Source: a phage | DNA: 64,000 nt | Strand: one strand, 5' to 3' | Assembly (NCBI GenBank): GCA_025823825.1 | Contig: GCA_025823825.1_4720.1 | In this document: positions 1-64,000 of the stretch, one piece after another | Numbering within the stretch: the stretch's first letter is position 1 | Layout: every line of letters starts with the position of its first letter | Position numbers and translations under genes: made by a program | Notes under the pieces: generated by a model | The model's database searches: none | The model's input: the letters and a program-made list of their open reading frames with translations, nothing else | Told to the model about the DNA's origin: nothing

Positions 1-1070
1 CCACCTGACGCATGCATACCCCAACCACGCATCCAATCTTTATCACGCAGGTAGTGGTATTCCGTTAATGATGGTTTAACCCCTTCGCTCTGACTAACCA
101 CAATCGGGAACGGTAAGCCGGTGGGTCCGTTTTTAGCGCGCATGTTAAAGACTTGAATCAACTGCAGATCGGTATCCCCGATAAGGTTGTCACCAGGCCC
201 ACGCGGATAAAGGACGCGTTTATCCGCGTTCTGAAGAATCGTCAGTTTATCGATTTTCCAGAGGTTATTCGTATAAAACGTGAAGCGTTCCGGGACGTTC
301 TTAAACTTCTCATCGCCCTTAAACCCTTTCAGTTTTCGTACCGGTTGCTGTCCCGGCATACCACCAACGTTTACACCGTCACCAAGGTGGGCGGTCATGG
401 TAATGTAGATACCCGCCGACGCTGTGAGTACTGGCATCTGTGATAGAATCTGGCTTTTCGCAGCTGCTGAACGCATCGCTTCAGCATTCAGTTTTGCGCC
501 ACCCGCGGTTTCTTTATCGAACAGTGCATCAACGGCATCGATTGGTAATCCAGAGAAACTGTCGATGAGTACAACGGTCGGCAACCACCAGGTATAGTTC
601 TCACCATGTTTATTAATAAACGGAACGGCTTTGCGTTGAGATTTATCTTTGACCTTGTCGTCACGGAATTTCTTAATCGCATCAAACCAAATGTTACCGC
701 TCATCTGAACAGCATCGGTGATAAACACACGTTCTTCTTCGAAAAGATCGACACCGGCGATATTAGACATGTTCATCGCAAGCGTTAAGATACGTGTTGT
801 CGTTAACGACATTTCTGTGTCGTAAACGCTACTATTGCTGTTTGCGTAACGATCGATAACGCGTAACAAGCGAAACATTATGAACGTGGTTTTGTTCATG
901 TTGCCGCGAGCGCCTGCGCCCTCAACAAGCATCATACCGCCGTTACAAATGCTTTCACCGTGTTTACCGACATAGTACCGACCACCAGATGTGGGAATAT
1001 CCATTAAGCAACCAATGTTGAGATTAAAACGCATCTCTTCACCAGGAGAAAGGTACTTATTAAGATTCAT
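1..1070 (-). CDS. RecA-fold (RecA/UvsX-like) protein, 3' end cut by window edge
   Basis: Minus-strand ORF from ATG at 1068-1070 (GGAG upstream) stays open to position 1; absent from the ORF track because its stop lies outside the window. Motifs ...GGMMLVEGAGARGNMNKTTF... and ...VVLIDSFSGL... resemble the RecA P-loop and Walker B regions, but the P-loop is non-canonical. Confidence 0.4.
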   Translation of the reverse strand, partial: MNLNKYLSPGEEMRFNLNIGCLMDIPTSGGRYYVGKHGESICNGGMMLVEGAGARGNMNKTTFIMFRLLRVIDRYANSNSSVYDTEMSLTTTRILTLAMNMSNIAGVDLFEEERVFITDAVQMSGNIWFDAIKKFRDDKVKDKSQRKAVPFINKHGENYTWWLPTVVLIDSFSGLPIDAVDALFDKETAGGAKLNAEAMRSAAAKSQILSQMPVLTASAGIYITMTAHLGDGVNVGGMPGQQPVRKLKGFKGDEKFKNVPERFTFYTNNLWKIDKLTILQNADKRVLYPRGPGDNLIGDTDLQLIQVFNMRAKNGPTGLPFPIVVSQSEGVKPSLTEYHYLRDKDWMRGWGMHASG

Positions 1071-1168
1071 TGGGTAAAGACTCCTTCGATTCTTCGACTA
1101 ATTCTTAGTGTTCAGAGAATAACTATTTTTAGTTAAGACTGACAACCGCTATTTCCACGAGGACAATC

Positions 1169-2011
1169 ATGCATAAATTTACCATTCCTGAAGACCCGAT
1201 TACACTGCAGACCCTTTGGGATTCACATCGTGCTTTATCAATGGAAGGCTTTGCGCAAGACTTCGCTTCACTTACCGCAGTAACGAACCTTCGTAGTATG
1301 TTTACCAACGGTAAGAAGTTTGTTACCGATTGGCTTAAGAAACGTGATGTGACGGTTTATCCTAAAGTCTTCGATGACCTCGACACCATCTTTAGCAACA
1401 ACGCTTACAGCGAGCTCATTGGGTATCGCGCTTTTATTCCGAATGGTTTAAATGCGCCGATGTCAGATTATGTTGTTGCTTTAACCCAGAGCCTGGATAG
1501 CGTGATCGGTACCATCCTACCTGATTTGGATAAGTTGACCGTAACGTGCGCTAAAGCCGTCAACGACGTTAACTTCCGTCGTAGTAGTGGTATGGCTCAA
1601 ACGCTACCTAAAAACGATCCAGAGAACGTTCTAGAGACGTTACGTGCGATGTTCAAACAAGGGACGGTAACACAGACCACTGTAGGCCGTGCATATAAGA
1701 ACGAAGACGATATTCGTCAGATCGGAAAAGATCTGGATGCTTCCCGTATCCGTGCGCTTGACGTTAATCCTAAAGACGTGAAGAAGGCAATCGAACGTTT
1801 CATGGAGGTAGCTGACCGTTTAACCGAAATCCTGGTTCAAGACTACAATGAAGGTGCGGTGAGCAACGCGATGATTCGCGATATTAGTGACGCTATCTAC
1901 CAAACAGCCAAGCAGGCTGAACTGTATGCGTTTCTCGTGAACGCTTTGGCTGAGGCGATCATCGCATATAACGACACTTGGGACGCTGTTAAAAAGAACG
2001 CGAAAAAATAA
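1169..2011 (+). CDS. hypothetical protein (280 aa)
   Basis: Track ORF; GAGGA Shine-Dalgarno 6 nt upstream of ATG; followed by hairpin terminator. Confidence 0.6.
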   Translation: MHKFTIPEDPITLQTLWDSHRALSMEGFAQDFASLTAVTNLRSMFTNGKKFVTDWLKKRDVTVYPKVFDDLDTIFSNNAYSELIGYRAFIPNGLNAPMSDYVVALTQSLDSVIGTILPDLDKLTVTCAKAVNDVNFRRSSGMAQTLPKNDPENVLETLRAMFKQGTVTQTTVGRAYKNEDDIRQIGKDLDASRIRALDVNPKDVKKAIERFMEVADRLTEILVQDYNEGAVSNAMIRDISDAIYQTAKQAELYAFLVNALAEAIIAYNDTWDAVKKNAKK

Positions 2012-2019
2012 CATAATAA

Positions 2020-2055
2020 CCCACCCTACTACCCCGTTAAGGGCGGTAGGGTGGG
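2020..2055. terminator. GC-rich hairpin between convergent genes (putative bidirectional terminator)
   Basis: CCCACCCTAC...GTAGGGTGGG inverted repeat between the stop of 1169..2011 (+) and the stop of 2063..2494 (-). Confidence 0.5.
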
Positions 2056-2062
2056 ATAAGGT

Positions 2063-2494
2063 TTATTTGCCGTATAGTTGTACCACTCGTTGTGTCGTAG
2101 GAACGCAGACTCTTACCAGAAGCTTTTTAATCTCCTGACGAATCGTTGCTTTATCATCATAATAAAGCCATGGTGGAACGCGTTGCATTATGCACTGCAC
2201 GGCTTCATCGTAGTTCGTCGTCTCATTAAGTAACGTCTCACTATCCAGATCTTTCCATGCAGTAATACCAAGTCGCGCAGCAAACATCAACGCTGAAACC
2301 GACTCAGCTATCTCCAATCGCTCATTCATATCCGCAAGACCTTTCAGCATGATGTAATTATCGTCATGCTGGTGCAGGGTACCATACAAACTTCCGAAGA
2401 GAAGTATGCGTTTAGCTTTTGCGGTTAAGAGGAATGACAGGAGAGCGTATTTCAACGGTTGTTTCTCACGTTCTACCTGTTCGACCATCACCAT
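2063..2494 (-). CDS. hypothetical protein (143 aa)
   Basis: Track ORF immediately downstream of the RNase H gene on the same strand. Confidence 0.5.
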   Translation of the reverse strand: MVMVEQVEREKQPLKYALLSFLLTAKAKRILLFGSLYGTLHQHDDNYIMLKGLADMNERLEIAESVSALMFAARLGITAWKDLDSETLLNETTNYDEAVQCIMQRVPPWLYYDDKATIRQEIKKLLVRVCVPTTQRVVQLYGK

Positions 2495-2497
2495 TGA

Positions 2498-4036
2498 TTA
2501 CTCCAACACATAACGTGGGTTACTGTATATGTTAGCCCATATACCAACGTCGTCGCCTGATTCAATAATCACAGCGAAACGAAACGCAACATCAGACTCA
2601 CGATAGGTTACCGCGTACGCTTTCGTTTCTGGCGATGCTAAATAGCTCAAGTTCAGACGTTGAGGCAGGTCTAACCCCAAGGACATGGTACAAGACGTAA
2701 CGCCCTGCTTATCGGGGTTCAGTCTGTAATTCACATCCACCTTCAGGCTTTTCGTAACCTGCGTAATCGCACTATGCACTTTGGTAACCGTTTTGCCTTT
2801 CTTATCCTTTTCTGTTTCGAAAAGAACGTCGGTAATTTCGGTTACAACCAGGCGCGGTGTGGATTCGCGGTTAGCGTCAAGCCATTCATCCAGTAACGTC
2901 TTTAAGAAGTTCAAAGAATCAATCGCGCGCCAAGCAAGGTTAGGTGGATTGCACGCTTCCATTAGAATGGCTGTGTTGGATCCACCTAGCGGAAGATGCA
3001 CGCTCTTACCGAGGCCCGTCGGACGCATCGTAAGATCGCACTCGCCCTCAAGAATATCGCGATGATATTGACGATGATGAAGGTTATCCGTGTATGCGAT
3101 ATACACTGACTCCGTTGTCCCATGCTCTAATACCCGAGATGCATGCGTACGCATAATCTCAACAGCGTCATCCGGCTTGCTTAAATAGATAACACTATAC
3201 GCACTATCGCTAATCCTTTTCCCTAACTCAAGACGTCCCTTGTTGTCTTTATCAGTGTTACCACCGAAATAGATGTAGCGGCCATCTTTCGCACGCTCTT
3301 GCTGCTGGTTGGTGGTAAAGTAGCAGCGTGAGAACGTAAAGAACGGGCTTATTTCCGGTTCGGGGCTCCAATACCCCTTAGCCGGAAGTTCGCGGCGTAT
3401 TTGGGTTCTTACAGCCCAGTCCTGGTTTTGTGACAGATATGTTCCACGCGTCGCCAGCATATCCGCACGTTCGTTACCTACATTGCCCTCATGTCCAGGA
3501 ACGTAGCGCAGCGAAATATCGATAGCGTCGCGCTTCGCATCCCTTATCGCGCTATCGAGTTTCCGCCACCGTTCCGCATTCATTAACGGTTTATTGTCGG
3601 ATTTAACCCAGTTGTTCTCTCGCCAATTAGCAAGATGGTTGGTGGCACCTACAACAACATATTGGCTGTCCGACAACAGCTGGATCCGTTTTGCCCCCTT
3701 TGCTTTTCCAAGTTCAATCGCACGTATTGCGGCATCCAACTCAGCCTGATTGTTCGTTACGTTGAAACCCAAAGCCTCTAACTCATCCACGTATTCCTTG
3801 GGTTCGACCAGCACAGCGTCTTTAGGAAAGTCGAGTTTAGGGTCAACATAACCGTATTGCGTTGGTTTGGGCTTCCCACTTTTTGAGGGTTCCAAGGTGC
3901 CTTTTATTTCTTTCACCATATCGTAGGTGTAGCCATGCACGCCGTAGCCACCATACCCACTCGATGTTGGACGGGATCCTCCATCGCAGTAGAAAACGGC
4001 ACCAAGCTCAGTATTTCCTGCCATTGTAAACCTCAT
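2498..4036 (-). CDS. rnh: ribonuclease H domain protein with ~300-aa C-terminal extension
   Basis: N-terminal ~200 aa carry RNase HI hallmarks: ...VFYCDGGSRP... (Asp), ...NNQAELDAAIRAIE... (Glu), ...LLSDSQYVV... (Asp), ...HEGNVGNERADMLA... (Asp). Probable true start is the second ATG at 4024 (GAGG 7 nt upstream). Confidence 0.85.
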   Translation of the reverse strand: MRFTMAGNTELGAVFYCDGGSRPTSSGYGGYGVHGYTYDMVKEIKGTLEPSKSGKPKPTQYGYVDPKLDFPKDAVLVEPKEYVDELEALGFNVTNNQAELDAAIRAIELGKAKGAKRIQLLSDSQYVVVGATNHLANWRENNWVKSDNKPLMNAERWRKLDSAIRDAKRDAIDISLRYVPGHEGNVGNERADMLATRGTYLSQNQDWAVRTQIRRELPAKGYWSPEPEISPFFTFSRCYFTTNQQQERAKDGRYIYFGGNTDKDNKGRLELGKRISDSAYSVIYLSKPDDAVEIMRTHASRVLEHGTTESVYIAYTDNLHHRQYHRDILEGECDLTMRPTGLGKSVHLPLGGSNTAILMEACNPPNLAWRAIDSLNFLKTLLDEWLDANRESTPRLVVTEITDVLFETEKDKKGKTVTKVHSAITQVTKSLKVDVNYRLNPDKQGVTSCTMSLGLDLPQRLNLSYLASPETKAYAVTYRESDVAFRFAVIIESGDDVGIWANIYSNPRYVLE

Positions 4037-4074
4037 TAATCATTGTCCGTATGATAGCCCAAAGTTGTACGGTA

Positions 4075-4626
4075 TTACCGATTACCGTCGGTTGACGTTG
4101 GTTGATTGCGATTGACTTTCATTGACCGCAGTTTTCCGCCGTTAATTACGCATTGATTGCGTTGTTCGACGGAGGTCAGACTATTACAAACATAATAGGT
4201 ATCGATAAAACGATCAACGCGTTCTTGAAACTTCCTCTCGTCAACTTGCTCTTTTTCAAAAGTTCGTAACGCTCGATCAACCTCACCCTGGAGAATCCGG
4301 TTCTGTTCAACCATACTGTCGATTAAACGGCCTCGTACTTCGTTCGATGTGTAGAGTTGACGAATCAGTTCTCGGTTGGTGTCTCGCGCATAACGCAATG
4401 TTGTATTTTCCTGACGTAAACTATTCACATCAGCCATCAAGGTAATGATTTTTTCGCCAGCAAATAACGTCACGATACCCAATACGATGAAAAAACCCGT
4501 AATCAAGAATATCGAGGACTGTCGAGCTCCATCTCGACGAGAACGTGTAGGCGGTCGCTTACTTCGCCGAAACAACTCGCGAAGAAAAGGGAAAAGCCAG
4601 GGCAACGCCTTGAGTGTAGTAAACAT
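4075..4626 (-). CDS. membrane-anchored coiled-coil protein (184 aa)
   Basis: Start moved to internal ATG at 4626 (AAGGA upstream), because the longer ORF would overlap the divergent gene. Basic N-terminus, one predicted TM helix (SSIFLITGFFIVLGIVTLFAG), then a heptad-rich charged region. Confidence 0.5.
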   Translation of the reverse strand: MFTTLKALPWLFPFLRELFRRSKRPPTRSRRDGARQSSIFLITGFFIVLGIVTLFAGEKIITLMADVNSLRQENTTLRYARDTNRELIRQLYTSNEVRGRLIDSMVEQNRILQGEVDRALRTFEKEQVDERKFQERVDRFIDTYYVCNSLTSVEQRNQCVINGGKLRSMKVNRNQPTSTDGNR

Positions 4627-4680
4627 GCGTGTGTCCTTGATAGTATGAAATTTCCAATACAACTTAACCGAGGACGTCGA

Positions 4681-6021
4681 ATGATTAGTATTTTTGGTTT
4701 TTATACGTACAAAGGGTACGCTAATAACCACCCAAAAACCACGGCGAAATTCGGTGAGTTCAGTCAGCACAGTGCTACGTTCAGTCGCGAGATCGGCATC
4801 TATACCAACACGGCGTACGCACGTACGACCTTATTAGTGTTGAATGCAGAAAACGAAGCTGGTGAGGCACAAACGCTGGATGACGACACCGCAGGCCGCA
4901 TTCTTCAGGTTGGTCAATGGTTGCTGGAAAAAGCCTCATCGGGCGAAATCCAGGAAGACCGAGACCAAGTTATCAGCTACCTAAAAGACGACTTCACAAC
5001 GTATCTGGATTCTATCGACATCCCAACACCCACCACCGATGGGAAAGTCTATCTACCGGCGTGGATCAGTTTCAAGATAACAGCCACCGGCGATGTTGTC
5101 AAGATTTGGTTGTCTGATAGCGTATTCCAAAGTCAATATCCAAAATACGAATATGAAGTCGTTCCTCCTGTTCCTAAGGATCAGTTAGATACCTTCTTCG
5201 AAGATCTGGCAACATTGAAGAAACTGGTTGACAGTCGAAGCAGCGAGAAACTGACCGAAGAAATCAACGAGGTGCGCGACCAATTCCCAGACACACAATT
5301 GTGGACGAAAACCTATAAAGCGTACGATTACACCGACGATTCGAAATACATTAATACCGATTGGACGGTGATTATCTACGGTGCAGCAGGTAACAACATT
5401 GATAATATCAAGGAGTTCCTGCAAAACTGGATTCTTAGCAATAGCACGCACGGACGTCCAGACTGGGAAATCGTTCTGCCGGATCTTTTTATTCCGACAG
5501 AACACATCTTCATCCCAATCTGGAACCGCCACAGTGCGCCAGAGATGACCAATCAGGCACGTATCTATAGCCCTATCTTCGATGATTCGTTGATGGATAC
5601 CTACCTGAAAAACTTTGCTGATGGTTACGGCGAAACCGCCGAAGTCCGTAAAACGCTTCAAGCGGTGCCGACGTTGTGGCGTTCGATCGGTTTCTTAAGC
5701 GTTGGTAACTCACGTAACCGTGACGGTAAACTTAAGTTCTACGATCGTTGGCCGCAATACGCGCTCATCAGCACAACCAGCATCGACATTAACCGTATCG
5801 ACGATGCGACACGTGAATTCATCACGTTCACTTACGAAATGCTGAAACTGGCAGAATCGCTCACCGAAGACGACCCGGTACCGTTGGGTTATAGTCGTGT
5901 TACGCGCGGTAGCAATAGCTTCTTAGCGAAAAGCCACAACGATGTTCAGTATCTCTTCTTAACAAAAGAAGCGTTCCTGAAGAAAATGCCGGATGAAGCC
6001 GACACGCCTGTTGGAGGTTGA
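4681..6021 (+). CDS. hypothetical protein (446 aa)
   Basis: Track ORF 4645..6021 trimmed to ATG at 4681, which has GAGGA 8 nt upstream; divergent from 4075..4626. Confidence 0.6.
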   Translation: MISIFGFYTYKGYANNHPKTTAKFGEFSQHSATFSREIGIYTNTAYARTTLLVLNAENEAGEAQTLDDDTAGRILQVGQWLLEKASSGEIQEDRDQVISYLKDDFTTYLDSIDIPTPTTDGKVYLPAWISFKITATGDVVKIWLSDSVFQSQYPKYEYEVVPPVPKDQLDTFFEDLATLKKLVDSRSSEKLTEEINEVRDQFPDTQLWTKTYKAYDYTDDSKYINTDWTVIIYGAAGNNIDNIKEFLQNWILSNSTHGRPDWEIVLPDLFIPTEHIFIPIWNRHSAPEMTNQARIYSPIFDDSLMDTYLKNFADGYGETAEVRKTLQAVPTLWRSIGFLSVGNSRNRDGKLKFYDRWPQYALISTTSIDINRIDDATREFITFTYEMLKLAESLTEDDPVPLGYSRVTRGSNSFLAKSHNDVQYLFLTKEAFLKKMPDEADTPVGG

Positions 6022-6023
6022 TT

Positions 6024-6650
6024 ATGGCTGTAACACGCATGACGCCAAGTCCCGGTGCGGTCGGGGTATTCACAGTATCAGCGCCGTTCTCCGTTGGTGC
6101 GTCAACGCTATATACTGTTACAGCGTTGCGAAGATTCAGCGAAGTCATCGGTAGTGGAATCGATCTATTTACGGAACTGTACGAACCGTTATCAATAGAC
6201 AAATCCACTTTCGAAGCGCATCTCGAAGCGAATGCTTATCTCGTCACGTTGCAACCGGATTACGGTGCACCCGTACTGGTACCTGATACGTATATCACGT
6301 CGTACCCAAAGAACGATTCCTTGCGGTATCGTCGCATTATTCTGGGTATCGATTTCGGGCCTCTTCCTCCCGGTCTTGACCTTTCGTATTTAACAACGAT
6401 ATTGAAAGGTAAGGCTAGTGATATTCTTGGTGTCGAACCTGAAGTTAAAACGATGGAAATCACTCTCGATGATACCGTTACTCAGGAACAGCATCAGATA
6501 AACGAAGCCCGTCGTCAGGCTGCGATAAAAGAGCGAGATACCATTTACGCACGCTGTGAAACGCAAGAGAAGCAGATAACGGCTTTACTTGCAACCCAAA
6601 AGCAACTTATCAAATTGCTTCAAGACGCCGGTATCAATCCGACACCTTAA
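6024..6650 (+). CDS. hypothetical protein (208 aa)
   Basis: Track ORF begins at a TTG; the ATG at 6024 has GGAGG 6 nt upstream and overlaps the stop of the upstream gene. Confidence 0.55.
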   Translation: MAVTRMTPSPGAVGVFTVSAPFSVGASTLYTVTALRRFSEVIGSGIDLFTELYEPLSIDKSTFEAHLEANAYLVTLQPDYGAPVLVPDTYITSYPKNDSLRYRRIILGIDFGPLPPGLDLSYLTTILKGKASDILGVEPEVKTMEITLDDTVTQEQHQINEARRQAAIKERDTIYARCETQEKQITALLATQKQLIKLLQDAGINPTP

Positions 6651-6656
6651 CATATT

Positions 6657-6688
6657 CCCTCCTCCTTCCCTGACGGGTTGGAGGAGGG
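6657..6688. terminator. conserved CCTCC/GGAGG hairpin element (family member 1)
   Basis: CCCTCCTCC-TTCCC-TGAC-GGGTT-GGAGGAGGG; flanked by CATAT on the 5' side and TTATG on the 3' side. Confidence 0.6.
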
Positions 6689-6702
6689 TTATGCCGTCAA
6701 GC

Positions 6703-6717
6703 AAAAAAAAAAAAAAA
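6703..6717. repeat. A15 homopolymer tract
   Basis: 15 consecutive A between the two hairpins; on the minus strand it is a U15 run, but it lies downstream of the second hairpin in minus-strand transcription, so it is not the U-tract of a canonical intrinsic terminator. Confidence 0.9.
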
Positions 6718-6722
6718 TGATA

Positions 6723-6755
6723 GTCACAGGCCCTCCAATGAAGGAGAGCCGTGAC
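6723..6755 (-). terminator. hairpin immediately after stop of 6763..7482
   Basis: GTCACAGGCCCTCC-AATGAA-GGAGAGCCGTGAC imperfect inverted repeat; the A15/T15 run is adjacent. Confidence 0.55.
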
Positions 6756-6762
6756 CGTCAGT

Positions 6763-7482
6763 TTAGGATGCGGATAATCTAGCGTACTTCTGTCGAATAT
6801 AGTTCTTACGGCGAACTTCGTCATCCTCGTCACGCCATTCGAGATAAGCAACGAAACGGCGTAACTGTGCCGCAGTCATCGTTGACGATCGGTCTTTTAC
6901 ATCTAGAACGACGTAACGAACGTCATCAACGCCGTCGCAACCAACATAACGGAATACCAAAAGACCGTTATCGTATTCAATGATGATAACTTCGAATCGT
7001 TTCTCGAACAAATAAAACAGTTCTGATTCAATGATCATCGGAACTACGCATTTATCATCATGATCGATGATTTTCATCATCACCCGTAACGCGCGAGGAG
7101 TATGACGAGCGAACTGACCGTCGAAACGTTGTTTCATCGTTTGTTCCACGTCGTCTGTTTTTGTTCCAGGCCAAGGACGCACTACAGATTTCGGTGGTGT
7201 AAGACGGCAGCGGTACGCTTGTATAAACAACAGAATATCAGCAACATTAGGAAATTCATCCTGGTCTTTGTATAGCTTACGGATAATATCCGGGATCGTA
7301 GTCAACAAATATTTCTTATCGCCTCCCACTTTCTCGAGATTAGCGATATGTCCTTCTACCACAGGCTGGTAAACAAAATTATACCAGTGGTGGTATTTTG
7401 CAACGTGTTGGTATTTCGGGATGAGATTAAGAACAGTATTTACTGCGCGTTTTAATGGGTTCATCAGAAGAATCCTTCTCAT
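6763..7482 (-). CDS. hypothetical protein (239 aa)
   Basis: Track ORF; ATG overlaps the stop of the upstream gene (ATGA); last gene of an operon behind the promoter-like motif at ~9.2 kb. Confidence 0.6.
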   Translation of the reverse strand: MRRILLMNPLKRAVNTVLNLIPKYQHVAKYHHWYNFVYQPVVEGHIANLEKVGGDKKYLLTTIPDIIRKLYKDQDEFPNVADILLFIQAYRCRLTPPKSVVRPWPGTKTDDVEQTMKQRFDGQFARHTPRALRVMMKIIDHDDKCVVPMIIESELFYLFEKRFEVIIIEYDNGLLVFRYVGCDGVDDVRYVVLDVKDRSSTMTAAQLRRFVAYLEWRDEDDEVRRKNYIRQKYARLSAS

Positions 7483-7913
7483 GTTTTAATATGCACATCG
7501 TCAATCCCCTCGGTAATCCAGCCGATGGGAAGGACAATCGTTGTTATCGTGTTATGTGTGTAAGGATTAAGAAAATGGAAATAGTAATTTGTGTTGGATT
7601 GTTCGATACGTAGGTCGAGCTGTGCGTCTTCAGGTAACCGTAACCAAGCACCGTACAGTTCATTAAACTTACGCTGAATTTTACCGGGGTTCATTGGAAC
7701 CCCACGACCACGTTGATGCAGCTGACGTAATGATTCAATCAAACACTCAGAGATACCCGTTGTCGTTCCGTTATCGCTCGTATCAACAACGATGAACTCT
7801 CGTGACCCACGACCAAGATAAAAACCAGCAACAAAAGCTGCAGCAACAAAAAATATCGTACCGATACCAATATACCAGTAGTAAGCATCCATAACGGCCT
7901 CACTTATACCCAA
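7479..7913 (-). CDS. membrane protein (144 aa)
   Basis: Track ORF; N-terminal hydrophobic helix YYWYIGIGTIFFVAAAFVAGFYLG. Confidence 0.6.
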   Translation of the reverse strand: MGISEAVMDAYYWYIGIGTIFFVAAAFVAGFYLGRGSREFIVVDTSDNGTTTGISECLIESLRQLHQRGRGVPMNPGKIQRKFNELYGAWLRLPEDAQLDLRIEQSNTNYYFHFLNPYTHNTITTIVLPIGWITEGIDDVHIKT

Positions 7914-8437
7914 TAGTCGGCAAGCGGTTTCACCTTATTAATGGGCAACTGTACTTTACCGATGTTCTCTACATCCGCATCCGCATAGAGAACAATTTTA
8001 TCATCGTCTCTTTCCCAACGAATAATGAATCGACCAGGAAGAAGATTACCCTGTTCAAGAGACGCAGTAACCTGTTGTGTTAAAACAGACAACCAAGCAG
8101 GCATCAGTGTTGCGATGTCTAAGTCATTTGACCACTCAGCGCGTTGCTCCACTGGACGTAACATACGTTCGACGGTGCGTTGAACTGTTGCGGTGATATA
8201 GCCTTTATCTTCGTCACTGATTGGATCAGGGCGAGACACAAAACGTTCAGCAGGCTTGTGGGTAATATACTCATGCAAATCGATGAGTGGTGTTGTCATA
8301 GTACTCGCTCCATCAGAATGTAATTGGGTAACCCGTAGGGTTGTCTGCATGCTATTCAGCAGCGCAAAAGCGCCATAAACAACAATGATACTAAGTACGA
8401 CCAAAACAGAAATCATTAATGTGTATTGCATTGCCAT
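7904..8437 (-). CDS. membrane protein (177 aa)
   Basis: Track ORF; N-terminal hydrophobic helix LMISVLVVLSIIVVYGAFALL. Confidence 0.6.
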   Translation of the reverse strand: MAMQYTLMISVLVVLSIIVVYGAFALLNSMQTTLRVTQLHSDGASTMTTPLIDLHEYITHKPAERFVSRPDPISDEDKGYITATVQRTVERMLRPVEQRAEWSNDLDIATLMPAWLSVLTQQVTASLEQGNLLPGRFIIRWERDDDKIVLYADADVENIGKVQLPINKVKPLADYWV

Positions 8438-8498
8438 CTCCTACTCACACGTATCTTGAAGATTAGTTAAAATCAACAAAAGAAAAAACGATATAAAG

Positions 8499-8526
8499 CA
8501 AGGTCCTCTGATATCAGAGGACCTTG
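8499..8526. terminator. perfect 28-nt palindrome (13-bp stem) inside the operon
   Basis: CAAGGTCCTCTGA-TA-TCAGAGGACCTTG between the genes 8533..9189 and 7904..8437; on the minus strand it is followed by a T-rich run (CTTTATATCGTTTTTTCTTTTG). Confidence 0.55.
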
Positions 8527-8532
8527 GATCAA

Positions 8533-9189
8533 TTAGCTTGCAGCTTCTTCATTTGTATCAGGTTTGCTTCCCCCTAACAAACCGTCAAACAGACCCGTAT
8601 GTTTCAGGTAGAAGAGAGCGATAGCACCCATTGCCGCTGCGCTCGTCGCCGTTAACGCAACCCCAGCACGATACTGCCATTTACGGTCAGGCTTTTGATC
8701 AAGCGCCATACGACGCATGTATTCAGCCTCTGCTTCATTCCGATGAATTTCGGATTCAGCCAAGCGGGCTAAGGTATCGCGGTCAAGGTTATCATAACGT
8801 ACGTTCATGGTGGTTTCCTCTTGTTTGGAAGTTGATTGCTTAGTGGATTCTTGGTCAACAGTCGTTTCAGATGGTTCAAACGGCTGGTTGTTCATTTTCT
8901 TATCTTTATCGGACATGATGGACTCCTTCGATTTTTGAGATGAAATTGATTTAAACCATCGTGGATGGCGGTATTCTGTTTTACATGTACAGTTAAGTTT
9001 CTCGTGCAGGAAAGCGTAAAAACGTTTTGCGCCTACACGTAAGGCTTTCAGCATTACCCATCCACGAGCACTCAAACGGTGTAGCTGTTGCGGTATGTCT
9101 AGTTTCCTAGCCAAGCGAAAGTATCTTTCAATCACTTCGATAGGAAACCATTGTTGTTCCACATCGGTGAGACTGAAAGTCTTATCCAT
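8533..9189 (-). CDS. C-terminally membrane-anchored protein (218 aa)
   Basis: Track ORF; C-terminal hydrophobic segment GVALTATSAAAMGAIALFYL. An in-frame internal ATG at 8916 has a strong AAGGAG upstream and could be the real start (127 aa). Confidence 0.5.
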   Translation of the reverse strand: MDKTFSLTDVEQQWFPIEVIERYFRLARKLDIPQQLHRLSARGWVMLKALRVGAKRFYAFLHEKLNCTCKTEYRHPRWFKSISSQKSKESIMSDKDKKMNNQPFEPSETTVDQESTKQSTSKQEETTMNVRYDNLDRDTLARLAESEIHRNEAEAEYMRRMALDQKPDRKWQYRAGVALTATSAAAMGAIALFYLKHTGLFDGLLGGSKPDTNEEAAS

Positions 9190-9212
9190 GAATGAAATCT
9201 CGCTGGCTTACT

Positions 9213-9237
9213 TCACCTAAGTAATATAGCCGTGAAA
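9213..9237 (-). promoter_or_regulatory. promoter-like motif, copy 1 (TATATTAC core)
   Basis: Minus-strand reading TTTCACGGCTATATTACTTAGGTGA, about 25 nt upstream of the ATG at 9189; near-identical to the copies at 21.76 kb and 58.6 kb. Confidence 0.55.
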
Positions 9238-9339
9238 AATGTTGGATTAAGTTAAATACTGCAACCGTAACTGATTTTATGGGCTTTTAGCCTAAACCAA
9301 TCATCTTCGGAATCATCATCTTTGAAACAGGAATCTATC

Positions 9340-10161
9340 ATGGAAAAAGTATTTGTTTGTAAGTTGTTTACCAACGGCAATAGCCAACCAATGTATCTGA
9401 CCGATCCTGTTCTAGGTAATCGGAACAGTACCGTATTCAAAGAAGCTTTCGAATACGCTAAAAATAAAGCCGTGAGAACACTGACGTCTGATGACTGTAT
9501 CAACGGTATCACGTGGGCAGAGTTATTCGGTGATGCTGTTAGACACTTCGTTCAGGACGCAAGAAAACAGGAAATCAGTCTCACGACTATCGTTGTGCGC
9601 GAAAACGCAGAAATTTTATCAAACGTTTTGGTTGATTTTAATGACGTTTGCGTGTTTAATCCAGAGAACACGTTTGAACAATATCTTACTGCCCTGAACA
9701 ACCAGCTCGGTAAAGATATTCATCCCGAATTCGCCAAGTTAACGTATCAAGTGCTTTTTAACGACGTCGATCCAAACACAAAGATCAACACCAGCTTATC
9801 GCCCCTGGTAAAGAAATACGGATCGGTTCTTGCTACGGCAACACCCACCACCGATGGCGGTTACGATATCGAATTGGATGGTCCATTAAAAGAACAAGAG
9901 CCTACTGGGGTTCGGGCGGTACATCACAACCTCGTCGTTAAATCTGATGGATGCGATGAACATTACGCTATGATGAACGATGAAAACAATTACCGTTTAA
10001 GTCAAGCGATTGGTGTTCTACGCTATACCGAACCCACTGTTGTAGACGATTATACATCGACAACAACACACACCACATGTTTCATTTTCATCTACCCCAA
10101 TGAAAGTGTGTACATTACTGACTGCTACGGCAACACTGTAGATAGCTTACGTCGTTACTAA
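9340..10161 (+). CDS. hypothetical protein (273 aa)
   Basis: Track ORF 9322..10161 trimmed to the first ATG (MEKVFV...); followed by a terminator. Confidence 0.6.
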   Translation: MEKVFVCKLFTNGNSQPMYLTDPVLGNRNSTVFKEAFEYAKNKAVRTLTSDDCINGITWAELFGDAVRHFVQDARKQEISLTTIVVRENAEILSNVLVDFNDVCVFNPENTFEQYLTALNNQLGKDIHPEFAKLTYQVLFNDVDPNTKINTSLSPLVKKYGSVLATATPTTDGGYDIELDGPLKEQEPTGVRAVHHNLVVKSDGCDEHYAMMNDENNYRLSQAIGVLRYTEPTVVDDYTSTTTHTTCFIFIYPNESVYITDCYGNTVDSLRRY

Positions 10162-10167
10162 TCGTCG

Positions 10168-10194
10168 AGCCTGTCCTTCGGGGCAGGCTTTTAT
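10168..10194 (+). terminator. intrinsic terminator
   Basis: AGCCTGTCC-TTCG-GGGCAGGCT followed by TTTTAT, directly after the stop at 10161. Confidence 0.7.
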
Positions 10195-10269
10195 GCTGTT
10201 AAATATCAGGAATAAGAATTAACAAAATAGGAAAATGGTGTGTATATAACACAAAGGAGGGAGATGATT

Positions 10270-10386
10270 ATGTTACTCATTCTAATGGAGAGAGCATTGC
10301 TGGCGGGTATCTGCGCATTCTCTGTTAAACACGCTGTTGCTATCATGGCTGAAGAAAGGCGTAATACGCATAATGTATTACGCTGA
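10270..10386 (+). CDS. small hydrophobic protein (38 aa), below the ORF-track size cut-off
   Basis: AAGGAGG 8 nt upstream of ATG; translation MLLILMERALLAGICAFSVKHAVAIMAEERRNTHNVLR. Confidence 0.4.
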   Translation: MLLILMERALLAGICAFSVKHAVAIMAEERRNTHNVLR

Positions 10387-10495
10387 AAACACTGTGTGCA
10401 TTAGTGTATGACGAGAAATCGTCGAGGCCCCCGTCTTCACGAGGGCCAACACCTATGCATGATTATCCATCGTCTGTTAAACAAAGGTTATAAAT

Positions 10496-10804
10496 ATGAG
10501 CAATTTGAACGTTGAATTTACTTCAACAACGCCTGTCATGAATGGTGTTGGCACTGAAACCAAAATCGTATTAGAACCCATTCCAGGGTTACGTGATCTC
10601 GGTGATTTTTATCAACTGATGCCGCGTATACGGAAGGCCTTAAACAGCATCGATCTTGATTCCAATAAAGATTTCCAACACGATACAGAAAATACTGATC
10701 ATGTATTGCTACCATCGGGGATCGCAAAATTCACCTACACGCAAACATTGAAAGCCTCCGATGGTGAAATCCGTCGTTTTATCGTTGAAGTAGAAAGCGC
10801 ATAA
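10496..10804 (+). CDS. hypothetical protein (102 aa)
   Basis: Track ORF, followed by a conserved hairpin. Confidence 0.55.
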   Translation: MSNLNVEFTSTTPVMNGVGTETKIVLEPIPGLRDLGDFYQLMPRIRKALNSIDLDSNKDFQHDTENTDHVLLPSGIAKFTYTQTLKASDGEIRRFIVEVESA

Positions 10805-10808
10805 AAAC

Positions 10809-10840
10809 CATCCTCCCAACCCGTAAGGGAAGGGAGGATG
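10809..10840. terminator. conserved CCTCC/GGAGG hairpin element (family member 2)
   Basis: CATCCTCCC-AACCC-GTAA-GGGAA-GGGAGGATG between convergent genes; flanks CATAA ... ATATG. Confidence 0.6.
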
Positions 10841-10857
10841 AAATATGCCGTTAAACG

Positions 10858-11487
10858 TTATTCAACAAACCCTGCGTTCAACAGATTGTCGTAAACACGA
10901 TTAGCGACATCAACAGGAGAATGTGTGTTACTGGTGTCTATACACAACGTTTTCGCGTCGCCGAGATAGTCCATAAAATCCATGTAACGATAACGTCGTT
11001 TATTGAATGTCGCTTCATCGATGTTATCAAACATCTGATGTTTAGCGTGACGAACACGGAACCGTCTTAAATACGTAGGATAGTCGATATCCAGATAAAC
11101 ATAGTAAGACGGCATGATAATCGACGGTAGGTTCGGCAACAATGCGTCAAACAACTTAACGTTGGCATCATTAACCTGATAAACATACGTCGAAGCAATC
11201 GAACGATCGCTAAGCACAGTCTTCCCTTCGTTAAGGGCTGGATGAATCACCTTGTTGAAGAGATGATTGCGTTGCGACATCATCGCCAATAGCTCAGTTT
11301 CTGGATCGAATCTGTTCGTTGGCGTCTGATCTTCCAGGATAAGTTTACGAATGGCTTCTCCGTAGAGTGTACCGCCGGGTTCGCGTACGACACAAACATT
11401 GTTTAAACGACTGTGTAAAGACGAGATAACCGAACTCTTTCCTGAATAATCCAGGCCTTCAATAACGATATATTTATTACGAGACAT
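10858..11487 (-). CDS. tmk: thymidylate (dTMP) kinase
   Basis: N-terminal P-loop KYIVIEGLDYSGKSS matches the Tmk signature (E. coli IVIEGLEGAGKTT); size about 210 aa; start placed at the ATG with GGAG upstream. Confidence 0.8.
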   Translation of the reverse strand: MSRNKYIVIEGLDYSGKSSVISSLHSRLNNVCVVREPGGTLYGEAIRKLILEDQTPTNRFDPETELLAMMSQRNHLFNKVIHPALNEGKTVLSDRSIASTYVYQVNDANVKLFDALLPNLPSIIMPSYYVYLDIDYPTYLRRFRVRHAKHQMFDNIDEATFNKRRYRYMDFMDYLGDAKTLCIDTSNTHSPVDVANRVYDNLLNAGFVE

Positions 11488-11503
11488 TCCCCGCTCCAAT
11501 TAA

Positions 11504-12727
11504 CTACTTCGTTTTCGCCGTTATCGGCTGCGATACTGTAATCTCGACACGATTTTCATCGGTACGTTTAACGATGATAAGGTTGCGTTCATCACCGAAC
11601 GGTTCTGAGATCTTACAAGCCTCTTTAAGATTTTCGAGAATCTTGCCATGGGGTTCAAACACCGCAAAACCGGAACTAGCGTCTATTCTTATTAGACTTA
11701 CACGCGTGCCGTTTACGGTAATAACATCTTCCGTCTTGAATTCACAACAGGAGGGTAGACGGAACTGGCCGGGAATACCGGCTACGTATGCCTCACCACC
11801 GAACATTTCTATTAATGTCACCGGTTTGAATGTTTTCTCTGGGAAAGCATTATTGAGGATATCGTTTCCATTCACAAACCAGATCGTTACTTTATCTTCA
11901 GAATACGCTAGTCGGTACGGTTGGGTTGCGGACGCTTGCGCTTTATGCTGGTTAAATAACTTTGATTTTGTCGCAATCACGGCACGACCTTCGGCGTCGA
12001 AGTACAGAACTTCATATCCAACACATCCGATAAACACGCGACGGTTATTAAGTTCCGGAATTCTGACTACTAACGCATTACCATCTTCCGTCGGTGTAAT
12101 ACCACGTAGGATGATAGATTCATTGTTCAATGTTGAGTTGCTCACGATGACGCTTCGCATTACCGCTGGCGACACTATTTTATCTGCTGCAGGTTCAAGT
12201 TGCTCCGCTGTTACAGTCATGGATCTGTCTTCGTTTTCAACTGGCCGGTTGAAAAGGATTGTTTTATTAAGACAAACAATTGGGGTAATTTCGCCGATAC
12301 TCCGTATCTTGACTGAGGGGCAATTGCACACATACGGAACAAAAACATCAATATCGTTGGTCGCTTCTTCAAGCATGCTAGCATACGCCATTGCTTCGGG
12401 ACGATCGGTGAGATGAATAACAGCATAGACGATATCGTCTTTTAACCACGCACGTTTCACTCGTCCTATAACACGATTGATGTCTACAATAACTCTCTGA
12501 GCTTTCATCTCCCATTTTACTGCATCAGTACCACCCGCAACCACGTTTGGTTTATCCGTGTTTACACGATGAAGGAAACTATTGATTATTTCCTCATTGA
12601 TCTGGATATCCTTTCTCGCAAAATTCAACAACGGAATAACGAACTCATTGTTACCGCACTTCTCTGCTCCGCGAATGATAGGAGTACACTTCTTGTTCTC
12701 ATCTGATCCCCAGATAACTTTAGTCAT
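11504..12727 (-). CDS. hypothetical protein (407 aa) in recombination cluster
   Basis: Track ORF between tmk and the RuvC-like gene; no calcineurin-type phosphoesterase or other motif recognised. Confidence 0.6.
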   Translation of the reverse strand: MTKVIWGSDENKKCTPIIRGAEKCGNNEFVIPLLNFARKDIQINEEIINSFLHRVNTDKPNVVAGGTDAVKWEMKAQRVIVDINRVIGRVKRAWLKDDIVYAVIHLTDRPEAMAYASMLEEATNDIDVFVPYVCNCPSVKIRSIGEITPIVCLNKTILFNRPVENEDRSMTVTAEQLEPAADKIVSPAVMRSVIVSNSTLNNESIILRGITPTEDGNALVVRIPELNNRRVFIGCVGYEVLYFDAEGRAVIATKSKLFNQHKAQASATQPYRLAYSEDKVTIWFVNGNDILNNAFPEKTFKPVTLIEMFGGEAYVAGIPGQFRLPSCCEFKTEDVITVNGTRVSLIRIDASSGFAVFEPHGKILENLKEACKISEPFGDERNLIIVKRTDENRVEITVSQPITAKTK

Positions 12728-12760
12728 TTTCTGTTTCCTTCTTGGGTTTTGTACATGTTG

Positions 12761-13375
12761 CTAACGGCGTTTTGTACCGACCTTCCCATTTCGATGGTCA
12801 TCAAGAATACGCCATTCTTCGAACAGGAGTTCGGCTGCGAAATAACCTACAGCGATGCTGTCTATCGCATGCTCATCAAGATTCGCTAACACAACACCGT
12901 TTCTGGGTGTGATGTTCATGAGGTTCAACACTTTCTGGCGAACATCGTCCTTACCGACACGGGACGTCATGATCCCAACAGCGCGTTTTGCGCTTCGGTT
13001 ATCAACTCCTAAGAAAGACACCGTAGGGTCAAAATCGATAACCGTTGTCTGAATCGCTGAAAACAGCTCGCTGAGCGCCATACCGCTTTGCTTGAAACGA
13101 CCGATGAACGGTGTCTCACAAGCAACCGCTTGCGGCTGGTACTCTTGTAATAACGATGTCAGCGAACGACGGTGTTCTTGGATACGTGCGGCACGATTAC
13201 CGTATCCAAGCGCAATATCGCCATCAGGATCATATCGACGCGAAGCGTGCCATGTCCCCGCATACAGCAGTTCAATATCTTCGACACGCACGTCCAAACG
13301 TAGTAACGACGCACCGAGTGTATCGGTGCCAGGGTCGATTGCCAGAATATCGTAAGCGTATTCTGGTGGGATCAT
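12761..13375 (-). CDS. RuvC-like Holliday junction resolvase
   Basis: N-terminal YDILAIDPGTDTLGASL and C-terminal LDEHAIDSIAVGYF resemble the acidic catalytic motifs of RuvC-family resolvases; ATG overlaps the stop of the upstream gene (ATGA). Confidence 0.7.
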   Translation of the reverse strand: MIPPEYAYDILAIDPGTDTLGASLLRLDVRVEDIELLYAGTWHASRRYDPDGDIALGYGNRAARIQEHRRSLTSLLQEYQPQAVACETPFIGRFKQSGMALSELFSAIQTTVIDFDPTVSFLGVDNRSAKRAVGIMTSRVGKDDVRQKVLNLMNITPRNGVVLANLDEHAIDSIAVGYFAAELLFEEWRILDDHRNGKVGTKRR

Positions 13376-14187
13376 GGTGTTACAACAGCCTCTACTGACC
13401 ATGGGAAGGTTTTCGCAACAACACCTTCCAGGAAGCGTTCAACTTCCGATTGCTCATACACCGAAAGCTTTTCGAACGGCGTTTGGTCTTCGGTTAAACC
13501 TACCGAATGAATAGGACCCAGGTCTTTAACCAGGGTAACTTCGCCTTTAACGCCTTCGCGCTTAACGATGATCGCATGATCATTAACCTTGGGATCGTAC
13601 AGCACGCGCATCATGGTTACTGCATCATCCGGTTCATAACCGAAATCGATGGCAACACGAGCATTCGTCCCTTCATCGTCCAGAAGCTTGCTTAGCGCTT
13701 TACAACGGTCTTCAATCCAATCCAACGCGACCACGGTTTCTTGGCGTAGCTGAACCTCAACCTCTTTTCCTTGTTCGTCGATACGTTTCACGGTAACAAA
13801 ATCGTGTAATAAACGGTCAGGAAGGAGAGAAGCAATAAGCTCAACGTCGGGTTCAGGTTTTTCGTTTTCCAGAATGATGGTCGCTTGTGCGTCCAGATGT
13901 TCTTTAAAACGGATATAGCGTGTTAATCGCAGAACTTCGTCTTGGGATTTTGCGTCTTCGGGAATAATCTCCGTCATGACGTTATAAATCTTTTCAGCGA
14001 ACGTCGGAATTACGGTGATTGTAATTCGTGCTGGTGTACCACGCTCCTGGTACTCATCGGCTAACTTCTTCGCCATCCCGTTAAAGTAGGTCTGGAGAAA
14101 CGGTTGCTGCGTTAAAAACATTTTCTCCAGATCGGAATAGCGATGCTTGCGTGCATGGCCTAGCTTCTTCATGGGTTTTTTCATCAA
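13372..14187 (-). CDS. hypothetical protein (271 aa)
   Basis: Track ORF directly downstream of the Rad50-like gene; no nuclease motif recognised. Confidence 0.55.
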   Translation of the reverse strand: MMKKPMKKLGHARKHRYSDLEKMFLTQQPFLQTYFNGMAKKLADEYQERGTPARITITVIPTFAEKIYNVMTEIIPEDAKSQDEVLRLTRYIRFKEHLDAQATIILENEKPEPDVELIASLLPDRLLHDFVTVKRIDEQGKEVEVQLRQETVVALDWIEDRCKALSKLLDDEGTNARVAIDFGYEPDDAVTMMRVLYDPKVNDHAIIVKREGVKGEVTLVKDLGPIHSVGLTEDQTPFEKLSVYEQSEVERFLEGVVAKTFPWSVEAVVTP

Positions 14188-14205
14188 CAGAAATCCTTAT
14201 TTGTC

Positions 14206-16662
14206 TTAAATAATCGTGACGTGTTCGTTATATGTTTCAGGGAGAATGATGTTCGTTTTATCAAGAACCATACACTCGGCTTTACGGAATGATGCATGGT
14301 TGATCACGTAGTGACTGATGAACCACACCTGGCTTACGCGGTGACCATCAACCAGACGACGAACAAAATCCATGGCATTAGATTGGTGCTGCGGATCAAA
14401 TGTTGATGCGAATTCATCTAACATCAACGGATAATCCGTAAACCCCTTGTAATGCATCATCGCGATGATGAACGCGATATTGATAATTTCCTTTTGTCCC
14501 TTACTCCCATAAACAATATCTTTTCGCGGTGTCGGATACTTCTCAGTTAAAAGCGGAAAACGATAGTTCAATCCTTGCGCGTCGATAGCACACGGGAGTA
14601 TCTGAAGTTGGTATTCCCAAATACTCGCAATGATACCATTCATGTATTCGACGAACGCGTTGATGGGACCCGCAATTGTTTCGGCAATCAGTCCGTTGGA
14701 TGGACTCAACTCATCCAGAACAAGTTGTGCGTAACTGAGCTGTTCTTCCACCTCTTTTTGTGTCGTTTCCAACTGAGCCAGAAGCTGCTGGTCGGTTTTA
14801 GCTTCCTGTAGTTGCTGTTCGACATGACTTATTCGGCGAACTGTATCAGACATCGCAGCACGTAACGATTTCGTGTAGAGGTGTTGCAGATACTCTAACC
14901 ACAGTTGCGTTAACGCTTTATCGCTGTTATCAGAACGCACCTGATCTTCCATAACCGCCGTAATGGTTTCCAATCTACCTTCCGTAGCTGTGATGGCTTG
15001 TGTTAACCGCTCAACGGTTGTTAACAACTCTGTCCTGTTCTTATAAAGCAATTCTCGACGTTGCTGTAACGGTTCAACATCAACCGCTTGTACCCGTTCG
15101 AGCATGCCTTGAAGATGCTTCCGTTCCTGTTCGGCTTGTGTGTAACGCGCAAGTTTCTCAAACGCAAGCAACCAATCGTTAATGATGCCAATGCTGCGGA
15201 ATCCTAAACCGTTTTTGCGGCCTTCTTCCAGCAGATTATCCCACATGGGTTTAATAGCGTAATAATCTTTCGTCCAACGTGTTAACTGACGATGTTGTTC
15301 CATCCAAAGCGTATAGCGCTGCACCTTCTCACTAAGCTCAGCTAACGATTTCTCCTGTTCTTCAACCCAGGCATGGCCCTTCTGAATACGTTGTTCAATA
15401 CCCGCTTTGCTGGTCTTTTCTGTCTCACCAACATGAAAGCGATAATTGCATTTTGGACAGCTGGTCTGGGGTTGATGGTTAAGGTGGTCGAGATGCGCTT
15501 CCAAATCGGCTAACGCATGTTTCGCGTTACGCAAACGCATTCTTGCCGCCTCTTCCTCCTTGATGTAAGCTTCAGCATCGTAAACATGATAGGTGTTGTC
15601 GGTATCAATCCATTCTTGGAGTAATTCCGTTAACGGAGCCTGAACTTGCGTGAGCTGTTGTAAACAAACCGCAGCGTCCAGATTCATCGTTAAAAGCTCG
15701 CCTGGATGATCTTGCTGAAGTTGTTCGTCCAAACGTGCGAGGCGGGCTTTAATCTGATCGATATCACCTTCACCAGACTGTTTCAACTGGTCAAGGATAT
15801 TATCGATACCCAACAGCTCGTCAACCTGACTTTCGAGTTTCGCATTCGCATTCGCGAGTTGCTCTCTTAGTTCAGCCAGATTCTGCTGTTCTTGTTGCGA
15901 TGTTCCTCCTTGGTAACGAACAACCGCATGAAGAAGCTCGCGATTAAAATGATGAGCACGTTGTGCGGATTCCAGAAGCTGTCGTTGATCAACATCACTA
16001 TCGAATAACGGCAATCCCATCATCGCTTCGAGCGCTGAGCGTTGCTGCTTTAACTCCGCTTCCAATCCCTGGTGGTCGGTTCCGGTGTATTTCGCTTCAA
16101 TGCGCTGTGATGTTTCAACCAACTTATTCAATGTATGCTCATTCACCGCTTTCAGTGAACGTACTTGTTGCTTAACAACCTGAAACAACTCGAGCGCATA
16201 ATCGACGTTAACCGGGCATATCTGCGTTAATCGTTCGCGACGTTTCATCGGTCCCATTTCGGTGAACTGGTAAGCTGTTTCGTAACCTAACAACAAACGA
16301 ATGGTGTCGTCATTAAGTTCGAAATGTTCTTCGATCAGTTTCCACTGGGCCGGTTGTGTGCCACCACCATTCAGGTTCTCGCTATCGTTAACGTAGAACT
16401 CATGCTTAAACCCTTTTTCTAAACGACTGATAAGACGGTATTGCTTATTACGGTGTTCGCAGCGGTACTCGTAATACCCGTCTTTATCAAAATCGGCACG
16501 CTCAGGAACGGTCGGATACAGCAAAGGCAATAGACTACTCTTACCCGAACCATTACTGCCTAAAATGAGTTGTACGGGATTATCTGGCCGGATGACCAGC
16601 TCCCGAATCATCCCGGTATCAAAACGATTGAATCCACGTAAGTGGAGATAGGTGCATCGCAT
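14206..16662 (-). CDS. Rad50/SbcC-like ATPase with zinc hook
   Basis: Walker A LILGSNGSGKSS; long central coiled coil with CPKC hook at mid-length; C-terminal signature-like GSKGQKE, Walker B LMLDEF and H-loop FISHY. Start set to the ATG at 16662 (MRCTYLHLRGF, AAGGA upstream). Confidence 0.85.
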   Translation of the reverse strand: MRCTYLHLRGFNRFDTGMIRELVIRPDNPVQLILGSNGSGKSSLLPLLYPTVPERADFDKDGYYEYRCEHRNKQYRLISRLEKGFKHEFYVNDSENLNGGGTQPAQWKLIEEHFELNDDTIRLLLGYETAYQFTEMGPMKRRERLTQICPVNVDYALELFQVVKQQVRSLKAVNEHTLNKLVETSQRIEAKYTGTDHQGLEAELKQQRSALEAMMGLPLFDSDVDQRQLLESAQRAHHFNRELLHAVVRYQGGTSQQEQQNLAELREQLANANAKLESQVDELLGIDNILDQLKQSGEGDIDQIKARLARLDEQLQQDHPGELLTMNLDAAVCLQQLTQVQAPLTELLQEWIDTDNTYHVYDAEAYIKEEEAARMRLRNAKHALADLEAHLDHLNHQPQTSCPKCNYRFHVGETEKTSKAGIEQRIQKGHAWVEEQEKSLAELSEKVQRYTLWMEQHRQLTRWTKDYYAIKPMWDNLLEEGRKNGLGFRSIGIINDWLLAFEKLARYTQAEQERKHLQGMLERVQAVDVEPLQQRRELLYKNRTELLTTVERLTQAITATEGRLETITAVMEDQVRSDNSDKALTQLWLEYLQHLYTKSLRAAMSDTVRRISHVEQQLQEAKTDQQLLAQLETTQKEVEEQLSYAQLVLDELSPSNGLIAETIAGPINAFVEYMNGIIASIWEYQLQILPCAIDAQGLNYRFPLLTEKYPTPRKDIVYGSKGQKEIINIAFIIAMMHYKGFTDYPLMLDEFASTFDPQHQSNAMDFVRRLVDGHRVSQVWFISHYVINHASFRKAECMVLDKTNIILPETYNEHVTII

Positions 16663-16776
16663 GCTATGATAATCCTTCTTCGATACCTTCTGAACCCGTG
16701 GTTCAGAATGCGAAGCTGAAGCCATACTTCAGCGTTATTTTCTATATCGTTATTTAAATCAGTAGGAGATTACAGC

Positions 16777-17865
16777 ATGAGCGATCTGGCAACAGACAAT
16801 CGCACAAAAGGGAGTCAGCTAGCTCCAGACAACAACGTAAGCGTTTTCCGTATCTTTGCCTTGGGTACTGTTGCTGCCGACTTTTCCAATAAAAGTCTGG
16901 AGGAAGATCCTAACCAAACGCTGGAGGTCTTTCTTGATGAGATGATGTCGGGCGCTGATGGGAAAGTTGAAGCGGCGGGAAGCGTTAAAGAAGTCAGTGC
17001 AACAGACGCTCAAGGGAACAGCTATACGGCGAAAGCGGCAACAACAACCAGCGTACAGTGTTACTGGTTACCCTTCGGCAGTAACCGGATGACAGCACCT
17101 AACTTGAGGAAAGGTCAGCGTGTGGTGGTCTGGCGTACCGCCGATGAAGAACAACTCTACTGGCAGCCCAAAGGAGGGGATAGCGAGCTGATGACCATGG
17201 AATCGGTTATCCTCACCGTCAGCGCACGTCCTAGCGCTAAGAAGGACCGTAAATCGATTTCAACGGAAGACTGCTATTACCTAATGGTTGATACCTTCCT
17301 CAAGAAAGCGGTTATCGGTACCAGCGCACAGCTTGGTGAAGTTACCCAAGTTTACATGGAACTTAATCTGGACGAGGGTTACCTACAGGTTGCGGACAGC
17401 GTCCATCAAAATCTGCTGTTACTCCATTTCGTTGAACATATGCTGCGTTATCAAAACCAGGACGACAGCATCATCGACGTGACAAAAAAGAACATCACAT
17501 TCCAGTGCGAGGATACGCTCAAAGCAATTGCTAAGAACGATATCCGAATGAAAGCAAAAAATATTTATACGGAATGTGAGAACTTCGAGCGTACCAGCAA
17601 AACAGAAAGCGTTACGAGTCAGAATGTTTCTTTGAAGTGTGATCGTTACACCGCGCAAGTATCAGGACAGACCACGTTTAAATGTCCGAATACGGTATTC
17701 ACTGGAGCTGTAAGCTTCACAGGTGAAGACGGAAACACGATGACGTTGAATGGGAACTTCATACACGTCGCAGGCTCTTGGCGTTCACCAACCGGAACAA
17801 ACGTATACACCCACGATCACGGTGGTGTAGATCGTGGCAGCGGTCGTACAGACCCATTCCAATAA
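16777..17865 (+). CDS. hypothetical protein (362 aa) with C-terminal HxH motif
   Basis: AGGAGA Shine-Dalgarno; C-terminus ...NVYTHDHGGVDRGSGRTDPFQ; followed by an A11 run and a conserved hairpin. Confidence 0.6.
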   Translation: MSDLATDNRTKGSQLAPDNNVSVFRIFALGTVAADFSNKSLEEDPNQTLEVFLDEMMSGADGKVEAAGSVKEVSATDAQGNSYTAKAATTTSVQCYWLPFGSNRMTAPNLRKGQRVVVWRTADEEQLYWQPKGGDSELMTMESVILTVSARPSAKKDRKSISTEDCYYLMVDTFLKKAVIGTSAQLGEVTQVYMELNLDEGYLQVADSVHQNLLLLHFVEHMLRYQNQDDSIIDVTKKNITFQCEDTLKAIAKNDIRMKAKNIYTECENFERTSKTESVTSQNVSLKCDRYTAQVSGQTTFKCPNTVFTGAVSFTGEDGNTMTLNGNFIHVAGSWRSPTGTNVYTHDHGGVDRGSGRTDPFQ

Positions 17866-17888
17866 AAAAAAAAAGAAATGCTATACAA

Positions 17889-17923
17889 CCTCCTTCCCCG
17901 GCCTTGACGGCTAGGGAAGGAGG
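17889..17923. terminator. conserved CCTCC/GGAGG hairpin element (family member 3)
   Basis: CCTCCTTCCCC...GGGAAGGAGG; on the minus strand it is followed by a T11 run, so it is an intrinsic terminator for the gene 17939..18328. Confidence 0.65.
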
Positions 17924-17938
17924 ATTATAGTTTATTTA

Positions 17939-18328
17939 TTAACGCGTTGCATTCTGGATGATTTCTTTTCCGATCTTAACCAAAGCGGGTATCTGTACAG
18001 CGGTTGCGCCTCGATGACGAAACGCGGTCGTTAACGCGGTATCGATACTCACCGCACGTCCGTGAAGACGATCGAAATAGACTTGAGTGATTGCAGCAGC
18101 ATAATCCTTTCGCTGTTTCTTGGTTTGGTTCAACAGCGTCGCACTATGACTAACGATGAAGTAAGCGATTAAGAAGAACGCCGCTGAACGCGAACCGGGT
18201 AGAAAACCTTGTCGCTTAGGAAGCATCTCACAATCGCGAACAGAATTATCGTTCGCGAGCTCTTCCATGTCAACACAGCATAATTTTGCATAGGTGTGGA
18301 GATAGTGGGTAAAAGTTGAATTTAACAT
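17939..18328 (-). CDS. hypothetical protein (129 aa)
   Basis: Track ORF; GAGGA Shine-Dalgarno. Confidence 0.55.
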   Translation of the reverse strand: MLNSTFTHYLHTYAKLCCVDMEELANDNSVRDCEMLPKRQGFLPGSRSAAFFLIAYFIVSHSATLLNQTKKQRKDYAAAITQVYFDRLHGRAVSIDTALTTAFRHRGATAVQIPALVKIGKEIIQNATR

Positions 18329-18433
18329 TTTCTTTCCTCGATTGCCATGAGTTCAATGTATAGCTTAAACGTCACAGAACGACGTATAACGGTTTGTTTT
18401 AATTTCTAAGGGGTTTCCTTATCTACGATTGAA

Positions 18434-18796
18434 TTAAAGCGTTCTGAAGAGTTCTGTAGCGTTCTCGTCACGTAGACAGGCTTCGTTCAACAATTCAGCT
18501 AACAGCTTCGACCGAACTTCAACAAATGTCCTGAGGCGATGCTCCCATTCTAAACGGATAGTGTACGTATTATCCAGGTTTTTGTAATCAACGACAGATG
18601 TAGAACAACGGGCTTCGCGTTTGTTCACAGCACTCCAAACATCACGGATAACCGTCACGCCTTTCTTGGTACACGTAAACGTTAAAATAAAGCGATTATT
18701 CGCTGCTTCTTCACGGACATGACTAAATTCACTTCGTAACGATGAGACTTTGATCAGTCGGTCAATAGCTAACGATAAACCGATACGTTGTTGCAT
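18434..18796 (-). CDS. hypothetical protein (120 aa)
   Basis: Track ORF in the operon behind the promoter-like motif at 21.76 kb. Confidence 0.5.
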   Translation of the reverse strand: MQQRIGLSLAIDRLIKVSSLRSEFSHVREEAANNRFILTFTCTKKGVTVIRDVWSAVNKREARCSTSVVDYKNLDNTYTIRLEWEHRLRTFVEVRSKLLAELLNEACLRDENATELFRTL

Positions 18797-18797
18797 A

Positions 18798-19223
18798 TCA
18801 AATTCCTTCTTTCAAAATCTCATTAAGACCGTCAGTAATCCAGTCGAACTTCGTCTTAATCATGGCTGGGTTCAATCCATATACTTCCCACACAAGCTGG
18901 GGTTTATGTGTTCCATCGTCCAAACAAAGCACATCGATTGAGAGTACCATACCACCCGTCAATTTCATGTTCTCGCAACTACGAAGATATGCGGATTCTA
19001 GCAATACTTTCCCTAACGCAGTGCAAGCAAATGTTAACCGGGAAGAGTACAGGTACGATGACGTTTTACAGTAGGTTGCTGATATCGGTTGAATATGTTT
19101 GCGGAGTTTGGCGTCTTCACGTAAAAGCAATAACGTGTGATGTAACCGCGTATGCTCGGTAACCGATGAGCTATACTCACCGATACACTCTTCGGCGACT
19201 GATTTAGGCCATTTAATTTGCAT
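18798..19223 (-). CDS. hypothetical protein (141 aa)
   Basis: Track ORF, adjacent to the stop of the upstream gene. Confidence 0.5.
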   Translation of the reverse strand: MQIKWPKSVAEECIGEYSSSVTEHTRLHHTLLLLREDAKLRKHIQPISATYCKTSSYLYSSRLTFACTALGKVLLESAYLRSCENMKLTGGMVLSIDVLCLDDGTHKPQLVWEVYGLNPAMIKTKFDWITDGLNEILKEGI

Positions 19224-19238
19224 GTTCGATTCCCCTTA

Positions 19239-19682
19239 TTAGCAGTACGTGTCGTTCAACACGCGACTCACGTCTAAATGTTCTAGTTGATGTATAATGC
19301 CATCAGCAATGCGTTGTAGATAGGCTGTCTTATCCAATACCGAATCCGATGAAATCGCCCAGTAGGCTTCTGATACCCGATATTCGCTACCTTCACCGAG
19401 ACTGACCTGATTAACCAGCTTCACATCAGCGTATCTCGTCCCACGTTCAGCGTACCAGTAGATGTTTTCCAGTACGTCCTTTCCCGTTTGTGAAAACACA
19501 AACCAAAGCTTCACGTCTAAGCCGGATACTTCGACATCAACGCAGCGAAGATGATTCTCCAAAGGCGCAAAAGAGGCTAAACGTTCCAGCGCGTTTTGCA
19601 GCGTGGGGTGATTAAGCTTTTCTAGATCTTTAGCGGGTTGTTTAGATGATAGCGCGATCGATTTACAGAATTTGGTTTCCAC
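19239..19682 (-). CDS. hypothetical protein (147 aa), GTG start
   Basis: Track ORF; GTG start with AGAGGAA 7 nt upstream. Confidence 0.5.
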   Translation of the reverse strand: METKFCKSIALSSKQPAKDLEKLNHPTLQNALERLASFAPLENHLRCVDVEVSGLDVKLWFVFSQTGKDVLENIYWYAERGTRYADVKLVNQVSLGEGSEYRVSEAYWAISSDSVLDKTAYLQRIADGIIHQLEHLDVSRVLNDTYC

Positions 19683-19712
19683 GGTAGGTTCCTCTTGATA
19701 GATGGTAGTAAC

Positions 19713-19732
19713 GGGGATACCGCGGTATCCCC
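19713..19732. promoter_or_regulatory. perfect 20-nt palindrome GGGGATACCGCGGTATCCCC
   Basis: Lies about 30 nt upstream of the start of 19239..19682; the half-site GGGATACC recurs at 33.06 kb. Confidence 0.5.
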
Positions 19733-19790
19733 TAAGTCTTTATAACACATTCCAAGCCATATTGGATACAGGCTCGTTACGTTCGATGAA

Positions 19791-20192
19791 TCACATCAGT
19801 TGTTCTTTAAGTTGGGTTAACTTATTCGCAACGATGGTCTCAACATCGATGATCTTGTTCATGTTGTCGAGGGTATCCTGCCAGATGAAAATATCCACAG
19901 AACGGGTTCCGGCTAACCCGTTCTCAGGACGATGGTCGCGGGTCACGTAGCGTGGTCTCTGCGGGCAGGTTTGTAACTCGATCCAAAGCGCATCTAACGG
20001 ACCACGGTCCGTGACACCTAAGGCGAAGAATTCACCTCGTACGACCAGAACATCATCAGCCGTCCTGACACGGGTTGATCCTTCGTACACCAATTCCATC
20101 TTTGCTCGGCAGGCTGGGTTCTCGTTCCACGCCTGGACGGCATCGGCAAGGGCTATTGACGTTGCGGTGGTGTTCGTTTGATCATGTTGCAT
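19791..20192 (-). CDS. hypothetical protein (133 aa)
   Basis: Track ORF. Confidence 0.5.
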   Translation of the reverse strand: MQHDQTNTTATSIALADAVQAWNENPACRAKMELVYEGSTRVRTADDVLVVRGEFFALGVTDRGPLDALWIELQTCPQRPRYVTRDHRPENGLAGTRSVDIFIWQDTLDNMNKIIDVETIVANKLTQLKEQLM

Positions 20193-20269
20193 TCTAAGCT
20201 CCTGTAACGCTCTCTAAGCGTCGTTTTAAGTTAAGGTATAGTTTCCCTTCTTTGGATTCGTTTATTGCG

Positions 20270-20545
20270 TTATACGGCTTTTCTGTGCGCGTAGAACGCC
20301 TTCGTTCCGTTGTTGATTGCTTCAACCACATCCCGGGTTAACACAACGGCGTTATCGCTTCGAGACGACGGTGCGTAATACCCTTCACCGTTCTCGGTAA
20401 TCAGGCGATAACGGACTAAGCCTATGCTCGGTTCAACACGTAGCACCTTTTCAAGTTTGTATTTGATGATCTTCGTCAGGCTGACTGTGTCTGACGCGTA
20501 GATTGCTTTATAAACCTTGTTCTTTGCTGTCGGTTTCATCAACAT
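20270..20545 (-). CDS. hypothetical protein (91 aa)
   Basis: Track ORF. Confidence 0.45.
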   Translation of the reverse strand: MLMKPTAKNKVYKAIYASDTVSLTKIIKYKLEKVLRVEPSIGLVRYRLITENGEGYYAPSSRSDNAVVLTRDVVEAINNGTKAFYAHRKAV

Positions 20546-20585
20546 GATTTCTGTTGTACTTTCCTTTTCGCTTGTTGGTGTTGGA

Positions 20586-20885
20586 TTAAGGTTTAGGTTC
20601 CGTTTTGTGTTGTGTGAGTAGTGTGTTGATCTGCTCCCGTTGTTCTTTTAAGTATGCGGGAAGCTGGTCTTCCCATACCGTTCCGATTTCCAACGTGATG
20701 TACCAGCGTTGTTCGGAAGCCAGCCATTGAAAACCGCTCTGTAAACGAAGGATGCTAGGATCACGTACCTTGCTTGCGCTGTAACGGTTGAACCAATCCA
20801 GGTATTCTGCTTTCCCTTCATCGTCGGCAACGTAACGCTGCACGCTGTTCTTCCCTTTGTTCTCGTATCCCGTTGCACGTATCAT
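20586..20885 (-). CDS. hypothetical protein (about 100 aa)
   Basis: Track ORF 20586..20939; the internal ATG at 20885 gives an ATGA overlap with the upstream stop; start choice is uncertain. Confidence 0.45.
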   Translation of the reverse strand: MIRATGYENKGKNSVQRYVADDEGKAEYLDWFNRYSASKVRDPSILRLQSGFQWLASEQRWYITLEIGTVWEDQLPAYLKEQREQINTLLTQHKTEPKP

Positions 20886-21664
20886 GCGAGCGTTGCTCCC
20901 GTATCGTGTTGCGTATGGCGTAGCATGGTAGCATCCCATTGTACGATCCGGCTCCGGCTTACCCGCATCATGATGGATTCGTCATCAAGCCCTGGTTGCA
21001 CAACCGGCAACCAACGTTCGTTAAGCACCTTCGCTTCAACGCGTTTCTTGCGGGGATTGTAACGCACCTCGCTAACCCAAGCGAATCCAAGTGGATGCAC
21101 AACCCGTGGATAATACATGCGGAGCAATTGATGCATCCGATCTGTCACCTCCAGGTTAACATCCACCATGTAAGGTTTCACCATGGTAAGCTTTTTGGTG
21201 TAATACGTTCCAACGGTATGGTTACGCCAGCATGGCAAGGCATGATCCCCTTCTCTCAGTTTGCTATCCGGGTTCATCGGCCAGAACTGCTGTTCACCGC
21301 CCAGCATCGCGTGCCGCCGATCAACGCAACGAACCTGATCGGCGAACAATGGATCCAGGATATCATCCACCGCGCCCTTATTGCGATAACCGTGATGTAC
21401 CACCAACCTGCTTGCGCTCATCCGTTGCGGATGCTGGCTCTTATGCGCATACAGTCCTCCATCACCGCGCGTGTCGTAAAGATAGCCGCATGCGCCACGC
21501 CATATCACCTTGCCTACGGTTCTCTCGTTTTCAAGCAGCATCGTCGGCCCATCAAGCAAATTGGTGAACCACTGCACCTTCACGCATTCCGCTTGGACAT
21601 GCTCAGGTAATGCCTGATACTCTTTTTGGGTGTATAAGGTATCAAAAATGATTTCATCGTTCAT
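20882..21664 (-). CDS. hypothetical protein (260 aa), first gene of the operon
   Basis: AGAGGA about 10 nt upstream of ATG; the promoter-like motif lies about 100 nt upstream. A 223-aa antisense ORF on the plus strand was rejected. Confidence 0.55.
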   Translation of the reverse strand: MNDEIIFDTLYTQKEYQALPEHVQAECVKVQWFTNLLDGPTMLLENERTVGKVIWRGACGYLYDTRGDGGLYAHKSQHPQRMSASRLVVHHGYRNKGAVDDILDPLFADQVRCVDRRHAMLGGEQQFWPMNPDSKLREGDHALPCWRNHTVGTYYTKKLTMVKPYMVDVNLEVTDRMHQLLRMYYPRVVHPLGFAWVSEVRYNPRKKRVEAKVLNERWLPVVQPGLDDESIMMRVSRSRIVQWDATMLRHTQHDTGATLA

Positions 21665-21754
21665 TTAAAAGATCCTCTGTTTTTCACGTTAATTAAACAA
21701 CGTATTGATTTCTATTCGATAGCAATACGAACATCGTACGTATGCATCATGAAG

Positions 21755-21771
21755 GTAATATAGCCGTGAAA
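21755..21771 (-). promoter_or_regulatory. promoter-like motif, copy 2 (TATATTAC core)
   Basis: Minus-strand reading TTTCACGGCTATATTACCTTCATGA; identical 17-nt core to copy 1. Confidence 0.55.
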
Positions 21772-22464
21772 GGATTTGTGTTACAGAAGGGTTTTGTTGT
21801 TTTTAAGAAGGGATGGATTTAGAAGAGGTGTTTCAAGGAAGGTAAACGAGGATAGGTATTTTGATTTAAGTAAGTAAGATGTTATCTGTATTTGTTAAAA
21901 GTGTATTGTTTATCTTAGGTTATGTCTTATTGTTTAATCGTTTAATATTTTTATCTACGTAGGTTTAACTCTATCTTGTTTGTATATTTAAATTAATTTA
22001 AAAGTAAGTCAATAAGCGTATCTTCAAAACAATGGATAACATGTGTTTACTACCTTAACGGTAACACATGTCATCTGTGCATTACACTCCGTTACATGCT
22101 GGTTAAATCGGATAACTCAAAAAAACATTTGTGATACTCTTCTTCACGTTGTTCATCAGAGTATCTCGTCTATACTCATTGCATTCGTATACGACATAAC
22201 CGTTATACGCTAACGCTACGCTTATAGCTTGATAACTCTAAGGATAAAAACATAAACTCGCTTCGCTCGTTTAGTTTTTCTTTTTCTTAGAGTTATCCTG
22301 TTGCTCGTCTCTAAAGGACTTCGCTCCTCCCCCGTCCCCCGAAGGGGCCGAGGTCGTGGAAATTTTACTTTCCAAATACATTTACAACATCTGTAAACTT
22401 TTACTCCAGGTACTTAATCTTATCATTAGAAATTATAAAAGAGAAGAATAAACATAAACATAAA

Positions 22465-22496
22465 CCTTCCTCCAACCCAGCAGGGAAGGAGGAAGG
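22465..22496. terminator. conserved CCTCC/GGAGG hairpin element (family member 4)
   Basis: CCTTCCTCC-AACCC-AGCA-GGGAA-GGAGGAAGG, 12 nt downstream of the stop of 22508..23401; CATAAACATAAA on the 5' flank. Confidence 0.6.
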
Positions 22497-22507
22497 GAGA
22501 GATTAAA

Positions 22508-23401
22508 TTATTCGGAAACGTTATAGCCGAATACTGCTTTACCGTAGGTGTGGGTACCGTCAGCTAACGACACCACTAACACATTGCTGTACGTAGCGTT
22601 AACACCATTGTCGGTAGAACTGGTGGTAGCACCGTTATAGACAAAGGTAGCTGTTTGCAGATTGGTTTTCAGTTCATTGATGATATCATCACTTACGCCG
22701 GTCTGCTCTTTGATCAGGGTGGTCAGGTTACCTGCTAAGCTTGCATCGATCTTGGTGTCGTTACTGGTAATAGCTTGTAAACCTGCAGTGTAGGTGCTGA
22801 AGTCTAACGGATAGGTTAACAGACGCGCTGAGGTCTTGGTACCATCGCCTTCATCAACGTAGGTTAAGTTACCCAGGTTGGTAACCTCGATGATGTTAGC
22901 CAGATCCAGCGTGGTGTTATAAACTTTAACTTGAACAGAGCCATACCACGCCAACGAATCTTCTTTGGCTTCCAGGGTGATCGTCTGGATACCAGACTGA
23001 TCGAAGGTAACCGGAGTAGCTAACGTTTCGGCTTTGATGTCTTTCGCTTTATCCAGGAACTTCTCACCGGAAGGCGTGATCATACCGTAGCGTTGAGCTA
23101 CAAGGTCAACCACATCACCGATGGTGGTGTTCGCCTCAACGTTAACACGTACGGCGATCTTCTGGAACCACTTAGCCAGATCCAGACGATGGTAGGTAAC
23201 ATCGCGGTTATTGAAGTAAGGGGTACCTTCACCAGGACTAAGTGTTAAAGTTGCTTCTGGAGCAGAAGGATTCTTTTCTTTAAGGACGTATTTAAGGTCG
23301 GTATATTTAAAGCTGGCACCAGTGTCAGCGTTAAGCTGGTTGATCTCATCAACGATAAGTTGCCAAGGTGTTTTTAAAGTAAGCGATACTTGAGCAGTCA
23401 T
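22508..23401 (-). CDS. abundant Thr/Ser/Asn-rich protein, probably structural (297 aa)
   Basis: Track ORF 22508..23677 trimmed to the ATG at 23401 (GAGGAAG upstream); codon usage is biased toward E. coli-preferred codons. Confidence 0.6.
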   Translation of the reverse strand: MTAQVSLTLKTPWQLIVDEINQLNADTGASFKYTDLKYVLKEKNPSAPEATLTLSPGEGTPYFNNRDVTYHRLDLAKWFQKIAVRVNVEANTTIGDVVDLVAQRYGMITPSGEKFLDKAKDIKAETLATPVTFDQSGIQTITLEAKEDSLAWYGSVQVKVYNTTLDLANIIEVTNLGNLTYVDEGDGTKTSARLLTYPLDFSTYTAGLQAITSNDTKIDASLAGNLTTLIKEQTGVSDDIINELKTNLQTATFVYNGATTSSTDNGVNATYSNVLVVSLADGTHTYGKAVFGYNVSE

Positions 23402-23540
23402 TTTCTTCCTCGATAGTTGGTACATCACTCTCAAAAGATGTAAGTGTTTACAGAAATTAATATATTTTATATTAAATGTGAATATTATGGAGAACGACTC
23501 CGAATCTCCTTTTCGACCATCAAAATCAGAGGACACGAAC

Positions 23541-24086
23541 ATGTCTACTTTAGACTTTAACAAAGCAGCGAAATCCCTTCTGCTTGATCTTATTAACACC
23601 AAAGCGACCCGCACATTGGCTGAAGAAGAACTGCAGTTCGGTACTCCGCAGGAATCTTCCGAACATGAAAAGAACACCGTTATTCAGCTGGACGCGGCGG
23701 CTGAAGCAGCTAACCTGCAGGGTACTCAGCAGTTCTACTACGATCGTCTGGCTCTGTCTGACGTTTTCGCTGATGTAACTGGTGATGTTACTTTCGAACT
23801 GCCGCACGGTACTGACAGCATTCAGGCTTCTGAGCTGGTAAGCAAGCTGGTCACCAAATTCGGTCTGGCTTCCCTGAATGGTGAAATCAGAGAAGAAACC
23901 TTCCAGCTGTCTGCCGGTACTGTTGGTGAGGTAATTCTGAATGCGATCGAGGGTGGCCTGGTATACACTGGTACTCTGCGAGTTGCCCTGACCTACGCAC
24001 TGGCACCAAAAGACGAACTGGCAACCGTTCTGGCGAATAACGTAGCTGAAGGTTTCGAGAAACCGACCGTTAGCGTTGTTGGCTAA
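23541..24086 (+). CDS. abundant small protein, probably structural (181 aa)
   Basis: ATG with AGAGGA 8 nt upstream; very strong codon bias (CTG, GGT, CGT, ACC, CCG); the antisense ORF 23550..24095 was rejected. Confidence 0.65.
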   Translation: MSTLDFNKAAKSLLLDLINTKATRTLAEEELQFGTPQESSEHEKNTVIQLDAAAEAANLQGTQQFYYDRLALSDVFADVTGDVTFELPHGTDSIQASELVSKLVTKFGLASLNGEIREETFQLSAGTVGEVILNAIEGGLVYTGTLRVALTYALAPKDELATVLANNVAEGFEKPTVSVVG

Positions 24087-24284
24087 TAAGCACATAGAGC
24101 AATAGTATGGGTTTTGTACAGCTCGGCTATTGATCTTCTACAATTTGGTTGTAACAATCTGCGTGGTTGCACGCTTATCTTTCTCATTGAACGCTTCGTA
24201 TGAAGCGTGGTGTTGAAAGGGTTGTGGATCTCCTCAAGCGGCCAGGGACCCAGACCAACCTGAATAAACACAAACACATGTTAA

Positions 24285-24318
24285 GCCCCTCCTCATCCGT
24301 TATTGGGTGGGGAGGGGT
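24285..24318. terminator. GC-rich hairpin between convergent genes (divergent family member)
   Basis: GCCCCTCC ... GGAGGGGT around a longer loop. Confidence 0.4.
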
Positions 24319-24380
24319 CTTATACGTCTTTATGCGTTCCGTTCGTTCTGGATCGTTTTAGGACGGTTTATGATGGTGTT

Positions 24381-25016
24381 TTACTCAACACTGAACCCGT
24401 TCAAGATGATCGCTTCATAACGCTTACGTTCACGACGTTTGCGTGCCTGCCAACCGTAGATGAATTTCTCATCTTTCTCACGACGTTCCGCTAATTCGAT
24501 GTAATAGGTGCTCTGCATATCCAGCATCGCGTCGATGAGATAATCCTTACCGGTTGCACCACGCTTAGCGATGTAAGCATCAAGAGCTGCCAGTGATTTG
24601 GGACCCATTGCACCATCAGCATCAATATCTTTCCAGTAAGTTTGACGGTTGTTCATGACGTTCAGGTAACGCTGGAGGTTCTTAACTGCGACTGATTTGC
24701 CTGCGTTGATACCCAGGTCAAAGAGACGGTCAGCTAAAAACACAGAACGTTTCATGACTTCATCAAGCTTCATCTTATCCCAGAAGTGGGTCTTGTAGAT
24801 AAAGAACGCCATTTCCGTGGTAAGGTTACGCATGTTACCGTTCCAGCCGAATTTCGTTTTCAGTGTGGTTTTGTATTGATTGGCAAGCGCTTGCGTAATG
24901 CCGTGGTTTGTGATTCCGCCCGAATCATCGGGATCGTCGACGTAACCTGCTTCGATGCTGGTTTTGTCGCGAATGATAAATTCGCACGTAAAATCTTTTT
25001 CAGTAATCTTAGCCAT
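24381..25016 (-). CDS. endolysin, GH108-type muramidase with probable peptidoglycan-binding domain
   Basis: N-terminal ...EAGYVDDPDDSGGITNHGIT... matches the GH108 signature; no signal peptide. Confidence 0.75.
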   Translation of the reverse strand: MAKITEKDFTCEFIIRDKTSIEAGYVDDPDDSGGITNHGITQALANQYKTTLKTKFGWNGNMRNLTTEMAFFIYKTHFWDKMKLDEVMKRSVFLADRLFDLGINAGKSVAVKNLQRYLNVMNNRQTYWKDIDADGAMGPKSLAALDAYIAKRGATGKDYLIDAMLDMQSTYYIELAERREKDEKFIYGWQARKRRERKRYEAIILNGFSVE

Positions 25017-25059
25017 TAGAACTCCTCGTTGGAATAACGATTTAGAGGAATAGGAAGGG

Positions 25060-25132
25060 TCTAGAACGCGATAAACGATTTAATCCAGGCAAACCCCAGG
25101 TTAAACTTTTCTAAGCGTTAGAACGCGTTCTA
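25060..25132. promoter_or_regulatory. repeated half-site TAGAACGCG, including palindrome TAGAACGCGTTCTA
   Basis: One direct copy at about 25060-25070 and a perfect 14-nt palindrome at 25119-25132, upstream of the endolysin start. Confidence 0.45.
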
Positions 25133-25142
25133 GAGCGCAATA

Positions 25143-27191
25143 TCAAATACCTTTGGTTCCCTTCACGTGATGTGCGATTTCTTCAACCATTGCACGCAGA
25201 GCACGAAGCTGTTGGTCGTGTTCGTACCAACCGCCTAACAGAACCCCGCTATACACCATGGTGTCAAGACTTAACAGTCCTTTATCTGATACGTTGATCA
25301 TTTCAGGGAACTGTTCTTGAACACGCTGTGCGATAACACCGATCTTCTCTACATCAGGATCGTAGTTGTGGCGGAAACGGGCAAGCCCGCTGCGCGCCAT
25401 TTCGCGTAAACGCTCACTAAGAGACTCTGGGTGGTCTTTCAGATAACGGATGTCGTGTTTACTGCGCTCATCCGAGCGAATGTATGCGTTAGGAACATCG
25501 ATGTTGCTGTTGAAGTACAACGCACTACCACCACCTGCAGAGTTCCCCCAATAGAAGCGTGTGATCTCACCGCCGCCATTCTCCGTGATGATGACATGTT
25601 TACCTAAACGCGTACCACCATTACCATCAACGAAGACCAGTTTGTTTCCGCTGTAAGAACCCCAGAACAAGCGTGTATCGATGATGTGTGTTGCAGCGAG
25701 ACGGGCGTTACGTGGTGTAGAATACACGGTGTTAACATCTTGCTGTGCATGCGCATCGGAAGCGATACCGTAGTTCTGTACGTTACCTAACCCAACCTGC
25801 GCTTTCGTAACAGCATGAGGGTTATCCCGACGGTTAGCGTGAGCGTTAACCAGATCGCCCGCTAATTTCTGAATTGCCCAGTTGGTAGACTGTGGTGTCA
25901 TGTAACGGTTAGTTGCAGAACCACCTTGCGCTTCAGCTTGGTTAGCGGTTGGGTAGTTCTCAACACTTCCTAACCCTACTTGTGCTTTAGACACTTGGTG
26001 TGGGTTATTCTTGTCAGCGATGTGTGCATTAAGCGGAACTAACGCAAAGGTCTCAATGGACGCTTTGGTTGTGTTCGGTGCCATTAATCGGTTAGCTGCA
26101 ACACCGGCACGCGCTTCTTCTTCAGAAGCCATTGGGTAGTCTTGCACATTCCCCAACCCAACCTGCGCTTTGGTTACCCTGTGTGGGTTGTTGTAATCGG
26201 CTTTATGCGCATTAAGTGGGATCAATGCGAACTGTTCAATCGCTGCAGCGGTGCGTAGCGGCGTCATGAAACGGTTGTTCGCTGTTCCGGCTTTCGCCTC
26301 ATCATCCGAAGCGGTCGGGAAGTTATCAACGTTCCCAAGGTTAACCTGCGCTTTCGTAACAGCATGAGGGTTATCCCGACGGTTAGCATGCGCGTCGACT
26401 AGATCGCCTGCCAGTTTAGCAATCGCCCATCCAACCGTCTGTGCCGTCATGTAACGGTCAGGTGCAGTACCGGCTTCTGCCTCCGCCTTGTTTGCGGTAG
26501 GATAGTTCTGTACGTTACCTAGTCCGACTTGGGCTTTTGTTACTTCGTGCGGGTTATCGGTACGGTTAGCGTGAGCGTAATGCAGATCGGTCAGATCTTT
26601 ATCCGCCGCTTGCATGTCTTTGCGTAGCTGATCGATTGCCGCCCAGAGACGGTTATCGGACGCAGCATCACCGATAAGTATTGCGGCCTTCAGTGAGTAG
26701 ATCGCTAAGCAAAGATGTTCGGTACCGTAAATAGCACTAACGTGGTGGATGTGTGGTTCAGGCGGATAGAGTTCCGGTTTGTTCTTGATGTCGTCCCAGT
26801 TGATCGGACGATCGTCAAGTTTGAGTTCTTCGATAGCCTGATATAACGCGTCAATAAGACTTACGTAAACACCACCGATGATACGATAGTCGTTAATTAA
26901 CGTCCCCTCGATATCATCGTTGATGATGGCGATCGCCGCACAGATTTCTTTACCTGCGTAAAGCGTCGCATCCTGATACAAGAAGATGGGTTTATAATCC
27001 ACGCCTCGTACCAGTGTCTTACCGGTAAGCTTTTCAGTGATGACCAGACTTTCGGTAAAGAACGGTCCGCCATCAAGGGCGTAACATTTATTCTCGGTTC
27101 GTGGAACGGTATGCTCTTCACCAACGATGTGGTTGCTGGCGAGTGTACCGGTCCAGTCCTCGGGGTACTTCAGGGTAATTGGTGTCGACAT
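25143..27191 (-). CDS. tail fibre protein with repeat array and C-terminal intramolecular chaperone domain
   Basis: Five repeats of about 55 aa, each with NPH.VTKAQVGLGNV.N[YF]P.A...EA.AGT; C-terminal ...SDERSKHDIRYL... resembles the autoproteolytic chaperone domain (peptidase S74-like) of tail fibres and spikes. Confidence 0.75.
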   Translation of the reverse strand: MSTPITLKYPEDWTGTLASNHIVGEEHTVPRTENKCYALDGGPFFTESLVITEKLTGKTLVRGVDYKPIFLYQDATLYAGKEICAAIAIINDDIEGTLINDYRIIGGVYVSLIDALYQAIEELKLDDRPINWDDIKNKPELYPPEPHIHHVSAIYGTEHLCLAIYSLKAAILIGDAASDNRLWAAIDQLRKDMQAADKDLTDLHYAHANRTDNPHEVTKAQVGLGNVQNYPTANKAEAEAGTAPDRYMTAQTVGWAIAKLAGDLVDAHANRRDNPHAVTKAQVNLGNVDNFPTASDDEAKAGTANNRFMTPLRTAAAIEQFALIPLNAHKADYNNPHRVTKAQVGLGNVQDYPMASEEEARAGVAANRLMAPNTTKASIETFALVPLNAHIADKNNPHQVSKAQVGLGSVENYPTANQAEAQGGSATNRYMTPQSTNWAIQKLAGDLVNAHANRRDNPHAVTKAQVGLGNVQNYGIASDAHAQQDVNTVYSTPRNARLAATHIIDTRLFWGSYSGNKLVFVDGNGGTRLGKHVIITENGGGEITRFYWGNSAGGGSALYFNSNIDVPNAYIRSDERSKHDIRYLKDHPESLSERLREMARSGLARFRHNYDPDVEKIGVIAQRVQEQFPEMINVSDKGLLSLDTMVYSGVLLGGWYEHDQQLRALRAMVEEIAHHVKGTKGI

Positions 27192-27204
27192 AACCTGGAG
27201 GTCC

Positions 27205-29802
27205 TTATAACGTGACTGTACCTAATTTGGTTGTCTTATTGAGATTAATGACAGAGATCTGGGTATCGCTGGTCGTAATCGTTCCGATATTAACGCGCTG
27301 TCCTTTATCATCTTCTTGCTTGTAGATGGTTAACTCCAGTTCTAACTGGTCGCCATTAGGAACAACGGAAACGTACCATGTTTTATTACCTGGTGAACTA
27401 TTATAGTCTTTTAGGTTATAATGGCCTTTAGGTAAGGTCATGGCCTTACCGGCAAACAAACATGAAATGTCCTCGTTGATATAAACGTCGAAACCGGAAG
27501 AAGCGATGACTGTTGAGGCCATTATTCGAGACGCGACGATACCACGATTATAGTCGTCGATTGTGGTACCTATGACATTGAATACTTGCCCCCCGTTACC
27601 CATAATGGTCGATTCGCTAGTGTTTACGTAGCCGATACCCCAAGTCGGATGAATGTTCCAGCGGTACCCACTGTTTTGTAAATACGTATACAAGTCTTCA
27701 TAGGCCGCATTCACCCAACTACCATCACTTTTTCGTCCAGCCCTAAATTGGAATGTGTTGCTATTTCCAGATGTTCCTCGGCCAAGAGGGACATGTCCCG
27801 CCACCAACCAACCATCTGTACTTTGCATATACGCGAACGAACCGTACGCTCTGTTATCGGCCCAAATATTCACGGTATCAACACGTTCAACGTAGGCGAT
27901 CACCTTTTGTACGCCGGTTATAGCGATTGAACCCTTGCGTGCCGACACATTAACTTCAGCAATTACGACACCCATTTTCCGCTGGCTGCTGTTAAATCCC
28001 AATACGACCATTAAACACGGTGCGTTTGTTGTTTCTGGAGGAATCGTTATCGATTGTTTCCAGTCGGTGATTCCGCTGAGTTTCGTTCCAGTATATGCGT
28101 TCCAGACGGTTTGTCCAGCCGATTTCAGATTCTGTTCAGAAATAGAAATGGCCTCGCCCTCAGGGATTAACGTGTCGTAATTGAGACCAATGTTGCTGGA
28201 TAGACGAAGGTCGTTTAAGTAAGATCCGCTGAGTGTGACGTTACCGTTACGATAAATTGTCAAGAATGGCGCAGCCAGGGAGTTTAATACCGTAAAGTTA
28301 CTCGATGGCATGAAACCATAGACATCGATGCCATTACCGTGGTAATGGTAGTTTGTCCAACTACCTTGATAACTTACGGTACGTGCATCGTAGTGGCCTT
28401 GTCCAAGACCGCTGCTGGATAACGTGTATATCTTGGTTGCTGATAGAAATGCGAGATATCCATGCGCTGCCAGAGCTCCAACTACCCTGTCTTTTATCTT
28501 TAACCAAGCTGAAGTATATAACGTACTGTCGGGATTCATTTTGGCTATTTCATCGTAAGCCGTGCCTGCGAAGTTTCCGATAGTGTACGTACGTATATCC
28601 GGCTGTCCGTTATTGTCGTTTTGTACAGCAATTACTTGCCCAGAATCATTGATATCGATATTACCGATACAGTTGTGAGCCCCCCACACCCAATATCCAT
28701 CTTTATAATTGGATTCTCCTTGTGTAAATGTCGACGGTCCTCGCCACGCGATGCCGTTCGATTCGGCGTAGTATGTAGCTTGTCCCGATCCTGGATTCAT
28801 GGCGTATCTGTTATTGGTCGGGTCAAAATCGATGTAAAAATGATGCATTCCTTGACGTTGACGGTTGTCCCGATCATTTGTCCACCACGACGAACCGACC
28901 AGAATTCGCGCTTTACCATTTTTTACAGTGGACCATAAACGTATTGCGGCGCGCCAGACGATTTGACCGATCCCGTTGGACGGGAAACTATTCGCACTGA
29001 TGCTGTTGCAGACAACGAGCTCGCTGCTGTTGTTTATTTGAGTCCCTTCAATTGTAACGCCGTTTATGTTAGTAATCAGTGTTGCCGATACGCTACCCCC
29101 TGTAGGGGCGATAGAGGAACGTTGAACGGTGTAAATTTTTAGTGATAATTTATAGCCGCTCCGAATAGCTATACCAATGTAAATAGTTCCGTTAATTTCC
29201 CAACAACAAACATCGGGCATTGTTTCTTTGAAATCGGATAAAGCACCGTCGATATACATCGCAACGTGTTTGCTGGCGTCGAATGTGCCGTCCGTTAACG
29301 CGATGAACATTTTGGCATTATTACCGTTGATATCAGCCGCTAATCCGAGTAGTATGTTGTTCTGATGACAGTAAATGGCTTTAGGCGCTAGATCCAACAT
29401 AGCTGGTTGGTACTGTCGGCTTGTTGGTATTACGCTAGTAACTGCGCCATTTTGATCCGTTTTACAAATAACGTAATATACACCGTGTATGATGCTGTTT
29501 GTCGCTGACCTCAGTAGGACGATCGTCCCGTCAGATTCACGACATATACCGTAATGGCGATAGTCGGTGATTAAACCGATAGCGCCATCGGCCGAACCTT
29601 CGATTGCCAGAGGAAAATAACTTTGGTCCCCAACCTGTTCGATATCGGTTACGCCAATATCGATGTATTTTTCCATCTCGGTGTTGAACTCAGCGGTACT
29701 GTAGGCACCGAGATCGCTCGCCTTTAGTCCCGTTGGGTTGTCACGACTGGCGATACGTGTAGTAACGCTACTCACCAGTTCGCTGAACTTTTTCATTGCC
29801 AT
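27205..29802 (-). CDS. large tail fibre or tail spike candidate (865 aa)
   Basis: Sits in the tail-fibre block; N-terminal ...RDNPTGLKASDLGAY... is related to the NP..VT.AQ motif of neighbouring fibre genes. Confidence 0.45.
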   Translation of the reverse strand: MAMKKFSELVSSVTTRIASRDNPTGLKASDLGAYSTAEFNTEMEKYIDIGVTDIEQVGDQSYFPLAIEGSADGAIGLITDYRHYGICRESDGTIVLLRSATNSIIHGVYYVICKTDQNGAVTSVIPTSRQYQPAMLDLAPKAIYCHQNNILLGLAADINGNNAKMFIALTDGTFDASKHVAMYIDGALSDFKETMPDVCCWEINGTIYIGIAIRSGYKLSLKIYTVQRSSIAPTGGSVSATLITNINGVTIEGTQINNSSELVVCNSISANSFPSNGIGQIVWRAAIRLWSTVKNGKARILVGSSWWTNDRDNRQRQGMHHFYIDFDPTNNRYAMNPGSGQATYYAESNGIAWRGPSTFTQGESNYKDGYWVWGAHNCIGNIDINDSGQVIAVQNDNNGQPDIRTYTIGNFAGTAYDEIAKMNPDSTLYTSAWLKIKDRVVGALAAHGYLAFLSATKIYTLSSSGLGQGHYDARTVSYQGSWTNYHYHGNGIDVYGFMPSSNFTVLNSLAAPFLTIYRNGNVTLSGSYLNDLRLSSNIGLNYDTLIPEGEAISISEQNLKSAGQTVWNAYTGTKLSGITDWKQSITIPPETTNAPCLMVVLGFNSSQRKMGVVIAEVNVSARKGSIAITGVQKVIAYVERVDTVNIWADNRAYGSFAYMQSTDGWLVAGHVPLGRGTSGNSNTFQFRAGRKSDGSWVNAAYEDLYTYLQNSGYRWNIHPTWGIGYVNTSESTIMGNGGQVFNVIGTTIDDYNRGIVASRIMASTVIASSGFDVYINEDISCLFAGKAMTLPKGHYNLKDYNSSPGNKTWYVSVVPNGDQLELELTIYKQEDDKGQRVNIGTITTSDTQISVINLNKTTKLGTVTL

Positions 29803-29814
29803 TATTCACCTCGA

Positions 29815-30300
29815 TTAAATAGGCGAGTCGGGTAGCTGACCATCATCGATCTCGATGGTGGCCACCTTACGTGTTGCAGCAAGATGTGATGTACCCTGGA
29901 TTTTGTTCCAGGTGCCGATACGCATGGCGTTTTTGTAGCTGCTATCGCTATCGTTCAGCGTGTAAACAAAACCGCTATCGGTTACGGCAAGATAGATCCA
30001 GCCTACAGACTCACTGATGCCTGACACGTCCAAAGTTGCTGCTGGCACCGTCCCTACCACCGTGTTGTATTCCGCTGTACCTTGACCAATGCTGATCCGT
30101 CCGTTGCTGTAACTGGCTGCTGGAAGCGTTTTATTTCGACTGAAGAAAAGAAACGGAAGGTAACGCTGGGTAACAAGCGGTGCAAGTTTAGGAGCCACTT
30201 CGGTCTTAACGTAGACATCTGTTTGTGCTGGCGTTACCTCGTGAGGGTTCTTTTGGGTAAGATACGTCCCCCATTCAGAAAGCAGTGTTGATAGCTTCAT
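29815..30300 (-). CDS. small tail-fibre-related protein (161 aa)
   Basis: N-terminal ...QKNPHEVTPAQTDVY... shares the fibre repeat motif. Confidence 0.5.
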   Translation of the reverse strand: MKLSTLLSEWGTYLTQKNPHEVTPAQTDVYVKTEVAPKLAPLVTQRYLPFLFFSRNKTLPAASYSNGRISIGQGTAEYNTVVGTVPAATLDVSGISESVGWIYLAVTDSGFVYTLNDSDSSYKNAMRIGTWNKIQGTSHLAATRKVATIEIDDGQLPDSPI

Positions 30301-30304
30301 GCGG

Positions 30305-30820
30305 TTACCCCATGTAACGTTTTTGGCCGAGGATGAAGACTTTGTTAAATACCACCGAAGTGATTCCTGTTGCGTTACAGCTCACCTGCCCGACGCGAAT
30401 TGCTGTTGACGTATCGACCCCAGCACTACTCTGCCAGATCCAATCGATCGATCCGTCTTTCTGACGAATGAAAAGATAACCGGTTTTGTTCGCCCAGTCG
30501 GAAGTAAGTTTTTTGATGTCTAGCGTTCCCTTCGCCAGAATATAGTCGGTACCGGCGATCATGACGGGTATTTCAGGATACGAGATTACCGTACCGCTGG
30601 CAGTAACGTTGCTGATGCGTTCGCTACGAATATCGGTACAGTCACCGAAATACGCTACGGGGAGTATCCCCTTAAGGAGCTTTTTGCCGATTCTCGTATC
30701 GATCGTGTTTTTATCGGGTGCGTCGATTTGCGCTGCGGTGACTTGGTTAGGGTTATCCTTCCTTGCGTACCATGTCGTCATGCGAGCACCCAATTCACTC
30801 ATTTTTGTGCCCATTTTCAC
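30305..30820 (-). CDS. small tail-fibre-related protein (171 aa)
   Basis: N-terminal ...RKDNPNQVTAAQIDAP... shares the fibre repeat motif. Confidence 0.5.
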   Translation of the reverse strand: MKMGTKMSELGARMTTWYARKDNPNQVTAAQIDAPDKNTIDTRIGKKLLKGILPVAYFGDCTDIRSERISNVTASGTVISYPEIPVMIAGTDYILAKGTLDIKKLTSDWANKTGYLFIRQKDGSIDWIWQSSAGVDTSTAIRVGQVSCNATGITSVVFNKVFILGQKRYMG

Positions 30821-30871
30821 ATCCTATCGAAAAATAAAAAGAAGGAAAGGTGGGTAGAACCCACCCATCCG

Positions 30872-33025
30872 TTATAACGTTTCGAAGTCGGTTGCTTTGA
30901 TAACCGCGTTGAAGTTGGCAAGGAATTCCTTAAGCAGTGCTTGGAAGACATCACGAAACGCTGTGTTCGTCTGCAAGCTGGTTAAATAATCGTTCTTAAG
31001 GTAATCGCTCAGCTTACCGATCTTCTGCATCTTCTCGCCGTCTTGGTTCTCTCCAGGTTCTTGGCTGTTGATGTTAACCCATTTGATCCCTTCGAGATCG
31101 CCATCGGCAAGGAAGTTGGCGGGTGTCTCATCGTCGTTCAGGATTTTAATCGTATCACTGGATTCAATGCCACCGTAAGCTTCCAGAAGCTGGTTGACTG
31201 TTAGCTTATTGGTGTTGATTGAACCATTGACACCATCGATACCGATGCCTGCACCTGTGATGGATGTCGCCGAAAGATCGATCGGTCCGGTTAACTTACC
31301 ACCGTTGATCGGTAACGCACCAACTTGCTCAGCGGTGTGTGTGTGGCCAGCTAACGCCGCAAACGCCACGATAGACTTATACGTCGAATACGGCGTCATA
31401 TACGCTGATTGGTTGGTGTTGTCAGCCGCTTCAGTATCGGTAGCAACATTAAAGTTCTGCACGTTGCTGAGACCGACCTGCACCTTCGTTACTTCATGCG
31501 GGTTGCTCTTATTGACAACGTGTGCTGCAAAACCATCACCAGCTAAAGCAGTGATTGCCGCTTTTGTCGCAGCCGGTGTCATATAGCGGTTGGTTGCTTC
31601 ACCCGTTTGCGCCTCTTCGTCGGAAGCAACAGGATAGTTCTCAACGCTTCCCAAACCGACCTGAGATTTTGTTACTTGGTGTGGGTTTTCGGTATTCGCA
31701 ATATGACTACTGAACCCTTGACCCGCCAGTTGCTCGATTGCGTAACGAACAAGTATTGGTGTCATGTACTTGTTGTTAACTTGACCATCGATAGCTTCTT
31801 GGGTGGTGGCAACCCCGAAGTTTTGCACGCTCCCCAACCCAACTTGCGCTTTCGTAACAGCGTGGGGGTTATTGGTGTTACCGATGTGATCGGTAACCGT
31901 TGGGGTGATTAATCCTGCGATAGCGGCTGCCGTGGTCGCAGGGGTCATGTATTTATCGTTAGCAACACCCGCAGCAGCTTCTACGTTAGATGCTACACCG
32001 TAGTTCAATACATTTCCTAACCCAACCTGAGCCTTGGTTACCCCATGTGGGTTATTGGTGTTGCCGGTATGGGTTGTCAACGTAGCGTTAACGTTATCGA
32101 TACGCGTGCTTAAGCCATCGGTGATTGCTTTGATTGCGGCTCGTACGCCCGCTGGTGTTGTGTACAGATTTGTGGCCGTACCGGTAATGGTTGTATTACT
32201 ATCAGCTACACCGTAGTTCTCAACGTTTCCGAGTCCCACCTGGGCTTTCGTTACCTTGTGTGGGTTGTTGTAGTTGCTGATGTGCGCAGCAGCACTATCA
32301 CCACTCAGGTTAGCGATCATCTTACGCGTCATCGCCAACGTCATGTACAGATTTTCACCGATGGTTTCCAGATCGCTCTCGGTCGCCGTTGTGAAGTTCT
32401 GAACATTCCCCAATCCAACTTGAGCCTTGGTTACCCCGTGGGGGTTATCGCGACGATTCTCGTGCTGCAGCAATGCGGTCATTGCTTTATTGAACCCTTC
32501 TTCAAGCGGTTCTTTCAATGATTCGATTGCCGCCACCACATCGTCCCACGTCATTGTGTCGGTTTCGACATTATGTTGGTGGTTGATTGGTGGGAATACG
32601 GAAGGAACGTCGGCAACCTTTTCCCAGAACGTAACGCGGGGATCGTAAAGGTTGTTGGCTAAAACGTTAAGAATTTGTTGTTGATCAAGTGTAAACTCAC
32701 CCCCCAGTGAATAGTAGTTCAGTTGCAACTGTCCACTGAATGCGGTGTCCAACAGCATGATGGAACCGTATAATTCCAGGCCGGTCAGCGCAGCCATGGC
32801 ACGGAAGGGGTGAGTGCATAAAAAGTCAACGCCTTCTTCCAGATACGCGTTTGTTTCATGGTTGTAGATCTTTAACCCATTACGGAAATATGGCGCGTAT
32901 TTAGGAACGAGAAAGTTAAATCCGGTCCCCGTGGAAGGACGGACAGTGACGAGTTCTTCTGGAACCCATGCGCCATCCAAATTCCCCTGCGGGTTATACG
33001 GAAGGCGTTTAATTTCATCTGTCAT
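30872..33025 (-). CDS. tail fibre protein with about 7 tandem repeats (717 aa)
   Basis: Repeats NPH[GA]VTKAQVGLGNV.NF/Y...A.AG..N.YMTP; C-terminal HTHTAEQVG. Confidence 0.7.
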   Translation of the reverse strand: MTDEIKRLPYNPQGNLDGAWVPEELVTVRPSTGTGFNFLVPKYAPYFRNGLKIYNHETNAYLEEGVDFLCTHPFRAMAALTGLELYGSIMLLDTAFSGQLQLNYYSLGGEFTLDQQQILNVLANNLYDPRVTFWEKVADVPSVFPPINHQHNVETDTMTWDDVVAAIESLKEPLEEGFNKAMTALLQHENRRDNPHGVTKAQVGLGNVQNFTTATESDLETIGENLYMTLAMTRKMIANLSGDSAAAHISNYNNPHKVTKAQVGLGNVENYGVADSNTTITGTATNLYTTPAGVRAAIKAITDGLSTRIDNVNATLTTHTGNTNNPHGVTKAQVGLGNVLNYGVASNVEAAAGVANDKYMTPATTAAAIAGLITPTVTDHIGNTNNPHAVTKAQVGLGSVQNFGVATTQEAIDGQVNNKYMTPILVRYAIEQLAGQGFSSHIANTENPHQVTKSQVGLGSVENYPVASDEEAQTGEATNRYMTPAATKAAITALAGDGFAAHVVNKSNPHEVTKVQVGLSNVQNFNVATDTEAADNTNQSAYMTPYSTYKSIVAFAALAGHTHTAEQVGALPINGGKLTGPIDLSATSITGAGIGIDGVNGSINTNKLTVNQLLEAYGGIESSDTIKILNDDETPANFLADGDLEGIKWVNINSQEPGENQDGEKMQKIGKLSDYLKNDYLTSLQTNTAFRDVFQALLKEFLANFNAVIKATDFETL

Positions 33026-33056
33026 GATGCGCCCTTTACAAGTTGTTAGTAAGTAT

Positions 33057-33075
33057 GGGATACCCTGGGGTATCC
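33057..33075. promoter_or_regulatory. palindrome GGGATACC-CTG-GGTATCC in divergent intergenic region
   Basis: Between the divergent starts 33025 (-) and 33130 (+); AAATATTACT lies 30 nt upstream of the plus-strand ATG. Confidence 0.45.
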
Positions 33076-33129
33076 TGTGTTAACAGCGGTAAAATATTAC
33101 TGTAACTATAAAATAAGGGGGCCTCTCCC

Positions 33130-34410
33130 ATGTATACATTGGTAAAAACTTACGGGTTACCCGTAGGTTCTGGCACGGCCTGGACAGCGCTTGAGGCGGG
33201 TGAAAGTGTCCTGAGTACGTTGTTCTCAACGTATCAAAAACTCAAGATCCAGGTCCACGAAAGCTATGCTGACCAGCAACAAGTTATTGATCTGTACACA
33301 TTTCAATCCGAGCTTCAAAACAGCAGCGATACGCTCAATGCGTGGTTGAAAGCGAAATCGGATGCGCATACCAACCTTCGTGGACAGCCCGGCGAGCTGT
33401 CGATTAAAACCCACAAGCTTTATTGTCACGACGCTATTACTGTAGGCTTTCTCCCTAAAGTCGGTAATAGTGGCTATCATCCGAGCAACGCGATCCCTGA
33501 GTCGGAACGCACTGATATCCTGTTGACGAAAGCGAATACGAATTACGAAAATATCGGCAAACACTGCTTGTTCACCGTAGGCGGTTATGTTCATCCTCAT
33601 GTTTACGGTAAAGACGTTGGTGTCTATATCCAGGGCGGGTTCAAGACGGCACAGCGCGGCCAAGAAAACGATATCGGCATGATTGATTTTAGCCGTATCG
33701 GGAGTTTGGAAATTCATGCTATCACAGAAGAGATGATTGCTGATTCCACGAAGCTCTTGCCGTATAAGGACGAGATGTATTTACGGCTACCGCGCAAGGT
33801 CGCCGAAGATGAAACCGTCGCGCTGGTGTTCGGGGGATATTTACATCTTCTTGACGATTGTTACACGATCGTTAGCGACACGACGGCGAAAATAAACTGC
33901 ATTAACATGTTTCTCTATGAACGATACTTCCGTTCCCGTAAATACCTTGATCTAACATCTCTTGGTATTCTGTTGAACGAAGAAGACCCACAGTCCGACA
34001 TTGTTGCCAATCGTTTATTGTCCGATAAAGCATTAAAAGCGTGGGTGACGCATCCTTGCAGTTTCTGGGTGTATATCAAAGCAACATCAATTCAGGTTAC
34101 GCAAGAACCTTTACCACGAAGTGGTGTACCAGGACAATATTTCTTAGGTAAGAAACCGGAAGGATTGATTCGAGCCGATCTTGGTGAGTTACCGGCTTAC
34201 GTGCAGACCTATGAAAAACCGTTATGGGTACTTCACTCGCGCTGGGGACTTCGTAAGAATATGTTGTTTGAAAATACGTTGTACAAACATACCCGCGTTA
34301 AGCGACTTAACGATACGCCTTATCTTCACCAGGTTTGGTTGGAAACGCATGCAACGTTGCAGACAGTACACAAGCTCGAATTGATCGATTCCAGTCAGAA
34401 AAACAAATAA
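33130..34410 (+). CDS. hypothetical protein (426 aa)
   Basis: Track ORF; AAGGGGG upstream; the only plus-strand gene in this block. Confidence 0.6.
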   Translation: MYTLVKTYGLPVGSGTAWTALEAGESVLSTLFSTYQKLKIQVHESYADQQQVIDLYTFQSELQNSSDTLNAWLKAKSDAHTNLRGQPGELSIKTHKLYCHDAITVGFLPKVGNSGYHPSNAIPESERTDILLTKANTNYENIGKHCLFTVGGYVHPHVYGKDVGVYIQGGFKTAQRGQENDIGMIDFSRIGSLEIHAITEEMIADSTKLLPYKDEMYLRLPRKVAEDETVALVFGGYLHLLDDCYTIVSDTTAKINCINMFLYERYFRSRKYLDLTSLGILLNEEDPQSDIVANRLLSDKALKAWVTHPCSFWVYIKATSIQVTQEPLPRSGVPGQYFLGKKPEGLIRADLGELPAYVQTYEKPLWVLHSRWGLRKNMLFENTLYKHTRVKRLNDTPYLHQVWLETHATLQTVHKLELIDSSQKNK

Positions 34411-34420
34411 CCAAACATAA

Positions 34421-34452
34421 CCCTCCTCCAACCCATCAGGGAAGGAGGAGGG
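34421..34452. terminator. conserved CCTCC/GGAGG hairpin element (family member 5)
   Basis: CCCTCCTCC-AACCC-ATCA-GGGAA-GGAGGAGGG; flanks CATAA ... AATATG. Confidence 0.65.
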
Positions 34453-34461
34453 AATATGCTG

Positions 34462-35367
34462 TTATGCTACATATAACGTTAGATAACCGTCGATGAGCGT
34501 ATTCATCACACTGAGTTGAAGTACGACAGCTTTACTAACATCCGTACGTACACCAAACGGGAGTGTTTTGAATTGCTCTGGATCGGCTATTACTTTCGCG
34601 TTCTGCAAGTTGAGTGGTCCAGGCATTGACGACAATACCCAGCGATCGTTGACCATAAGGCCGTCGATCTCTTCAGAGAGACCCAATTGCAGTGCGTTCA
34701 TTTCTGCGATTAGTGCCTCCGATTGCGTATCACCTGAGGTTAACGTATACCCATCGGTAAGTGACGCCAGAACACCAGCAGATACGAACCAGTTGTACGA
34801 AACAATAGCGCCTGGGAGTTTACTGCTATCTCGATCGATGATATAATTCAACCCAGCCAACATATTGTTGCGAACGAGGTTGTTGAGGTCGTTATGTCCT
34901 GAAGTTAACTCAACAAGTAATTGACCAACCCATACTTGGTTACCGGGTTTAGGTGTTATCGCAACCTGTATCGGTGACCTGGACTTATCCAGATCCGCGT
35001 CGACAATCTCGGTTTTGTTGAGAAGGATACCGTACGTCGATGCTAAGACAGGTAGGATCTCAGAGACCTTGGTTAATGCATCTAAGGTTTCGATCTCGAT
35101 GGGCCAGTGGTGCTGTCCGCCAGACCAAGTACCCAGTTTACCAAGATCGATGCGGTTATAATAGATGTCGACAGAGTTCACCAGCCCTGAACCAGGTTGG
35201 GGATGCACGGTTAACTTGCTGTTACGCTTGTACCCTGTGCTTTCAGAAGCTTCACCGATAACCAGTTTATCCAGCGTTACGCCTCGAGCATCGAAATCGC
35301 TATGCTTTCGAATCAGCCGAAAGAGGATTTCTTTCGATTCTAACCCCAGGATTTCACTGTACTCCAT
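34462..35367 (-). CDS. paralogous virion-type protein, family member A (301 aa)
   Basis: Shares STYGI, RWVL, NLQNAKV and a C-terminal L..Y motif with 36284..37135 and 37146..38081. Confidence 0.6.
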   Translation of the reverse strand: MEYSEILGLESKEILFRLIRKHSDFDARGVTLDKLVIGEASESTGYKRNSKLTVHPQPGSGLVNSVDIYYNRIDLGKLGTWSGGQHHWPIEIETLDALTKVSEILPVLASTYGILLNKTEIVDADLDKSRSPIQVAITPKPGNQVWVGQLLVELTSGHNDLNNLVRNNMLAGLNYIIDRDSSKLPGAIVSYNWFVSAGVLASLTDGYTLTSGDTQSEALIAEMNALQLGLSEEIDGLMVNDRWVLSSMPGPLNLQNAKVIADPEQFKTLPFGVRTDVSKAVVLQLSVMNTLIDGYLTLYVA

Positions 35368-35382
35368 TTAACACCTCTTAGG

Positions 35383-36267
35383 TTACGGTAGGATTTCTGC
35401 GCCCGTCGGGCCTGCCTTACGAGCTTCCAACGCACCAAGGTCGTATTTCAGTGTCAGCGTATCGTTGGTGGTATAAAGGTTGTGGTAAGTCGAAATCAGA
35501 TCGGTAACCTGCGCGCCGACGATTTCGTTCATGTCGAAGGTAGAACCTTGACCATCATCAGCACGAACGATTTTATCGCCAGCAGAGACCATCCCAATTT
35601 CAGAAATAACCGCGTACTCTTCACCACCTTCTGTGAGTTTAGCCACATTGAGATATTCGTTAATATCCCATGGCGTCCAAACCAAAGAGACTTTACAGCT
35701 GTAGTCGTAGTACTCCCCGGTCGCTACCAGAATTCCGGTTGTTGGAATATCCGGTCGGGCGGGGTTGAGGTTCGCGTCGGTTGGATGCCATTCGATGGTC
35801 TGAGCGACGCCGTCGACGTATTTGGTATAACGCATGGAGCGGACAACGTTATCGAAATCGATGCGACGACCGTAATAACAGATATACTTTTTACCGCTTT
35901 CCAGTGTCTCAATACGACGTAACCCAAATTTAGCGCGTTCGTCTGTGGTTAAGTCGTTACCAACCTCACGCATTACGAAAGGTTTGATTTTCCACGGTGA
36001 AAGATCGCTTGCTTCGTGAGCGATCGGCATCGAGGAAGGGATACCGTTAGCGTTGCGGATGAATTCGTGACCCTGGTTGCCGATACAGAAGTAACGTACA
36101 GCAGGATTACCCTCGGGGTAAACCTTTGATTGAATCTGAAGCTTTTCATTCAAGGTGCTGTGTTCTTCCCACGCATGAGGAAGACCGAGCGTAAGGTTAG
36201 TTTGTACTTGACCGCCGATAATCGTACGGACGATACGATCGGTAGCACGGATTTGTGTAGAAGCCAT
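35383..36267 (-). CDS. hypothetical protein (294 aa) in the same operon
   Basis: Track ORF; no clear similarity to its neighbours. Confidence 0.6.
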   Translation of the reverse strand: MASTQIRATDRIVRTIIGGQVQTNLTLGLPHAWEEHSTLNEKLQIQSKVYPEGNPAVRYFCIGNQGHEFIRNANGIPSSMPIAHEASDLSPWKIKPFVMREVGNDLTTDERAKFGLRRIETLESGKKYICYYGRRIDFDNVVRSMRYTKYVDGVAQTIEWHPTDANLNPARPDIPTTGILVATGEYYDYSCKVSLVWTPWDINEYLNVAKLTEGGEEYAVISEIGMVSAGDKIVRADDGQGSTFDMNEIVGAQVTDLISTYHNLYTTNDTLTLKYDLGALEARKAGPTGAEILP

Positions 36268-36283
36268 GTCTTTTCCTATTTAA

Positions 36284-37135
36284 TCAGTTATATTGCATCA
36301 ACAGGATACCGCCGTAGTTCGTGCAGTAATCTTGGCTAAGCGTAACGATAACAGCGTTAGCGAACGCGGGGTTAACAGGATAACCCTGTGCGATAAGTTC
36401 TGTTGTTTTACCGGTTGCAAGCACGGTGGCTCCGTAAAGGTTGTTTTCGTCTTCACGGCCGTTATAAACCCACGGGGTTGGTGCAACGTTGTTGAATAAG
36501 CTAACCAATGCGCTTAAGTTACCACCAACTTTTAACCCAGCAAGATCGGAACGGATCGCTGTACAGTCTATAGCGTAACTGTAGACCAGTGCCTGGATAC
36601 GATTTGCGGTGTAGTACGGGAAATTGAGACCGGTCATCACCGTGGTCTTCATCATCCCCGCAATATCGTGGGCACTATCGAGAAGATAGAACGTAACGCT
36701 CCCCGTCCAAGCCAATCCGGTTGTTTTCAATTCTACGGTGTGTGGGAACGGATATTCATCGCCTCGTACAATCGGAGAATCGACGCAGCTATCCTGATCG
36801 ATAACGATACCGTACGTTGATTGAATCAGAGGGATAAGATCGTGTGTCGTTTTAACCCCGGCATCGATAGCAAGCTTCGGTTCCATCCCCAAGAAGAAGT
36901 CTTGAATAGGGATACGATCGTACCACACGTAGCTGCTTTCACGGTATTGTGCTGGTGTTACTGTTGCCGAAGGCGATACTTTCGCGCGGGTGTTCCGTTT
37001 ATACGCATGGTTTCCGTTTTCAGCAACATCCGTGATATCAAGTGCATCGAAGTTAAAGTCGAAGTCAGGATTGGCTGCCTGAATAAGTTCAGCGACCAGT
37101 ACTTTAGGACTTTTGTTTAACAATTTCTGACTCAT
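36284..37135 (-). CDS. paralogous virion-type protein, family member B (283 aa)
   Basis: Motifs QSTYGIVID, NLYGATV and LSQDYCTNYGGILLMQYN parallel members A and C. Confidence 0.6.
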   Translation of the reverse strand: MSQKLLNKSPKVLVAELIQAANPDFDFNFDALDITDVAENGNHAYKRNTRAKVSPSATVTPAQYRESSYVWYDRIPIQDFFLGMEPKLAIDAGVKTTHDLIPLIQSTYGIVIDQDSCVDSPIVRGDEYPFPHTVELKTTGLAWTGSVTFYLLDSAHDIAGMMKTTVMTGLNFPYYTANRIQALVYSYAIDCTAIRSDLAGLKVGGNLSALVSLFNNVAPTPWVYNGREDENNLYGATVLATGKTTELIAQGYPVNPAFANAVIVTLSQDYCTNYGGILLMQYN

Positions 37136-37145
37136 TGTTTATTCC

Positions 37146-38081
37146 TTAGCCTTGTTCTTCTGGAGAACGACCCTGGAGGCTTGCGGTATGTCCGTCGACG
37201 TTGTAATAGAAAATCAATGGACCGCCAACGGCAGTACAGTAGTTTTCATCCAGACTGATCTCGATACCGTATTGGTAACCTGCTCTTGCTGGAATACGTC
37301 CGCCTAACTCACCGTTGAAAGCCACTTTAGCATTATACAGGTTATACGGTGCGACATTGTCGTCTAATACCCAACGATCGGTAGTCATTTCAGCCAGAAG
37401 ATCGGCAACCACCACATCGCTAATAACTGTACCTGTTACCAGCGAAGCCAGCAGTTCACCGTAATCAGAGGTATCACGACTGTAACTGTAAATCTCACCG
37501 CTAGCGCGTACGCCTTGACCAAAGAACTTAAGACCATCCAGCTCCTTGATCGCGATAATATCATCAAGATTCGGTACACGCGACTTCATCAAGATACGAA
37601 CGCTCCCCGTCCAAGCCAGGCAGTTAGATGCGACACGAAGCAATTGTCCGTTAACAGTATCCCAGTTAAGTTCGTCGTTGACGATTTCTTCCGCGGTAAG
37701 ACCAAGACCGAAACGTTCTTTGATGATAGGCCAGATATCACGCATCTTGGCGGCGTCTGGCGCATCGATAAGAATAGGAGCTACGTTACGCAGATACGCA
37801 CCGATGTTAATACGGTCGTAATACAGTGTCGTCGAACCTTCGTAATCGTCTAACTCGGTAAGCTTAGCGGTTGCTGTCGCCGTAATCTGGGTGTCGCGCT
37901 CATAGGCGCTTTGGTTGGTGGTTGGTGTTCCTAAAACCAATAATTCAGGGGTTAGGATATGCTCTCCGTTCTGAGGTGGGTTATCGTGGTTGATAAGACC
38001 ATACACGAGATCGGATGAGGGTAAAGAGACGTCGACCGGGTAAAGTTCGGTGTCGTCAATAGTTGTTACCGTATCACTCAC
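37146..38081 (-). CDS. paralogous virion-type protein, family member C (311 aa)
   Basis: Motifs ERFGLGL, TDRWVLDDN, NLYNAKV and LDENYCTAVGGPLIFYYN. Confidence 0.6.
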   Translation of the reverse strand: MSDTVTTIDDTELYPVDVSLPSSDLVYGLINHDNPPQNGEHILTPELLVLGTPTTNQSAYERDTQITATATAKLTELDDYEGSTTLYYDRINIGAYLRNVAPILIDAPDAAKMRDIWPIIKERFGLGLTAEEIVNDELNWDTVNGQLLRVASNCLAWTGSVRILMKSRVPNLDDIIAIKELDGLKFFGQGVRASGEIYSYSRDTSDYGELLASLVTGTVISDVVVADLLAEMTTDRWVLDDNVAPYNLYNAKVAFNGELGGRIPARAGYQYGIEISLDENYCTAVGGPLIFYYNVDGHTASLQGRSPEEQG

Positions 38082-38140
38082 GGTGACCTCCTCGCCAGGA
38101 ATTAGATAAAAAAGACTTTACGATTTGCTGCGCTATCACG

Positions 38141-40552
38141 TTAAACGTCCTCGATAGGCAAAGGTTTAACAATCAAACGATTGAGCGGATTCGATAGACG
38201 CATACTGATAGGCTTATACGCAACATGATTCGTCTCACTTAGAGCCACTGATCTGAAACGACCGTTCAACCGTTTGTAAATCGGTTCTATCCAGAGACCT
38301 CGAAGATCACGTTTACGGAAACGTTGTTCGAACGGTTTGATTGGGGTTACGGTTAACCCACGCAACGACTCTGATGGCAGACGCTCACGAAGGTCGCGTG
38401 GTGCCCGACCTGGGAACGGTGCAAGCCACAAACCATCGAGCGGATTTTTACGGAAACGCAACGAGACAGGATCGCTAATGACTTGTGCCCAATATTGCGT
38501 ACTGAATCGAACGGTTTGGGTGTTCTCGTAACCACTACAATCACACCAGGTTGGTTTCGGAGGCGCTTCCAAACTTTCAACCGCCGATTCACGCCAGTTC
38601 GTCATCGGGTTGTTATCATGTACGAATTTGATAACTTCCGTAGCCTGGTTATCCGTATCATGAACGTTTGCCTGTGCCCAGTCTTCCCACAGTTCTTCAC
38701 TACCACTTACTAAACTCGAACCGAGACGAACGGCGATTTTATTTAGTGGTTTGATTGGGTCACTGTTGATTGTCTGGATAAAATGGATGGTGTAACTGCT
38801 CAATGTCTTAAGCAGCTGCAGCATTCCGTATTGAATATCCTTAAGACTGGTGACATCTTCCAAATCCTGGCCGGTGGCCTTTGTGAAGATATCGAGAGCC
38901 AGAATACCCGCCTCTTCTTGACTGATTGCGTCAAGCTCCCAATCCATCGATAAGAACCATTCCTTGTAAAGCTGTCCAATACCGAAGTCGACACCAACAT
39001 CCATGTAGAAGTTTTCAACGATTGCTTCAGCCATGCCTCGAGCTTGATAATGTTCTTGGAGCTGATACATGAACTGATGGCGACGCCAGCCCTGGTAAAT
39101 CTCGGTAACGGCGCTCAGAAACTCTTCAGTACTGACGACAGCACGCAGCGTCACTTGCTTATCCAAACACCACCAGATCAGTTTATCGGGAATGATAGCA
39201 GGATCGGTAATGCTACGGAGATGGTCGAATGTCGGTAGCGTTAACACCCTGACGTGGTTAGCATGGATCTTAGGTACTTCAATCAGCGTCATGCCCATCG
39301 AATAGTTCAGCAAATACAAGAACAGCTTGTATGCATCTTTCATCGACATCGTCATGGTATCACCCGTCACCGGGTTGGTTGTCGTTAACCGTGACTGATA
39401 CATGCCTATCGCGCTAAGATGAATCCATTCGTTCAGCAGGAAATCATACTTAGGATACAGTTCACTGTCTGTAAGGTCTTCGGCTTCACTTTCCAACACC
39501 TTGGTCGTTAAGGTATTGTTGTCATGCATCGACATCTTCTCTATCGTGCGGTTAAGCTCGGTATAATACTCCGCTTCGTTATCCCGCGCTAGAGGGAACT
39601 GTTGCTGCATCACGGTGGTGACCTTACGTCTTACCGTGCCATTACCGACGATCTCTTGAAGGTTAAGCGGTTTACGCTCCATGTAAACTGCGGGTTTTAA
39701 CGTCTGGGGTATCTCGGAAGCGTCTTGTTTGATCGAGAACGCACCGATTGGAATTCCACGATCGGTTAATACCTTTTGAATGAGCTTATCGTAGTTTTCC
39801 GTTCTGCCCATGTTTCTTTCAACGTAAGCGATGTTACGATAGAACCAGAGCATTTGGGATTCGGTCATGTATCGCTTGAATCGATCGAGACCTTGATGGC
39901 TTGCCAGATAACTCCAGATATGGAAGCTATGGGCATAATGGGTATGACAGTTTTCCCAACGAATACCTTTTATCATCTCAGGTATTTGTGTGAATAGGAT
40001 GGCGTATAGCGCAGGCCAATGAAGCATATCGACGCTCTCATATGCCGGATGTTCCCAGCGTCTGAAGTAATCGTCGATTTCTTGCTGTAAACGTGGAATA
40101 AGATTGGCCTCGCGTGACTCAACCTCTTGTGTATCGTACCAGAGAATCTCATGATTGCGTGCCGCAATTGCTTTCTCGATATCGATGGGGTTAAGGATAC
40201 CCAAGATCAACATACGTTGTTCCGGGTACCGCGCAATTAAACGATTGAAATAATCTCCACCATACGCGTATTCCCTTGCCGTCATGCGATGCCGTAACAT
40301 GTTTTCCTTGGTGAACTCGATCTCTTCGAGCGTATCCAGGGAATTTACGGTCATCATTGTCTGACAAGGATGATACTCGCCAGCGAGATTCATGTAGTAT
40401 AACCACGTGCGTGGGTCGTCCCCGACGGCCATCTGGTAGACTTCGGAAACCTTGAGGTTTAACCGTTCTGCCGTGATGTCGCTTTTAATAATCAGGGTGT
40501 CCGTTAGACGCTGCACGCTTTCCGAATAAAGCTGATAGTCAGTGTTGGACAC
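38141..40552 (-). CDS. large hypothetical protein with C-terminal RFRK..GLW repeats
   Basis: Track ORF 38141..40621 (TTG start); GTG at 40552 has GGAGGA 6 nt upstream and avoids overlap with the divergent gene. C-terminal repeats LRFRKNPLDGLWLAPFP / RFRKRDLRGLWIEPIYK / GRFRSVALSE. Confidence 0.55.
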   Translation of the reverse strand: MSNTDYQLYSESVQRLTDTLIIKSDITAERLNLKVSEVYQMAVGDDPRTWLYYMNLAGEYHPCQTMMTVNSLDTLEEIEFTKENMLRHRMTAREYAYGGDYFNRLIARYPEQRMLILGILNPIDIEKAIAARNHEILWYDTQEVESREANLIPRLQQEIDDYFRRWEHPAYESVDMLHWPALYAILFTQIPEMIKGIRWENCHTHYAHSFHIWSYLASHQGLDRFKRYMTESQMLWFYRNIAYVERNMGRTENYDKLIQKVLTDRGIPIGAFSIKQDASEIPQTLKPAVYMERKPLNLQEIVGNGTVRRKVTTVMQQQFPLARDNEAEYYTELNRTIEKMSMHDNNTLTTKVLESEAEDLTDSELYPKYDFLLNEWIHLSAIGMYQSRLTTTNPVTGDTMTMSMKDAYKLFLYLLNYSMGMTLIEVPKIHANHVRVLTLPTFDHLRSITDPAIIPDKLIWWCLDKQVTLRAVVSTEEFLSAVTEIYQGWRRHQFMYQLQEHYQARGMAEAIVENFYMDVGVDFGIGQLYKEWFLSMDWELDAISQEEAGILALDIFTKATGQDLEDVTSLKDIQYGMLQLLKTLSSYTIHFIQTINSDPIKPLNKIAVRLGSSLVSGSEELWEDWAQANVHDTDNQATEVIKFVHDNNPMTNWRESAVESLEAPPKPTWCDCSGYENTQTVRFSTQYWAQVISDPVSLRFRKNPLDGLWLAPFPGRAPRDLRERLPSESLRGLTVTPIKPFEQRFRKRDLRGLWIEPIYKRLNGRFRSVALSETNHVAYKPISMRLSNPLNRLIVKPLPIEDV

Positions 40553-40579
40553 GATCGGTCCTCCAAGGAGCCAGTGTAA

Positions 40580-43489
40580 ATGAACGATATAAATAAAGGG
40601 CGCGTCGCCCTCGAACGTCAAATGAGCAATAATGACGTTGCGAAGGCACTCATGAACAAATTTGTCGCTCCTGCTCCGCAGTCACGTCTTTATAATACAC
40701 GTGATGCGGAAGGAGCGAACGGTCGTTTCGGGTTAGTTGTTCCCGACCAAATGACGATGAACACGGTTACGCGTGCGACCGCGACAAACATCGAGGATAA
40801 TAAAAACATCCTCGAGTTGTTCCCTGAACTTAAACGCGTGATGCAGATCTATGTTGCCGCGTTGACGAACCCTAACGATCTTAAGACGGTCGAGATGTTT
40901 ATCGACAGCGAAGATTTCCCCGGCAGAGTCGCAGAAATCGTTCAGCCGATGATCGATACCATCGACACGCATTTTAAGAATATCTATAAAATAAAGACGC
41001 TTATCCCTCGTATCATCGAAGACGTCTTCTTTATCAAGGGCAGTTATAACTTCGTTGTTCTGCCGGAAAGCACGCTCGACCGCGCCATTAATGGTAACGG
41101 TCAACTGAAACTTGAAGAATACGGATTTAAAGACAACCATTTTGCAAGTTGGGGGCTTCTAGGTAACGACAGTCGCAAACGCCACGAAAATCAATTACCT
41201 GCGACGGTTTCGATGGAAGATTATTTCTCGGGTGTTAATGAAACCATACCGTACGATCCTGTTGTTCGCATAGACAGCATCAAGTTTACCAATACCCTGC
41301 TTCGCGATAAGGACGGTAAATTCATTGAAGCGAAGATCGATATTCCGGATATGGTTACGGTTGTCGATAACCCAGACATCCTCCGCATGCCTATTCTGCA
41401 TCAACGTCGAGCAGCGACAGCAGTGCAGCGTGCGTTACGCGCAAACACGTTAGGAGGTAGTGGTTTGGTAACGCTGTCAGGCGATCCGACCCTAACCGCT
41501 AACCGACGTGAGCTGTCGCAAGAACAGGTTAACGAGATCTGGAATAAGCTCAACATCCAGCGCCACACCAAGGTATCGCCCGTTTACGCGCTGGCAACCC
41601 CAGATACGCTTGATCGTCAAAGCGTTGGCCATCCTGGCGTGATGCATGTACCACCTGAGGCATTAGAACCCGTACATGCGCCCGGTGATCCTGAGAACCA
41701 TATCGGGTATTTGGTTCAGTTGGATGAGTTTGGTTATCCAGTACGTTTGGTTGAAGATGCGGCGTATTACAAGCAGTTGGAAGGTCGGTTGTCGAAGATC
41801 ACCGCAGATATCGCAGGTACGTCAAGCAACGGCATGGCGAGCGAGATGATTGGTGCAGCCAAGAACATGATCCAAGGTACGTCATGTAATCAGGTAGACA
41901 TGTCGGCCTTCGTATCATCGTACGAATCGCTGATGCAACGTTACATTGTCGAACGTATCGTTAACGGTTATCTTGGCAGTGCGGTGGAGATCGGTGCGAC
42001 ATCGTCGTTTTATCTGTCGATGCTTGCTCGTAGCCTCGCTCACAAGCAGACCCGTGTTTTGTTTATTCCTCGAGAGATGGTGACTTACATCGCCTATGAA
42101 TACAACAAATACGGTATCGGTCGTTCGCTGCTTGAAAGTACGAAGATGATCTCATCGCAACGAGCCATGCTCATGGTTCAAGAACTGATGGCAAAAATCA
42201 AAAGTTCGTTGAACTATACGACGCTAAGCGTAATGCTTGAAGACACCGACAGAAACCCGGTCGATACCGTCGAACAAGCGCTGCATAGTTTCGCTCGTGT
42301 CTACCAGTCTGGTTTCCCGTTGGGTGAAACTAACCCGATGGATATCATCAACGCGTACGAACGAAGCTCGATTCGATTGAAGGTTGAGGGGAATAACCCA
42401 CGCTTCCCGAAATTGAATACAGACGTCAGTGTTGAGCAGCGTAACTATCAGTCTCCTGATAATGAGCTGATGGATCGTTACCGTCGTGACCATTTCATGG
42501 GCTTGGGTGTGTCTCCGGAGATTATCGATACTTCCTACCAATCTGAATTCGCAGCTTCTGTGATTACAGCTAACGCGATGCAAGAGAAACAGTTCACGGT
42601 TTGTCGTGAGGTGATCACGAATGGGTTATCGGACCACATCAAGAAATATACGGCATACAGTCCCGTGTTGTTGACGTCGTTACGAAACACGGTTCGTGCG
42701 AACATGTCTAAGCTTTCCCAGGCACAATTGAAGCAGCTTTTTGGTAGCGATTTCGAAAACGGTGTTATCCGTAACGTTAACGCCTATCAGGAGATTGACG
42801 ACCAATCAGCAACAATGGATCTGGATTACACTAAACCAGAAGTCCAGGAAGTTATTGCCGATGCTTATGTGTCCATGTTCTTAAACAGCCTGCGTGTGCG
42901 TTTACCGGATAGCAATGCTCGTCGCCTTGAAGATCAGGTACGTGAATATAATCAGTACAAGGAAGCGATTACTGCGCAACTTGATGATTATTTAACGCCC
43001 GATTACGTCATGGGTCTGGGTGGGGTTGATGAAACAACGCTGCAGATGATCCGCGCATGCATTATTGGTACCGCGATGCGTACGTGGGCAAAAGAGAACA
43101 ACTTCAATCAGGAGCTGGCTGATCTCTTCAGTCTTGACGATAAGAAGAATGCCGTGCAAGATTGGAAACGTATGTCCATGGAACATATTGAAGTCATGGG
43201 TAAATGCATGGGTGATTTTGCATTGTATATTCAGAATCTGACGAAGAAGATTGAAGAGAAGATGGGAGCTCAAGCACAGGACGGTAGCGTTTCATCTGAT
43301 GGTTCGTGGTCATCCGATTCAAGTAGCGATACCGGTTCTTCTGATGACTTCGGTGGCGGTGACGATTTCGGAGATACCGATTTCGATACCGAAACGATGG
43401 AGGAAACCTCAACAGAAGAAACAACCACATCTGAGGATACGACGACCGACACAACGTCAGAAGACGATACTTCAGGTGACATTGTCTAA
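40580..43489 (+). CDS. large hypothetical protein with acidic Ser/Thr/Asp-rich C-terminal tail (969 aa)
   Basis: AAGGAG 10 nt upstream of ATG; the last about 70 aa are ...SSDGSWSSDSSSDTGSSDDFGGGDDFGDTDFDTETMEETSTEETTTSEDTTTDTTSEDDTSGDIV. Confidence 0.6.
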   Translation: MNDINKGRVALERQMSNNDVAKALMNKFVAPAPQSRLYNTRDAEGANGRFGLVVPDQMTMNTVTRATATNIEDNKNILELFPELKRVMQIYVAALTNPNDLKTVEMFIDSEDFPGRVAEIVQPMIDTIDTHFKNIYKIKTLIPRIIEDVFFIKGSYNFVVLPESTLDRAINGNGQLKLEEYGFKDNHFASWGLLGNDSRKRHENQLPATVSMEDYFSGVNETIPYDPVVRIDSIKFTNTLLRDKDGKFIEAKIDIPDMVTVVDNPDILRMPILHQRRAATAVQRALRANTLGGSGLVTLSGDPTLTANRRELSQEQVNEIWNKLNIQRHTKVSPVYALATPDTLDRQSVGHPGVMHVPPEALEPVHAPGDPENHIGYLVQLDEFGYPVRLVEDAAYYKQLEGRLSKITADIAGTSSNGMASEMIGAAKNMIQGTSCNQVDMSAFVSSYESLMQRYIVERIVNGYLGSAVEIGATSSFYLSMLARSLAHKQTRVLFIPREMVTYIAYEYNKYGIGRSLLESTKMISSQRAMLMVQELMAKIKSSLNYTTLSVMLEDTDRNPVDTVEQALHSFARVYQSGFPLGETNPMDIINAYERSSIRLKVEGNNPRFPKLNTDVSVEQRNYQSPDNELMDRYRRDHFMGLGVSPEIIDTSYQSEFAASVITANAMQEKQFTVCREVITNGLSDHIKKYTAYSPVLLTSLRNTVRANMSKLSQAQLKQLFGSDFENGVIRNVNAYQEIDDQSATMDLDYTKPEVQEVIADAYVSMFLNSLRVRLPDSNARRLEDQVREYNQYKEAITAQLDDYLTPDYVMGLGGVDETTLQMIRACIIGTAMRTWAKENNFNQELADLFSLDDKKNAVQDWKRMSMEHIEVMGKCMGDFALYIQNLTKKIEEKMGAQAQDGSVSSDGSWSSDSSSDTGSSDDFGGGDDFGDTDFDTETMEETSTEETTTSEDTTTDTTSEDDTSGDIV

Positions 43490-43522
43490 ACGGATGTAAA
43501 AAAAAAAATAACACATAGTTAA

Positions 43523-43557
43523 CCTTCTCCCCAACCCGATGAGGGAAGGGGAGAAGG
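43523..43557. terminator. conserved CCTCC/GGAGG hairpin element (family member 6)
   Basis: CCTTCTCCCC-AACCC-GATGA-GGGAA-GGGGAGAAGG, preceded on the plus strand by an A10-12 run; flanks CATAG ... CTATG. Confidence 0.65.
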
Positions 43558-43574
43558 GCTATGCGCTATTTAAT

Positions 43575-43850
43575 TTATTTCGAGGTTAACCACGATTCAA
43601 TTATGGTGAGTTTGCTTCTCAGTACGCGCCAACTAGGGTGTGGTGGGATCACAGCGCCATTGTCGATTACGGTTAGCTGAACCTGGTACTTCTGTTGCAT
43701 ACGCGCTACCGTGTCGCTTATCGAGAGGAAAAGCTGGTAACGTTCATATGCCGTCAGTTCACTGTCCTGTTGAACTGCGTTGGCTGCTAACGTAATTTCG
43801 CGTAAGTCCTTTGCATCCACAGAGACGGTAATGAGTTTATATTGACTCAT
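43575..43850 (-). CDS. hypothetical protein (91 aa)
   Basis: Track ORF. Confidence 0.5.
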   Translation of the reverse strand: MSQYKLITVSVDAKDLREITLAANAVQQDSELTAYERYQLFLSISDTVARMQQKYQVQLTVIDNGAVIPPHPSWRVLRSKLTIIESWLTSK

Positions 43851-43869
43851 ACGGTTTCCTTATCAACTA

Positions 43870-43891
43870 GGGTATTGCAAATACAATACCC
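43870..43891. promoter_or_regulatory. palindrome GGGTATTG-CAAATA-CAATACCC
   Basis: 8-bp perfect stem between genes, about 30 nt upstream of the start at 43850. Confidence 0.4.
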
Positions 43892-43911
43892 ACCGTCGGA
43901 CGATAAGTTAA

Positions 43912-46470
43912 TTACTGCTCTTCACGTTCCAGCAGATACTCGGAAGCGGTAATACCGTTTACCGTACGTACTGCTTTCAGACGAGTATCATCGCTCAGAA
44001 TTACAGTAACAGATTGCAGACCTTTTACTTTGGTTTCGAAGGTCTTGAACACCTGATCCAGCATACGAGCAATGCTTGGGTTGGTTGCAGCCGATGCGTG
44101 AGTGTAACCGCTCTGATTCAGCTTCAGAATCTTGGCGTTGGTCGGTACGCGAACAACAACATGTGGGCGCATCGCGAATACGCTGTGATTGAACCAGTAA
44201 GCGTCGTTACTATCTTCGTCGGTAACGATGTCTGGATTAACACGCATATCCTCGACAGCCGCATCCGCCAAACGACGTTCGATTTCATCGGCGTCCAGAG
44301 AGCCATCTTTCTCCAGTTCTGCACGATACTCACTCATGGCAACCAGATGACGTTCACGATTCGCTGCAGATTTTTCGTGAGCGGCTTTCAGGTAGTCATG
44401 CATGTTGTACAGTTCAGCCATGGAAAGACGAATGTTCCACTGACCTTCGCCATCACGATTGCAGTAGAGACACTTCAGCATGTTGACCCAGGTGTAGTAG
44501 CAATTGGCGAATTCATCTTCAATGAACTTCTGGTCCATTTTAAGATCGTGAATCAGCCAACCGGACAGTTCTCCGATATCATCAACGAAGCTAGAGATGG
44601 TGGTTTCAGAGAAGTTCTTCGGTACGATACGTTTGATCAGCTTATTGACGTCTTTGGTCATGCTATCGTTCAGGAAATGCCAGATACGCAGAGGAATGAC
44701 ATCTCGATACTGTTGCATGATCTGACGATAAGCTTTGATATCGTCGCTACGACCTTTATCAATAGACAACGCATCCAGGAATTCATGGATTGCATCCAGC
44801 TCTTTGTCGGTATAGGTTCCCAGATAGGAATTGACGGTGGCCAGGAATGCTAATGCGTCGTTTTGGTTGACGTCGGTGTTGGTCTGCTGAATGATCGCCA
44901 CTGCAGCTTTAGTTTCAGCATCCTCAACGCTTGACGCTGCGATCGCGTCGGTGACGGTAAACAGTTTCATTTCGCGCTGTTCACCGACAACGATTGGCTC
45001 ACGCTGAACCGGCTTGTTAAGACTAACGCGAACAACTTCTGCTTGCGCGATACGATCCAGTTTTGCCATTTCCTGCTCTGCCATACGACGAGCGGTTGGA
45101 TCTGATTCAAGTTCGATGTATTCCACTTCTTCCTCCGTGAGGGATGTAATGTCAACAATGGTTTCATGAAGAATTCCGTTTTCGTCGATACGTGCCCGAC
45201 GAGCGAAGTGCCTGAAGTCATACAACGTCGGCCAACGACAATTAGGCGCATAGTCTTTGGCTTTCAGACGCATCTGCATAAATTCATCATGTTGAACAAC
45301 ACGACCGTAACGCTTAGCATCTTCGGTCGCATCAATTGGATTAACGGTCTTTGTTGCCGTAGCGGAACGAGCCGTACGAACCGGTTCCGGTTTCACCTGT
45401 GCCGGTTCAGGTTGAACGGGTTTCTGCTGTCCAGCCTTAACATGCCATTCTGGCTCTTCGTACTGTTCAGCAAATTGCTCAGCCGCTGCAAAGATATCGT
45501 TGATACCACCAATATCTCCTTCAGGATTTGTCGAGTAAATCCGTGGTTGCGGTGCCTCGTAACGCGGCGCTGTAGCAGCAGGTGCCTCATCAACGTTATG
45601 ATCGTCATCACCAACATCATACAAACGGTTGAACGCACAATCCTTCGAATCAATGTACGATGGTGTTTGTGGTTGGACAACCGTAGGCCGAGGTTGTGCG
45701 CCGTATCCTGGTGTTGTTGGAGCCATACCACGCATAACTGCCGGGTTAGGTTGGTATTGTGGTTGCGGGTAGGTTCCACCATACGTGGCGTACGCAGGCT
45801 GTTGCGGTTGACCGTATCCACCACCAACCATCGCACTTGCTTGCGGCCCACGATAAGTCATCCCCATCTGCATCACCTGCTGCTTCAAACCGCGTGACTT
45901 CTGAGCGATTTGCGCTAGGCTTCCGCTTTTATTCAGCTGCGTGTACTTATTCGCGGCTTCCGGGTTAATGCGTGATAATTCGATCGCGCGATAATATTCC
46001 GGGTACTGATTAGGTTCAAAGAGCCACGTTACAAGATGATACAGCGCAACTGTGCTCACAGCAGCAGAGACGATCTGGTCGTCGGACGCGTTCTGTGGCA
46101 TCGGGTTGATGTAAGAGAACACGTTCCAACAACAGTCTTCAACAAGCGATTCCATCATCATATCGTTATTGGTATAACGTGCGACGAACTCGGTTTGTAT
46201 TTTGTCTTGCTGAGCGAAGTCTTTCAGGACATTAAAGATGGCTTGACGGATTTTGACGATCGTCGCTTCTTGGGTGATGAAGTTATAGTTCTGCTGATAT
46301 GAGGGTTGTTGGTATTGTGGTGGTTGATAGGCGTTATTCGGGTATGCGCCGTACGGCGATTGCTGATACTGTTGCTGACGAACCTGTTCAGCCGCATGAT
46401 TAATCGTGCTCGTATAAGGGTTTTCGCTATAGCCCATTTGCTGATACATGTTGTTACTGCCATTATACAT
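43912..46470 (-). CDS. protein with Gln/Tyr/Pro-rich low-complexity regions (852 aa)
   Basis: AAGGA Shine-Dalgarno; N-terminus QQYQQSPYGAYPNNAYQPPQYQQPSYQQNY and a second stretch GGGYGQPQQPAYATYGGTYPQPQYQPNPAVMRGMAPTTPGYGAQPRPTVVQPQTPSY. Confidence 0.65.
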   Translation of the reverse strand: MYNGSNNMYQQMGYSENPYTSTINHAAEQVRQQQYQQSPYGAYPNNAYQPPQYQQPSYQQNYNFITQEATIVKIRQAIFNVLKDFAQQDKIQTEFVARYTNNDMMMESLVEDCCWNVFSYINPMPQNASDDQIVSAAVSTVALYHLVTWLFEPNQYPEYYRAIELSRINPEAANKYTQLNKSGSLAQIAQKSRGLKQQVMQMGMTYRGPQASAMVGGGYGQPQQPAYATYGGTYPQPQYQPNPAVMRGMAPTTPGYGAQPRPTVVQPQTPSYIDSKDCAFNRLYDVGDDDHNVDEAPAATAPRYEAPQPRIYSTNPEGDIGGINDIFAAAEQFAEQYEEPEWHVKAGQQKPVQPEPAQVKPEPVRTARSATATKTVNPIDATEDAKRYGRVVQHDEFMQMRLKAKDYAPNCRWPTLYDFRHFARRARIDENGILHETIVDITSLTEEEVEYIELESDPTARRMAEQEMAKLDRIAQAEVVRVSLNKPVQREPIVVGEQREMKLFTVTDAIAASSVEDAETKAAVAIIQQTNTDVNQNDALAFLATVNSYLGTYTDKELDAIHEFLDALSIDKGRSDDIKAYRQIMQQYRDVIPLRIWHFLNDSMTKDVNKLIKRIVPKNFSETTISSFVDDIGELSGWLIHDLKMDQKFIEDEFANCYYTWVNMLKCLYCNRDGEGQWNIRLSMAELYNMHDYLKAAHEKSAANRERHLVAMSEYRAELEKDGSLDADEIERRLADAAVEDMRVNPDIVTDEDSNDAYWFNHSVFAMRPHVVVRVPTNAKILKLNQSGYTHASAATNPSIARMLDQVFKTFETKVKGLQSVTVILSDDTRLKAVRTVNGITASEYLLEREEQ

Positions 46471-46504
46471 TTCTTACGATCCTTTTTATTTATTCGGTTA
46501 TGTG

Positions 46505-48301
46505 TCAATCGATTATGTCACGATCGTTAATTTCTACAATTTCTTCATCGAATCGACCGACGTCTTTCTTCAATCCTGCATTGGTTGCTGCAACGTCATT
46601 TGCAATTTGTGGGGTAATGATTAACCGACCACGTTCGTCGATAGGTGCGTACATACTGAACTTCTGACGTCCGGTTGGTTCGGAGTGTGGAAGATTCAGA
46701 TAGCTTGCACAGAACGGGATGGAACCACTAACCAAACGACTCTCGTCAGCCAATGCAGCACCGCCTGCGTTTTGGCTCTGGAGAACAACATGCGTGCTCA
46801 CTTTGAACAGCATGCAATCACCAGGTGACTGAATCGATGTTGCCACTTTCTCACGTTTATCACGATTGCTCTGGATATTGAGAATCGCTTCCGTTGCAAC
46901 TTGATTTCGCAACGCCTTCTGTACATCGCGATTGGTCATCTCTTTACGGTTGTTCTGTCGTTTACCACGTTCTGTGGTTTTAAGATGGAACCCCAGTTTA
47001 AAGATGCTCTTACGCACATCCTCCATGACATATTCCAACACCATCAATTCCTTACCGAACATCGTCGTGGTATCAACACGACTCATTTCGATAGTGACAT
47101 TGTCAATCAGATACGCCATAAATTCGTAGAAGTCGTCGCAAGGAATATTTTCCTGTTTGAACTTCTTCTGCTGAATCTCGTCAACGTAAAGATCGAGACT
47201 GTCGATGTGGTGGTTTACATCACGCAACAAACGTGCATCCGCGTTGTTGTTATTAAAGATAATCAAACCGAGTAATGTACGCCAATGGTCTGGCGCATTC
47301 GCGAACTCCTCAACCGGATAGTCTTCCGGAAAACGATCGTAATAACGGTCGATGAGATACAAGAATGCACCGACAAGGCCAAGAACAATACGTTCCGTGC
47401 CTCCACGTCTTACAGCAATTTGAATATCAGGATGTTTGTAACGTACAGCGCTAGCGCTACGGCTTTTACCGCTTTTGCTGATACTAAAACCTTTAGGAAT
47501 AACCCCCATGGTGCGATAGATTACCCATTGGTCACGCGGAAAATCACGTTCAGCAAGGTTCCGTCCGGTTACGGCTTCGACACCTGCAAAACGTCGGAAA
47601 CACTCACCCACACCGTACTTCGCAAAGAGATAGTGACCCAGTGTGGTTACGCTGGTGTGGTTGATGTTGTCACCGTTCACTTTACTTTGTTTGGTAAGAT
47701 GATAGATTTGTGACCAGGGTAATGACAGGTAATGACGATAATCGATACCGGTCGGTGTATCATTGCTCAGGAACTGATACGGCGTACGTTTAACCGTGAT
47801 TTTATCACGCGGAAGCATGATGAACGCCATGTCTTTCGTGTAACTGATTACGGGGTCAGCGAGTACCGCACTGAGAATGAAGTTCGCACCACGTAGACGC
47901 ATTTTACCACCCTGACCTACCGCGGGTAATAGGAGAGGATGTCGGATAATGCAGTAGTCCTTTCCTGGTTCACGACGGTCACCTGATTCCATCGCGCCGT
48001 ACCAGCGGAATTCCAGCATCACCATAAACACATCGGAAGGCGCAAGGTCGAAGGTCAGCTTACCGCTATCCTTCCCTTTGGTTTTCTTTCCTCCGCTTAA
48101 GTAGTGGAACTGTTCGCGGGCCATACAACGACGCAGGCCATGATACACCAGATCCTTAGGTAAACTATCTTTGCTGTTCCGCCAAAGACGATCAACATAG
48201 GACTCAACATCTTGCATCTTATCGACGACGATGTTGCGTGCTATCTTCTCGTTCATCTTCGGTGCAAGCTCAGCGACAGCTTTGCAGAATCTAGGATCCA
48301 T
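46505..48301 (-). CDS. hypothetical protein (598 aa)
   Basis: Track ORF starts at GTG 48304; the ATG at 48301 has AAGGAG 6 nt upstream. Confidence 0.6.
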   Translation of the reverse strand: MDPRFCKAVAELAPKMNEKIARNIVVDKMQDVESYVDRLWRNSKDSLPKDLVYHGLRRCMAREQFHYLSGGKKTKGKDSGKLTFDLAPSDVFMVMLEFRWYGAMESGDRREPGKDYCIIRHPLLLPAVGQGGKMRLRGANFILSAVLADPVISYTKDMAFIMLPRDKITVKRTPYQFLSNDTPTGIDYRHYLSLPWSQIYHLTKQSKVNGDNINHTSVTTLGHYLFAKYGVGECFRRFAGVEAVTGRNLAERDFPRDQWVIYRTMGVIPKGFSISKSGKSRSASAVRYKHPDIQIAVRRGGTERIVLGLVGAFLYLIDRYYDRFPEDYPVEEFANAPDHWRTLLGLIIFNNNNADARLLRDVNHHIDSLDLYVDEIQQKKFKQENIPCDDFYEFMAYLIDNVTIEMSRVDTTTMFGKELMVLEYVMEDVRKSIFKLGFHLKTTERGKRQNNRKEMTNRDVQKALRNQVATEAILNIQSNRDKREKVATSIQSPGDCMLFKVSTHVVLQSQNAGGAALADESRLVSGSIPFCASYLNLPHSEPTGRQKFSMYAPIDERGRLIITPQIANDVAATNAGLKKDVGRFDEEIVEINDRDIID

Positions 48302-48340
48302 CACACACTCCTTTCAGAAAGTTGCTTAAGCAGATTAAAG

Positions 48341-49777
48341 TTACTTTTTCGATGACGCCTTCTCAAGAATCTTGAAAAAGGTCATACCTATACCGACAAC
48401 AGCCGCGGTTATGCTTGCAGCGGCTTTCCAAACATCGACGTTACGTTGACGTCGCGCTTCTTCCGCTTCACGTTGTCTTTTTGCCTCTTCATCACGTCGA
48501 CGTATCTCAGCAGCAAACTCGTCGTGCTTACGTTTGGATTCTTCGTCTCGACGACGAAGTTCAGCGACGAATTCTTCATGTTTGCGTTTAGCCTCGTCAT
48601 CACGACGTTTTAAATCAGCTTGATAATCTTCATGTATTTGTCTACGTAGATCATCTTGACGTTTCATTTCGGCTTGGTGTTGTTCCATCCTACGTTTTTG
48701 TTCGTCTTTAAGCTGATCGAGTTCGGCTTTATGTTGTTCATCACGCAGCTTTGCATCAGCGCGATGCGCCTCATGCATCTGTGCGATAACTGCCTTGTGT
48801 TCATCCGCCATACGTCGCATTTCAGCCATCACCCCTTTAAGGGTTTCTTCTGATGCCTTACGTTCGTAGCTACGCTGGTCGAAATCATTTTTGTAGGCTT
48901 CTTTTTGGATGGGGTCGCGCCAATGCAATGCCGACTCACGTGTCGGAAAAACATTGTACTTCCACATCTCTTTTTCCAAATCTTCGACCGGTACGAAGAT
49001 GGAGTCATTATTCCCGAAGGTAACCAACATACCTGGCGCGCCTGCTCCATTCGTTGGTTTTATTTCGAACGCTTTCCCCAACACGTTAACCCATAAGCTA
49101 TACGGATTATGAAAGTCGGGCGGCGTCCAATGGATAGTGAGTTGTGTTCCGAGAATCCGGAAACCCTCTGTTTTTCCCGTCAAGCTCCGCGCGCACGTTG
49201 CGATGTAGGGGTGATCAATCCCTTTCGTAACGTGGTCTGCGCTTTTGTATTCTCCTTTAACTTTTACGATTGCCACGTTGATTTGCGCGACATAAGCAGG
49301 TTGATTAAAGTTCAACGTGTTGAGGTCAATTTGACATATTTCATCCAGCGTATCGTACCAGTCTTGCTGGTCTAATAGACGCGGCATTTTCTCTGTGTTA
49401 ACAATACGACGGATATGCGGTTTCCTTATCGCATAACCTGTGCCGTTTTTAACACGGAGTATATCCCGACGTCTACCCGCGTAGACGAAGTTTCTGAATG
49501 CACCATTCGCATTAGATACGTCATGGCTGTCAACTATTACAGGACTACGAAATTTTGAACGTCGTACGATCCTGAATGTATTGCCGTCCTCAACCCTACC
49601 AGGAATGTACTGGAACATATTGTCGGAGGTGATAACCAACACGGTATGGCCAGATTCGTTAATACATGCCCATCCTAATTCCAGGTCATATAACGGTTCA
49701 GCATAACCGTCAATGCGATAAGCGTGCGTACCATCCCACGGTTCGAACGCGGTATCACATATTGGCATGGAGGGCAT
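48341..49777 (-). CDS. tail-anchored protein with long Glu/Arg/Lys-rich helix (478 aa)
   Basis: ATG at 49777 with GGAGG 6 nt upstream; about 120 aa of ...RRDEEAKRKHEEFVAELRRRDEESKRKHDEF...; then a C-terminal hydrophobic segment AAASITAAVVGIGMTFF. Confidence 0.6.
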   Translation of the reverse strand: MPSMPICDTAFEPWDGTHAYRIDGYAEPLYDLELGWACINESGHTVLVITSDNMFQYIPGRVEDGNTFRIVRRSKFRSPVIVDSHDVSNANGAFRNFVYAGRRRDILRVKNGTGYAIRKPHIRRIVNTEKMPRLLDQQDWYDTLDEICQIDLNTLNFNQPAYVAQINVAIVKVKGEYKSADHVTKGIDHPYIATCARSLTGKTEGFRILGTQLTIHWTPPDFHNPYSLWVNVLGKAFEIKPTNGAGAPGMLVTFGNNDSIFVPVEDLEKEMWKYNVFPTRESALHWRDPIQKEAYKNDFDQRSYERKASEETLKGVMAEMRRMADEHKAVIAQMHEAHRADAKLRDEQHKAELDQLKDEQKRRMEQHQAEMKRQDDLRRQIHEDYQADLKRRDDEAKRKHEEFVAELRRRDEESKRKHDEFAAEIRRRDEEAKRQREAEEARRQRNVDVWKAAASITAAVVGIGMTFFKILEKASSKK

Positions 49778-49927
49778 CGTCAACCTCCATCAGATTGAAA
49801 ACTATCACGCATAATACATTTCCCTTTTTCTTGTTCTTATCAAGCCGACAGCCGACGGTTTCAGCATCGTTCCTAGCGCGAGAACGACCTTACGTGTTGT
49901 CTATGCCTTATTCATCGCAGGCGTCTG

Positions 49928-49952
49928 TCACCTAGGTAATGTAAGCGTCAAA
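49928..49952 (-). promoter_or_regulatory. degenerate copy of the promoter-like motif
   Basis: Minus-strand reading TTTGACGCTTACATTACCTAGGTGA matches the consensus at 19 of 25 positions, about 150 nt upstream of the start of 48341..49777. Confidence 0.35.
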
Positions 49953-49986
49953 TTTTTTCTATTCGCAACGATAAACGGCATAGAAA

Positions 49987-50016
49987 CCTCCCCCAACCCT
50001 TACGGGCTGAGGGAGG
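49987..50016. terminator. conserved CCTCC/GGAGG hairpin element (family member 7)
   Basis: CCTCCCCC-AACCC-TTACGGGCTGA-GGGAGG, downstream of the 740-aa gene; on the minus strand it is followed by TTTCTATGCCGTTTATCG. Confidence 0.55.
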
Positions 50017-50115
50017 CTGACTTATGTATCACGGTGCCGGATGAATGTCCGGTGCAATGAAACCATCCGCAACGTTGTCGTCAAGAATATCATCCAACGA
50101 AGCAGCTACGGTAGT

Positions 50116-52338
50116 TCAGTTAGTCTGAACCGGCAGCTTGATGTTTTCGGTGTAGACCTTACGCAGGTTCACAACGTTAATCAGACCCAGCAGCGGGCAG
50201 TTGTTAACGAAGCGGCAGCGCGGCTGAACCATGGTTTCTTTAGAAACCTGACCGTTACGGGTAACCTGAGCAACAGATACCAGTTCCGGTACATACAGGA
50301 ACATACCGAAGGTCAGCGGATCCGGAGAACCCTGGATACCACGAGACAGGGTCACGAAGATCTTATCGCGCAGCATGACGTTCGGGTTATCTACAACCAC
50401 GAAGTTGAAGCTTACACCAACGGTACGGAAATCGCCATCGGTCTGCAGGAACTGCGGGATGTAGTTGTCAGTTGCTACTACGCAACGCGGTTTCTCATCA
50501 GCGTTGGAAGACAGCAGCTGCAGAGCTGGCTGATAACCAGACTCGGAGTACATGCGGTATGCCATCTCACGAATCACGTTCATGATCGCAGCAGACACTT
50601 CAGCACGACGTTCTGCAGTGGTGGTACCCTGAACAGATTTCTCCAGGTCCAGATTGATTTCTTCGAACCACGGACGGATCAGGTAACGACCGAAACCTTC
50701 GATCTGGATGTCACCGAACTGACGGAAGCGAGAGGTCGCAACCGCTTTCAGTGCGTCTTTGTAGCTGAACAGTTTCTCAACCATCAGGTTGTCGAAACGT
50801 GCGTTAGCAGCTTGGATCAGAACGTCCAGGTCAGCAGCGTTTTCTTCCCAATCCAGCGGACGAGGAATGGAGAACGGAGCCAGCAGGCCGATTGCGTAAC
50901 GTTCTTGCTTCATGTTGAAGTCAAGGTGCTTACCGCGCTCACGACGGTTGCTGTTGTTACGGCGGATACGCAGTTCGTAACCAACCAGTTTGAAGCTCAG
51001 GTCTTCAGCCAGTTGTTTGAACTCTTCGCTCTTACGCGGTTGTTCGATGTTGTCCTGATCAACCAGGCGATACAGTTCAGCGTTAGCGCCGTTAACACGC
51101 AGACCCGCTTTCTCTACGTTGGAAGAACCGTAAACTTCGATCGCCAGCTGAGCAGCGGATTTCGCATCGATGATGTCCTGCAGCGCTTCAGCTTTCGCAC
51201 CTTTAACGTCTTTGGTGTTCTCATCAACGAAGATGGAGTGGGTGTCGAACGCCAGGGTCATTTTGCGGAAGTCGCCTTCCAGGGATTTCTGGAAACCGTT
51301 GGTGATCAGACCAGATACGTCGAACGGTACGTAAGAGGTTTTGCTGTGCTTGGTAGATTTGATTTCTACCAGGATTTTGGTCAGCGTGATCTGGGCGTCC
51401 AGCGCGTCGGTGTTGTCGCTGTAACCGTTAGCCAGAATGCTGTCGTCTTCAGCGATACCGATCATGTCGATCAGTTTATCAACAGCCAGGTAAGACGTTT
51501 TATAAGTTACGCCTTTAATTTCGATGTCGCGCGGAGCAACGATCGTTTTATCAACGAAGTACTGCGCGTTGGCATCGTCAGCACGATAGATCGGATGCAG
51601 ATCGGTCACGTCGTTGGACAGAACGTCGTTGTACATGAACGCATCCAGCAGCGGACGACGTACCCAATCAGCCGGAGTACCGTCAGCGTTACGACGCAGG
51701 TGGTTGAACACCAGCGGGCGACGGAAAGATACGTCGTAACCGATCTGGTTCGGAGCCAGAACGATGGTGTTATACAGTTCGTTACCCATGCGGCTCAGAC
51801 GAGAAGCCTTCACGTTGAACACAACGGAGTACGGCATCATGTCACGCAGTTCTTTCTGGTCGTAGGACAGCTGAACCAGTTCTTCAGATTCGCAACCGCA
51901 GGAATCAGCAGCCATCATGACGAAGTTAGAGCTGTCAACTTCACGACCTGACGGAGTGGTGCTGATGTTCATGGAACGTGCTTGTTTAGCATATTCTACC
52001 GGGTTACCATGAGCCAGCATGATCAGTGCTGCTGCACGAGCCTGCTGTGCGTTCATGGTGAACAGCTGTTCTTCAATACGCTGCTTCTCTTCCGGAGTGG
52101 TGGTTTCGAAGCCCAGCATGGACAGAACCGGTTCTTCGGCTTTACGGATGTCGCTGCTGAAGCTCTTAACATCCATTTCGTTAACCAGTTTGTCCATGGA
52201 TTTGAAATCAACCTTAGAAGCAGATTCCATAGACAGGAAGGTGTTCTCCAGACCTTTGTCTGCTGGTTTGCTACCATTAGCGGTCAGGAACTGGCGAGTG
52301 GCCGCGACCTGTTGGCTAAGAAGGGTTTTATCATTCAT
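50116..52338 (-). CDS. putative major capsid protein (740 aa)
   Basis: The strongest codon optimisation in the window (CTG, CGT, GGT, ACC, GTT, TCT, CCG); AAGGA Shine-Dalgarno; terminator downstream; size is in the range I recall for phiKZ-type major capsid proteins. Assignment is by inference, without a homology search. Confidence 0.5.
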   Translation of the reverse strand: MNDKTLLSQQVAATRQFLTANGSKPADKGLENTFLSMESASKVDFKSMDKLVNEMDVKSFSSDIRKAEEPVLSMLGFETTTPEEKQRIEEQLFTMNAQQARAAALIMLAHGNPVEYAKQARSMNISTTPSGREVDSSNFVMMAADSCGCESEELVQLSYDQKELRDMMPYSVVFNVKASRLSRMGNELYNTIVLAPNQIGYDVSFRRPLVFNHLRRNADGTPADWVRRPLLDAFMYNDVLSNDVTDLHPIYRADDANAQYFVDKTIVAPRDIEIKGVTYKTSYLAVDKLIDMIGIAEDDSILANGYSDNTDALDAQITLTKILVEIKSTKHSKTSYVPFDVSGLITNGFQKSLEGDFRKMTLAFDTHSIFVDENTKDVKGAKAEALQDIIDAKSAAQLAIEVYGSSNVEKAGLRVNGANAELYRLVDQDNIEQPRKSEEFKQLAEDLSFKLVGYELRIRRNNSNRRERGKHLDFNMKQERYAIGLLAPFSIPRPLDWEENAADLDVLIQAANARFDNLMVEKLFSYKDALKAVATSRFRQFGDIQIEGFGRYLIRPWFEEINLDLEKSVQGTTTAERRAEVSAAIMNVIREMAYRMYSESGYQPALQLLSSNADEKPRCVVATDNYIPQFLQTDGDFRTVGVSFNFVVVDNPNVMLRDKIFVTLSRGIQGSPDPLTFGMFLYVPELVSVAQVTRNGQVSKETMVQPRCRFVNNCPLLGLINVVNLRKVYTENIKLPVQTN

Positions 52339-52487
52339 TGAAAGTATCCTTTACAGAATTAACTTATATAAGTCGGTCGATAGACCATAGCGTACACGCG
52401 TGCATGCGCCACTATAGTATCAGTAAACACTTACCGTTATTGAGGTCGTGATACAACACTAAAAATGCCGCATAACTTTTCCCTACG

Positions 52488-53108
52488 TCATAAACGACGC
52501 AGGCGATAATGGATGGAACGATTGGTGCAATATGAACGGAACAGCGGCAATTGCGCAACTTCCGCAAGACTCATATTAATTCGCAGGTGTTCAATAACGG
52601 CGCTGTAGTTATCAGCAATACGATCGCTCAATAACTCTTCTGCCAATAAAGGAAGACAATCGACAACAATCGCGATCACATCCTCATTAACATAACGCAC
52701 CCGAACACTCAACGGACGTTTGTCTGGGCTGTAAGTTGGATCCGCCAAACGTCGTTCAATATCACGCGGATAGCTCGTCAGTAAATGGTAATAACCATTG
52801 TCATAACGATTGATGTACTCGCACAGCACATCAACATTCTTCTCTGGCGGCAAACCTGTTTCGTCATAGTGATACGCAAACATACCACCAAGCAGGTTGT
52901 TAAGATGAACTGCAGGGTTCGCTTGTTCGTGTTCTTTCGTGATGAAGAAAGGCACGTTTTGAGCTGCGAAATAAAAACCTACATCATTGGGCGATAGTAT
53001 GCCGAAAAGACTTTTAGGATCTAATAACACCTGTAAGTCATCACGCGCATTTCGAATGATCGCGTGTTCTACCCAATTCGGAACGACGAGATATCGGAGT
53101 TCCTTCAT
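52488..53108 (-). CDS. hypothetical protein (206 aa)
   Basis: Track ORF, divergent from 53148..54758. Confidence 0.55.
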   Translation of the reverse strand: MKELRYLVVPNWVEHAIIRNARDDLQVLLDPKSLFGILSPNDVGFYFAAQNVPFFITKEHEQANPAVHLNNLLGGMFAYHYDETGLPPEKNVDVLCEYINRYDNGYYHLLTSYPRDIERRLADPTYSPDKRPLSVRVRYVNEDVIAIVVDCLPLLAEELLSDRIADNYSAVIEHLRINMSLAEVAQLPLFRSYCTNRSIHYRLRRL

Positions 53109-53147
53109 TATGATTACCTCTTTGCAAGTATCGAAAGGATTGAGTCG

Positions 53148-54758
53148 ATGGACCCAAAACAGATAGCCATTAAGATTATTACGTTACTGTTTCGTAATGC
53201 ACAATTGAACCATCCCGATCCCAGTACGATCGAACATGTTAAATCCGTCTTAGATAAAGTCGAACCCCCGAAAAACCATCTCGCTACAGACGTAGATAGA
53301 GAGGTTTTCAGCAACCTGATGAACACCATTCATTGGATGCTGGAACAACCGTTATCGGAACCTTTCGATAAACAACAGTTGTTACAAAGGATACGTTTAG
53401 ATTGCCTTGAACAAAGCAATCTTTACGAGATTCTTGCCGACGGACTGTACGATATCGAAGACGACGCTCATATCAGTAAGGTCTGTTCGCTCTATTACAA
53501 TGAATTACGTAATCTGATTACTCGTCGTCGTGTTTTCGAAACCTTTAGAAACACGTACATGGATATCAGTAACGGGCGACTTGGGGATAAAGAATTTTTC
53601 GATGCGATGGCGAATTTGAAATTATCGCTAGACAGTATCGAAATGGATACCGAAAATCCCGAAGAGATGTCGTGTATGATTGACGGCTTTATCGCTGACA
53701 GCGAAGACGATATCGAGAAAGTTGAACGTATGTTCGTCAAAGCGATGGAACGTAACAGTCCTGAAGGTGGATTTGTAACCGGCTGGCAAGGCTTTAATAA
53801 AATGTTGGGGTCGGTCGGTGTTTTACGTCGCGGTACCTTAGGACTGATTGGTGCAATGCAGCACCGGAACAAGTCAGGTGTGTTGTTAAAACTGTTCACG
53901 CATCTGGCATTGTACAATAAACCCCATTTCTTTTTTCCGGAGCGAGCAAAGAAAGCACTACTGATTCACTTGTCAACAGAAAACGAAGTAGAAGAAAACA
54001 CGCTTCAGATATACAAGAACATGCGAGAACAGGAAACAGGCGAATATGTCGATATTCGTAAGATTGACCCTCGCGAGGCATCACGTTATGTGTTGAAGGT
54101 GTTCAACGATGCGGGTTTCTCTGTTTGTATGCGTCGTGTTGATGGGATGAGTTATAAACAACTCGCTAATCTCATCGACCATTTCGAACGCATGGGTTAT
54201 GAAGTCATGGCGTTGTTCATTGACTATCTGAAAATGTTCTCATCGGAAGGGTTGGATAGAAATGGACCGACCGGCGCATGGCTCCAAGAACTCTTCAACA
54301 AAGTACGTAACCTCTGCAGCGTTAAACGTATTTTAGGTATGACCGTACACCAGCTGTCATCTGATGCGAAGATGCGTGCGCGTGATGGCAACGATGAAGA
54401 GTTCGTTGACCAAGTCGCGGGTTTAAGTTACTGGGATGGTTGTAAAGGGATTGACCGTGAGATTGACCTCGAAGTGATTGTTGATATCGTTAAGGAACCG
54501 GGCAAACGTCAAAGCTGGCAAGTCTTTGCGTTAGGGAAAGACCGTCAACCGGATAACGGCTCAACGAAACCTGAAGACAAACACTTCGCGATGCCATTCC
54601 AAACCATCGGGATGCTTCCTGATGATTACGGTAAGAAAGCAGTGTATTGCCGCAAGGTTGGCGGACAACCTGTCTCCGAGGGAGGTAAAGGTCCGTGGAA
54701 CAAGTTCGATGAAAACGCAGCACCGAGTAATGAATTACAATTTGACTTAGAATTTTAA
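53148..54758 (+). CDS. hypothetical protein (536 aa)
   Basis: Track ORF 53064..54758 trimmed to the ATG at 53148 (AAGGA 10 nt upstream) to remove overlap with the divergent gene. Confidence 0.6.
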   Translation: MDPKQIAIKIITLLFRNAQLNHPDPSTIEHVKSVLDKVEPPKNHLATDVDREVFSNLMNTIHWMLEQPLSEPFDKQQLLQRIRLDCLEQSNLYEILADGLYDIEDDAHISKVCSLYYNELRNLITRRRVFETFRNTYMDISNGRLGDKEFFDAMANLKLSLDSIEMDTENPEEMSCMIDGFIADSEDDIEKVERMFVKAMERNSPEGGFVTGWQGFNKMLGSVGVLRRGTLGLIGAMQHRNKSGVLLKLFTHLALYNKPHFFFPERAKKALLIHLSTENEVEENTLQIYKNMREQETGEYVDIRKIDPREASRYVLKVFNDAGFSVCMRRVDGMSYKQLANLIDHFERMGYEVMALFIDYLKMFSSEGLDRNGPTGAWLQELFNKVRNLCSVKRILGMTVHQLSSDAKMRARDGNDEEFVDQVAGLSYWDGCKGIDREIDLEVIVDIVKEPGKRQSWQVFALGKDRQPDNGSTKPEDKHFAMPFQTIGMLPDDYGKKAVYCRKVGGQPVSEGGKGPWNKFDENAAPSNELQFDLEF

Positions 54759-54781
54759 ACACAAAAAAAGATTGTACGGTT

Positions 54782-54813
54782 CCCTCCTCCAACCCGTAAG
54801 GGAAGGAGGAGGG
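54782..54813. terminator. conserved CCTCC/GGAGG hairpin element (family member 8)
   Basis: CCCTCCTCC-AACCC-GTAA-GGGAA-GGAGGAGGG between convergent genes; T7 run on the minus strand; GGGGTTATG on the 3' flank. Confidence 0.65.
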
Positions 54814-54829
54814 GTTATGACCGCTTTGA

Positions 54830-55156
54830 TTAACTTATTGTCGTGAATTCATTAGGTGAAAATTTCCAGCCGTTCTCAGTGAGAAGCGTGTTGAGTTTCG
54901 CTGCAACGATAAGCCATGCATGCATGGCCGTTACATCGTATTGGCGATTCACTCGACGTTGGTTTTCGATATTGATTTGCTCCTGTTCGGTGATGTTTGG
55001 ATAAAGTGCGATAGCGCTAGGTTTACCCAGCGCGCTAGTCATCACCGCCGTACATTCACTGATAATGTTGTTTAAGTGGTAGTTATACACCGTTCCACGC
55101 ATGACGCGATGACGGCATTCGATAATAGCGTCGTAAATGATTTCTCGAGTAATCAT
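54830..55156 (-). CDS. hypothetical protein (108 aa)
   Basis: Track ORF; last gene of the operon behind the promoter-like motif at 58.6 kb. Confidence 0.5.
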   Translation of the reverse strand: MITREIIYDAIIECRHRVMRGTVYNYHLNNIISECTAVMTSALGKPSAIALYPNITEQEQINIENQRRVNRQYDVTAMHAWLIVAAKLNTLLTENGWKFSPNEFTTIS

Positions 55157-55162
55157 GATAAT

Positions 55163-55564
55163 TTAAAACATACGGTCGTTTTTAGCACGGGCGTCCATTA
55201 CCAGATCGTAGATGCCTGCGGTTCGTAAGCACTCTTCGTAGTAACGATGTGTGCCTTCCTCAGCCATCCACGATAACCCTCGGCTATCCGCAACGATAAC
55301 CAGTTTGTTATTGTTGAACGCACACACCACACGGTAGGTCGCGTTGTTATTCGGATCGCGAGTGATAAGTTCGTAAACGCCGTTAACAGGTTTACTGAAT
55401 TCACCGTTTAACGGGATGAGTTCGGTAGTACCTTCAGCAAACGTTACGTTGATCGGTGATGGATCTTTGGCGATAACAGTATATTCCACATTGTGTTCTT
55501 TACTGGTCATGATACCGAAGTAAGAACTGACAGGGGAACGCGGTACACTAAGAATATTAAACAT
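55163..55564 (-). CDS. hypothetical protein (133 aa)
   Basis: Track ORF. Confidence 0.5.
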   Translation of the reverse strand: MFNILSVPRSPVSSYFGIMTSKEHNVEYTVIAKDPSPINVTFAEGTTELIPLNGEFSKPVNGVYELITRDPNNNATYRVVCAFNNNKLVIVADSRGLSWMAEEGTHRYYEECLRTAGIYDLVMDARAKNDRMF

Positions 55565-55633
55565 AAATGTTGTCCTCTTAATTGGATTTAGATTGTTGGG
55601 TATGTGATTGGAAATGAAAACGTTGTTTCGGTT

Positions 55634-56203
55634 TTAGACGATGAGCGACCAGGTGGTAAGCACCCCGCTTGCGAATTCGAGCTTAAGACGTTTACCGATA
55701 AGTTGTTGTTGGATCATCTTCTCGGTGATGCGTCGATCTTGCTGAACCGCTTTATCAAACGCTTCTTTTGCTTCAGCTTGGTAGAAGTTCGTTTCTTCGT
55801 TTTCGTCGATCTCTTCGAGCGTATCCTCGTCGATGTCGGCAAGTTTCACTCGACCGTTTTCATCAGGTTGTTCTGCAGGTTCATTGTCATACGGCGTGTC
55901 TTTTGTTGGTGCGACACGATGTTGCAACTCGACCTGTGTTAACATGATCTCCATCTCACCATCGATAGGAATGATTTCATCGGCGCTGCCGTTTTCGGTT
56001 AGCTCTCGACTTTCCAGTAATGTCGTGGTAACAGAGAACACCTCTTCAACAGGAACCTCGTCATCGTCGATGGTGTTAACCGTGTTGCTGGTAACTTCGG
56101 CAACGACCATCAAATCAAATGCGTGAGGGTCACCTGGCATTTTGATGCCTGGAAGTTTGTTGAGGTACCAAGGATCAAGAATCATGATTTCTGGATTAAA
56201 CAT
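55634..56203 (-). CDS. highly acidic protein (189 aa)
   Basis: Runs of Asp/Glu: DDDEVPVEEV, DNEPAEQPDENG, DIDEDTLEEIDENEETN. Confidence 0.55.
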   Translation of the reverse strand: MFNPEIMILDPWYLNKLPGIKMPGDPHAFDLMVVAEVTSNTVNTIDDDEVPVEEVFSVTTTLLESRELTENGSADEIIPIDGEMEIMLTQVELQHRVAPTKDTPYDNEPAEQPDENGRVKLADIDEDTLEEIDENEETNFYQAEAKEAFDKAVQQDRRITEKMIQQQLIGKRLKLEFASGVLTTWSLIV

Positions 56204-56272
56204 CGTATTTTACCTTTCTATGTTAGGTGGATTGCGGATAGAAGAATCAATGCATAGGTTGATCGTTCTTTG

Positions 56273-56719
56273 TTAGAAATTATTGCCGAACTGGTTATGG
56301 TTATATGGTTGGTAGTGTCCGTAATTACCTGGGAAGCCACCATACGGCACAGGCTCCGGTTTAGGGATTTCCATGGTCGGATTTTTGGAATTGATTGCCA
56401 TCACGTAAATTGTTACGGGTGATACCGCGCGATTCATTTCGACGGCCACACGACGGATGTAGCCAACGTATGCTGTTATTGCAGGCATTAGCTTGTCCCC
56501 TTCGGTAGTTATAACGGTACCATCAGAAAGAATCTCGCGAACCGCGCACCATTTACCAAGATGAACGCCTTGCTGCGGCTTTATTCCAGTAGCGATAGAG
56601 AGATAGGTATCGTACGTCGTTTGATGATTCGGATGGCTATAGATAGATTCTGCTTTGGTTTCGTCTTTTCCTAAGTATTCGCCTTGCATGGGGGTAGGAG
56701 TTGATGAAGAATGTGGCAT
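56273..56719 (-). CDS. paralog-family protein, short member (148 aa)
   Basis: Shares HP..TTYD.YL.I, W..VREI..DGT and LAIDSKNP/MAINSKNP with the next two genes. Confidence 0.6.
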   Translation of the reverse strand: MPHSSSTPTPMQGEYLGKDETKAESIYSHPNHQTTYDTYLSIATGIKPQQGVHLGKWCAVREILSDGTVITTEGDKLMPAITAYVGYIRRVAVEMNRAVSPVTIYVMAINSKNPTMEIPKPEPVPYGGFPGNYGHYQPYNHNQFGNNF

Positions 56720-56830
56720 GTTCGATTCTCCTTCGAGTTGTTTGATCGATTGTTCAACTGGTACTGATTACGATTGGTTGATAACAGTAGAGCTACCGCT
56801 TAAAAACTCTACCGTTGTTTAGATACCGTA

Positions 56831-57691
56831 TTAGGATATACGGTGCATCGTCGGTGCGATTGGTCGTTGACCAAGGTAGAATGTATATCTCGGACGATTC
56901 TTCGGTGCCTGGTTTGGTTGAGGATTCTTCGAATCGATAGCTAACACATAGTACTGAAGTGTGGGGTTGAGTGTCGTCAGATAGTTTCTGATGAACTCCT
57001 TGTTTAAACTTTCAGTCGGGGTTAATACATGTCCGTTGATTGTAACGACGGTGCCGTCGGAACGTATTTCACGAACAATGCACCAGGCCCCCGCACCAAC
57101 ATCGGTAGGGATAGTCGTGCTGGGTGTGATGGTTAGATATTTATCGAAGAATTCGCAGCAAAGAGGATGCTTATAGACCGTTACGGTATCATCTCCTGGC
57201 GAGGTTCTCTCTTTTGTTACAAGATCCATTGCTGGTACGAAAGTGTTGATTTTGGCAACCTTATCGGCATCTTCGTTCGCTTCGATATAAATCTCTGCTT
57301 TACCGTACACGCTCTGAACTAAACGACGTAACTGTTCGTATGTTTTCGGTGAGGTTAGCTGCACCCGACTGAGCAGTTCATCGTACCAAGCTTCGAAGGT
57401 GCTTGTTGGTATCTTAACGTATGCCTTATTCCCGGTTTCATTTTCATCCCGGAAGATAATCGCAACGGTATCAGGCTCGTCAAGAGAGTCCAGGTAAACG
57501 ATGTGCTCGACCAACGCAGAAAATGTCTTACGTCCAATTCCCCCATAGTACGGGATTGCTGAATGAACCAGCCGCCAGTTACATGAAGTTTGGATATGAT
57601 CGAAGGCGTTGATCATGTTTTTACTATAACGAAAAATTTCAGTAAAATATTCTTTACGTTCTTTACTAAGACGTTTGTATATCTTGGTCAT
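56831..57691 (-). CDS. paralog-family protein (286 aa)
   Basis: C-terminal domain ...YKHPLCCEFFDKYLTITPS...WCIVREIRSDGTVVT...YVLAIDSKNP; N-terminus MTKIYKRL parallels MTDIYQKL in 57745..58545. Confidence 0.6.
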   Translation of the reverse strand: MTKIYKRLSKERKEYFTEIFRYSKNMINAFDHIQTSCNWRLVHSAIPYYGGIGRKTFSALVEHIVYLDSLDEPDTVAIIFRDENETGNKAYVKIPTSTFEAWYDELLSRVQLTSPKTYEQLRRLVQSVYGKAEIYIEANEDADKVAKINTFVPAMDLVTKERTSPGDDTVTVYKHPLCCEFFDKYLTITPSTTIPTDVGAGAWCIVREIRSDGTVVTINGHVLTPTESLNKEFIRNYLTTLNPTLQYYVLAIDSKNPQPNQAPKNRPRYTFYLGQRPIAPTMHRIS

Positions 57692-57744
57692 TTTTGTAGC
57701 TCCTCGATTAAAGTAAAGATGAACGCGATCATTTATTATCGCTT

Positions 57745-58545
57745 TTAGTTTTTACCATTCCCCCAGCTAGGTTCTTCGTAGAAATGATGCGGATAACCAG
57801 AGTAGGAACCCATGACACAAGAGGCCGTTTCTTTTCGTGAATCGATGACCAGCGCATAAAACTGTCTGAGGTTCGACAACATAGAGAAATAAGACGACAG
57901 CACTTTTTCGTTTAACGCATCGCACGGTAAGCAGGTGCGACCGCAAAACGTCACAATACGGCCATCAGGATAGATCTCACGAATCATTCGCCATTCACCG
58001 ATGTCGACCGGCGACGGTGTAGATGTACCGCCCGTTATTGTTAAATATCGGTCGTACGTAGTACGGCATTCAGGATGAACGTAAATCGGTTGGGCATCAA
58101 TACTATCGTTTTCTGTTTGATCTTTACTCACGTATACCTCAAGGTAGATTGTTGGTAACCCGGTTAGAACGCCAGTATCACGACGTTTTTTGGTAATCCG
58201 GGGACGGATATTATCGAGCACGCCTTCCAGTTTTTCTGCGACTTCGTCAGCCGGTAATATATACCCGTATGTTGGTTCTGGGTCATCATCGTGGCTAAAT
58301 AAGATACGACAGTCGTTTTTATTAAATTCTATATCTTCAGGTGGGAAGATGATGACGCGAACCGTATGGCGTTCTGCGATATAAAATCCTTCAGGCCCCT
58401 CAGTTTTGGTAAGTGTAAAGGACCAGGATGAATGATCTTCAAGTGACGTGCCTGCCAGGAAAAAGTCCGCCCGAATTGGTGCGTTCCATTTCGCGATCAT
58501 ATTGGCGTGACCAATAACGCCTAATTTTTGATAAATATCTGTCAT
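57745..58545 (-). CDS. paralog-family protein (266 aa), first gene of the operon
   Basis: C-terminal domain ...YVHPECRTTYDRYLTITGG...WRMIREIYPDGRIVT...YALVIDSRKE; the promoter-like motif lies about 60 nt upstream. Confidence 0.6.
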   Translation of the reverse strand: MTDIYQKLGVIGHANMIAKWNAPIRADFFLAGTSLEDHSSWSFTLTKTEGPEGFYIAERHTVRVIIFPPEDIEFNKNDCRILFSHDDDPEPTYGYILPADEVAEKLEGVLDNIRPRITKKRRDTGVLTGLPTIYLEVYVSKDQTENDSIDAQPIYVHPECRTTYDRYLTITGGTSTPSPVDIGEWRMIREIYPDGRIVTFCGRTCLPCDALNEKVLSSYFSMLSNLRQFYALVIDSRKETASCVMGSYSGYPHHFYEEPSWGNGKN

Positions 58546-58600
58546 GATTGTATCCTCGGTTATTAAGAGAAATTTACAGTGATAACAGTAACCGTTGTCA

Positions 58601-58625
58601 TCACCTTAGTAATATAGCCATGAAA
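58601..58625 (-). promoter_or_regulatory. promoter-like motif, copy 3 (TATATTAC core)
   Basis: Minus-strand reading TTTCATGGCTATATTACTAAGGTGA; differs from copy 1 at 2 of 25 positions. Confidence 0.55.
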
Positions 58626-58659
58626 TAAACTGGAGTAACGCGCTTAAGACAGCATAGAA

Positions 58660-58691
58660 CCCTCTCCCAACCCATAAGGGAAGGGAGAGGG
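58660..58691. terminator. conserved CCTCC/GGAGG hairpin element (family member 9)
   Basis: CCCTCTCCC-AACCC-ATAA-GGGAA-GGGAGAGGG just downstream of the stop of 58696..60063; CATAG on the 5' flank. Confidence 0.65.
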
Positions 58692-58695
58692 AATA

Positions 58696-60063
58696 TTAAA
58701 CGGTTGGACGAACGGTGTTGTCTTTTTCTGGTGCAAGCCATAACGTGACCGTACCATGACATGTCCACTGTGGTTCACGTACAGAAGAACCTGCCATTGT
58801 AACAGCGCAATCGGTACGCATGATAACCCCGTATGCTTCGCAGAGATTGTTATCCTGCATCCACACAACTTTAGCAGGCATGCCGGGATACAACATATCC
58901 ATGTTTGCGTACTCCCACACCAACTGCATTGTCCTGCCGCGTAATCCAGCAGTATTACTTAATTCACGCCATCGGTTATCGGTTACGCGTCCCATCCCTT
59001 TCGCCACCTTCACGTTATCGCTACGTTCTTCAGTTACGTACTCGCTAACGTTTACGGTACGACTGATTATTGTATCGCCCCCTTTTGATAATGTCATTCC
59101 CTGACTCATCTGACTTGCCGAAACAAAACGCCCACCCGCATTACCTAACAACGAAGCCGCGTTATTGATGTCGCTTACCGACGCCCCTCTCGTACAGGCG
59201 ATTTCCACGTATTTGTCACGATTGATCCAGGTCTTGTCCATACCCGGAAACATATCGGCAGGATAGTTGTAAAAGATAGCCGTACGGCGACCATCAGAGA
59301 AACGGGTTTCGTCGTAGAGAGGATAAATATACAGATACGGGGATTGATAATAACAACCGACGTCCGCTGAATAAATACCGACCTGGTTCTGGATTTTGTC
59401 TACGAGATCCATTGCGTTGGTGCCATGCGGAAGAATAAGCAACTTGAACAGGTTGTCGTTATTCGGTGCAACAATGTCTACACCCTGCATTTTGAATCCG
59501 GTGTCAGCTTCGACCGCAGAAAGTATCTTGCTGAATTCGAGTCGTAACACATCCAGAACTTTCGACCCAGTATAGTTTTCACCGGTTTCTGATTGCATGA
59601 AGCTTTCAAGAACAGGATCGAACAGTTGAAATTGAAGATCGACCATTTGTTCGTAGTCTTTCTTCGAAGAATCGGTTGCGGTACGTTCGTCGTTAGCAGA
59701 CATACGACTGTCTACGGTTGTTAAACAAACCGCTCGGTAGACGTAAGCTTGTGCAGCATCGTCTACGGTTTGGCGTTGTCCGCGCATCAGGCTGTACGCT
59801 TGCACGATGATGCGCATTTTAAGTTGTTGTTGGTACGGTAAGATGTATTTTCCGTAACTGCCTGGCGGGAACTTTACAGAGATATAAAGTTCATCTCCTG
59901 CGTTACGTTCATAGTCTCGATACGTGTGGACTTGAGTCACTAAAGGAACAGACACCGTCATTGACGGCGTGATTAATTCCGCGGTGACTTTATACGCAAC
60001 AGCAACTGCTTCCTGCGCAAATGTACCGATATACCGTCCTAACGGCGTCTGTTTGTAATCCAT
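58696..60063 (-). CDS. hypothetical protein (455 aa), last gene of a virion-type operon
   Basis: Track ORF; followed by a hairpin terminator; the upstream genes overlap it in series. Confidence 0.6.
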   Translation of the reverse strand: MDYKQTPLGRYIGTFAQEAVAVAYKVTAELITPSMTVSVPLVTQVHTYRDYERNAGDELYISVKFPPGSYGKYILPYQQQLKMRIIVQAYSLMRGQRQTVDDAAQAYVYRAVCLTTVDSRMSANDERTATDSSKKDYEQMVDLQFQLFDPVLESFMQSETGENYTGSKVLDVLRLEFSKILSAVEADTGFKMQGVDIVAPNNDNLFKLLILPHGTNAMDLVDKIQNQVGIYSADVGCYYQSPYLYIYPLYDETRFSDGRRTAIFYNYPADMFPGMDKTWINRDKYVEIACTRGASVSDINNAASLLGNAGGRFVSASQMSQGMTLSKGGDTIISRTVNVSEYVTEERSDNVKVAKGMGRVTDNRWRELSNTAGLRGRTMQLVWEYANMDMLYPGMPAKVVWMQDNNLCEAYGVIMRTDCAVTMAGSSVREPQWTCHGTVTLWLAPEKDNTVRPTV

Positions 60064-60065
60064 GT

Positions 60066-60671
60066 TTAACGACCCCGTTGCTGTTGTTGAATAATGAATT
60101 CTTCGATCTTCGTACCACGGAATTCGCTGTGACGAACCGCCTGAAGTTGCTCTTCAACGGTTGGGCCTGCATTGAGACCGCCGCGACGTGCGCGGTTGAT
60201 ACCGATTTTACGGCGCTGGCCGATTTCACGTAAACGTGAAGATAATCCGCTCATTTCGGTTGGGTCTTTAATGCGACCGCGTGCAACGTTCCACAGACCA
60301 CCCATGAACTCTTCGAGAATACGGCTGGCTTCGAGAGACGGTACGCGCGCGTTGGGATCGTTTTCAAGATTGTATTTAACGTATTCCGTGTGTTCCAGAA
60401 GAAGCATGAACATCTTCATGGCGTTCACGTCGGGATTTGCAATACGCATAGGAACACCACGAGAATGTTTTTCAGCAGCCTGCGGTACGGTAAGCTGTGC
60501 GGGCACCTCTTCGTTCATGGCCATATCGTCGATTTCTGCAACCCCTGAAGAGTAGACGCCGCTGACCTCATTGGTGTAATTGTCCACCATGAATTTACGG
60601 GGGATCCAGAATTCGAATTTACGTTCAAATAGACGTTTGGTTGGGGTATCTTTAACGTGTTGTAGACTCAT
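60066..60671 (-). CDS. hypothetical protein (201 aa)
   Basis: Track ORF; start overlaps the stop of the upstream gene. Confidence 0.55.
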   Translation of the reverse strand: MSLQHVKDTPTKRLFERKFEFWIPRKFMVDNYTNEVSGVYSSGVAEIDDMAMNEEVPAQLTVPQAAEKHSRGVPMRIANPDVNAMKMFMLLLEHTEYVKYNLENDPNARVPSLEASRILEEFMGGLWNVARGRIKDPTEMSGLSSRLREIGQRRKIGINRARRGGLNAGPTVEEQLQAVRHSEFRGTKIEEFIIQQQQRGR

Positions 60672-61984
60672 GGTTCAATAGCTCCTGCTCGTAACAGCAT
60701 AATAACGAACGGTGTGAAATAATAACGATCTAGCGGAGAAAGCAATGGTAATGCGTCAACCATCTGTTTCAGTGCTGGATGGCTGATCGCTTTCTCATCG
60801 ACCATATCACGTACCATACTCTCAATGATTGTCATTGGGGCTTGATTGCGATAGAAAGCCTCTGTGAAAACATAGTACGGATCGTCCGCTACTGATGGAA
60901 ATAACGGAACGCCGTCATACTCCATCGATGTAAGGTTGGTCACCAACGGATTTGTCGGTGGTGTGTTTTCAGGTACAGCCAACTCTTTACCTACGTCTTC
61001 ACCGAGCGACGTGGTCGCAGGCCACATACAGAATCGCGCCCCGCTAAAACGAATCCCACCTGCAGCCGGGTACTGATAGAAACGCTTTGTTGACAACAGT
61101 GTGAATTTCACCGTCAACCGCGCCTCGTCTTCCCGACGTCCGTCCATGACCCATTCAAAGACAGAAATTGCGTTCGCTTCCTGGTTGTCGTCTACGTTAA
61201 GGCGTCCGAAGTTCCATGATGGTTTTCCTTCAAGCGACGACCATAATTTCGTAAACGCATTAACACACCAGGGATCGTAGGTTGCCGCATCCTGACCAGG
61301 AACAAGTAGTGTGTTTAGTTCACGACTGTAGAATTCATGGTAATACGCATGACAAAGTCCCAGTGCACGACGGAGATAATCATACTTACGATTGTATTTC
61401 TCCGTTGCCATTACAGGATGTTTTCCGTGCTTTAACTGGTCTTGGTCGTATAGCGTATCCTCAACGATTTTCGCTTCCAGTTCGATAAGCTGTTTTTCGT
61501 CAAGAATACGTTGGAAGGAAATGTCGCATTCGTAAGCAGGTGCTAAGCTGATGTTCTTCGGCGTGATTCGGGTGATCGTGTACACCGCGATACGATGATC
61601 GAGACCGGAGATTAACAGCATGTTACCTAAAAGAGGAACCGATACCGCCGGAAGTATACACGTACCCTCGGATTGAAAACGTGCGGTCCCGTTGTCGTAC
61701 GACGGCGTCAATGACGACATTAACTTGATAGGGTAATGTCTGATACGGCGGTACTGCTGTTCAGCGATATCGCGGTTAGCTTGAAAACTGCTTTGTTCAT
61801 CGTCGCGACCGAGAATCTGTTCGTAATAATCGCATTCTACGGAATAACCGGATGCGTAATTCACCAGTCCGATTTGACTATTGTATTGCTCATCCACCAC
61901 CGCAGAACGATAAACATCGTCGCGAGCCTTCGCGGGTTGTTGGGGGTTGATGATGGGTTTCGCGGGCTTCTTAGCGAGCGCCAT
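60668..61984 (-). CDS. hypothetical protein (438 aa)
   Basis: Track ORF. Confidence 0.6.
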   Translation of the reverse strand: MALAKKPAKPIINPQQPAKARDDVYRSAVVDEQYNSQIGLVNYASGYSVECDYYEQILGRDDEQSSFQANRDIAEQQYRRIRHYPIKLMSSLTPSYDNGTARFQSEGTCILPAVSVPLLGNMLLISGLDHRIAVYTITRITPKNISLAPAYECDISFQRILDEKQLIELEAKIVEDTLYDQDQLKHGKHPVMATEKYNRKYDYLRRALGLCHAYYHEFYSRELNTLLVPGQDAATYDPWCVNAFTKLWSSLEGKPSWNFGRLNVDDNQEANAISVFEWVMDGRREDEARLTVKFTLLSTKRFYQYPAAGGIRFSGARFCMWPATTSLGEDVGKELAVPENTPPTNPLVTNLTSMEYDGVPLFPSVADDPYYVFTEAFYRNQAPMTIIESMVRDMVDEKAISHPALKQMVDALPLLSPLDRYYFTPFVIMLLRAGAIEP

Positions 61985-63536
61985 AGCGTTTCACTCCTAC
62001 GATGGTACCGACAAGAATTCTCGGTACGAATAAACTACGATGTTTGAACCATGAAGCGGTTGTTGGGATACGTTTGATGGCTTCGATAAGCCCGATTAGC
62101 GTATAGCATCCCCGACTGTTCTTCTTAGGCCAGTACTTTTTATCTAAACCTAATACCGCAAACAGTTCATCCACCAGATTGGGATAACAACACAATGCTT
62201 CAAGTGTTTCAACCTGTAACTGACTTAAATCTAACAGTATCGCCAGACGAACGTGGTAATCACTCCGTAGGTCTAATGGATCTTTCGCTTCAAGATCACC
62301 AACGTCGGTTAATGTCCACGCGTCTCTTGCGTAGCGGTATTTGCCCTTCCAAACCTCAAGGAAAAAAGGAGACTGGTAATGACATTTTGACCATTCCGGG
62401 TACTCACGGAACCACCGAACAAGATCGGGATGGAATTCACCTTCTTCGGCTAACGAGTCCAACGTCACCAACAGGTTAGGTTGTTCAGGATCGATGGCAA
62501 GCAGCGCGGTGAAAAGCGTGCTTGATGGAAGTTCGGTTTCCACACTTGATGGCGGTAGCCATTCATCCAAATCAGGATACCGATACGCTTGAATTGATGC
62601 ACCCTGTTCAGGCAAGAACGAATCACGAAGAATGTCCTGATACTGCACCACCATACCACCACGACGCGCACGGGATTTATCACGCACCGAAAGGCTCGGT
62701 TTGTAAAGGTACTCTTCGGGGAGTATCTGTTGGTGTACTTGAACAGGATACCGTGCTACGATATGTGTTGGTGTGTCGTATGTGTATCGGTAAGAGAAGG
62801 TTGCGTTGTACGAAGAACTGTTCTCATTCTTCTCGGGTTTCGGAGCGTCGGTGAAATCAAATTGACCAGAGATCTCTTCTTGCATTTCCCTGATAACCAA
62901 TTTAACGCTCTTACCGTCACCGGCAACTGTCGTCATGGTGGTTGCACGGTTGTCGAACCCGTCTCTAAGGTATTCGCTGAACTTATCCCCGTAACCCGCT
63001 ATTGCTTCTCGGTGTGTATGAATAACTTTTAACAACATGAGAAACTGTGTAGGGATCGCATAGCTGTATTCAGCACTAAGAAAGGCGGCGACATGCTGAC
63101 TTGTCAGCAAACGTTTCATGTCGTACCACCAACGTTCGGCAGTGACCTGATCTTCGAACCGTTTGGTGATCTGCATGGTTGCAACCATCGTACTGTAAAC
63201 AGGTACTAACGATACGCCAAGGTTACGGTCTTCAAATACGGGAAGACTGTTTCGTTTGTAAACGGTATCGTACATAGAGGCTTGTTCTTCGGGGACAATA
63301 TTAAGCTCAATTTGGATAAACCCATCAGCAGGCCCTTTTACATCCTGATCAACAACTTGCGGTGGTTGCTCGTTCGCAGCGCTCATTTTAGCGTGAAGCG
63401 CTTCCCCTCGAAAAAGAATGTTCTCCCGATTATAATCCCACCCGCAAAGCTCGCTGATCTGCCGTAACACCGCGATTGCAACCGGACGTGTTACCGTCGC
63501 GTATACGTCATTGATTTTTCGATCAAGTTTAGGCAT
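61971..63536 (-). CDS. hypothetical protein (521 aa)
   Basis: Track ORF 61971..63563 trimmed to the ATG at 63536 (GAGGA 8 nt upstream). Confidence 0.6.
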   Translation of the reverse strand: MPKLDRKINDVYATVTRPVAIAVLRQISELCGWDYNRENILFRGEALHAKMSAANEQPPQVVDQDVKGPADGFIQIELNIVPEEQASMYDTVYKRNSLPVFEDRNLGVSLVPVYSTMVATMQITKRFEDQVTAERWWYDMKRLLTSQHVAAFLSAEYSYAIPTQFLMLLKVIHTHREAIAGYGDKFSEYLRDGFDNRATTMTTVAGDGKSVKLVIREMQEEISGQFDFTDAPKPEKNENSSSYNATFSYRYTYDTPTHIVARYPVQVHQQILPEEYLYKPSLSVRDKSRARRGGMVVQYQDILRDSFLPEQGASIQAYRYPDLDEWLPPSSVETELPSSTLFTALLAIDPEQPNLLVTLDSLAEEGEFHPDLVRWFREYPEWSKCHYQSPFFLEVWKGKYRYARDAWTLTDVGDLEAKDPLDLRSDYHVRLAILLDLSQLQVETLEALCCYPNLVDELFAVLGLDKKYWPKKNSRGCYTLIGLIEAIKRIPTTASWFKHRSLFVPRILVGTIVGVKRYGAR

Positions 63537-63912
63537 CGGTGTCGTCCTCGCTAATTTCCTCACCTCCTTGTTGTCGATATCCGGTATAATGAATCAGACT
63601 GCTCTGTAGAAGCTCTTTAACGAGCCCTAGACGCGTTTTATCTGTTTCATTGGACGTTTCCATTAATGTTTCTATTTCGTTGTTTAAAACAGCGTATAGC
63701 GCTTCTAACGGCAATCCTTGGATGATTGGTTTGATGGTACCTTCCGGTAGTGCCGCAACAGGAATCTGCACGACGGTTTCGTGTGCGGTATGTGGGTTAA
63801 TACGGCAAATATACATACCGGGTACTGAATGTCGCGGGCACGCCGCTACCAAGCATGTCTGTTGCTGCGCACCGTTAAGTGCGAGTGAAAGAAATTTTGC
63901 TTCACGTGTCAT
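63529..63912 (-). CDS. hypothetical protein (127 aa)
   Basis: Track ORF. Confidence 0.5.
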   Translation of the reverse strand: MTREAKFLSLALNGAQQQTCLVAACPRHSVPGMYICRINPHTAHETVVQIPVAALPEGTIKPIIQGLPLEALYAVLNNEIETLMETSNETDKTRLGLVKELLQSSLIHYTGYRQQGGEEISEDDTDA

Positions 63913-63963
63913 CGCAGATTCCTGTTTGAAAGATAAGATATCACATGATGGTCGACAGCATAA

Positions 63964-63985
63964 AGCCCACCCCGAAGGGCGGGCT
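63964..63985 (-). terminator. hairpin, probably the terminator of a gene beyond the window end
   Basis: AGCCCACCCC-GAA-GGGCGGGCT; on the minus strand it is followed by CTTTATG. Confidence 0.4.
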
Positions 63986-64000
63986 GTTTATGCGTACGGA

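Follow-up and report, generated by a model that had tools for sequence, protein, structure and literature searches.

Goslar gp040, a member of core gene family cg35 of the Chimalliviridae, is an early protein with a long single-alpha-helix-like segment and a putative C-terminal membrane anchor

Results

Gene identity and genomic neighbourhood

The analysed window, a stretch of 64,000 nucleotides from a phage contig (GCA_025823825.1_4720.1), carries on its minus strand a genuine gene of 478 codons plus stop (48341..49777, taken from the list of open reading frames), the product of which consists of three parts, i.e., an N-terminal head, a long charged helix and a hydrophobic tail. Translation starts at the ATG at 49777, with a GGAGG ribosome-binding site located 6 nt 5' of it (49784..49788, minus strand, read from the sequence). 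The TTG two codons 5' of this ATG was considered as an alternative start and rejected, since GGAGG lies too close to it. The protein is 99.6% identical over 100% of its length to that of Escherichia phage Goslar (tblastn), and the coordinates of the coding sequence agree with those of gp040 in the RefSeq entry of Goslar (HOV27_gp040), where it is annotated as "hypothetical protein". In the published core-gene table Goslar gp040 is listed as cg35 together with phiKZ gp122 and RAY gp001; PhiPA3 gp138 and 201phi2-1 gp202, as well as PHROGs 7727, 7286, and 15024, are further names under which cg35 appears. The assignment of the window gene to cg35, which practically every member of the Chimalliviridae, the nucleus-forming jumbo phages, possesses, is strongly supported.

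Searches of Pfam, NCBIfam, and PDB sequences with the window protein and its orthologues gave no match, and word-indexed homologue searches together with an exhaustive phmmer run returned only Goslar-like proteins and two 31% identical relatives (P0015 and P0016), which agree with the window protein in their head, helix, anchor and basic end as well as in synteny. The wider cg35 family was recovered by combining synteny with an iterated HMM, and a word-indexed search seeded with syntenic orthologues added members of the SPN3US and Erwinia types. The window protein matched PHROG 7727 in a profile search (E 4e-5), the three PHROGs cross-match via Xoo-sp14_122, SPN3US, and PhiPA3 gp138, and the iterated family HMM scores the Goslar-type proteins at E ~1e-76; when the small profile of the Goslar clade was compared directly with Xoo-sp14_122 alone in hhalign, the match was weak (probability 2%). 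Full-text literature searches on Goslar gp40, phiKZ gp122, and the EPI vesicle in combination with the term transmembrane found no functional study of the cg35 family. The gp122 of PMC11849849 and the gp122 of PMC5694885 are different genes, of PhiPA3 and SPN3US respectively, and neither of them is cg35.

The upstream neighbour of gp040 in the window is a PhiKZ-type major capsid gene (gp041; PF25620, E 5e-218), while gp039, which follows 36 nt after the gp040 stop (46505..48304, minus strand), encodes the beta subunit of the non-virion RNA polymerase (nvRNAP; PHROG 2943 'polymerase', E 7e-120) and is annotated as nvRNAP for Goslar in the published Table S4. Portal and vertex-complex genes are held by the same block. 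In 82 of the 88 related loci, a cg35 member is the next gene downstream of the major capsid gene, and the order of capsid gene, cg35 and nvRNAP beta subunit also occurs in Xoo-sp14, PhiPA3, SPN3US, and metagenomic loci. Across the family the layout consists of a head, a proline-poor charged linker and a hydrophobic or amphipathic C-terminus.

Head domain

Residues 1–288 (48914..49777, minus strand) make up a beta-rich globular head. A preliminary description, made from the letters of the window alone, had correctly placed a globular domain at the N-terminus but estimated it at about 330 aa, whereas its boundary lies near residue 288. A Foldseek search of BFVD with the gp040 model gave 28 matches at E <= 1e-3, all of them uncharacterised jumbo-phage proteins of 277–549 aa that belong to the cg35 family. 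Their TM-scores were only 0.13–0.30 (201phi2-1 B3FJ64 included) at a mean pLDDT of 53 for the query model, a confidence so low that a binding function is not readable from the modelled head.

Charged helix

The head is followed by a long charged helix (residues 289–446; 48440..48913, minus strand), delimited by a continuous helix in the AlphaFold2 (AF2) model and by charge statistics. It contains 42 K/R and 42 D/E, which amounts to a net charge of 0, together with 13 Q, 19 A, and 8 H; ~53% of its residues are D/E/K/R and only 16% are strongly hydrophobic, proline is absent and glycine occurs once. Pairs of opposite charge exceed expectation at i+3 (45 vs. 22 expected, z 6.3) and i+4 (41 vs. 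22 expected, z 5.3), those of like charge fall below it at the same distances (z -5.1 and z -3.7, respectively), and in the family survey the opposite-charge z over the whole Goslar-type linker is ~8. A charge signature of this strength was found only in the Goslar clade, the rest of the family ranging from 0 to 4. The charge density climbs toward the C-terminus, from 0.43 to 0.68 in windows of 28 aa, and residues 341–446 are the most typical of a single alpha-helix (SAH), the first 50 residues of the helix being less charged and more hydrophobic. AF2 predicts one uninterrupted helix from residue 289 to 474 (pLDDT 78–88 over roughly 320–410), and the rod would measure ~24 nm if residues 289–446 were fully helical. 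A segment of about 120 aa had been proposed initially, a length that fits the strongly E/R/K-rich part (~105–130 aa) and falls short of the full helix (~158–186 aa).

No heptad periodicity of 3.5 residues was detected in the helix, where its power (0.07–0.16) was at background and was equalled by 60% of the shuffles, and a canonical coiled coil was rejected because this hydrophobic a/d periodicity is absent. Residues 341–446 do carry a weak hydrophobic stripe with a period of 3.6–3.67 (p about 0.03) that corresponds to an 18-residue (7+7+4) pattern, so the helix may still self-associate weakly; moreover, the AF2 helix was predicted for a monomer and thus cannot tell a single helix from an oligomer. 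The charge pairs, the missing heptad signal, the predicted helix and the conserved architecture together support a charged region that is SAH-like. The preliminary description had read this region as a single helix or a coiled-coil spacer, and the coiled-coil and structure predictions that it had suggested as checks agree with the former, with the 3.5-residue periodicity at background level and a continuous modelled helix over the whole charged region.

Part of the helix is encoded by a tandem repeat of 54 nt (18 aa) in 2.4 copies, with units KRKHEEFVAELRRRDEE(A/S) (48479..48607, minus strand; Tandem Repeats Finder). The alignment of close relatives shows indels of 11 and 18 aa that lie within the helix on the N-terminal side of the repeat, and near-identical phages possess cg35 versions of 460, 478, 489, and 507 aa that differ by such 11- and 18-residue indels. 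Family-wide, linker lengths range from 24 to 165 aa, with a median of 89 compared to 147–165 aa in the Goslar clade, which has the longest. The idea of a ruler, put forward in the preliminary description, was therefore too strong: as the length differs both among near-identical phages and across the family, the helix is better seen as an adjustable spacer than as a fixed measure.

C-terminal tail

Close to the C-terminus, hydropathy marks a putative tail anchor, A452–F468 (AAASITAAVVGIGMTFF; 48374..48424, minus strand), followed by a short basic extension (KILEKASSKK, residues 469–478; 48344..48373, minus strand, read from the translation). These 17 uncharged, Ala/Gly-rich residues, flanked by lysines on both sides and situated 10 residues from the C-terminus, are the sole hydrophobic segment of the protein, which has no signal peptide. 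On the Kyte-Doolittle scale the segment reaches 1.76 (KD19) and 1.82 (KD17), compared to a KD17 maximum of 0.89 elsewhere in the protein, and a rough sum on the Hessa scale, which is indicative only, was slightly unfavourable (~+2.8 kcal/mol). Small-xxx-small motifs can be read within it. The anchor is preceded by a conserved juxtamembrane motif, D-x-W-K, with D448 and K451 invariant in the alignment, and the form [DE]-x-[WFL]-[WLF]-K is common to the Goslar, Xoo-sp14, and SPN3US types.

Among the four Goslar-like relatives, no part of the protein is better conserved than the tail, which is 100% identical to that of the window protein in three of them and at 31 of 32 positions in the fourth, compared to identities of 90–98% for the head and 73–95% for the helix. 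Of the 70 unique cg35 members, 44 (63%) have 15 or more uncharged residues in a row at the C-terminus, compared to three of 375 other ORFs from the same loci (0.8%). This family tail consists of a run of 15–21 uncharged residues with another 0–17 residues to the C-terminus, the length of the extension not being conserved. Many members have amphipathic C-termini with only 5–10 uncharged residues; these include the phiKZ/PhiPA3/201phi2-1 clade, the C-terminus of which is amphipathic and not hydrophobic like that of Goslar. A452–F468 is likely a membrane anchor. The single C-terminal hydrophobic segment and the tail-anchor topology noticed in the preliminary description hold, with membrane insertion predicted only from hydropathy.

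Upstream elements and expression

A degenerate promoter-like motif lies 159 nt 5' of the ATG (49928..49951, minus strand) and matches 20 of the 24 positions of TTCAyGGCTATATTACyTAGGTGA, which confirms the motif first noticed at about 150 nt upstream. Three near-perfect intergenic copies of this sequence exist in the window, compared to 0 expected by chance, and ATATTAC is the most enriched 7-mer in the upstream intergenic regions of the window. TATATTAC may be a phiKZ-type early promoter core; no match to a host sigma-70 promoter was found upstream of gp040. Between the capsid gene and gp040 there is also a terminator-like element, a GC-rich hairpin of 15 bp with a GUAA loop that is followed by UUUCUAU (49985..50018, minus strand). 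It folds at -31.3 kcal/mol (z -4.6), as well as none of 200 shuffles, and was missed by a simple terminator scan because its T-run is short.

In published RNA-seq data from Goslar with ChmA knocked down, i.e., with the nucleus blocked, gp040 changed by log2 +0.85 to +1.09, the same as gp039 and gp038, while the capsid gene gp041 fell by about 4 log2 units (about 16-fold). These data support the transcription of gp040 together with gp039 in the early, vesicle-stage, nucleus-independent programme, in contrast to the late capsid gene. The published LC-MS/MS table of the Goslar virion, in which gp036, gp038, gp042, and traces of gp039 were detected, contains no gp040, and this supports the classification of gp040 as a non-virion protein.

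Orthologue phenotypes and proximity to the shell

Previous studies provide data on two orthologues. In phiKZ, orf122 had 0 transposon insertions after selection (TnSeq) and was classified as fitness-conferring, both antisense oligomers against it were scored positive, and its knock-down strongly perturbed phage transcription at 30 min, being named in one sentence with ChmA, nvRNAP subunits, PicA, phiKZ124, and phiKZ151. These transposon and antisense phenotypes could be polar on the adjacent essential nvRNAP gene orf123, as polar effects were documented by the TnSeq authors elsewhere in the phiKZ genome. PhiPA3 gp138 was labelled by ChmA-miniTurboID and was recovered in pull-downs with ChmA-GFP (as a single peptide) and ChmB-GFP, and it was not among the six PhiPA3 proteins with clear shell localisation. 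Both the shell-proximity and the fitness data thus come from the phiKZ/PhiPA3 clade, i.e., the one with an amphipathic C-terminus.

Discussion

Resemblance to known systems

Charged single alpha-helices (ER/K or CSAH) are known from proteins such as myosin VI, myosin X, and caldesmon. The gp040 helix resembles them in its zero net charge, in its proportion of D/E/K/R (~53%), in the near absence of proline and glycine, in the enrichment of opposite and depletion of like charges at i+3/i+4, and in the lack of a heptad seam. It deviates from textbook ER/K helices in being richer in H, Q, and A, in its less charged and more hydrophobic first 50 residues, and in the weak 18-residue stripe. Tail-anchored inner-membrane proteins are known from bacteria as well (ElaB, YqjD, YgaM, DjlC, and Flk). 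With these, gp040 shares a lone hydrophobic segment at the extreme C-terminus, the lack of a signal peptide and a partly helical bulk that would be cytoplasmic, but there is no sequence relationship (Pfam, NCBIfam), and gp040 is a much larger, phage-encoded early protein whose head is beta-rich and whose rod would be ~24 nm long. Eukaryotic golgins such as giantin and golgin-84 and membrane-contact-site tethers are comparable only in the proposed principle, namely anchoring in a membrane by the C-terminus, a rigid helix as a long spacer and a head at the far end that captures another compartment; golgins are dimeric heptad coiled coils of hundreds of nanometres without homology to gp040, for which tethering is our inference. 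Finally, T4 gp40, which takes part in membrane-initiated prohead assembly, is likewise membrane-associated (putatively so for gp040), non-virion and encoded among head genes; however, no similarity between the two was found in PHROGs or Pfam, and gp040 belongs to the early programme, unlike the capsid gene.

A possible tether between vesicle and shell

The three-part architecture of gp040 is well supported, while its function can be approached through conjecture. Our preferred reading, to which we assign a probability of roughly 0.4, is that gp040 could be an early, non-virion, tail-anchored protein serving as spacer or tether between a lipid membrane, that of the EPI (early phage infection) vesicle, and the forming nuclear shell. 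It would be made in the cytoplasm, after which its C-terminal helix would insert into a lipid bilayer; the inner membrane is one candidate, and in functional terms so is the EPI vesicle, which derives from it and contains the injected genome. The rod would position the head 20–25 nm out into the cytoplasm, where it may bind the shell of chimallin (ChmA) or a factor associated with this shell, and gp040 would in this manner connect the forming protein nucleus with the lipid vesicle in the course of the early-to-late transition. The small-residue motifs in the anchor may permit oligomerisation in the membrane. The proposal would further require such a tail-anchored protein to tell the EPI vesicle apart from the bulk of the inner membrane. 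A more far-reaching version, in which cg35 is the missing phage-encoded coupler whose head nucleates or docks chimallin while the genome is handed from a membrane-bound to a protein-bound organelle, appears rather unlikely to us. Here, with the C-terminal helix seated in the membrane of the vesicle, the rod of adjustable length would bridge the gap, perhaps clearing the layer of ribosomes around the vesicle.

Alternative explanations

The C-terminus might not be a lipid anchor and might instead mediate protein–protein contacts, either inserting into the lattice of chimallin or bundling gp040 copies into a homo-oligomer, with the rest of the molecule projecting from the shell into the cytoplasm, e.g., toward PhuZ filaments, ribosomes or mRNA, or capsids. 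We regard this as doubtful. The PhiPA3 orthologue is indeed ChmA-proximal and co-purifies with ChmA and ChmB, many C-termini of the family are amphipathic with short uncharged stretches, the Goslar segment itself is just moderately hydrophobic and flanked by lysines on both sides, and small-xxx-small motifs favour helix–helix packing; however, the classic tail-anchor signature sets 63% of the family apart from the other ORFs (0.8%), and gp138 is missing from the list of clearly shell-localised PhiPA3 proteins. Moreover, the known contacts in the chimallin lattice are made by chimallin's own N- and C-terminal tails, which counts against this explanation. An altogether different role is suggested by the synteny, i.e., that of a membrane-anchored factor that nucleates or holds proheads at the inner membrane and stays behind upon their detachment, comparable to the situation in T4. 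Its position directly 3' of the capsid gene in 82/88 loci, within a block containing portal and vertex-complex genes, would fit such a factor, and so would the co-purification of an orthologue with ChmB, a binder of capsids and the portal, the absence from mature virions that is expected of a chaperone, and the reported assembly of Pseudomonas chimallivirus capsids on the membrane. A capsid-assembly role was nevertheless rejected as the lead hypothesis because gp040 is expressed early: its transcription does not depend on the nucleus, while that of the capsid gene drops ~16-fold in the same experiment. The strong hairpin and the separate promoter-like motif between the two genes, the disturbed transcription at 30 min upon knock-down of the phiKZ orthologue, which is unexpected for a late assembly factor, and the lack of similarity to any head-assembly family in Pfam and PHROGs also speak against it, and we consider it improbable.

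Even less credit is given to two further explanations. As a membrane-bound protein for host takeover or ribosome tethering, in the manner of the tail-anchored E. coli ribosome binders ElaB, YqjD, and YgaM, gp040 could use its head to capture ribosomes, mRNA or a host factor at the inner membrane or the EPI vesicle and thus localise early translation; the tail-anchored topology with a helical cytosolic part is in line with this, as are its early expression and the polysomes seen at EPI vesicles, where localised translation has been proposed. We nonetheless judge it very improbable, given that no DUF883/ElaB-type match was obtained (Pfam, E <= 0.1; NCBIfam, E <= 0.01) and that the proximity data of the orthologue point to ChmA and ChmB, not to ribosomes. 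The least probable of all in our opinion is an accessory or early-to-late switch factor of the nvRNAP, unrelated to membranes and expressed jointly with the beta subunit, whose gene begins 36 nt downstream. The adjacency to the nvRNAP gene is conserved, both genes respond identically to the knock-down of ChmA, and phiKZ122 was named beside nvRNAP subunits for the strong transcriptional effects of its knock-down, but this phenotype is explicable as a polar effect on orf123. Furthermore, a charged rod of 24 nm with a hydrophobic C-terminus is unlike polymerase subunits, the nvRNAP of phiKZ was described with other subunits (orf55-56.1, 68, 71-73, 74, and 123), and the nvRNAP works inside the nucleus, into which one would not expect a tail-anchored or hydrophobic protein to be imported. 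A holin or i-spanin was rejected in view of the lone, C-terminal hydrophobic segment in a protein of 478 aa and of the early transcription class.

Implications

Nucleus-forming jumbo phages move their genome from a lipid vesicle into a protein shell by a transfer mechanism that the describers of the vesicle called unknown, and no phage-encoded membrane protein was described in the literature that we searched on the EPI-vesicle stage. A tail-anchored gp040 fits the profile of a candidate for this step: it is one of ~70 core genes, is annotated as hypothetical and is expressed at the vesicle stage, its phiKZ orthologue is fitness-conferring (with the caveat of polar effects) and its PhiPA3 orthologue is found near chimallin. 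Its early production makes it a testable candidate for linking the early lipid vesicle to the protein "nucleus". If the coupling proposed here is true, cg35 would provide the first description of a tether between two organelles in a bacterial cytoplasm, as well as the first membrane component that a phage encodes for the EPI vesicle stage. Even if the tether is wrong, gp040 is a clear case from nature of a long, SAH-like spacer (~158 aa) that evolves by steps of 11 and 18 residues, and it is thus relevant to the study and engineering of ER/K helices.

Gene context

The DNA of the window is 99.1% identical to that of Escherichia phage vB_EcoM_Goslar, which belongs to the Chimalliviridae and is a nucleus-forming jumbo phage, and the ORF at 48341..49777 (minus strand; 478 aa) is the exact counterpart of RefSeq HOV27_gp040 (hereafter gp040), labelled 'hypothetical protein'. 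Its ATG lies at 49777 and is preceded by GGAGG 6 nt on the 5' side. The gene is flanked upstream by that of the PhiKZ-type major capsid protein (gp041; 50116-52338; PF25620, E 5e-218) and downstream by that of a non-virion RNA polymerase (nvRNAP) subunit (gp039; 46505-48304; PHROG 2943). A 636-aa ORF at 50041-51951 (plus strand) was discarded as a shadow ORF antisense to the major capsid gene.

Protein architecture

A three-part organization of gp040 into a head, a charged helix and a hydrophobic tail is well supported and, in our judgement, probably correct. Translation bore out the preliminary description of the sequence, small corrections aside. Past residue 289, no proline and a single glycine occur before the hydrophobic tail, and residues 289-446 contain 42 K/R and 42 D/E (net charge exactly 0), with only 16% strongly hydrophobic residues. 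In this stretch, opposite charges are paired about twice as often as in shuffled sequences at i+3 (z 6.3) and i+4 (z 5.3), and like charges are depleted at i+3/i+4 and enriched at i+1 and i+7. AlphaFold2 gave a single unbroken helix for residues 289-474 (pLDDT 78-88 over ~320-410), and no heptad (3.5-residue) hydrophobic periodicity was found in the periodicity analysis, so that the single alpha-helix-like character proposed earlier is supported by charge pairing, structure prediction and periodicity alike. In composition the rod matches charged single alpha-helices, whereas it lacks the heptads of canonical coiled coils. A weak 3.6-3.67 hydrophobic signal in residues 341-446 (p ~0.03) is due to an 18-residue unit (spacing 7+7+4), the DNA counterpart of which is a 54-nt tandem repeat of 2.4 copies (48479-48607). 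As a helix, residues 289-446 would measure ~24 nm.

The only hydrophobic segment, A452-F468, is followed by KILEKASSKK, in agreement with the single C-terminal hydrophobic segment noted before, and by its topology gp040 is a putative tail-anchored protein. For the head, searches of Pfam, NCBIfam and the PDB gave no relative, and its structural model (pLDDT 53) is too weak to call the fold new. Pfam, NCBIfam and PHROG searches indicated no relationship of gp040 with ElaB/YqjD-type bacterial tail-anchored proteins, lysis proteins or T4 head-assembly chaperones.

When all 56 genes of the window that encode 100 aa or more were compared, a C-terminal segment of this kind turned up in just one more (AGVALTATSAAAMGAIALFYL, then 23 residues). 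This gene (8533-9189, minus strand; start codon uncertain) encodes a 218-aa orphan without PHROG match, lies directly downstream of a perfect promoter-like motif (9213-9236) and may encode a second early membrane protein.

Family conservation and rod length

In the list of Prichard et al., Goslar gp040, phiKZ gp122 and RAY gp001 together make up core gene cg35, marked 'hypothetical'; gp040 is a member of an uncharacterised Chimalliviridae family, and both the gene and its membership are already on record under that label. When 1.8 billion representatives were searched exhaustively with phmmer, just two relatives (31% identity) were retrieved besides Goslar-like proteins. Both have the same head, and their charged helix, though shorter, is again followed by a hydrophobic segment and a basic end at the C-terminus; both are encoded between a PhiKZ-type capsid gene and a polymerase subunit gene. 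Syntenic genes of Xoo-sp14, SPN3US and PhiPA3 fall into PHROGs 7727, 7286 and 15024, which cross-match one another and match the Goslar-type proteins weakly. For a wider survey, 80 viral contigs were fetched via the capsid gene and an HMM was iterated over them; in 82 of 88 loci the gene directly 3' of that for the capsid was a family member. Of the unique members, 63% (44/70) carry 15 or more consecutive uncharged residues within the last 45, vs. 3/375 other ORFs from the same loci, and the Goslar, Xoo-sp14 and SPN3US types share the juxtamembrane motif [DE]-x-[WFL]-[WLF]-K; in the phiKZ/PhiPA3/201phi2-1 clade the C-terminal helix is amphipathic instead and has just 5-10 uncharged residues. 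The architecture is therefore conserved and not an accident of one sequence.

The 'ruler' of the preliminary description is too strong a word. Goslar-like relatives measure 460, 478, 489 and 507 aa through 11- and 18-residue indels within the helix (3 and 5 helical turns, which preserves helical phase); across the family, 24 to 165 residues (median 89) separate the conserved Trp (W286) from the hydrophobic run, with the longest separation in the Goslar clade; and the linkers of Erwinia phage pEa_SNUABM_8-type orthologues (P0022, P0025, P0026) carry 11-residue tandem repeats (RKDxxxERSxx), an independent expansion of the spacer region. A better description is a spacer or tether whose length can be tuned. 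Compared with the window protein, the 32-residue tail is 100% identical in three of four relatives and 31/32 in the fourth, vs. 90-98% identity for heads and 73-95% for helices. A very strong single-helix charge signature is confined to the Goslar clade (z ~8 vs. 0-4 elsewhere in the family).

Isolates of Salmonella enterica and E. coli O157 are given as the source of some Goslar-like homologues (P0004, P0006, P0012-P0014) on contigs as long as 244 kb, so that near-complete Goslar-like phage genomes lie within bacterial isolate assemblies, in agreement with recent reports of lytic phages there. In Salmonella phages SPFM8/SPFM20 (P0023, P0028), the orthologue has SPN3US-type blocks in reversed order, which looks like an assembly or annotation artefact of those records.

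Expression and virion absence

The 2026 paper on the structure of the Goslar virion makes no mention of gp40. In its LC-MS/MS table, gp036, gp038, gp042 and even traces of gp039 are listed whereas gp040 is missing, so gp040 is not a virion protein. When chimallin (ChmA, the nuclear shell protein) is knocked down in Goslar, infection halts at the lipid early phage infection (EPI) vesicle; RNA-seq under these conditions showed a change of log2 +0.85 to +1.09 for gp040, similar to gp039 and gp038, whereas the capsid gene gp041 fell (log2 ~-4), which places gp040 in the early programme that does not depend on the nucleus. The sequence is consistent with this: a 15-bp hairpin with a GUAA loop (49985-50018, minus strand; -31.3 kcal/mol, z -4.6), missed by a simple terminator scan because its T-run is short, follows the capsid gene, and a degenerate promoter-like motif precedes gp040. 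The motif, previously placed ~150 nt upstream, is real (49928-49951, minus strand; 20/24 match; 159 nt from the ATG). Near-perfect intergenic copies of the 24-nt consensus TTCAyGGCTATATTACyTAGGTGA occur at 9213-9236, 21747-21770 and 58601-58624 (all minus strand; three matches at ≤ 3 mismatches vs. 0 expected by chance), 32-91 nt 5' of gene starts. No 7-mer is more enriched in upstream intergenic regions than its core, ATATTAC, which resembles the phiKZ early promoter; the motif probably serves the virion RNA polymerase as the early promoter of this phage.

The gp038 homologue (43912-46470, minus strand; 852 aa) has a Q/Y/P-rich low-complexity N-terminus of ~300 aa, and its Cas9_C_2 Pfam match is below the family threshold and probably spurious. 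About 25 copies of gp038 are listed in Goslar virions, yet it is transcribed early with gp039 and gp040. It is the positional counterpart of phiKZ124, whose knock-down also perturbs transcription.

Orthologues and proposed role

In phiKZ, orf122 had 0 transposon insertions after selection, both antisense oligomers scored positive, and its knock-down strongly affected phage transcription at 30 min, being named by the authors alongside ChmA, nvRNAP subunits, PicA, phiKZ124 and phiKZ151; for these phenotypes, polarity on the neighbouring essential gene orf123 has to be taken seriously as a caveat. PhiPA3 gp138, whose identity was confirmed by accession (YP_009217217.1), mass (39.3 kDa) and surrounding gene numbering, was labelled by ChmA-miniTurboID and was also present in pull-downs with ChmA-GFP (one peptide) and ChmB-GFP, its role being left unknown by those authors. 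PhiPA3 gp137 (8288-8821 of locus L007), a small, basic, low-complexity protein, was likewise labelled by ChmA-miniTurboID; in the phiKZ clade its gene separates that of the capsid from the gp138 orthologue, and it is absent in Goslar.

We tentatively propose, at a probability of roughly 40%, that gp040 couples the lipid vesicle to the nascent protein organelle in the early-to-late transition. Its C-terminal helix would insert post-translationally into a lipid bilayer (the inner membrane and the EPI vesicle derived from it), the charge-balanced rod would project the head 20-25 nm into the cytoplasm, and the head would contact chimallin or a shell-associated factor. The strongest version, in which gp040 is a true tether between organelles through which the genome is handed over, seems unlikely, and we are similarly doubtful of a shell-attached whisker with a C-terminus acting as a protein-protein element. 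A membrane-anchored prohead assembly factor is improbable and is disfavoured by expression timing, despite the neighbouring capsid gene. Still smaller chances are given to a membrane-localised protein tethering ribosomes or host factors and, slightly lower again, to an accessory factor of nvRNAP.

In the literature searched, no paper was found that describes the tail-anchor and single-helix-like rod architecture with its family-wide conservation, or that brings together for cg35 its early expression, its effect on fitness and its proximity to chimallin. According to those who described the EPI vesicle, the mechanism of genome passage from vesicle to nucleus is unknown. Considered together, the conserved architecture and these three properties make gp040 a candidate vesicle-to-nucleus factor.

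Follow-up and report, generated by a model that had tools for sequence, protein, structure and literature searches.

The window, i.e. the whole 64,000-nucleotide stretch analysed here, is with a probability of about 97% a piece of the genome of a Goslar-like E. coli jumbo phage (Goslarvirus, phiKZ-like, belonging to the nucleus-forming Chimalliviridae), the major capsid protein of which is encoded by the gene at 50116..52338. The window is colinear with positions 230590..237306 of the Escherichia phage Goslar genome and then from coordinate 1 onward, with nucleotide identity values of 92–98%. Sequence differences from Goslar of about 2–8%, three divergent patches and a 2.2-kb indel show that it comes from a distinct isolate, and the diversity of Goslar-like phages is greater than one reference genome suggests. 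Goslar itself was experimentally shown to build a chimallin shell, a phage nucleus and PhuZ filaments with a vortex (PMC9891218), so the window is nearly identical to a member of the Chimalliviridae with a demonstrated nucleus. Of the split polymerase typical of this family, it carries one predicted non-virion β-like subunit (46505..48301). The PhuZ tubulin is a non-core protein of the family, present in about 66% of its members. The first-pass annotation had suggested a phiKZ-like phage, and the best matches of the window indeed come from a phiKZ-like nucleus-forming phage and not from an unrelated family; the size and codon bias of one gene, together with a promoter word of 8 nt, thus sufficed to place an unlabelled window among such phages.

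The indel is a 2.2-kb cassette of three genes (56273..58545) coding for proteins of 148, 286 and 266 aa, which is absent from Goslar, the missing segment being 56305..58541, and is conserved in other Goslar-like genomes. None of the three ORFs matched a Pfam family, and the 266- and 286-aa ORFs had no PHROG match either. The 266-aa protein contains a conserved His/Cys cluster (H157, C160, C201, C205 and C208); its AlphaFold2 model, built on a 17-sequence alignment, was unusable (mean pLDDT 35, pTM 0.27). A speculative and rather doubtful suggestion is that the cassette, with an early-promoter-like motif of its own, serves early in infection to take over the host or counter its defences and varies between strains; the His/Cys cluster of the 266-aa protein would then bind a metal or some target in the host.

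Homologues of the 266-aa ORF carry the NCBI names Escherichia coli, Salmonella enterica and Shigella sonnei, as would be expected if the window were a prophage or some other region of a bacterial chromosome. Several of these homologues, three of the six with NCBI names among them, are nevertheless located on contigs of 236–250 kb, as long as a complete Goslar-type genome, and Goslar is virulent and packages a linear genome. Neither a tRNA gene nor any recognisable bacterial gene was found in the window, and a chromosomal origin is therefore considered extremely improbable. Rfam families were likewise not detected in the window.

The major capsid protein gene

The gene at 50116..52338 (minus strand) is an ATG-started ORF coding for a protein of 740 aa, with AAGGA located 8–12 nt 5′ of the start codon. 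It shares 99.2% nucleotide identity over 100% of its length, and 99.6% amino acid identity, with Goslar gp41 (YP_009820726.1; PDB 11bt, 11fg, 11mk, 11ml and 36za), which is likewise 740 aa long, differs by a few substitutions only and has like neighbours on both sides. The product matches the Pfam family PF25620 (PhiKZ_MCP) with 725.7 bits, the cut-off being 27 (E = 5.3e-218), covering positions 2–635 of the 635-position model, and its PHROG match is phrog_3231, "major head protein". In the PDB, chains named "Major capsid protein" (11bt and others) match it over the full length with 1640.7 bits and an essentially identical sequence, and a chain of 36za is also among the capsid matches. The phiKZ capsid protein gp120, the founder of PF25620, is 747 aa long and belongs to the same family (PDB 8y6v, E = 2.7e-55), although the identity is only 25.5%, over residues 158–731. 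Homologues were found in 226 phage records; 40 of these, sampled across the ranking, come mostly from jumbo phages of at least 200 kb, and hosts of phiKZ-like phages predominate in the organism tally.

The profile, the structural homologues and the gene neighbourhood agree, and the gene is the phage's major capsid protein gene, an orthologue of Goslar gp41 from the phiKZ gp120 family. The first-pass annotation had proposed a phiKZ-type capsid protein, a view now backed by PF25620, Goslar gp41 and phiKZ gp120, and the top homologues, which it had named as the decisive check, are capsid proteins. The finding is already known from Goslar, where gp41 has been characterised and GFP-tagged and its structure solved, and nothing new for capsid biology follows from it. 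The gp41-GFP fusion decorates Goslar capsids (PMC9891218). According to the cryo-EM structure (preprint 10.64898/2026.04.21.720040), the Goslar capsid has T = 27, with no density for residues 1–157. The copy number of gp41 in the Goslar virion has been determined as about 1,615. If this architecture from the literature applies here, the head would be a T = 27 icosahedron assembled from about 1,600 copies of the 740-aa protein. As the capsid chain in PDB 36za begins at residue 158, the N-terminal ~157 residues are probably removed in maturation, as a propeptide cut off by the head maturation protease.

The unusual codon usage of the gene, also pointed out in the first-pass annotation, was confirmed. 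Its effective number of codons (Nc) is 30.1, the strongest bias in the window (z = −4.8), compared with a mean of 51.5, a standard deviation of 4.5 and a minimum of 38.5 for the other 41 window ORFs of at least 150 aa. CTG accounts for 96% of Leu codons, CCG for 89% of Pro, GGT for 82% of Gly, TTC for 100% of Phe, and CGT together with CGC for 100% of Arg. Genes expressed at high levels in E. coli classically favour CTG, CCG, GGT, TTC and CGT/CGC as optimal codons, and such codon optimisation reflects a demand for very high late expression of the capsid protein. A 636-aa antisense ORF at 50041..51951 (plus strand) was rejected as a gene; it stays open only because of the capsid codon choice, the codons TTA, CTA and TCA being almost never used in the capsid gene (0, 0 and 1 occurrences, respectively).

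Genes surrounding the capsid gene

Four large unassigned ORFs had been listed in the first-pass annotation as candidates for shell or polymerase genes, and all four were found where it had placed them. One of them, 46505..48301, appears to encode a polymerase subunit; the other three code for the portal, for a wedge protein of the baseplate and for a helicase resembling DnaB, and none of the three is a shell, tubulin or polymerase gene.

The protein encoded at 46505..48301 (minus strand; 598 aa) is the orthologue of Goslar gp39. Judged solely by its homology to phiKZ gp123, it is assigned as the putative β-like subunit, namely the part with the β2 lobe, of the non-virion multisubunit RNA polymerase. 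Its residues 2–559 align with residues 3–522 of the PHIKZ123 chain of PDB 7ogp (7ogp_E), i.e. end to end, with E = 1.2e-40; phmmer against phiKZ gp123 gave E = 1.1e-45, and phrog_2943, "polymerase", was matched with E = 7e-120. The phiKZ protein (PDB 7ogp, 7ogr, 8que and 9rjs) is 543 aa long, occupies an equivalent place downstream of the capsid gene and is known to be the β-like subunit of the phiKZ non-virion RNA polymerase (PMC8287921, PMC7618050). No Pfam family of RNA polymerase domains was matched by 46505..48301 at E ≤ 0.01, which limits any claim that a β domain is detectable and leaves the membership in the gp123 family unaffected; the phiKZ polymerase subunits themselves are described in the literature as weakly homologous to β.

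The gene at 40580..43489 (plus strand) codes for the portal protein, the orthologue of Goslar gp36 and a homologue of phiKZ gp129, as follows from the PDB and the Goslar structure preprint: it matches "Portal Protein gp36" (11ed_J) over the full length with 2169.6 bits and PHIKZ129 (9xpe) with E = 1e-75. The product of 38141..40552 (minus strand), the orthologue of Goslar gp35 and a homologue of phiKZ gp128, matches "Virion structural protein" chains of PDB 11lx and 36za as well as PHIKZ128 (9xqs, E = 1.8e-110); gp35 was placed in the baseplate upper wedge in the same preprint. The fourth candidate, 53148..54758 (plus strand), is the orthologue of Goslar gp43 and encodes a divergent DnaB-like replicative helicase (Pfam PF20307 divDNAB, E = 1.4e-120; phrog_3213; phmmer against the phiKZ helicase, E = 4e-61).

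The gene at 52488..53108 (minus strand), the DNA of which maps to Goslar gp042, showed no sequence-level match in Pfam, PHROG or a comparison with phiKZ gp119; according to the preprint, gp42 belongs to the vertex-binding complex of the capsid and is the structural counterpart of gp119, so that the equivalence is positional in this work and structural in the literature. The gp40 orthologue (48341..49783, minus strand; ~480 aa) lies in the position of phiKZ gp121/gp122 with no detected similarity to either, and it had neither a Pfam match nor a significant PDB match; PHROG 7727, a family without assigned function, was matched only weakly. The fast-evolving 852-aa gp38 orthologue (43912..46470, minus strand) takes the place of phiKZ gp124, again with no sequence similarity detected. 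It matched nothing in PHROG or the PDB and gave a single sub-threshold match in Pfam, and when 1.84 billion representative proteins were scanned exhaustively with HMMER, one relative with 35% identity came up beyond close Goslar-like homologues.

Altogether, the window contains homologues of the phiKZ gp118-type helicase, gp120, gp123, gp127, gp128, gp129 and gp130. It retains the conserved neighbourhood consisting of the DnaB-like helicase gene on the opposite strand, the gp119-like gene, the capsid gene and the gp123-like gene. The portal/gp128 pair is found near the capsid gene in both phages, its orientation being inverted relative to phiKZ.

Shell, tubulin and the remaining polymerase genes

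It had been stated in the first-pass annotation that no polymerase or tubulin motif is visible in the window. This holds as far as the motifs are concerned, as NADFDGD, DFDGD and GGGTG[ST]G do not occur in any of the six reading frames of the 64-kb window, but a polymerase subunit is present nonetheless at 46505..48301. The NADFDGD probe could not detect it because the DxDGD motif belongs to another, β′-like subunit. The probes are weaker detectors than was assumed even for the genes they were meant for: Goslar PhuZ has SGGSGS instead of GGGTGSG, and the annotated frame of the Goslar non-virion β′ gene stops just past ...GYNADF (SFFN and a stop codon), where an annotated group I intron starts. 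Short catalytic-motif probes of this kind are thus poor detectors of split polymerase subunits and PhuZ in this phage group.

Scanning of about 40 window ORFs against Pfam and PHROG likewise revealed no chimallin, tubulin or further RNA polymerase families. Together with the six-frame result, this is what would be seen if the source were a jumbo phage such as AR9 or PBS1, which combines split polymerases with a phiKZ-type capsid protein and forms no nucleus, so that shell and tubulin genes would be truly absent from the genome; chimallin-less phages with a phiKZ-type capsid and polymerase genes are also known from the literature. Such a phage is, however, a highly improbable source of the window, which is colinear with Goslar and 92–98% identical to it over essentially the whole length, while Goslar does form the chimallin shell and PhuZ filaments in experiments (PMC9891218). 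In the Goslar genome the shell gene (HOV27_gp246) is located at 171003..172898, the PhuZ gene (HOV27_gp234) at 180856..181836 and the β′ subunit gene at 169639..170910, and five virion RNA polymerase subunits are known, namely gp78, gp196, gp205, gp207 and gp210. The shell, PhuZ and five virion polymerase genes all lie outside the stretch corresponding to the window, the shell and PhuZ genes by at least 50 kb. The reason why the window shows no genes for the shell, PhuZ and the remaining polymerase subunits is thus that, as in Goslar, they would be positioned elsewhere in the genome. Genes for a shell protein, a tubulin and split RNA polymerases, which the first-pass annotation had predicted, do exist in the near-identical Goslar genome, and by extrapolation from it the nucleus-forming isolate, 64 kb of whose ~237-kb genome is visible here, would be expected to carry chimallin, PhuZ and the remaining polymerase subunits as well.

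Putative early promoters and terminators

The phiKZ early-promoter consensus, TATATTAC (Table 2 of PMC7058600), occurs in the window as six exact matches, all on the minus strand, against 2.35 expected; at least six were obtained in 5 of 100 shuffles, a result that is borderline if taken alone. Three of the six sites are intergenic, though intergenic DNA makes up only 6.8% of the window, and the other three, inside genes, look like chance occurrences. The intergenic sites have TTTCAYGGCTATATTAC in common, within a 25-nt motif. When up to three mismatches were allowed, TTTCAYGGCTATATTAC was found four times compared to 0.21 expected, and none of 100 shuffles reached four.

The three intergenic copies, all on the minus strand, are located at 9213..9237 (TTTCACGGCTATATTACTTAGGTGA, with the gp4 orthologue following 24 nt after its 3′ end), at 21747..21771 upstream of the gp21 orthologue, and at 58601..58625 upstream of the 266-aa ORF of the cassette absent from Goslar. 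A degenerate copy, TTTGACGCTTACATTACCTAGGTGA, lies at 49928..49952 (minus strand) upstream of the gp40 orthologue and the polymerase-subunit gene; it has four mismatches to the 25-nt consensus, and the equivalent Goslar site is identical. There are thus only three to four copies in 64 kb. In Goslar, the shell (chimallin) gene is also preceded by the motif, about 65 nt upstream.

The copy at 9213..9237 resembles the predicted early promoters published for 201phi2-1, OBP, N1M2 and phiKZ (PMC7058600), the 201phi2-1 consensus being TTTRARR_BTATATTACDWHDGTG. The layout of phiKZ-group early promoters, TTT..-TATATTAC-N4-GTG, is matched by TTTCAYGGCTATATTAC-TTAG-GTGA in the window, whereas the sequence separating TTTCA from TATATTAC is peculiar to the Goslar group. 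The 25-nt motif, with its AT-rich TATATTAC in intergenic DNA upstream of genes, has the features of phiKZ-group early promoters, so the earlier reading of TATATTAC as a phiKZ-type early promoter agrees with the published consensus sequences, and a promoter function is predicted for it from sequence. In the surroundings of the capsid gene, there was no sign of a sigma-70-type promoter.

Just past the capsid gene, at 49975..50018 (minus strand), there is a putative phiKZ-type intrinsic terminator consisting of a GC-rich hairpin (−29.7 kcal/mol) followed by TCTATGCCGT, which conforms to the motif TYTATGCYGT. The published consensus of phiKZ intrinsic terminators is ...GGGRRGGBYTTATKYYGT (PMC10914365), and the TTATGCYGT following the window hairpins is in exact agreement with it, suggesting that these elements act as terminators. 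The TATG within the element was considered as a phiKZ-type late promoter and rejected as the primary reading, as the whole element fits the terminator consensus.

If the phiKZ scheme applies, the virion-packaged RNA polymerase would use the TTTCAYGGCTATATTAC...GGTGA elements as early promoters, including one in the interval that separates the capsid gene from the polymerase-subunit gene, and the transcripts would be ended by the hairpin-TTATGCYGT terminators. The early-promoter 25-mer and this terminator are handy markers of phiKZ-type transcription units in Goslar-like genomes.

The major capsid protein gene

The ORF at 50116..52338 (minus strand) opens with ATG downstream of an AAGGA ribosome-binding site and codes for a protein of 740 aa. 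Codon bias is stronger here than anywhere else in the window: the effective number of codons (Nc) is 30.1 (z = -4.8), whereas the 41 further ORFs no shorter than 150 aa average 51.5 (sd 4.5) and never fall below 38.5. Leu is encoded by CTG at 96% of its positions, Pro by CCG at 89%, Gly by GGT at 82% and Phe by TTC at 100%, with AGA, AGG, CGA and CGG completely absent. This set is that of highly expressed E. coli genes. The codon-optimised gene reported in the first-pass annotation is therefore real. A 636-aa ORF on the opposite strand (50041..51951, plus) was rejected as a gene: TTA, CTA and TCA occur 0, 0 and 1 times in the capsid gene, so the antisense frame stays open as an artefact of its codon bias. 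Another codon-biased gene, the gp23-like one at 23541..24086 (Nc 39.5), is likewise overlain by an antisense open frame.

Aligned over 100% of its length, the gene has 99.2% nucleotide identity to gp041, annotated as 'major head protein', of the nucleus-forming Escherichia phage vB_EcoM_Goslar, whose gene numbers are used here for orthologues, and the proteins share 99.6% amino-acid identity. The product matches the whole Pfam profile PF25620 'PhiKZ_MCP' (725.7 bits, cut-off 27), PHROG 3231 'major head protein', the full-length 740-aa 'Major capsid protein' chains of PDB entries 11bt, 11fg, 11mk and 11ml, the 583-aa chain of 36za, which corresponds to residues 158-740, and phiKZ gp120 (PDB 8y6v, E=2.7e-55). 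Its top homologues are thus capsid proteins, in support of the earlier view that the phage is phiKZ-like and that this gene encodes its phiKZ-type capsid protein. With TBLASTN, homologues were found in 226 phage records, 40 of which, sampled across the ranking, belong mostly to jumbo phages of at least 200 kb whose hosts include Pseudomonas, Erwinia, Salmonella, Serratia and Ralstonia; the next-best match after Goslar is about 32% identical, and phiKZ 25.5%.

GFP-tagged Goslar gp41 was seen to label capsids as they docked at the phage nucleus (PMC9891218), and about 1,615 copies of it form a T=27 capsid in which the first 157 residues have no density (preprint 10.64898/2026.04.21.720040), an indication that the protein, like that of phiKZ, is matured by proteolysis. 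The central finding is therefore already known, down to the solved structure of a near-identical protein, and only gp38, gp40 and a three-gene cassette without a Goslar counterpart are less charted.

RNA polymerase, tubulin and nuclear-shell genes

Four large ORFs had been listed as candidates for shell or polymerase proteins, one of which stands. The 598-aa product of 46505..48301 can be aligned with phiKZ gp123 from end to end (PDB 7ogp_E, E=1.2e-40; phmmer E=1.1e-45) and matches PHROG 2943 'polymerase', so one RNA polymerase subunit is encoded in the window, although no polymerase motif had been visible earlier. In phiKZ, the non-virion RNA polymerase has five subunits, two of them β-like; gp123 is one of these two and bears the β2 lobe, the catalytic DFDGD motif being located in another subunit, the β′-like gp55 (PMC8287921; PMC7618050), which is why a NADFDGD probe could never find the gp123-like subunit. 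The other three candidates are the portal at 40580..43489 (PDB 11ed_J 'Portal Protein gp36'; phiKZ gp129), the baseplate upper-wedge protein gp35 at 38141..40552 (phiKZ gp128, E=1.8e-110) and a divergent DnaB-like helicase at 53148..54758 (PF20307, E=1.4e-120); neither a shell protein nor a tubulin is among the four.

The phiKZ gene order is kept: helicase on the opposite strand, gp119-like gene, capsid gp120, two small or unknown genes, gp123 and the gp124-position gene, with counterparts of gp127, gp128, portal gp129 and gp130 near the capsid block. The polymerase-subunit gene is flanked by gp38 (43912..46470, minus strand, 852 aa), at the position of phiKZ gp124, and gp40 (48341..49783, minus strand, about 480 aa), at that of gp121/gp122, but neither shows detectable sequence similarity to its positional equivalent. 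Neither has a PDB match or a significant Pfam match, gp40 matches only weakly a PHROG of unknown function, and for gp38 a set of 1.84 billion representative proteins contains a single distant relative, with 35% identity.

A six-frame search of the window for NADFDGD, DFDGD and GGGTG[ST]G found none, in agreement with the first-pass annotation. That no shell protein, tubulin or further polymerase subunit is seen is explained by gene position and the limits of motif probes. The RefSeq-annotated Goslar nuclear-shell gene (171003..172898), PhuZ, the phage tubulin (180856..181836), and the β′ subunit adjoining the shell gene (169639..170910), as well as the five virion polymerase subunits gp78, gp196, gp205, gp207 and gp210 (preprint 10.64898/2026.04.21.720040), all lie beyond the Goslar span covered by the window, gp196 ending about 1.2 kb before the window start. 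Moreover, Goslar PhuZ has ...LSGGSGSVAG... in place of GGGTGSG, and the annotated first exon of the non-virion β′ gene reads ...GYNADF just before the frame closes, at the annotated position of a group I intron with an HNH endonuclease gene, so that the catalytic NADFDGD is split at the DNA level and missing from every frame; DFDGD is indeed found in no reading frame of the β′ locus (8236..10911 of Goslar locus L005, record 168235..170910). Motif probes are thus unreliable even at the correct Goslar loci.

Promoter-like and terminator-like signals

The word TATATTAC, earlier proposed to fit phiKZ-type early promoters, occurs six times, always on the minus strand, versus 2.35 expected; 5 of 100 shuffles reach six, and taken alone the count is weak. 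Three of the copies, at 9221, 21755 and 58609, are intergenic, with intergenic DNA making up 6.8% of the window, and lie 32-91 nt upstream of minus-strand genes. They extend to ...TACyTAGGTGA and share the 25-mer TTTCAYGGCTATATTAC, which has four matches at up to three mismatches versus 0.21 expected, and a degenerate fourth copy, TTTGACGCTTACATTACCTAGGTGA, is located at 49952..49928 (minus strand) between the capsid gene and gp40. The extended motif is missing from the intragenic copies (8262, 29473, 58254), which look like chance occurrences. The layout TTT..-TATATTAC-N4-GTG agrees with that of the early promoters predicted for 201phi2-1, OBP, N1M2 and phiKZ, tabulated as TTTRARR_BTATATTACDWHDGTG for 201phi2-1 and TATATTAC for phiKZ (PMC7058600). 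The same 25-mer, with two mismatches, is found in Goslar about 65 nt upstream of the start codon of chimallin, the nuclear-shell protein, which is expressed early (preprint 10.64898/2026.04.21.720040). Given this layout and position, the intergenic extended-motif sites are read as putative promoters used by the virion RNA polymerase. Through the copy at 49952, gp40, the gp123-like subunit and gp38 would belong to an early unit, in keeping with the production of the non-virion polymerase from early genes (PMC8287921).

TYTATGCYGT is present in five copies in the window versus 0.57 expected, and eight of the nine copies in the window and Goslar loci L004 and L005 directly follow a strong GC-rich hairpin, several with cUUCGg loops. 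The window sites with hairpins are 10190..10199 (plus strand) and 49975..49984, 58649..58658 and 63955..63964 (minus strand). The element after the capsid gene (50018..49975, minus strand, hairpin -29.7 kcal/mol) is located about 100 nt past the stop codon, just before the early-promoter-like motif. The copy at 12420, inside a gene and without a hairpin, looks like chance. As the motif equals that of the published phiKZ terminator consensus, BCCYCCCCHWWDGGGRRGGBYTTATKYYGT (PMC10914365), phiKZ-type termination signals appear, judging by sequence, to be conserved in an E. coli phage.

Differences from Goslar and the three-gene cassette

Window positions 1..6717 correspond to Goslar 230590..237306 (98.0% identity) and those from 6664 on to Goslar from coordinate 1 (92-98%), so the window runs across the arbitrary start point of the record and covers 230590..237307 and about 1..55100. 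The 54 bp at 6664..6717 match the Goslar record at both of its ends, meaning that the deposited linear record has a short terminal overlap. Goslar gene numbers diverge beyond about gene 186 between RefSeq NC_048170 and GenBank MK327938: papers from 2022 (PMC9891218) call the shell protein gp189, RefSeq and the 2026 preprint gp246 (HOV27_gp246), while RefSeq gp187-gp198 are located at 227-237 kb, so the numbering is easily confused between papers.

The isolate is different from Goslar, and neither of two further relatives in IMG/VR is identical to it. Three patches (about 12208-12734, 21228-21576 and 27759-28613) are too divergent for alignment with Goslar, whereas 25143..27191 is still alignable at only about 92% identity. 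These regions fall in the orthologues of gp9, gp21, gp26 and the tail-fibre-like gp25. The last two are of the host-recognition type and contain repeated fibre modules, and the host range of the isolate may therefore differ from that of Goslar.

A region of about 2.2 kb (56305..58541) has no Goslar counterpart and corresponds to three minus-strand ORFs of 148, 286 and 266 aa (56273..56719, 56831..57691 and 57745..58545), whereas Goslar has only the 63-aa gp047 at this position. None of the three has a Pfam match, and the 266-aa and 286-aa ORFs have no PHROG match. The AlphaFold2 model of the 266-aa protein was unusable (pLDDT 35). This protein has 19 homologues that are 49-93% identical, and several are encoded on Goslar-like contigs about 236-250 kb long in data from E. 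coli, Salmonella and Shigella; H157, C201, C205 and C208 are invariant and C160 nearly so. The 266-286-148 order recurs in several public assemblies, and of the IMG/VR relatives L007 mostly has the cassette and L008 lacks it. The cassette was probably lost by Goslar and does not look gained in the window isolate.

Follow-up and report, generated by a model that had tools for sequence, protein, structure and literature searches.

The question raised by this locus is what three related genes behind an early promoter are doing among the virion genes of a nucleus-forming phage, at a place where Goslar itself has none of them. Goslar, a jumbo phage of E. coli, forms a nucleus and is the model in that host for phages that do so. 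The DNA analysed here (a stretch of 64,000 nucleotides, hereafter the window) belongs to a Goslar-like chimallivirus, 96-98% identical to Goslar at the nucleotide level. Positions 54830-58545, minus strand, make up one six-gene early transcription unit with a phiKZ-type promoter upstream and a hairpin terminator downstream, and the six minus-strand ORFs lie exactly where a first-pass annotation of the sequence had placed them. Reading from the promoter, they encode paralog P1 (57745..58545, 266 aa, N-domain type A), paralog P2 (56831..57691, 286 aa, with a homologous N-domain, the conserved C-domain and a basic tail, pI 11.6), paralog P3-short (56273..56719, 148 aa, C-domain and tail only), an acidic protein (55634..56203, 189 aa, the ortholog of Goslar gp046), a 133-aa protein (55163..55564, ortholog of gp045), and a 108-aa protein that is the last of the unit (54830..55156, ortholog of gp044); the last two are conserved ORFans. 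The terminator (54763..54818, minus strand) consists of the hairpin CCCTCCTCC...GGAGGAGGG followed by a T-run, and also serves a convergent DnaB-like helicase gene. At the other end, a hairpin with a 14-bp stem and a 4-nt loop (58660..58696, minus strand), a member of a repeated family of 37-nt hairpins, closes the preceding late structural operon, which includes the gp048 spike-cap homolog. Scans of both strands for tRNAs and Rfam families gave no match.

The first-pass annotation had described a single transcription unit behind the third copy of a repeated promoter, and both points are supported. The sequence TTTCAYGGCTATATTAC occurs exactly three times in the window (9221, 21755 and 58609), always on the minus strand, and a search allowing up to three mismatches yields four matches vs 0.21 expected by chance. 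The third copy, a phiKZ-type early promoter motif TTTCATGGCTATATTAC (58609..58625, minus strand, about 63 nt before the P1 ATG), fits the published early consensus of phiKZ and 201phi2-1, given for the phiKZ group as TATATTAC / TTTRARR-BTATATTAC (PMC7058600, Table 2). As in those two phages, the TATATTAC core is accompanied by an upstream TTTCA element. In Goslar, the other two copies stand in front of the early blocks gp004-001 and gp021-014, both nucleus-independent according to published Goslar RNA-seq. In ChmA knockdown, the same data, which come from a phage lacking the paralogs and so are limited to the promoter, the remnant and the genes downstream, show log2FC of +0.7 to +1.3 for gp044-047, as against -3.9 to -5.5 for gp043 and -3.2 for gp048 on the flanks. 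Rather than being expressed late alongside the structural genes, the unit behaves oppositely to those adjacent to it. The orthologous Goslar unit gp044-047 is nucleus-independent, i.e. early, and the early function proposed for the locus is backed by this retained RNA level as well as by the consensus match. Transcription independent of nucleus formation and a content of small ORFans are further likenesses to phiKZ-group early units; the gene content of the window unit, unlike its promoter, is unrelated to any phiKZ early gene.

Pairwise alignment bears out the proposal that the three promoter-proximal genes form a paralogous family, and gives the shared motifs statistical support, with BLASTP E values of 1e-14 to 1e-16 (P1-P2, E = 1e-16, 40% over 88 aa; P2-P3, E = 9e-17, 38% over 100 aa; P1-P3, E = 1e-14). 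An HMM of the shared domain, run against a six-frame translation of the whole window, matches P1, P2 and P3 and no other ORF. The motifs first read from the sequence need some adjustment. In one, the core Y-x-H-P-x5-[YF]-D-x-Y-L-x-I is invariant, but the TTYD element is not general, being EFFD in P2; a second is present but one residue longer than described, W-x2-[VI]REI-x2-DG-x-[VI]-x-T; and LAIDSKNP is exact in P2 only (MAINSKNP in P3, LVIDSRKE in P1). The N-terminus MT[DK]IY[QK][KR]L was correctly recognised as common to the two longer paralogs. Sharing of a C-terminal domain is real but understates the relationship, as the N-terminal halves are homologous too (hhalign probability 96.3%, E = 1.5e-9, 18% identity), and P1, P2 and full-length P3 can each be aligned over their entire length with a 300-aa type from relatives. 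By these comparisons the proteins are true paralogs, homologous along their full length. The family layout is a fast-diverging N-domain, a conserved C-domain of about 95 aa, and a disordered tail rich in Tyr, Gly, Asn, His and Pro; in P1, the N-domain spans about residues 1-140 and the C-domain about 162-238, with a disordered linker (143-161) between them and the disordered tail at 239-266. A conserved Zn site was considered and rejected, since the His and Cys residues concerned occur only in the P1 type and not in P2 or P3.

The statement that no known domain is recognisable also holds, profile scans and structure searches having assigned no virion or housekeeping family. Scans of the six proteins and their variant types against Pfam, PHROGs, NCBIfam and PADLOC found nothing significant; P1-P3 have no Pfam match even at E <= 1, the defence and anti-defence models of PADLOC-DB have no significant match among nine proteins of the locus and its variants, and neither the domain profile nor the acidic protein matched a PDB sequence. 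A tblastn search of 50,697 phage genomes with the shared domain and the three downstream proteins found only Goslar, or nothing, and the paralog family is absent from all other chimalliviruses among those genomes; it is confined to Goslar-like phages. Neither complete E. coli genomes nor plasmids contained a Megablast match to the insert. No homolog of the paralogs has a known role, no structural neighbours were found (Foldseek of the models against BFVD gave none below E = 0.1), and a literature search found no description of the family. The AlphaFold models have mean pLDDT of 68 and 64, a moderate confidence at which a known fold could have escaped detection. The sole matches outside the family in an exhaustive search were NHL-repeat proteins, at E of 3e-8 to 6e-4 (sums over the 4-10 repeats of each target). 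The second motif does resemble the NHL blade hairpin xIRxIxPDGxVTTxAG (PF01436), but P1-P3 carry one hairpin each, have no Pfam NHL match, and are modelled as a four-stranded sheet plus a helix and a strand, not as a propeller; an NHL-repeat identity was rejected as a motif-level resemblance only. An R / S-x-T / Q-x-E pattern, noticed by eye, likewise suggested that an extra 210-aa gene in relatives might encode an ADP-ribosyltransferase, an idea dropped for want of Pfam support.

In place of 2,235 bp of the window (56306..58540, no strand assigned), which hold P1, P2 and nearly all of P3, Goslar has 40 bp. Its remnant, 25 codons long, combines the P1 ribosome-binding site and ATGAC with codons 2-15 and the final 10 codons of P3; at this locus Goslar is a deletion derivative. 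Relatives carry 0, 1, 2 or 3 copies between flanking genes that are 97-100% identical, with none in L009 and L016 and one in L019, and 13 of the 17 with a readable locus have at least one copy (one to three) of this undescribed early family. The basic lytic cycle does not require the family, Goslar being a viable laboratory phage without it. P3-short is derived from a 291-aa type through a 439-bp deletion (junction at 56758..56767, minus strand, relative to positions 7777-8215 of L002), which cost full-length P3 its start codon and N-domain. The short form has its own Shine-Dalgarno sequence (AGGAG, 8 nt before the ATG) and is retained in diverged lineages, as two clusters of 32 and 8 member sequences. 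In the P1 C-domain dS is 0.9-1.9, vs about 0.1 in the flanks, and between the window and L007 it jumps within one gene from 0.08 in the N-domain to 1.36 in the C-domain. Two N-types and three C-types are found in all six combinations, and the initiation region ...taatcRAGGAG...ATGAC is conserved among the paralogs. By these patterns, the locus is a recombination hot spot whose copy number varies. Such shuffling of copies and domains among near-identical phages is as expected for dispensable host-interaction genes; in a small sample, cassette type shows no visible association with the host on the label (E. coli, Salmonella or Shigella). The Goslar indel, the deletion origin of P3-short, and recombination with variable copy number are features that the first-pass annotation did not contain.

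The best reading is that the paralogs are dispensable early proteins that interact with the host or with competitors, a family that is new and of a familiar kind. The mechanism we infer, with a probability of about 0.42, is that the reshuffled array supplies early cytoplasmic binding proteins through which the phage adjusts to host factors that vary, for instance defences or the targets of host takeover. The unit would be read from its phiKZ-type early promoter by the injected virion RNA polymerase, and its promoter-proximal part is a tandem array of a genus-specific two-domain family. Copies would be gained and lost through unequal crossing-over at the conserved 5' ends; N-domain and C-domain alleles are reassorted between closely related phages, and a C-domain-only form is maintained. 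The proteins would act by binding rather than as enzymes, with labour divided between the domains: the fast-diverging N-domain may confer target specificity, and the conserved C-domain with its aromatic tail may supply a common activity or docking function. Poxvirus host-range genes and the MGF "gene accordions" of ASFV (general knowledge) offer a parallel, with tandem paralogs in variable copy number and modular proteins that have a faster-evolving region, and unequal crossing-over at conserved ends is plausible here as well. Unlike those systems, the present one has a bacterial host and no more than three copies, and the link to host restriction factors is an analogy only.

It is improbable that the array is instead nearly neutral, selfish or decaying ORFan DNA, under relaxed constraint and undergoing loss. 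Its complete loss in Goslar, L009 and L016, the one truncated member (P3-short), and a paralog dN/dS several-fold above that of neighbouring genes would fit, but dN/dS is 0.1-0.4 at dS up to about 2, which indicates long-term purifying selection. (Because it is below 1 everywhere, whole domains show no signal of positive selection.) The ORFs are intact across diverged alleles, and in 17 loci no copy was seen with a frameshift or an interruption; types about 25-40% identical still have 13 to 20 residues in common that are invariant or nearly so; and P3-short persists and diverges as an intact ORF. On this sequence evidence the paralogs appear functional, not decaying. Much less probable still are packaged internal or ejected proteins, like the T4 internal proteins, encoded by a hypervariable locus and bearing a short N-terminal targeting sequence. 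The locus does sit among virion genes, and MT-x-IY-x-x-L is conserved where N-domains are otherwise about 18% identical; T4-type internal-protein and plasticity loci (general knowledge) likewise show a fixed slot between conserved genes, variable related small genes that are dispensable in the laboratory, and a short conserved N-terminus common to members. The window unit, unlike the T4 locus, is early and not late, having an early-type promoter and an ortholog that stays nucleus-independent in ChmA knockdown while the adjoining virion genes drop 8- to 45-fold; there is no sequence relationship to the T4 locus, and the window paralogs give no sign of packaging or proteolytic processing. The N-terminal motif, missing from full-length P3 and P3-short, is modelled as a confident beta-strand within the N-domain and not as a leader. 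In the accessible part of the Goslar virion proteomics, from a phage itself without the paralogs, gp044, gp046 and gp047 are not found and gp045 occurs only in traces, at about 6 copies per virion. With no family or fold match, and with operon partners absent or trace in that part of the virion data, the paralogs bear neither an enzyme nor a virion signature.

Inter-phage competition or superinfection exclusion, with allele diversity arising from arms races between phages and not between phage and host, is unlikely, yet the most credible of the alternatives considered for the paralogs. It accords with early expression of the orthologous Goslar unit, with dispensability of the family, and with the heavy exchange of alleles between relatives, which implies frequent co-infection; chimalliviruses compete by way of accessory genes, according to one report (PMC11620839). 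Profile scans show no nuclease, membrane or other exclusion-type domain, however, and the present data do not separate phage competition from host interaction. Less likely than competition is association with the phage compartment, in which the C-domain and aromatic tail would dock to the early vesicle or to the chimallin shell and import machinery and the N-domains would be variable cargo or modulators. A conserved module with a disordered Tyr/Gly/Asn/His-rich tail and variable N-domains would suit this role, as would co-expression with early nucleus-building genes and confinement to one chimallivirus genus; but Goslar, which lacks the family, still forms a normal nucleus, all other chimalliviruses in the set of 50,697 phage genomes lack it, and no search showed similarity to ChmA, ChmB, ChmC, PicA or Imp proteins. 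A bolder proposal, doubtful and ranking ahead only of decay and packaging, makes the locus a novel type of modular early effector system, peculiar to nucleus-forming phages, and a small "gene accordion" setting host range. A new-fold C-module (one NHL-like hairpin plus a disordered, aromatic tail) would target the phage-built compartment or a shared host hub, interchangeable N-domains would neutralise different host immune or takeover targets, and Goslar would be a natural knockout.

Whether or not the array proves to work through early binding proteins tuned to variable host factors, near-isogenic phages that differ in copy number (0, 1, 2 or 3) and have exchanged domain alleles provide a clean natural experiment on wild hosts. 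Comparing them could reveal what a phage gains from accessory early proteins if its genome is physically shielded to begin with. If the paralogs counter host immunity or rival phages, they add a new family to the chimallivirus counter-defence repertoire, and also show a route by which chimalliviruses diversify such genes; if they have no phenotype, they are an ordinary ORFan cluster.

The protein encoded next to the paralogs was rightly called strongly acidic (pI 4.12, 22% D+E, net charge -27, the most acidic of 58 window ORFs), but its description as dominated by Asp/Glu runs was overstated, there being just two runs of at least three residues (DDDE and DED). Its charge lies in the central region (31 D/E vs 5 K/R in residues 41-140), while the C-terminal segment beyond it is balanced and has a hydrophobic end. 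It is small, early and strongly acidic, like Ocr and ArdA, and its ortholog gp046 is expressed early in Goslar; a DNA mimic acting as a decoy for restriction enzymes or other host DNA-binding proteins, which the first-pass annotation had suggested from composition, is nevertheless a doubtful assignment. Apart from that difference in charge layout, the protein has no sequence or profile similarity to Ocr or ArdA and no PDB match, finds no family at E <= 1 in Pfam or below E = 0.36 in PHROGs, and gave no match in a scan of genome contigs. The DNA of chimalliviruses is shielded in a vesicle and later in a protein nucleus, and classical anti-restriction is therefore less needed. The protein is also highly conserved (dN/dS 0.03-0.06), forming a single 90% cluster restricted to one genus, and belongs to the conserved, not the variable, part of the operon. 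Together with the two genes that follow, it is the conserved core of the early unit.

The promoter-proximal part of the early unit is a genus-specific tandem gene family that is dispensable, variable in copy number and recombining, with purifying selection retained. Its members in the window are P1 (57745-58545, 266 aa), P2 (56831-57691, 286 aa) and P3 (56273-56719, 148 aa). Downstream follow genes for an acidic protein (55634-56203), a 133-aa protein (55163-55564) and a 108-aa protein (54830-55156), orthologs of gp046, gp045 and gp044 of Escherichia phage vB_EcoM_Goslar, and all six minus-strand ORFs are present where the first-pass annotation placed them. The region has 96-98% nucleotide identity to Goslar, a nucleus-forming jumbo phage of the Chimalliviridae (Goslar 33325-55116 corresponds to window 40000-64000, coverage 91%). 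Genes for the major capsid protein and a DnaB-like helicase flank the locus on one side, and the operon of gp048, a baseplate spike-cap protein (2026 preprint), on the other.

The proposal that the three upstream genes are paralogs holds (pairwise BLASTP E values of 1e-16, 9e-17 and 1e-14, over 78-100 residues at 38-40% identity), and in a six-frame translation of the window the domain HMM matches these three ORFs only. The motifs first described are essentially right, except that EFFD replaces TTYD in P2, the W...REI...DG motif is longer by one residue than claimed, and LAIDSKNP is exact in P2 only; the N-terminus MT[DK]IY[QK][KR]L is indeed common to P1 and P2. The family comprises five protein types (P1-A, P1-B, P2, P3 and a 277-300-aa type), homologous over full length. 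The 300-aa type can be aligned over its whole length with each of P1, P2 and full-length P3 (23-28% identity, E from 7.5e-17 to 4.7e-25), and the N-terminal halves are related by profile-profile comparison (probability 96.3%, E=1.5e-9, 18% identity). AlphaFold models of moderate confidence (mean pLDDT 68 and 64) show an alpha/beta N-domain (residues ~1-140), then a disordered linker, a C-domain and a disordered tail. The order in the C-domain is beta-beta-beta-beta-alpha-beta, with block pLDDT of 74-89 in a domain-only model. The tails, rich in Tyr, Gly, Asn, His and Pro, are unlike between types.

Searches of profile libraries gave no match for any protein of the locus, in line with the original failure to find a known domain. 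The most conserved element of the family, W-x2-[VI]REI-x2-DG-x-[VI]-x-T (P1 185-199, P2 203-217, P3 57-71; window 57949-57993, 57041-57085 and 56507-56551), resembles the blade hairpin of NHL-repeat propellers. Those propellers match the ~18-residue hairpin 4-10 times each, whereas every paralog has one copy, and the paralogs have no match to Pfam NHL; membership in the NHL-repeat proteins is therefore rejected, and the likeness is one of motif only. The family and its fold are without described relatives; a hypervariable accessory early-gene slot is familiar in large phages.

A word-indexed search of 5.8 billion proteins finds close relatives only; their sources are metagenomes and, in assemblies of E. 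coli, Salmonella and Shigella, contigs of 236-250 kb. An exhaustive HMMER search of 1.84 billion representatives yields four family clusters, its other hits being NHL-repeat propellers only, and tblastn with the domain finds it nowhere in 50,697 phage genomes, Goslar included. The relatives' loci L002, L004 and L007 and proteins P0003, P0010, P0012 and P0015 lie in Goslar-like genomes, single contigs of 236-250 kb that are complete or near-complete, in assemblies labelled Salmonella enterica, Shigella sonnei or E. coli. This suggests lytic Goslar-like jumbo phages carried in isolates, with hosts spanning several enterobacterial genera.

The span from the spike-cap gene to the acidic gene is readable in 17 loci. 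It is empty in Goslar, L009 and L016, holds full-length P3 alone in the metagenomic relative L019, P1 plus the 300-aa type in seven loci, and P1, P2 and P3 in the window, L002, L003, L011 and L013; the partial locus L018 has P2, the short form of P3 and the acidic gene. Across genomes the flanking proteins are 97-100% identical, against as little as 49% for P1. A dN/dS of 0.1-0.4 places the paralogs under purifying selection, though under weaker constraint than the flanking and downstream genes, for which it is 0.00-0.15. The paralogs also show synonymous divergence up to ten times higher, with switches inside one gene: between the P1 genes of the window and L007, dS goes from 0.08 in the N-domain to 1.36 in the C-domain. 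Two main N-types (14-20% mutual identity) occur with three C/tail types in all six combinations, and the conserved translation-initiation region common to the paralogs (...taatcRAGGAG...ATGAC) provides a substrate for unequal crossing-over. Together these features point to recombination and gene conversion between relatives that circulate together rather than to rapid local mutation.

Goslar lacks 2,235 bp (window 56306-58540) and has 40 bp in their place. What is left is a 25-codon stub, MTLLIRDPSEYENTRYNHNQFGNNF, read from the ribosome-binding site of P1. Its source can be traced with the full-length third paralog of L002 (291 aa, start MTLLIRDPSEHE, end YNHNRFGNNF): in alignment the stub consists of the P1 promoter, ribosome-binding site and ATGAC, then codons 2-15 of full-length P3, then the last ~10 codons of P3. 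Goslar thus descends from a three-gene ancestor by two-step deletion, and L019 represents the intermediate. The annotated gp047 (62 aa; 7762-7950 in the Goslar locus record, 49584-49772 in the Goslar record) has its start within the hairpin that terminates the gp048 operon, so the call is probably wrong; the plausible ORF is the 25-codon remnant read from the conserved ribosome-binding site, which is no independent gene but a leftover of the paralog array that was deleted. The standard model phage Goslar is a natural knockout, and with near-isogenic relatives carrying 0-3 copies, the function is directly testable. The P3 of the window arose from the 291-aa type when a 439-bp deletion took out the start codon and N-domain. 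Its Shine-Dalgarno sequence is good, and the short form recurs elsewhere as intact, diverged ORFs (clusters of 32, 8 and 1 member sequences, ~65-95% identity), which suggests that a protein made up of the C-domain only is being maintained.

The "early" label in the first-pass annotation is supported by Goslar transcripts compared at 30 min between chimallin (ChmA) knockdown, in which infection is arrested before nucleus formation, and control (Supplementary Table 2 of the early-infection-vesicle preprint, 10.1101/2023.09.20.558163). These data divide the genes into two classes. The orthologous unit gp044-047, represented in Goslar by promoter, remnant and downstream genes alone because the paralogs are absent there, is nucleus-independent (log2 fold change +0.7 to +1.3), as are the other early blocks gp001-004, gp014-021 and gp037-040; the flanking genes are nucleus-dependent (gp043 -3.9 to -5.5, gp048 -3.2).

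The promoter motif TTTCAYGGCTATATTAC agrees with the phiKZ-group early-promoter consensus (phiKZ TATATTAC; 201phi2-1 TTTRARR-BTATATTACDWHDGTG; PMC7058600 Table 2). Three exact copies, each on the minus strand, occur in the window, and at up to 3 mismatches there are 4 matches against 0.21 expected from shuffles. The third copy, at 58609, precedes the P1 start codon by ~63 nt. The other two (9221-9237 and 21755-21771; Goslar 2560-2576 and 15060-15076) head blocks orthologous to Goslar gp004-001 and gp021-014, and in Goslar the motif precedes gp004 by 31 nt and gp021 by 88 nt, each the first gene of its early block. A diverged copy precedes the gp047 remnant. The block gp037-040 is early yet has no copy at up to 3 mismatches, suggesting a possible second type of early promoter. 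A weaker promoter-like copy, TTGCATGAGTATATTAC (3 mismatches; window 8262-8278, minus strand), is conserved at Goslar 1601-1617, within the gp003 coding region.

Genes of the unit are separated by 6-111 nt, each with its own Shine-Dalgarno sequence. A family of ~37-nt GC-rich hairpins (CCCTCYYCCAACCCRTAAGGGAAGGRRAGGG) marks operon boundaries (6652-6690, 10813-10836, 34419-34457, 49978-49999, 54782-54818 and 58660-58696), the last two at the ends of the unit; that at 54782-54818 is followed by a T-run and is common to the unit and the convergent helicase gene. These are probably a common terminator type, possibly bidirectional. Scans for tRNAs and Rfam families on both strands found none.

The paralogs may be early cytoplasmic binding proteins that adapt the phage to variable factors of the host or of rival phages, a general class of explanation given a probability of about 0.4. 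The variable N-domain would confer specificity, and the conserved C-domain and tail would serve a shared function. The proteins could instead serve phage-phage competition, or could act at the phage compartments. Neutral ORFans are a further reading, to be weighed with dispensability on one side and selection on the other. Packaged internal proteins are another alternative. For the genes of the orthologous unit Goslar virion proteomics lends no support to a virion role: gp045 appears only at trace level (~6 copies per virion) amid replication-enzyme contaminants, and gp044, gp046 and gp047 are not found in the part of the table covered.

The three downstream proteins are 97-100% identical among relatives (dN/dS at most 0.15), occur in the Goslar genus only and match no known family. 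The acidic protein, described as dominated by Asp/Glu runs, is indeed acidic (pI 4.12, 22% Asp+Glu, net charge -27), ranking first among 58 non-overlapping ORFs of the window, but has only two acidic runs of at least 3 residues. By this charge it is a candidate DNA mimic, of low probability. Records differ in calling it 189 aa or, from internal Met22, 168 aa (relatives' calls at L003 2957-3463, L004 7902-8408 and L008 7912-8418). L004 nevertheless retains the upstream ATG in unbroken context, and the true start is thus ambiguous.

An extra 210-aa ORFan (L004 5226-5858; also L009, L011, L014, L016, L017, L019 and L020) is absent from the window and Goslar and has no match in Pfam, NCBIfam or PADLOC. 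An R / S-x-T / Q-x-E pattern seen by eye raised the idea of an ADP-ribosyltransferase, rejected as Pfam gives no support. The gene lies directly 3' of the spike-cap gene, ahead of the early promoter, and its site corresponds to window ~58696, just past the gp048 homolog.
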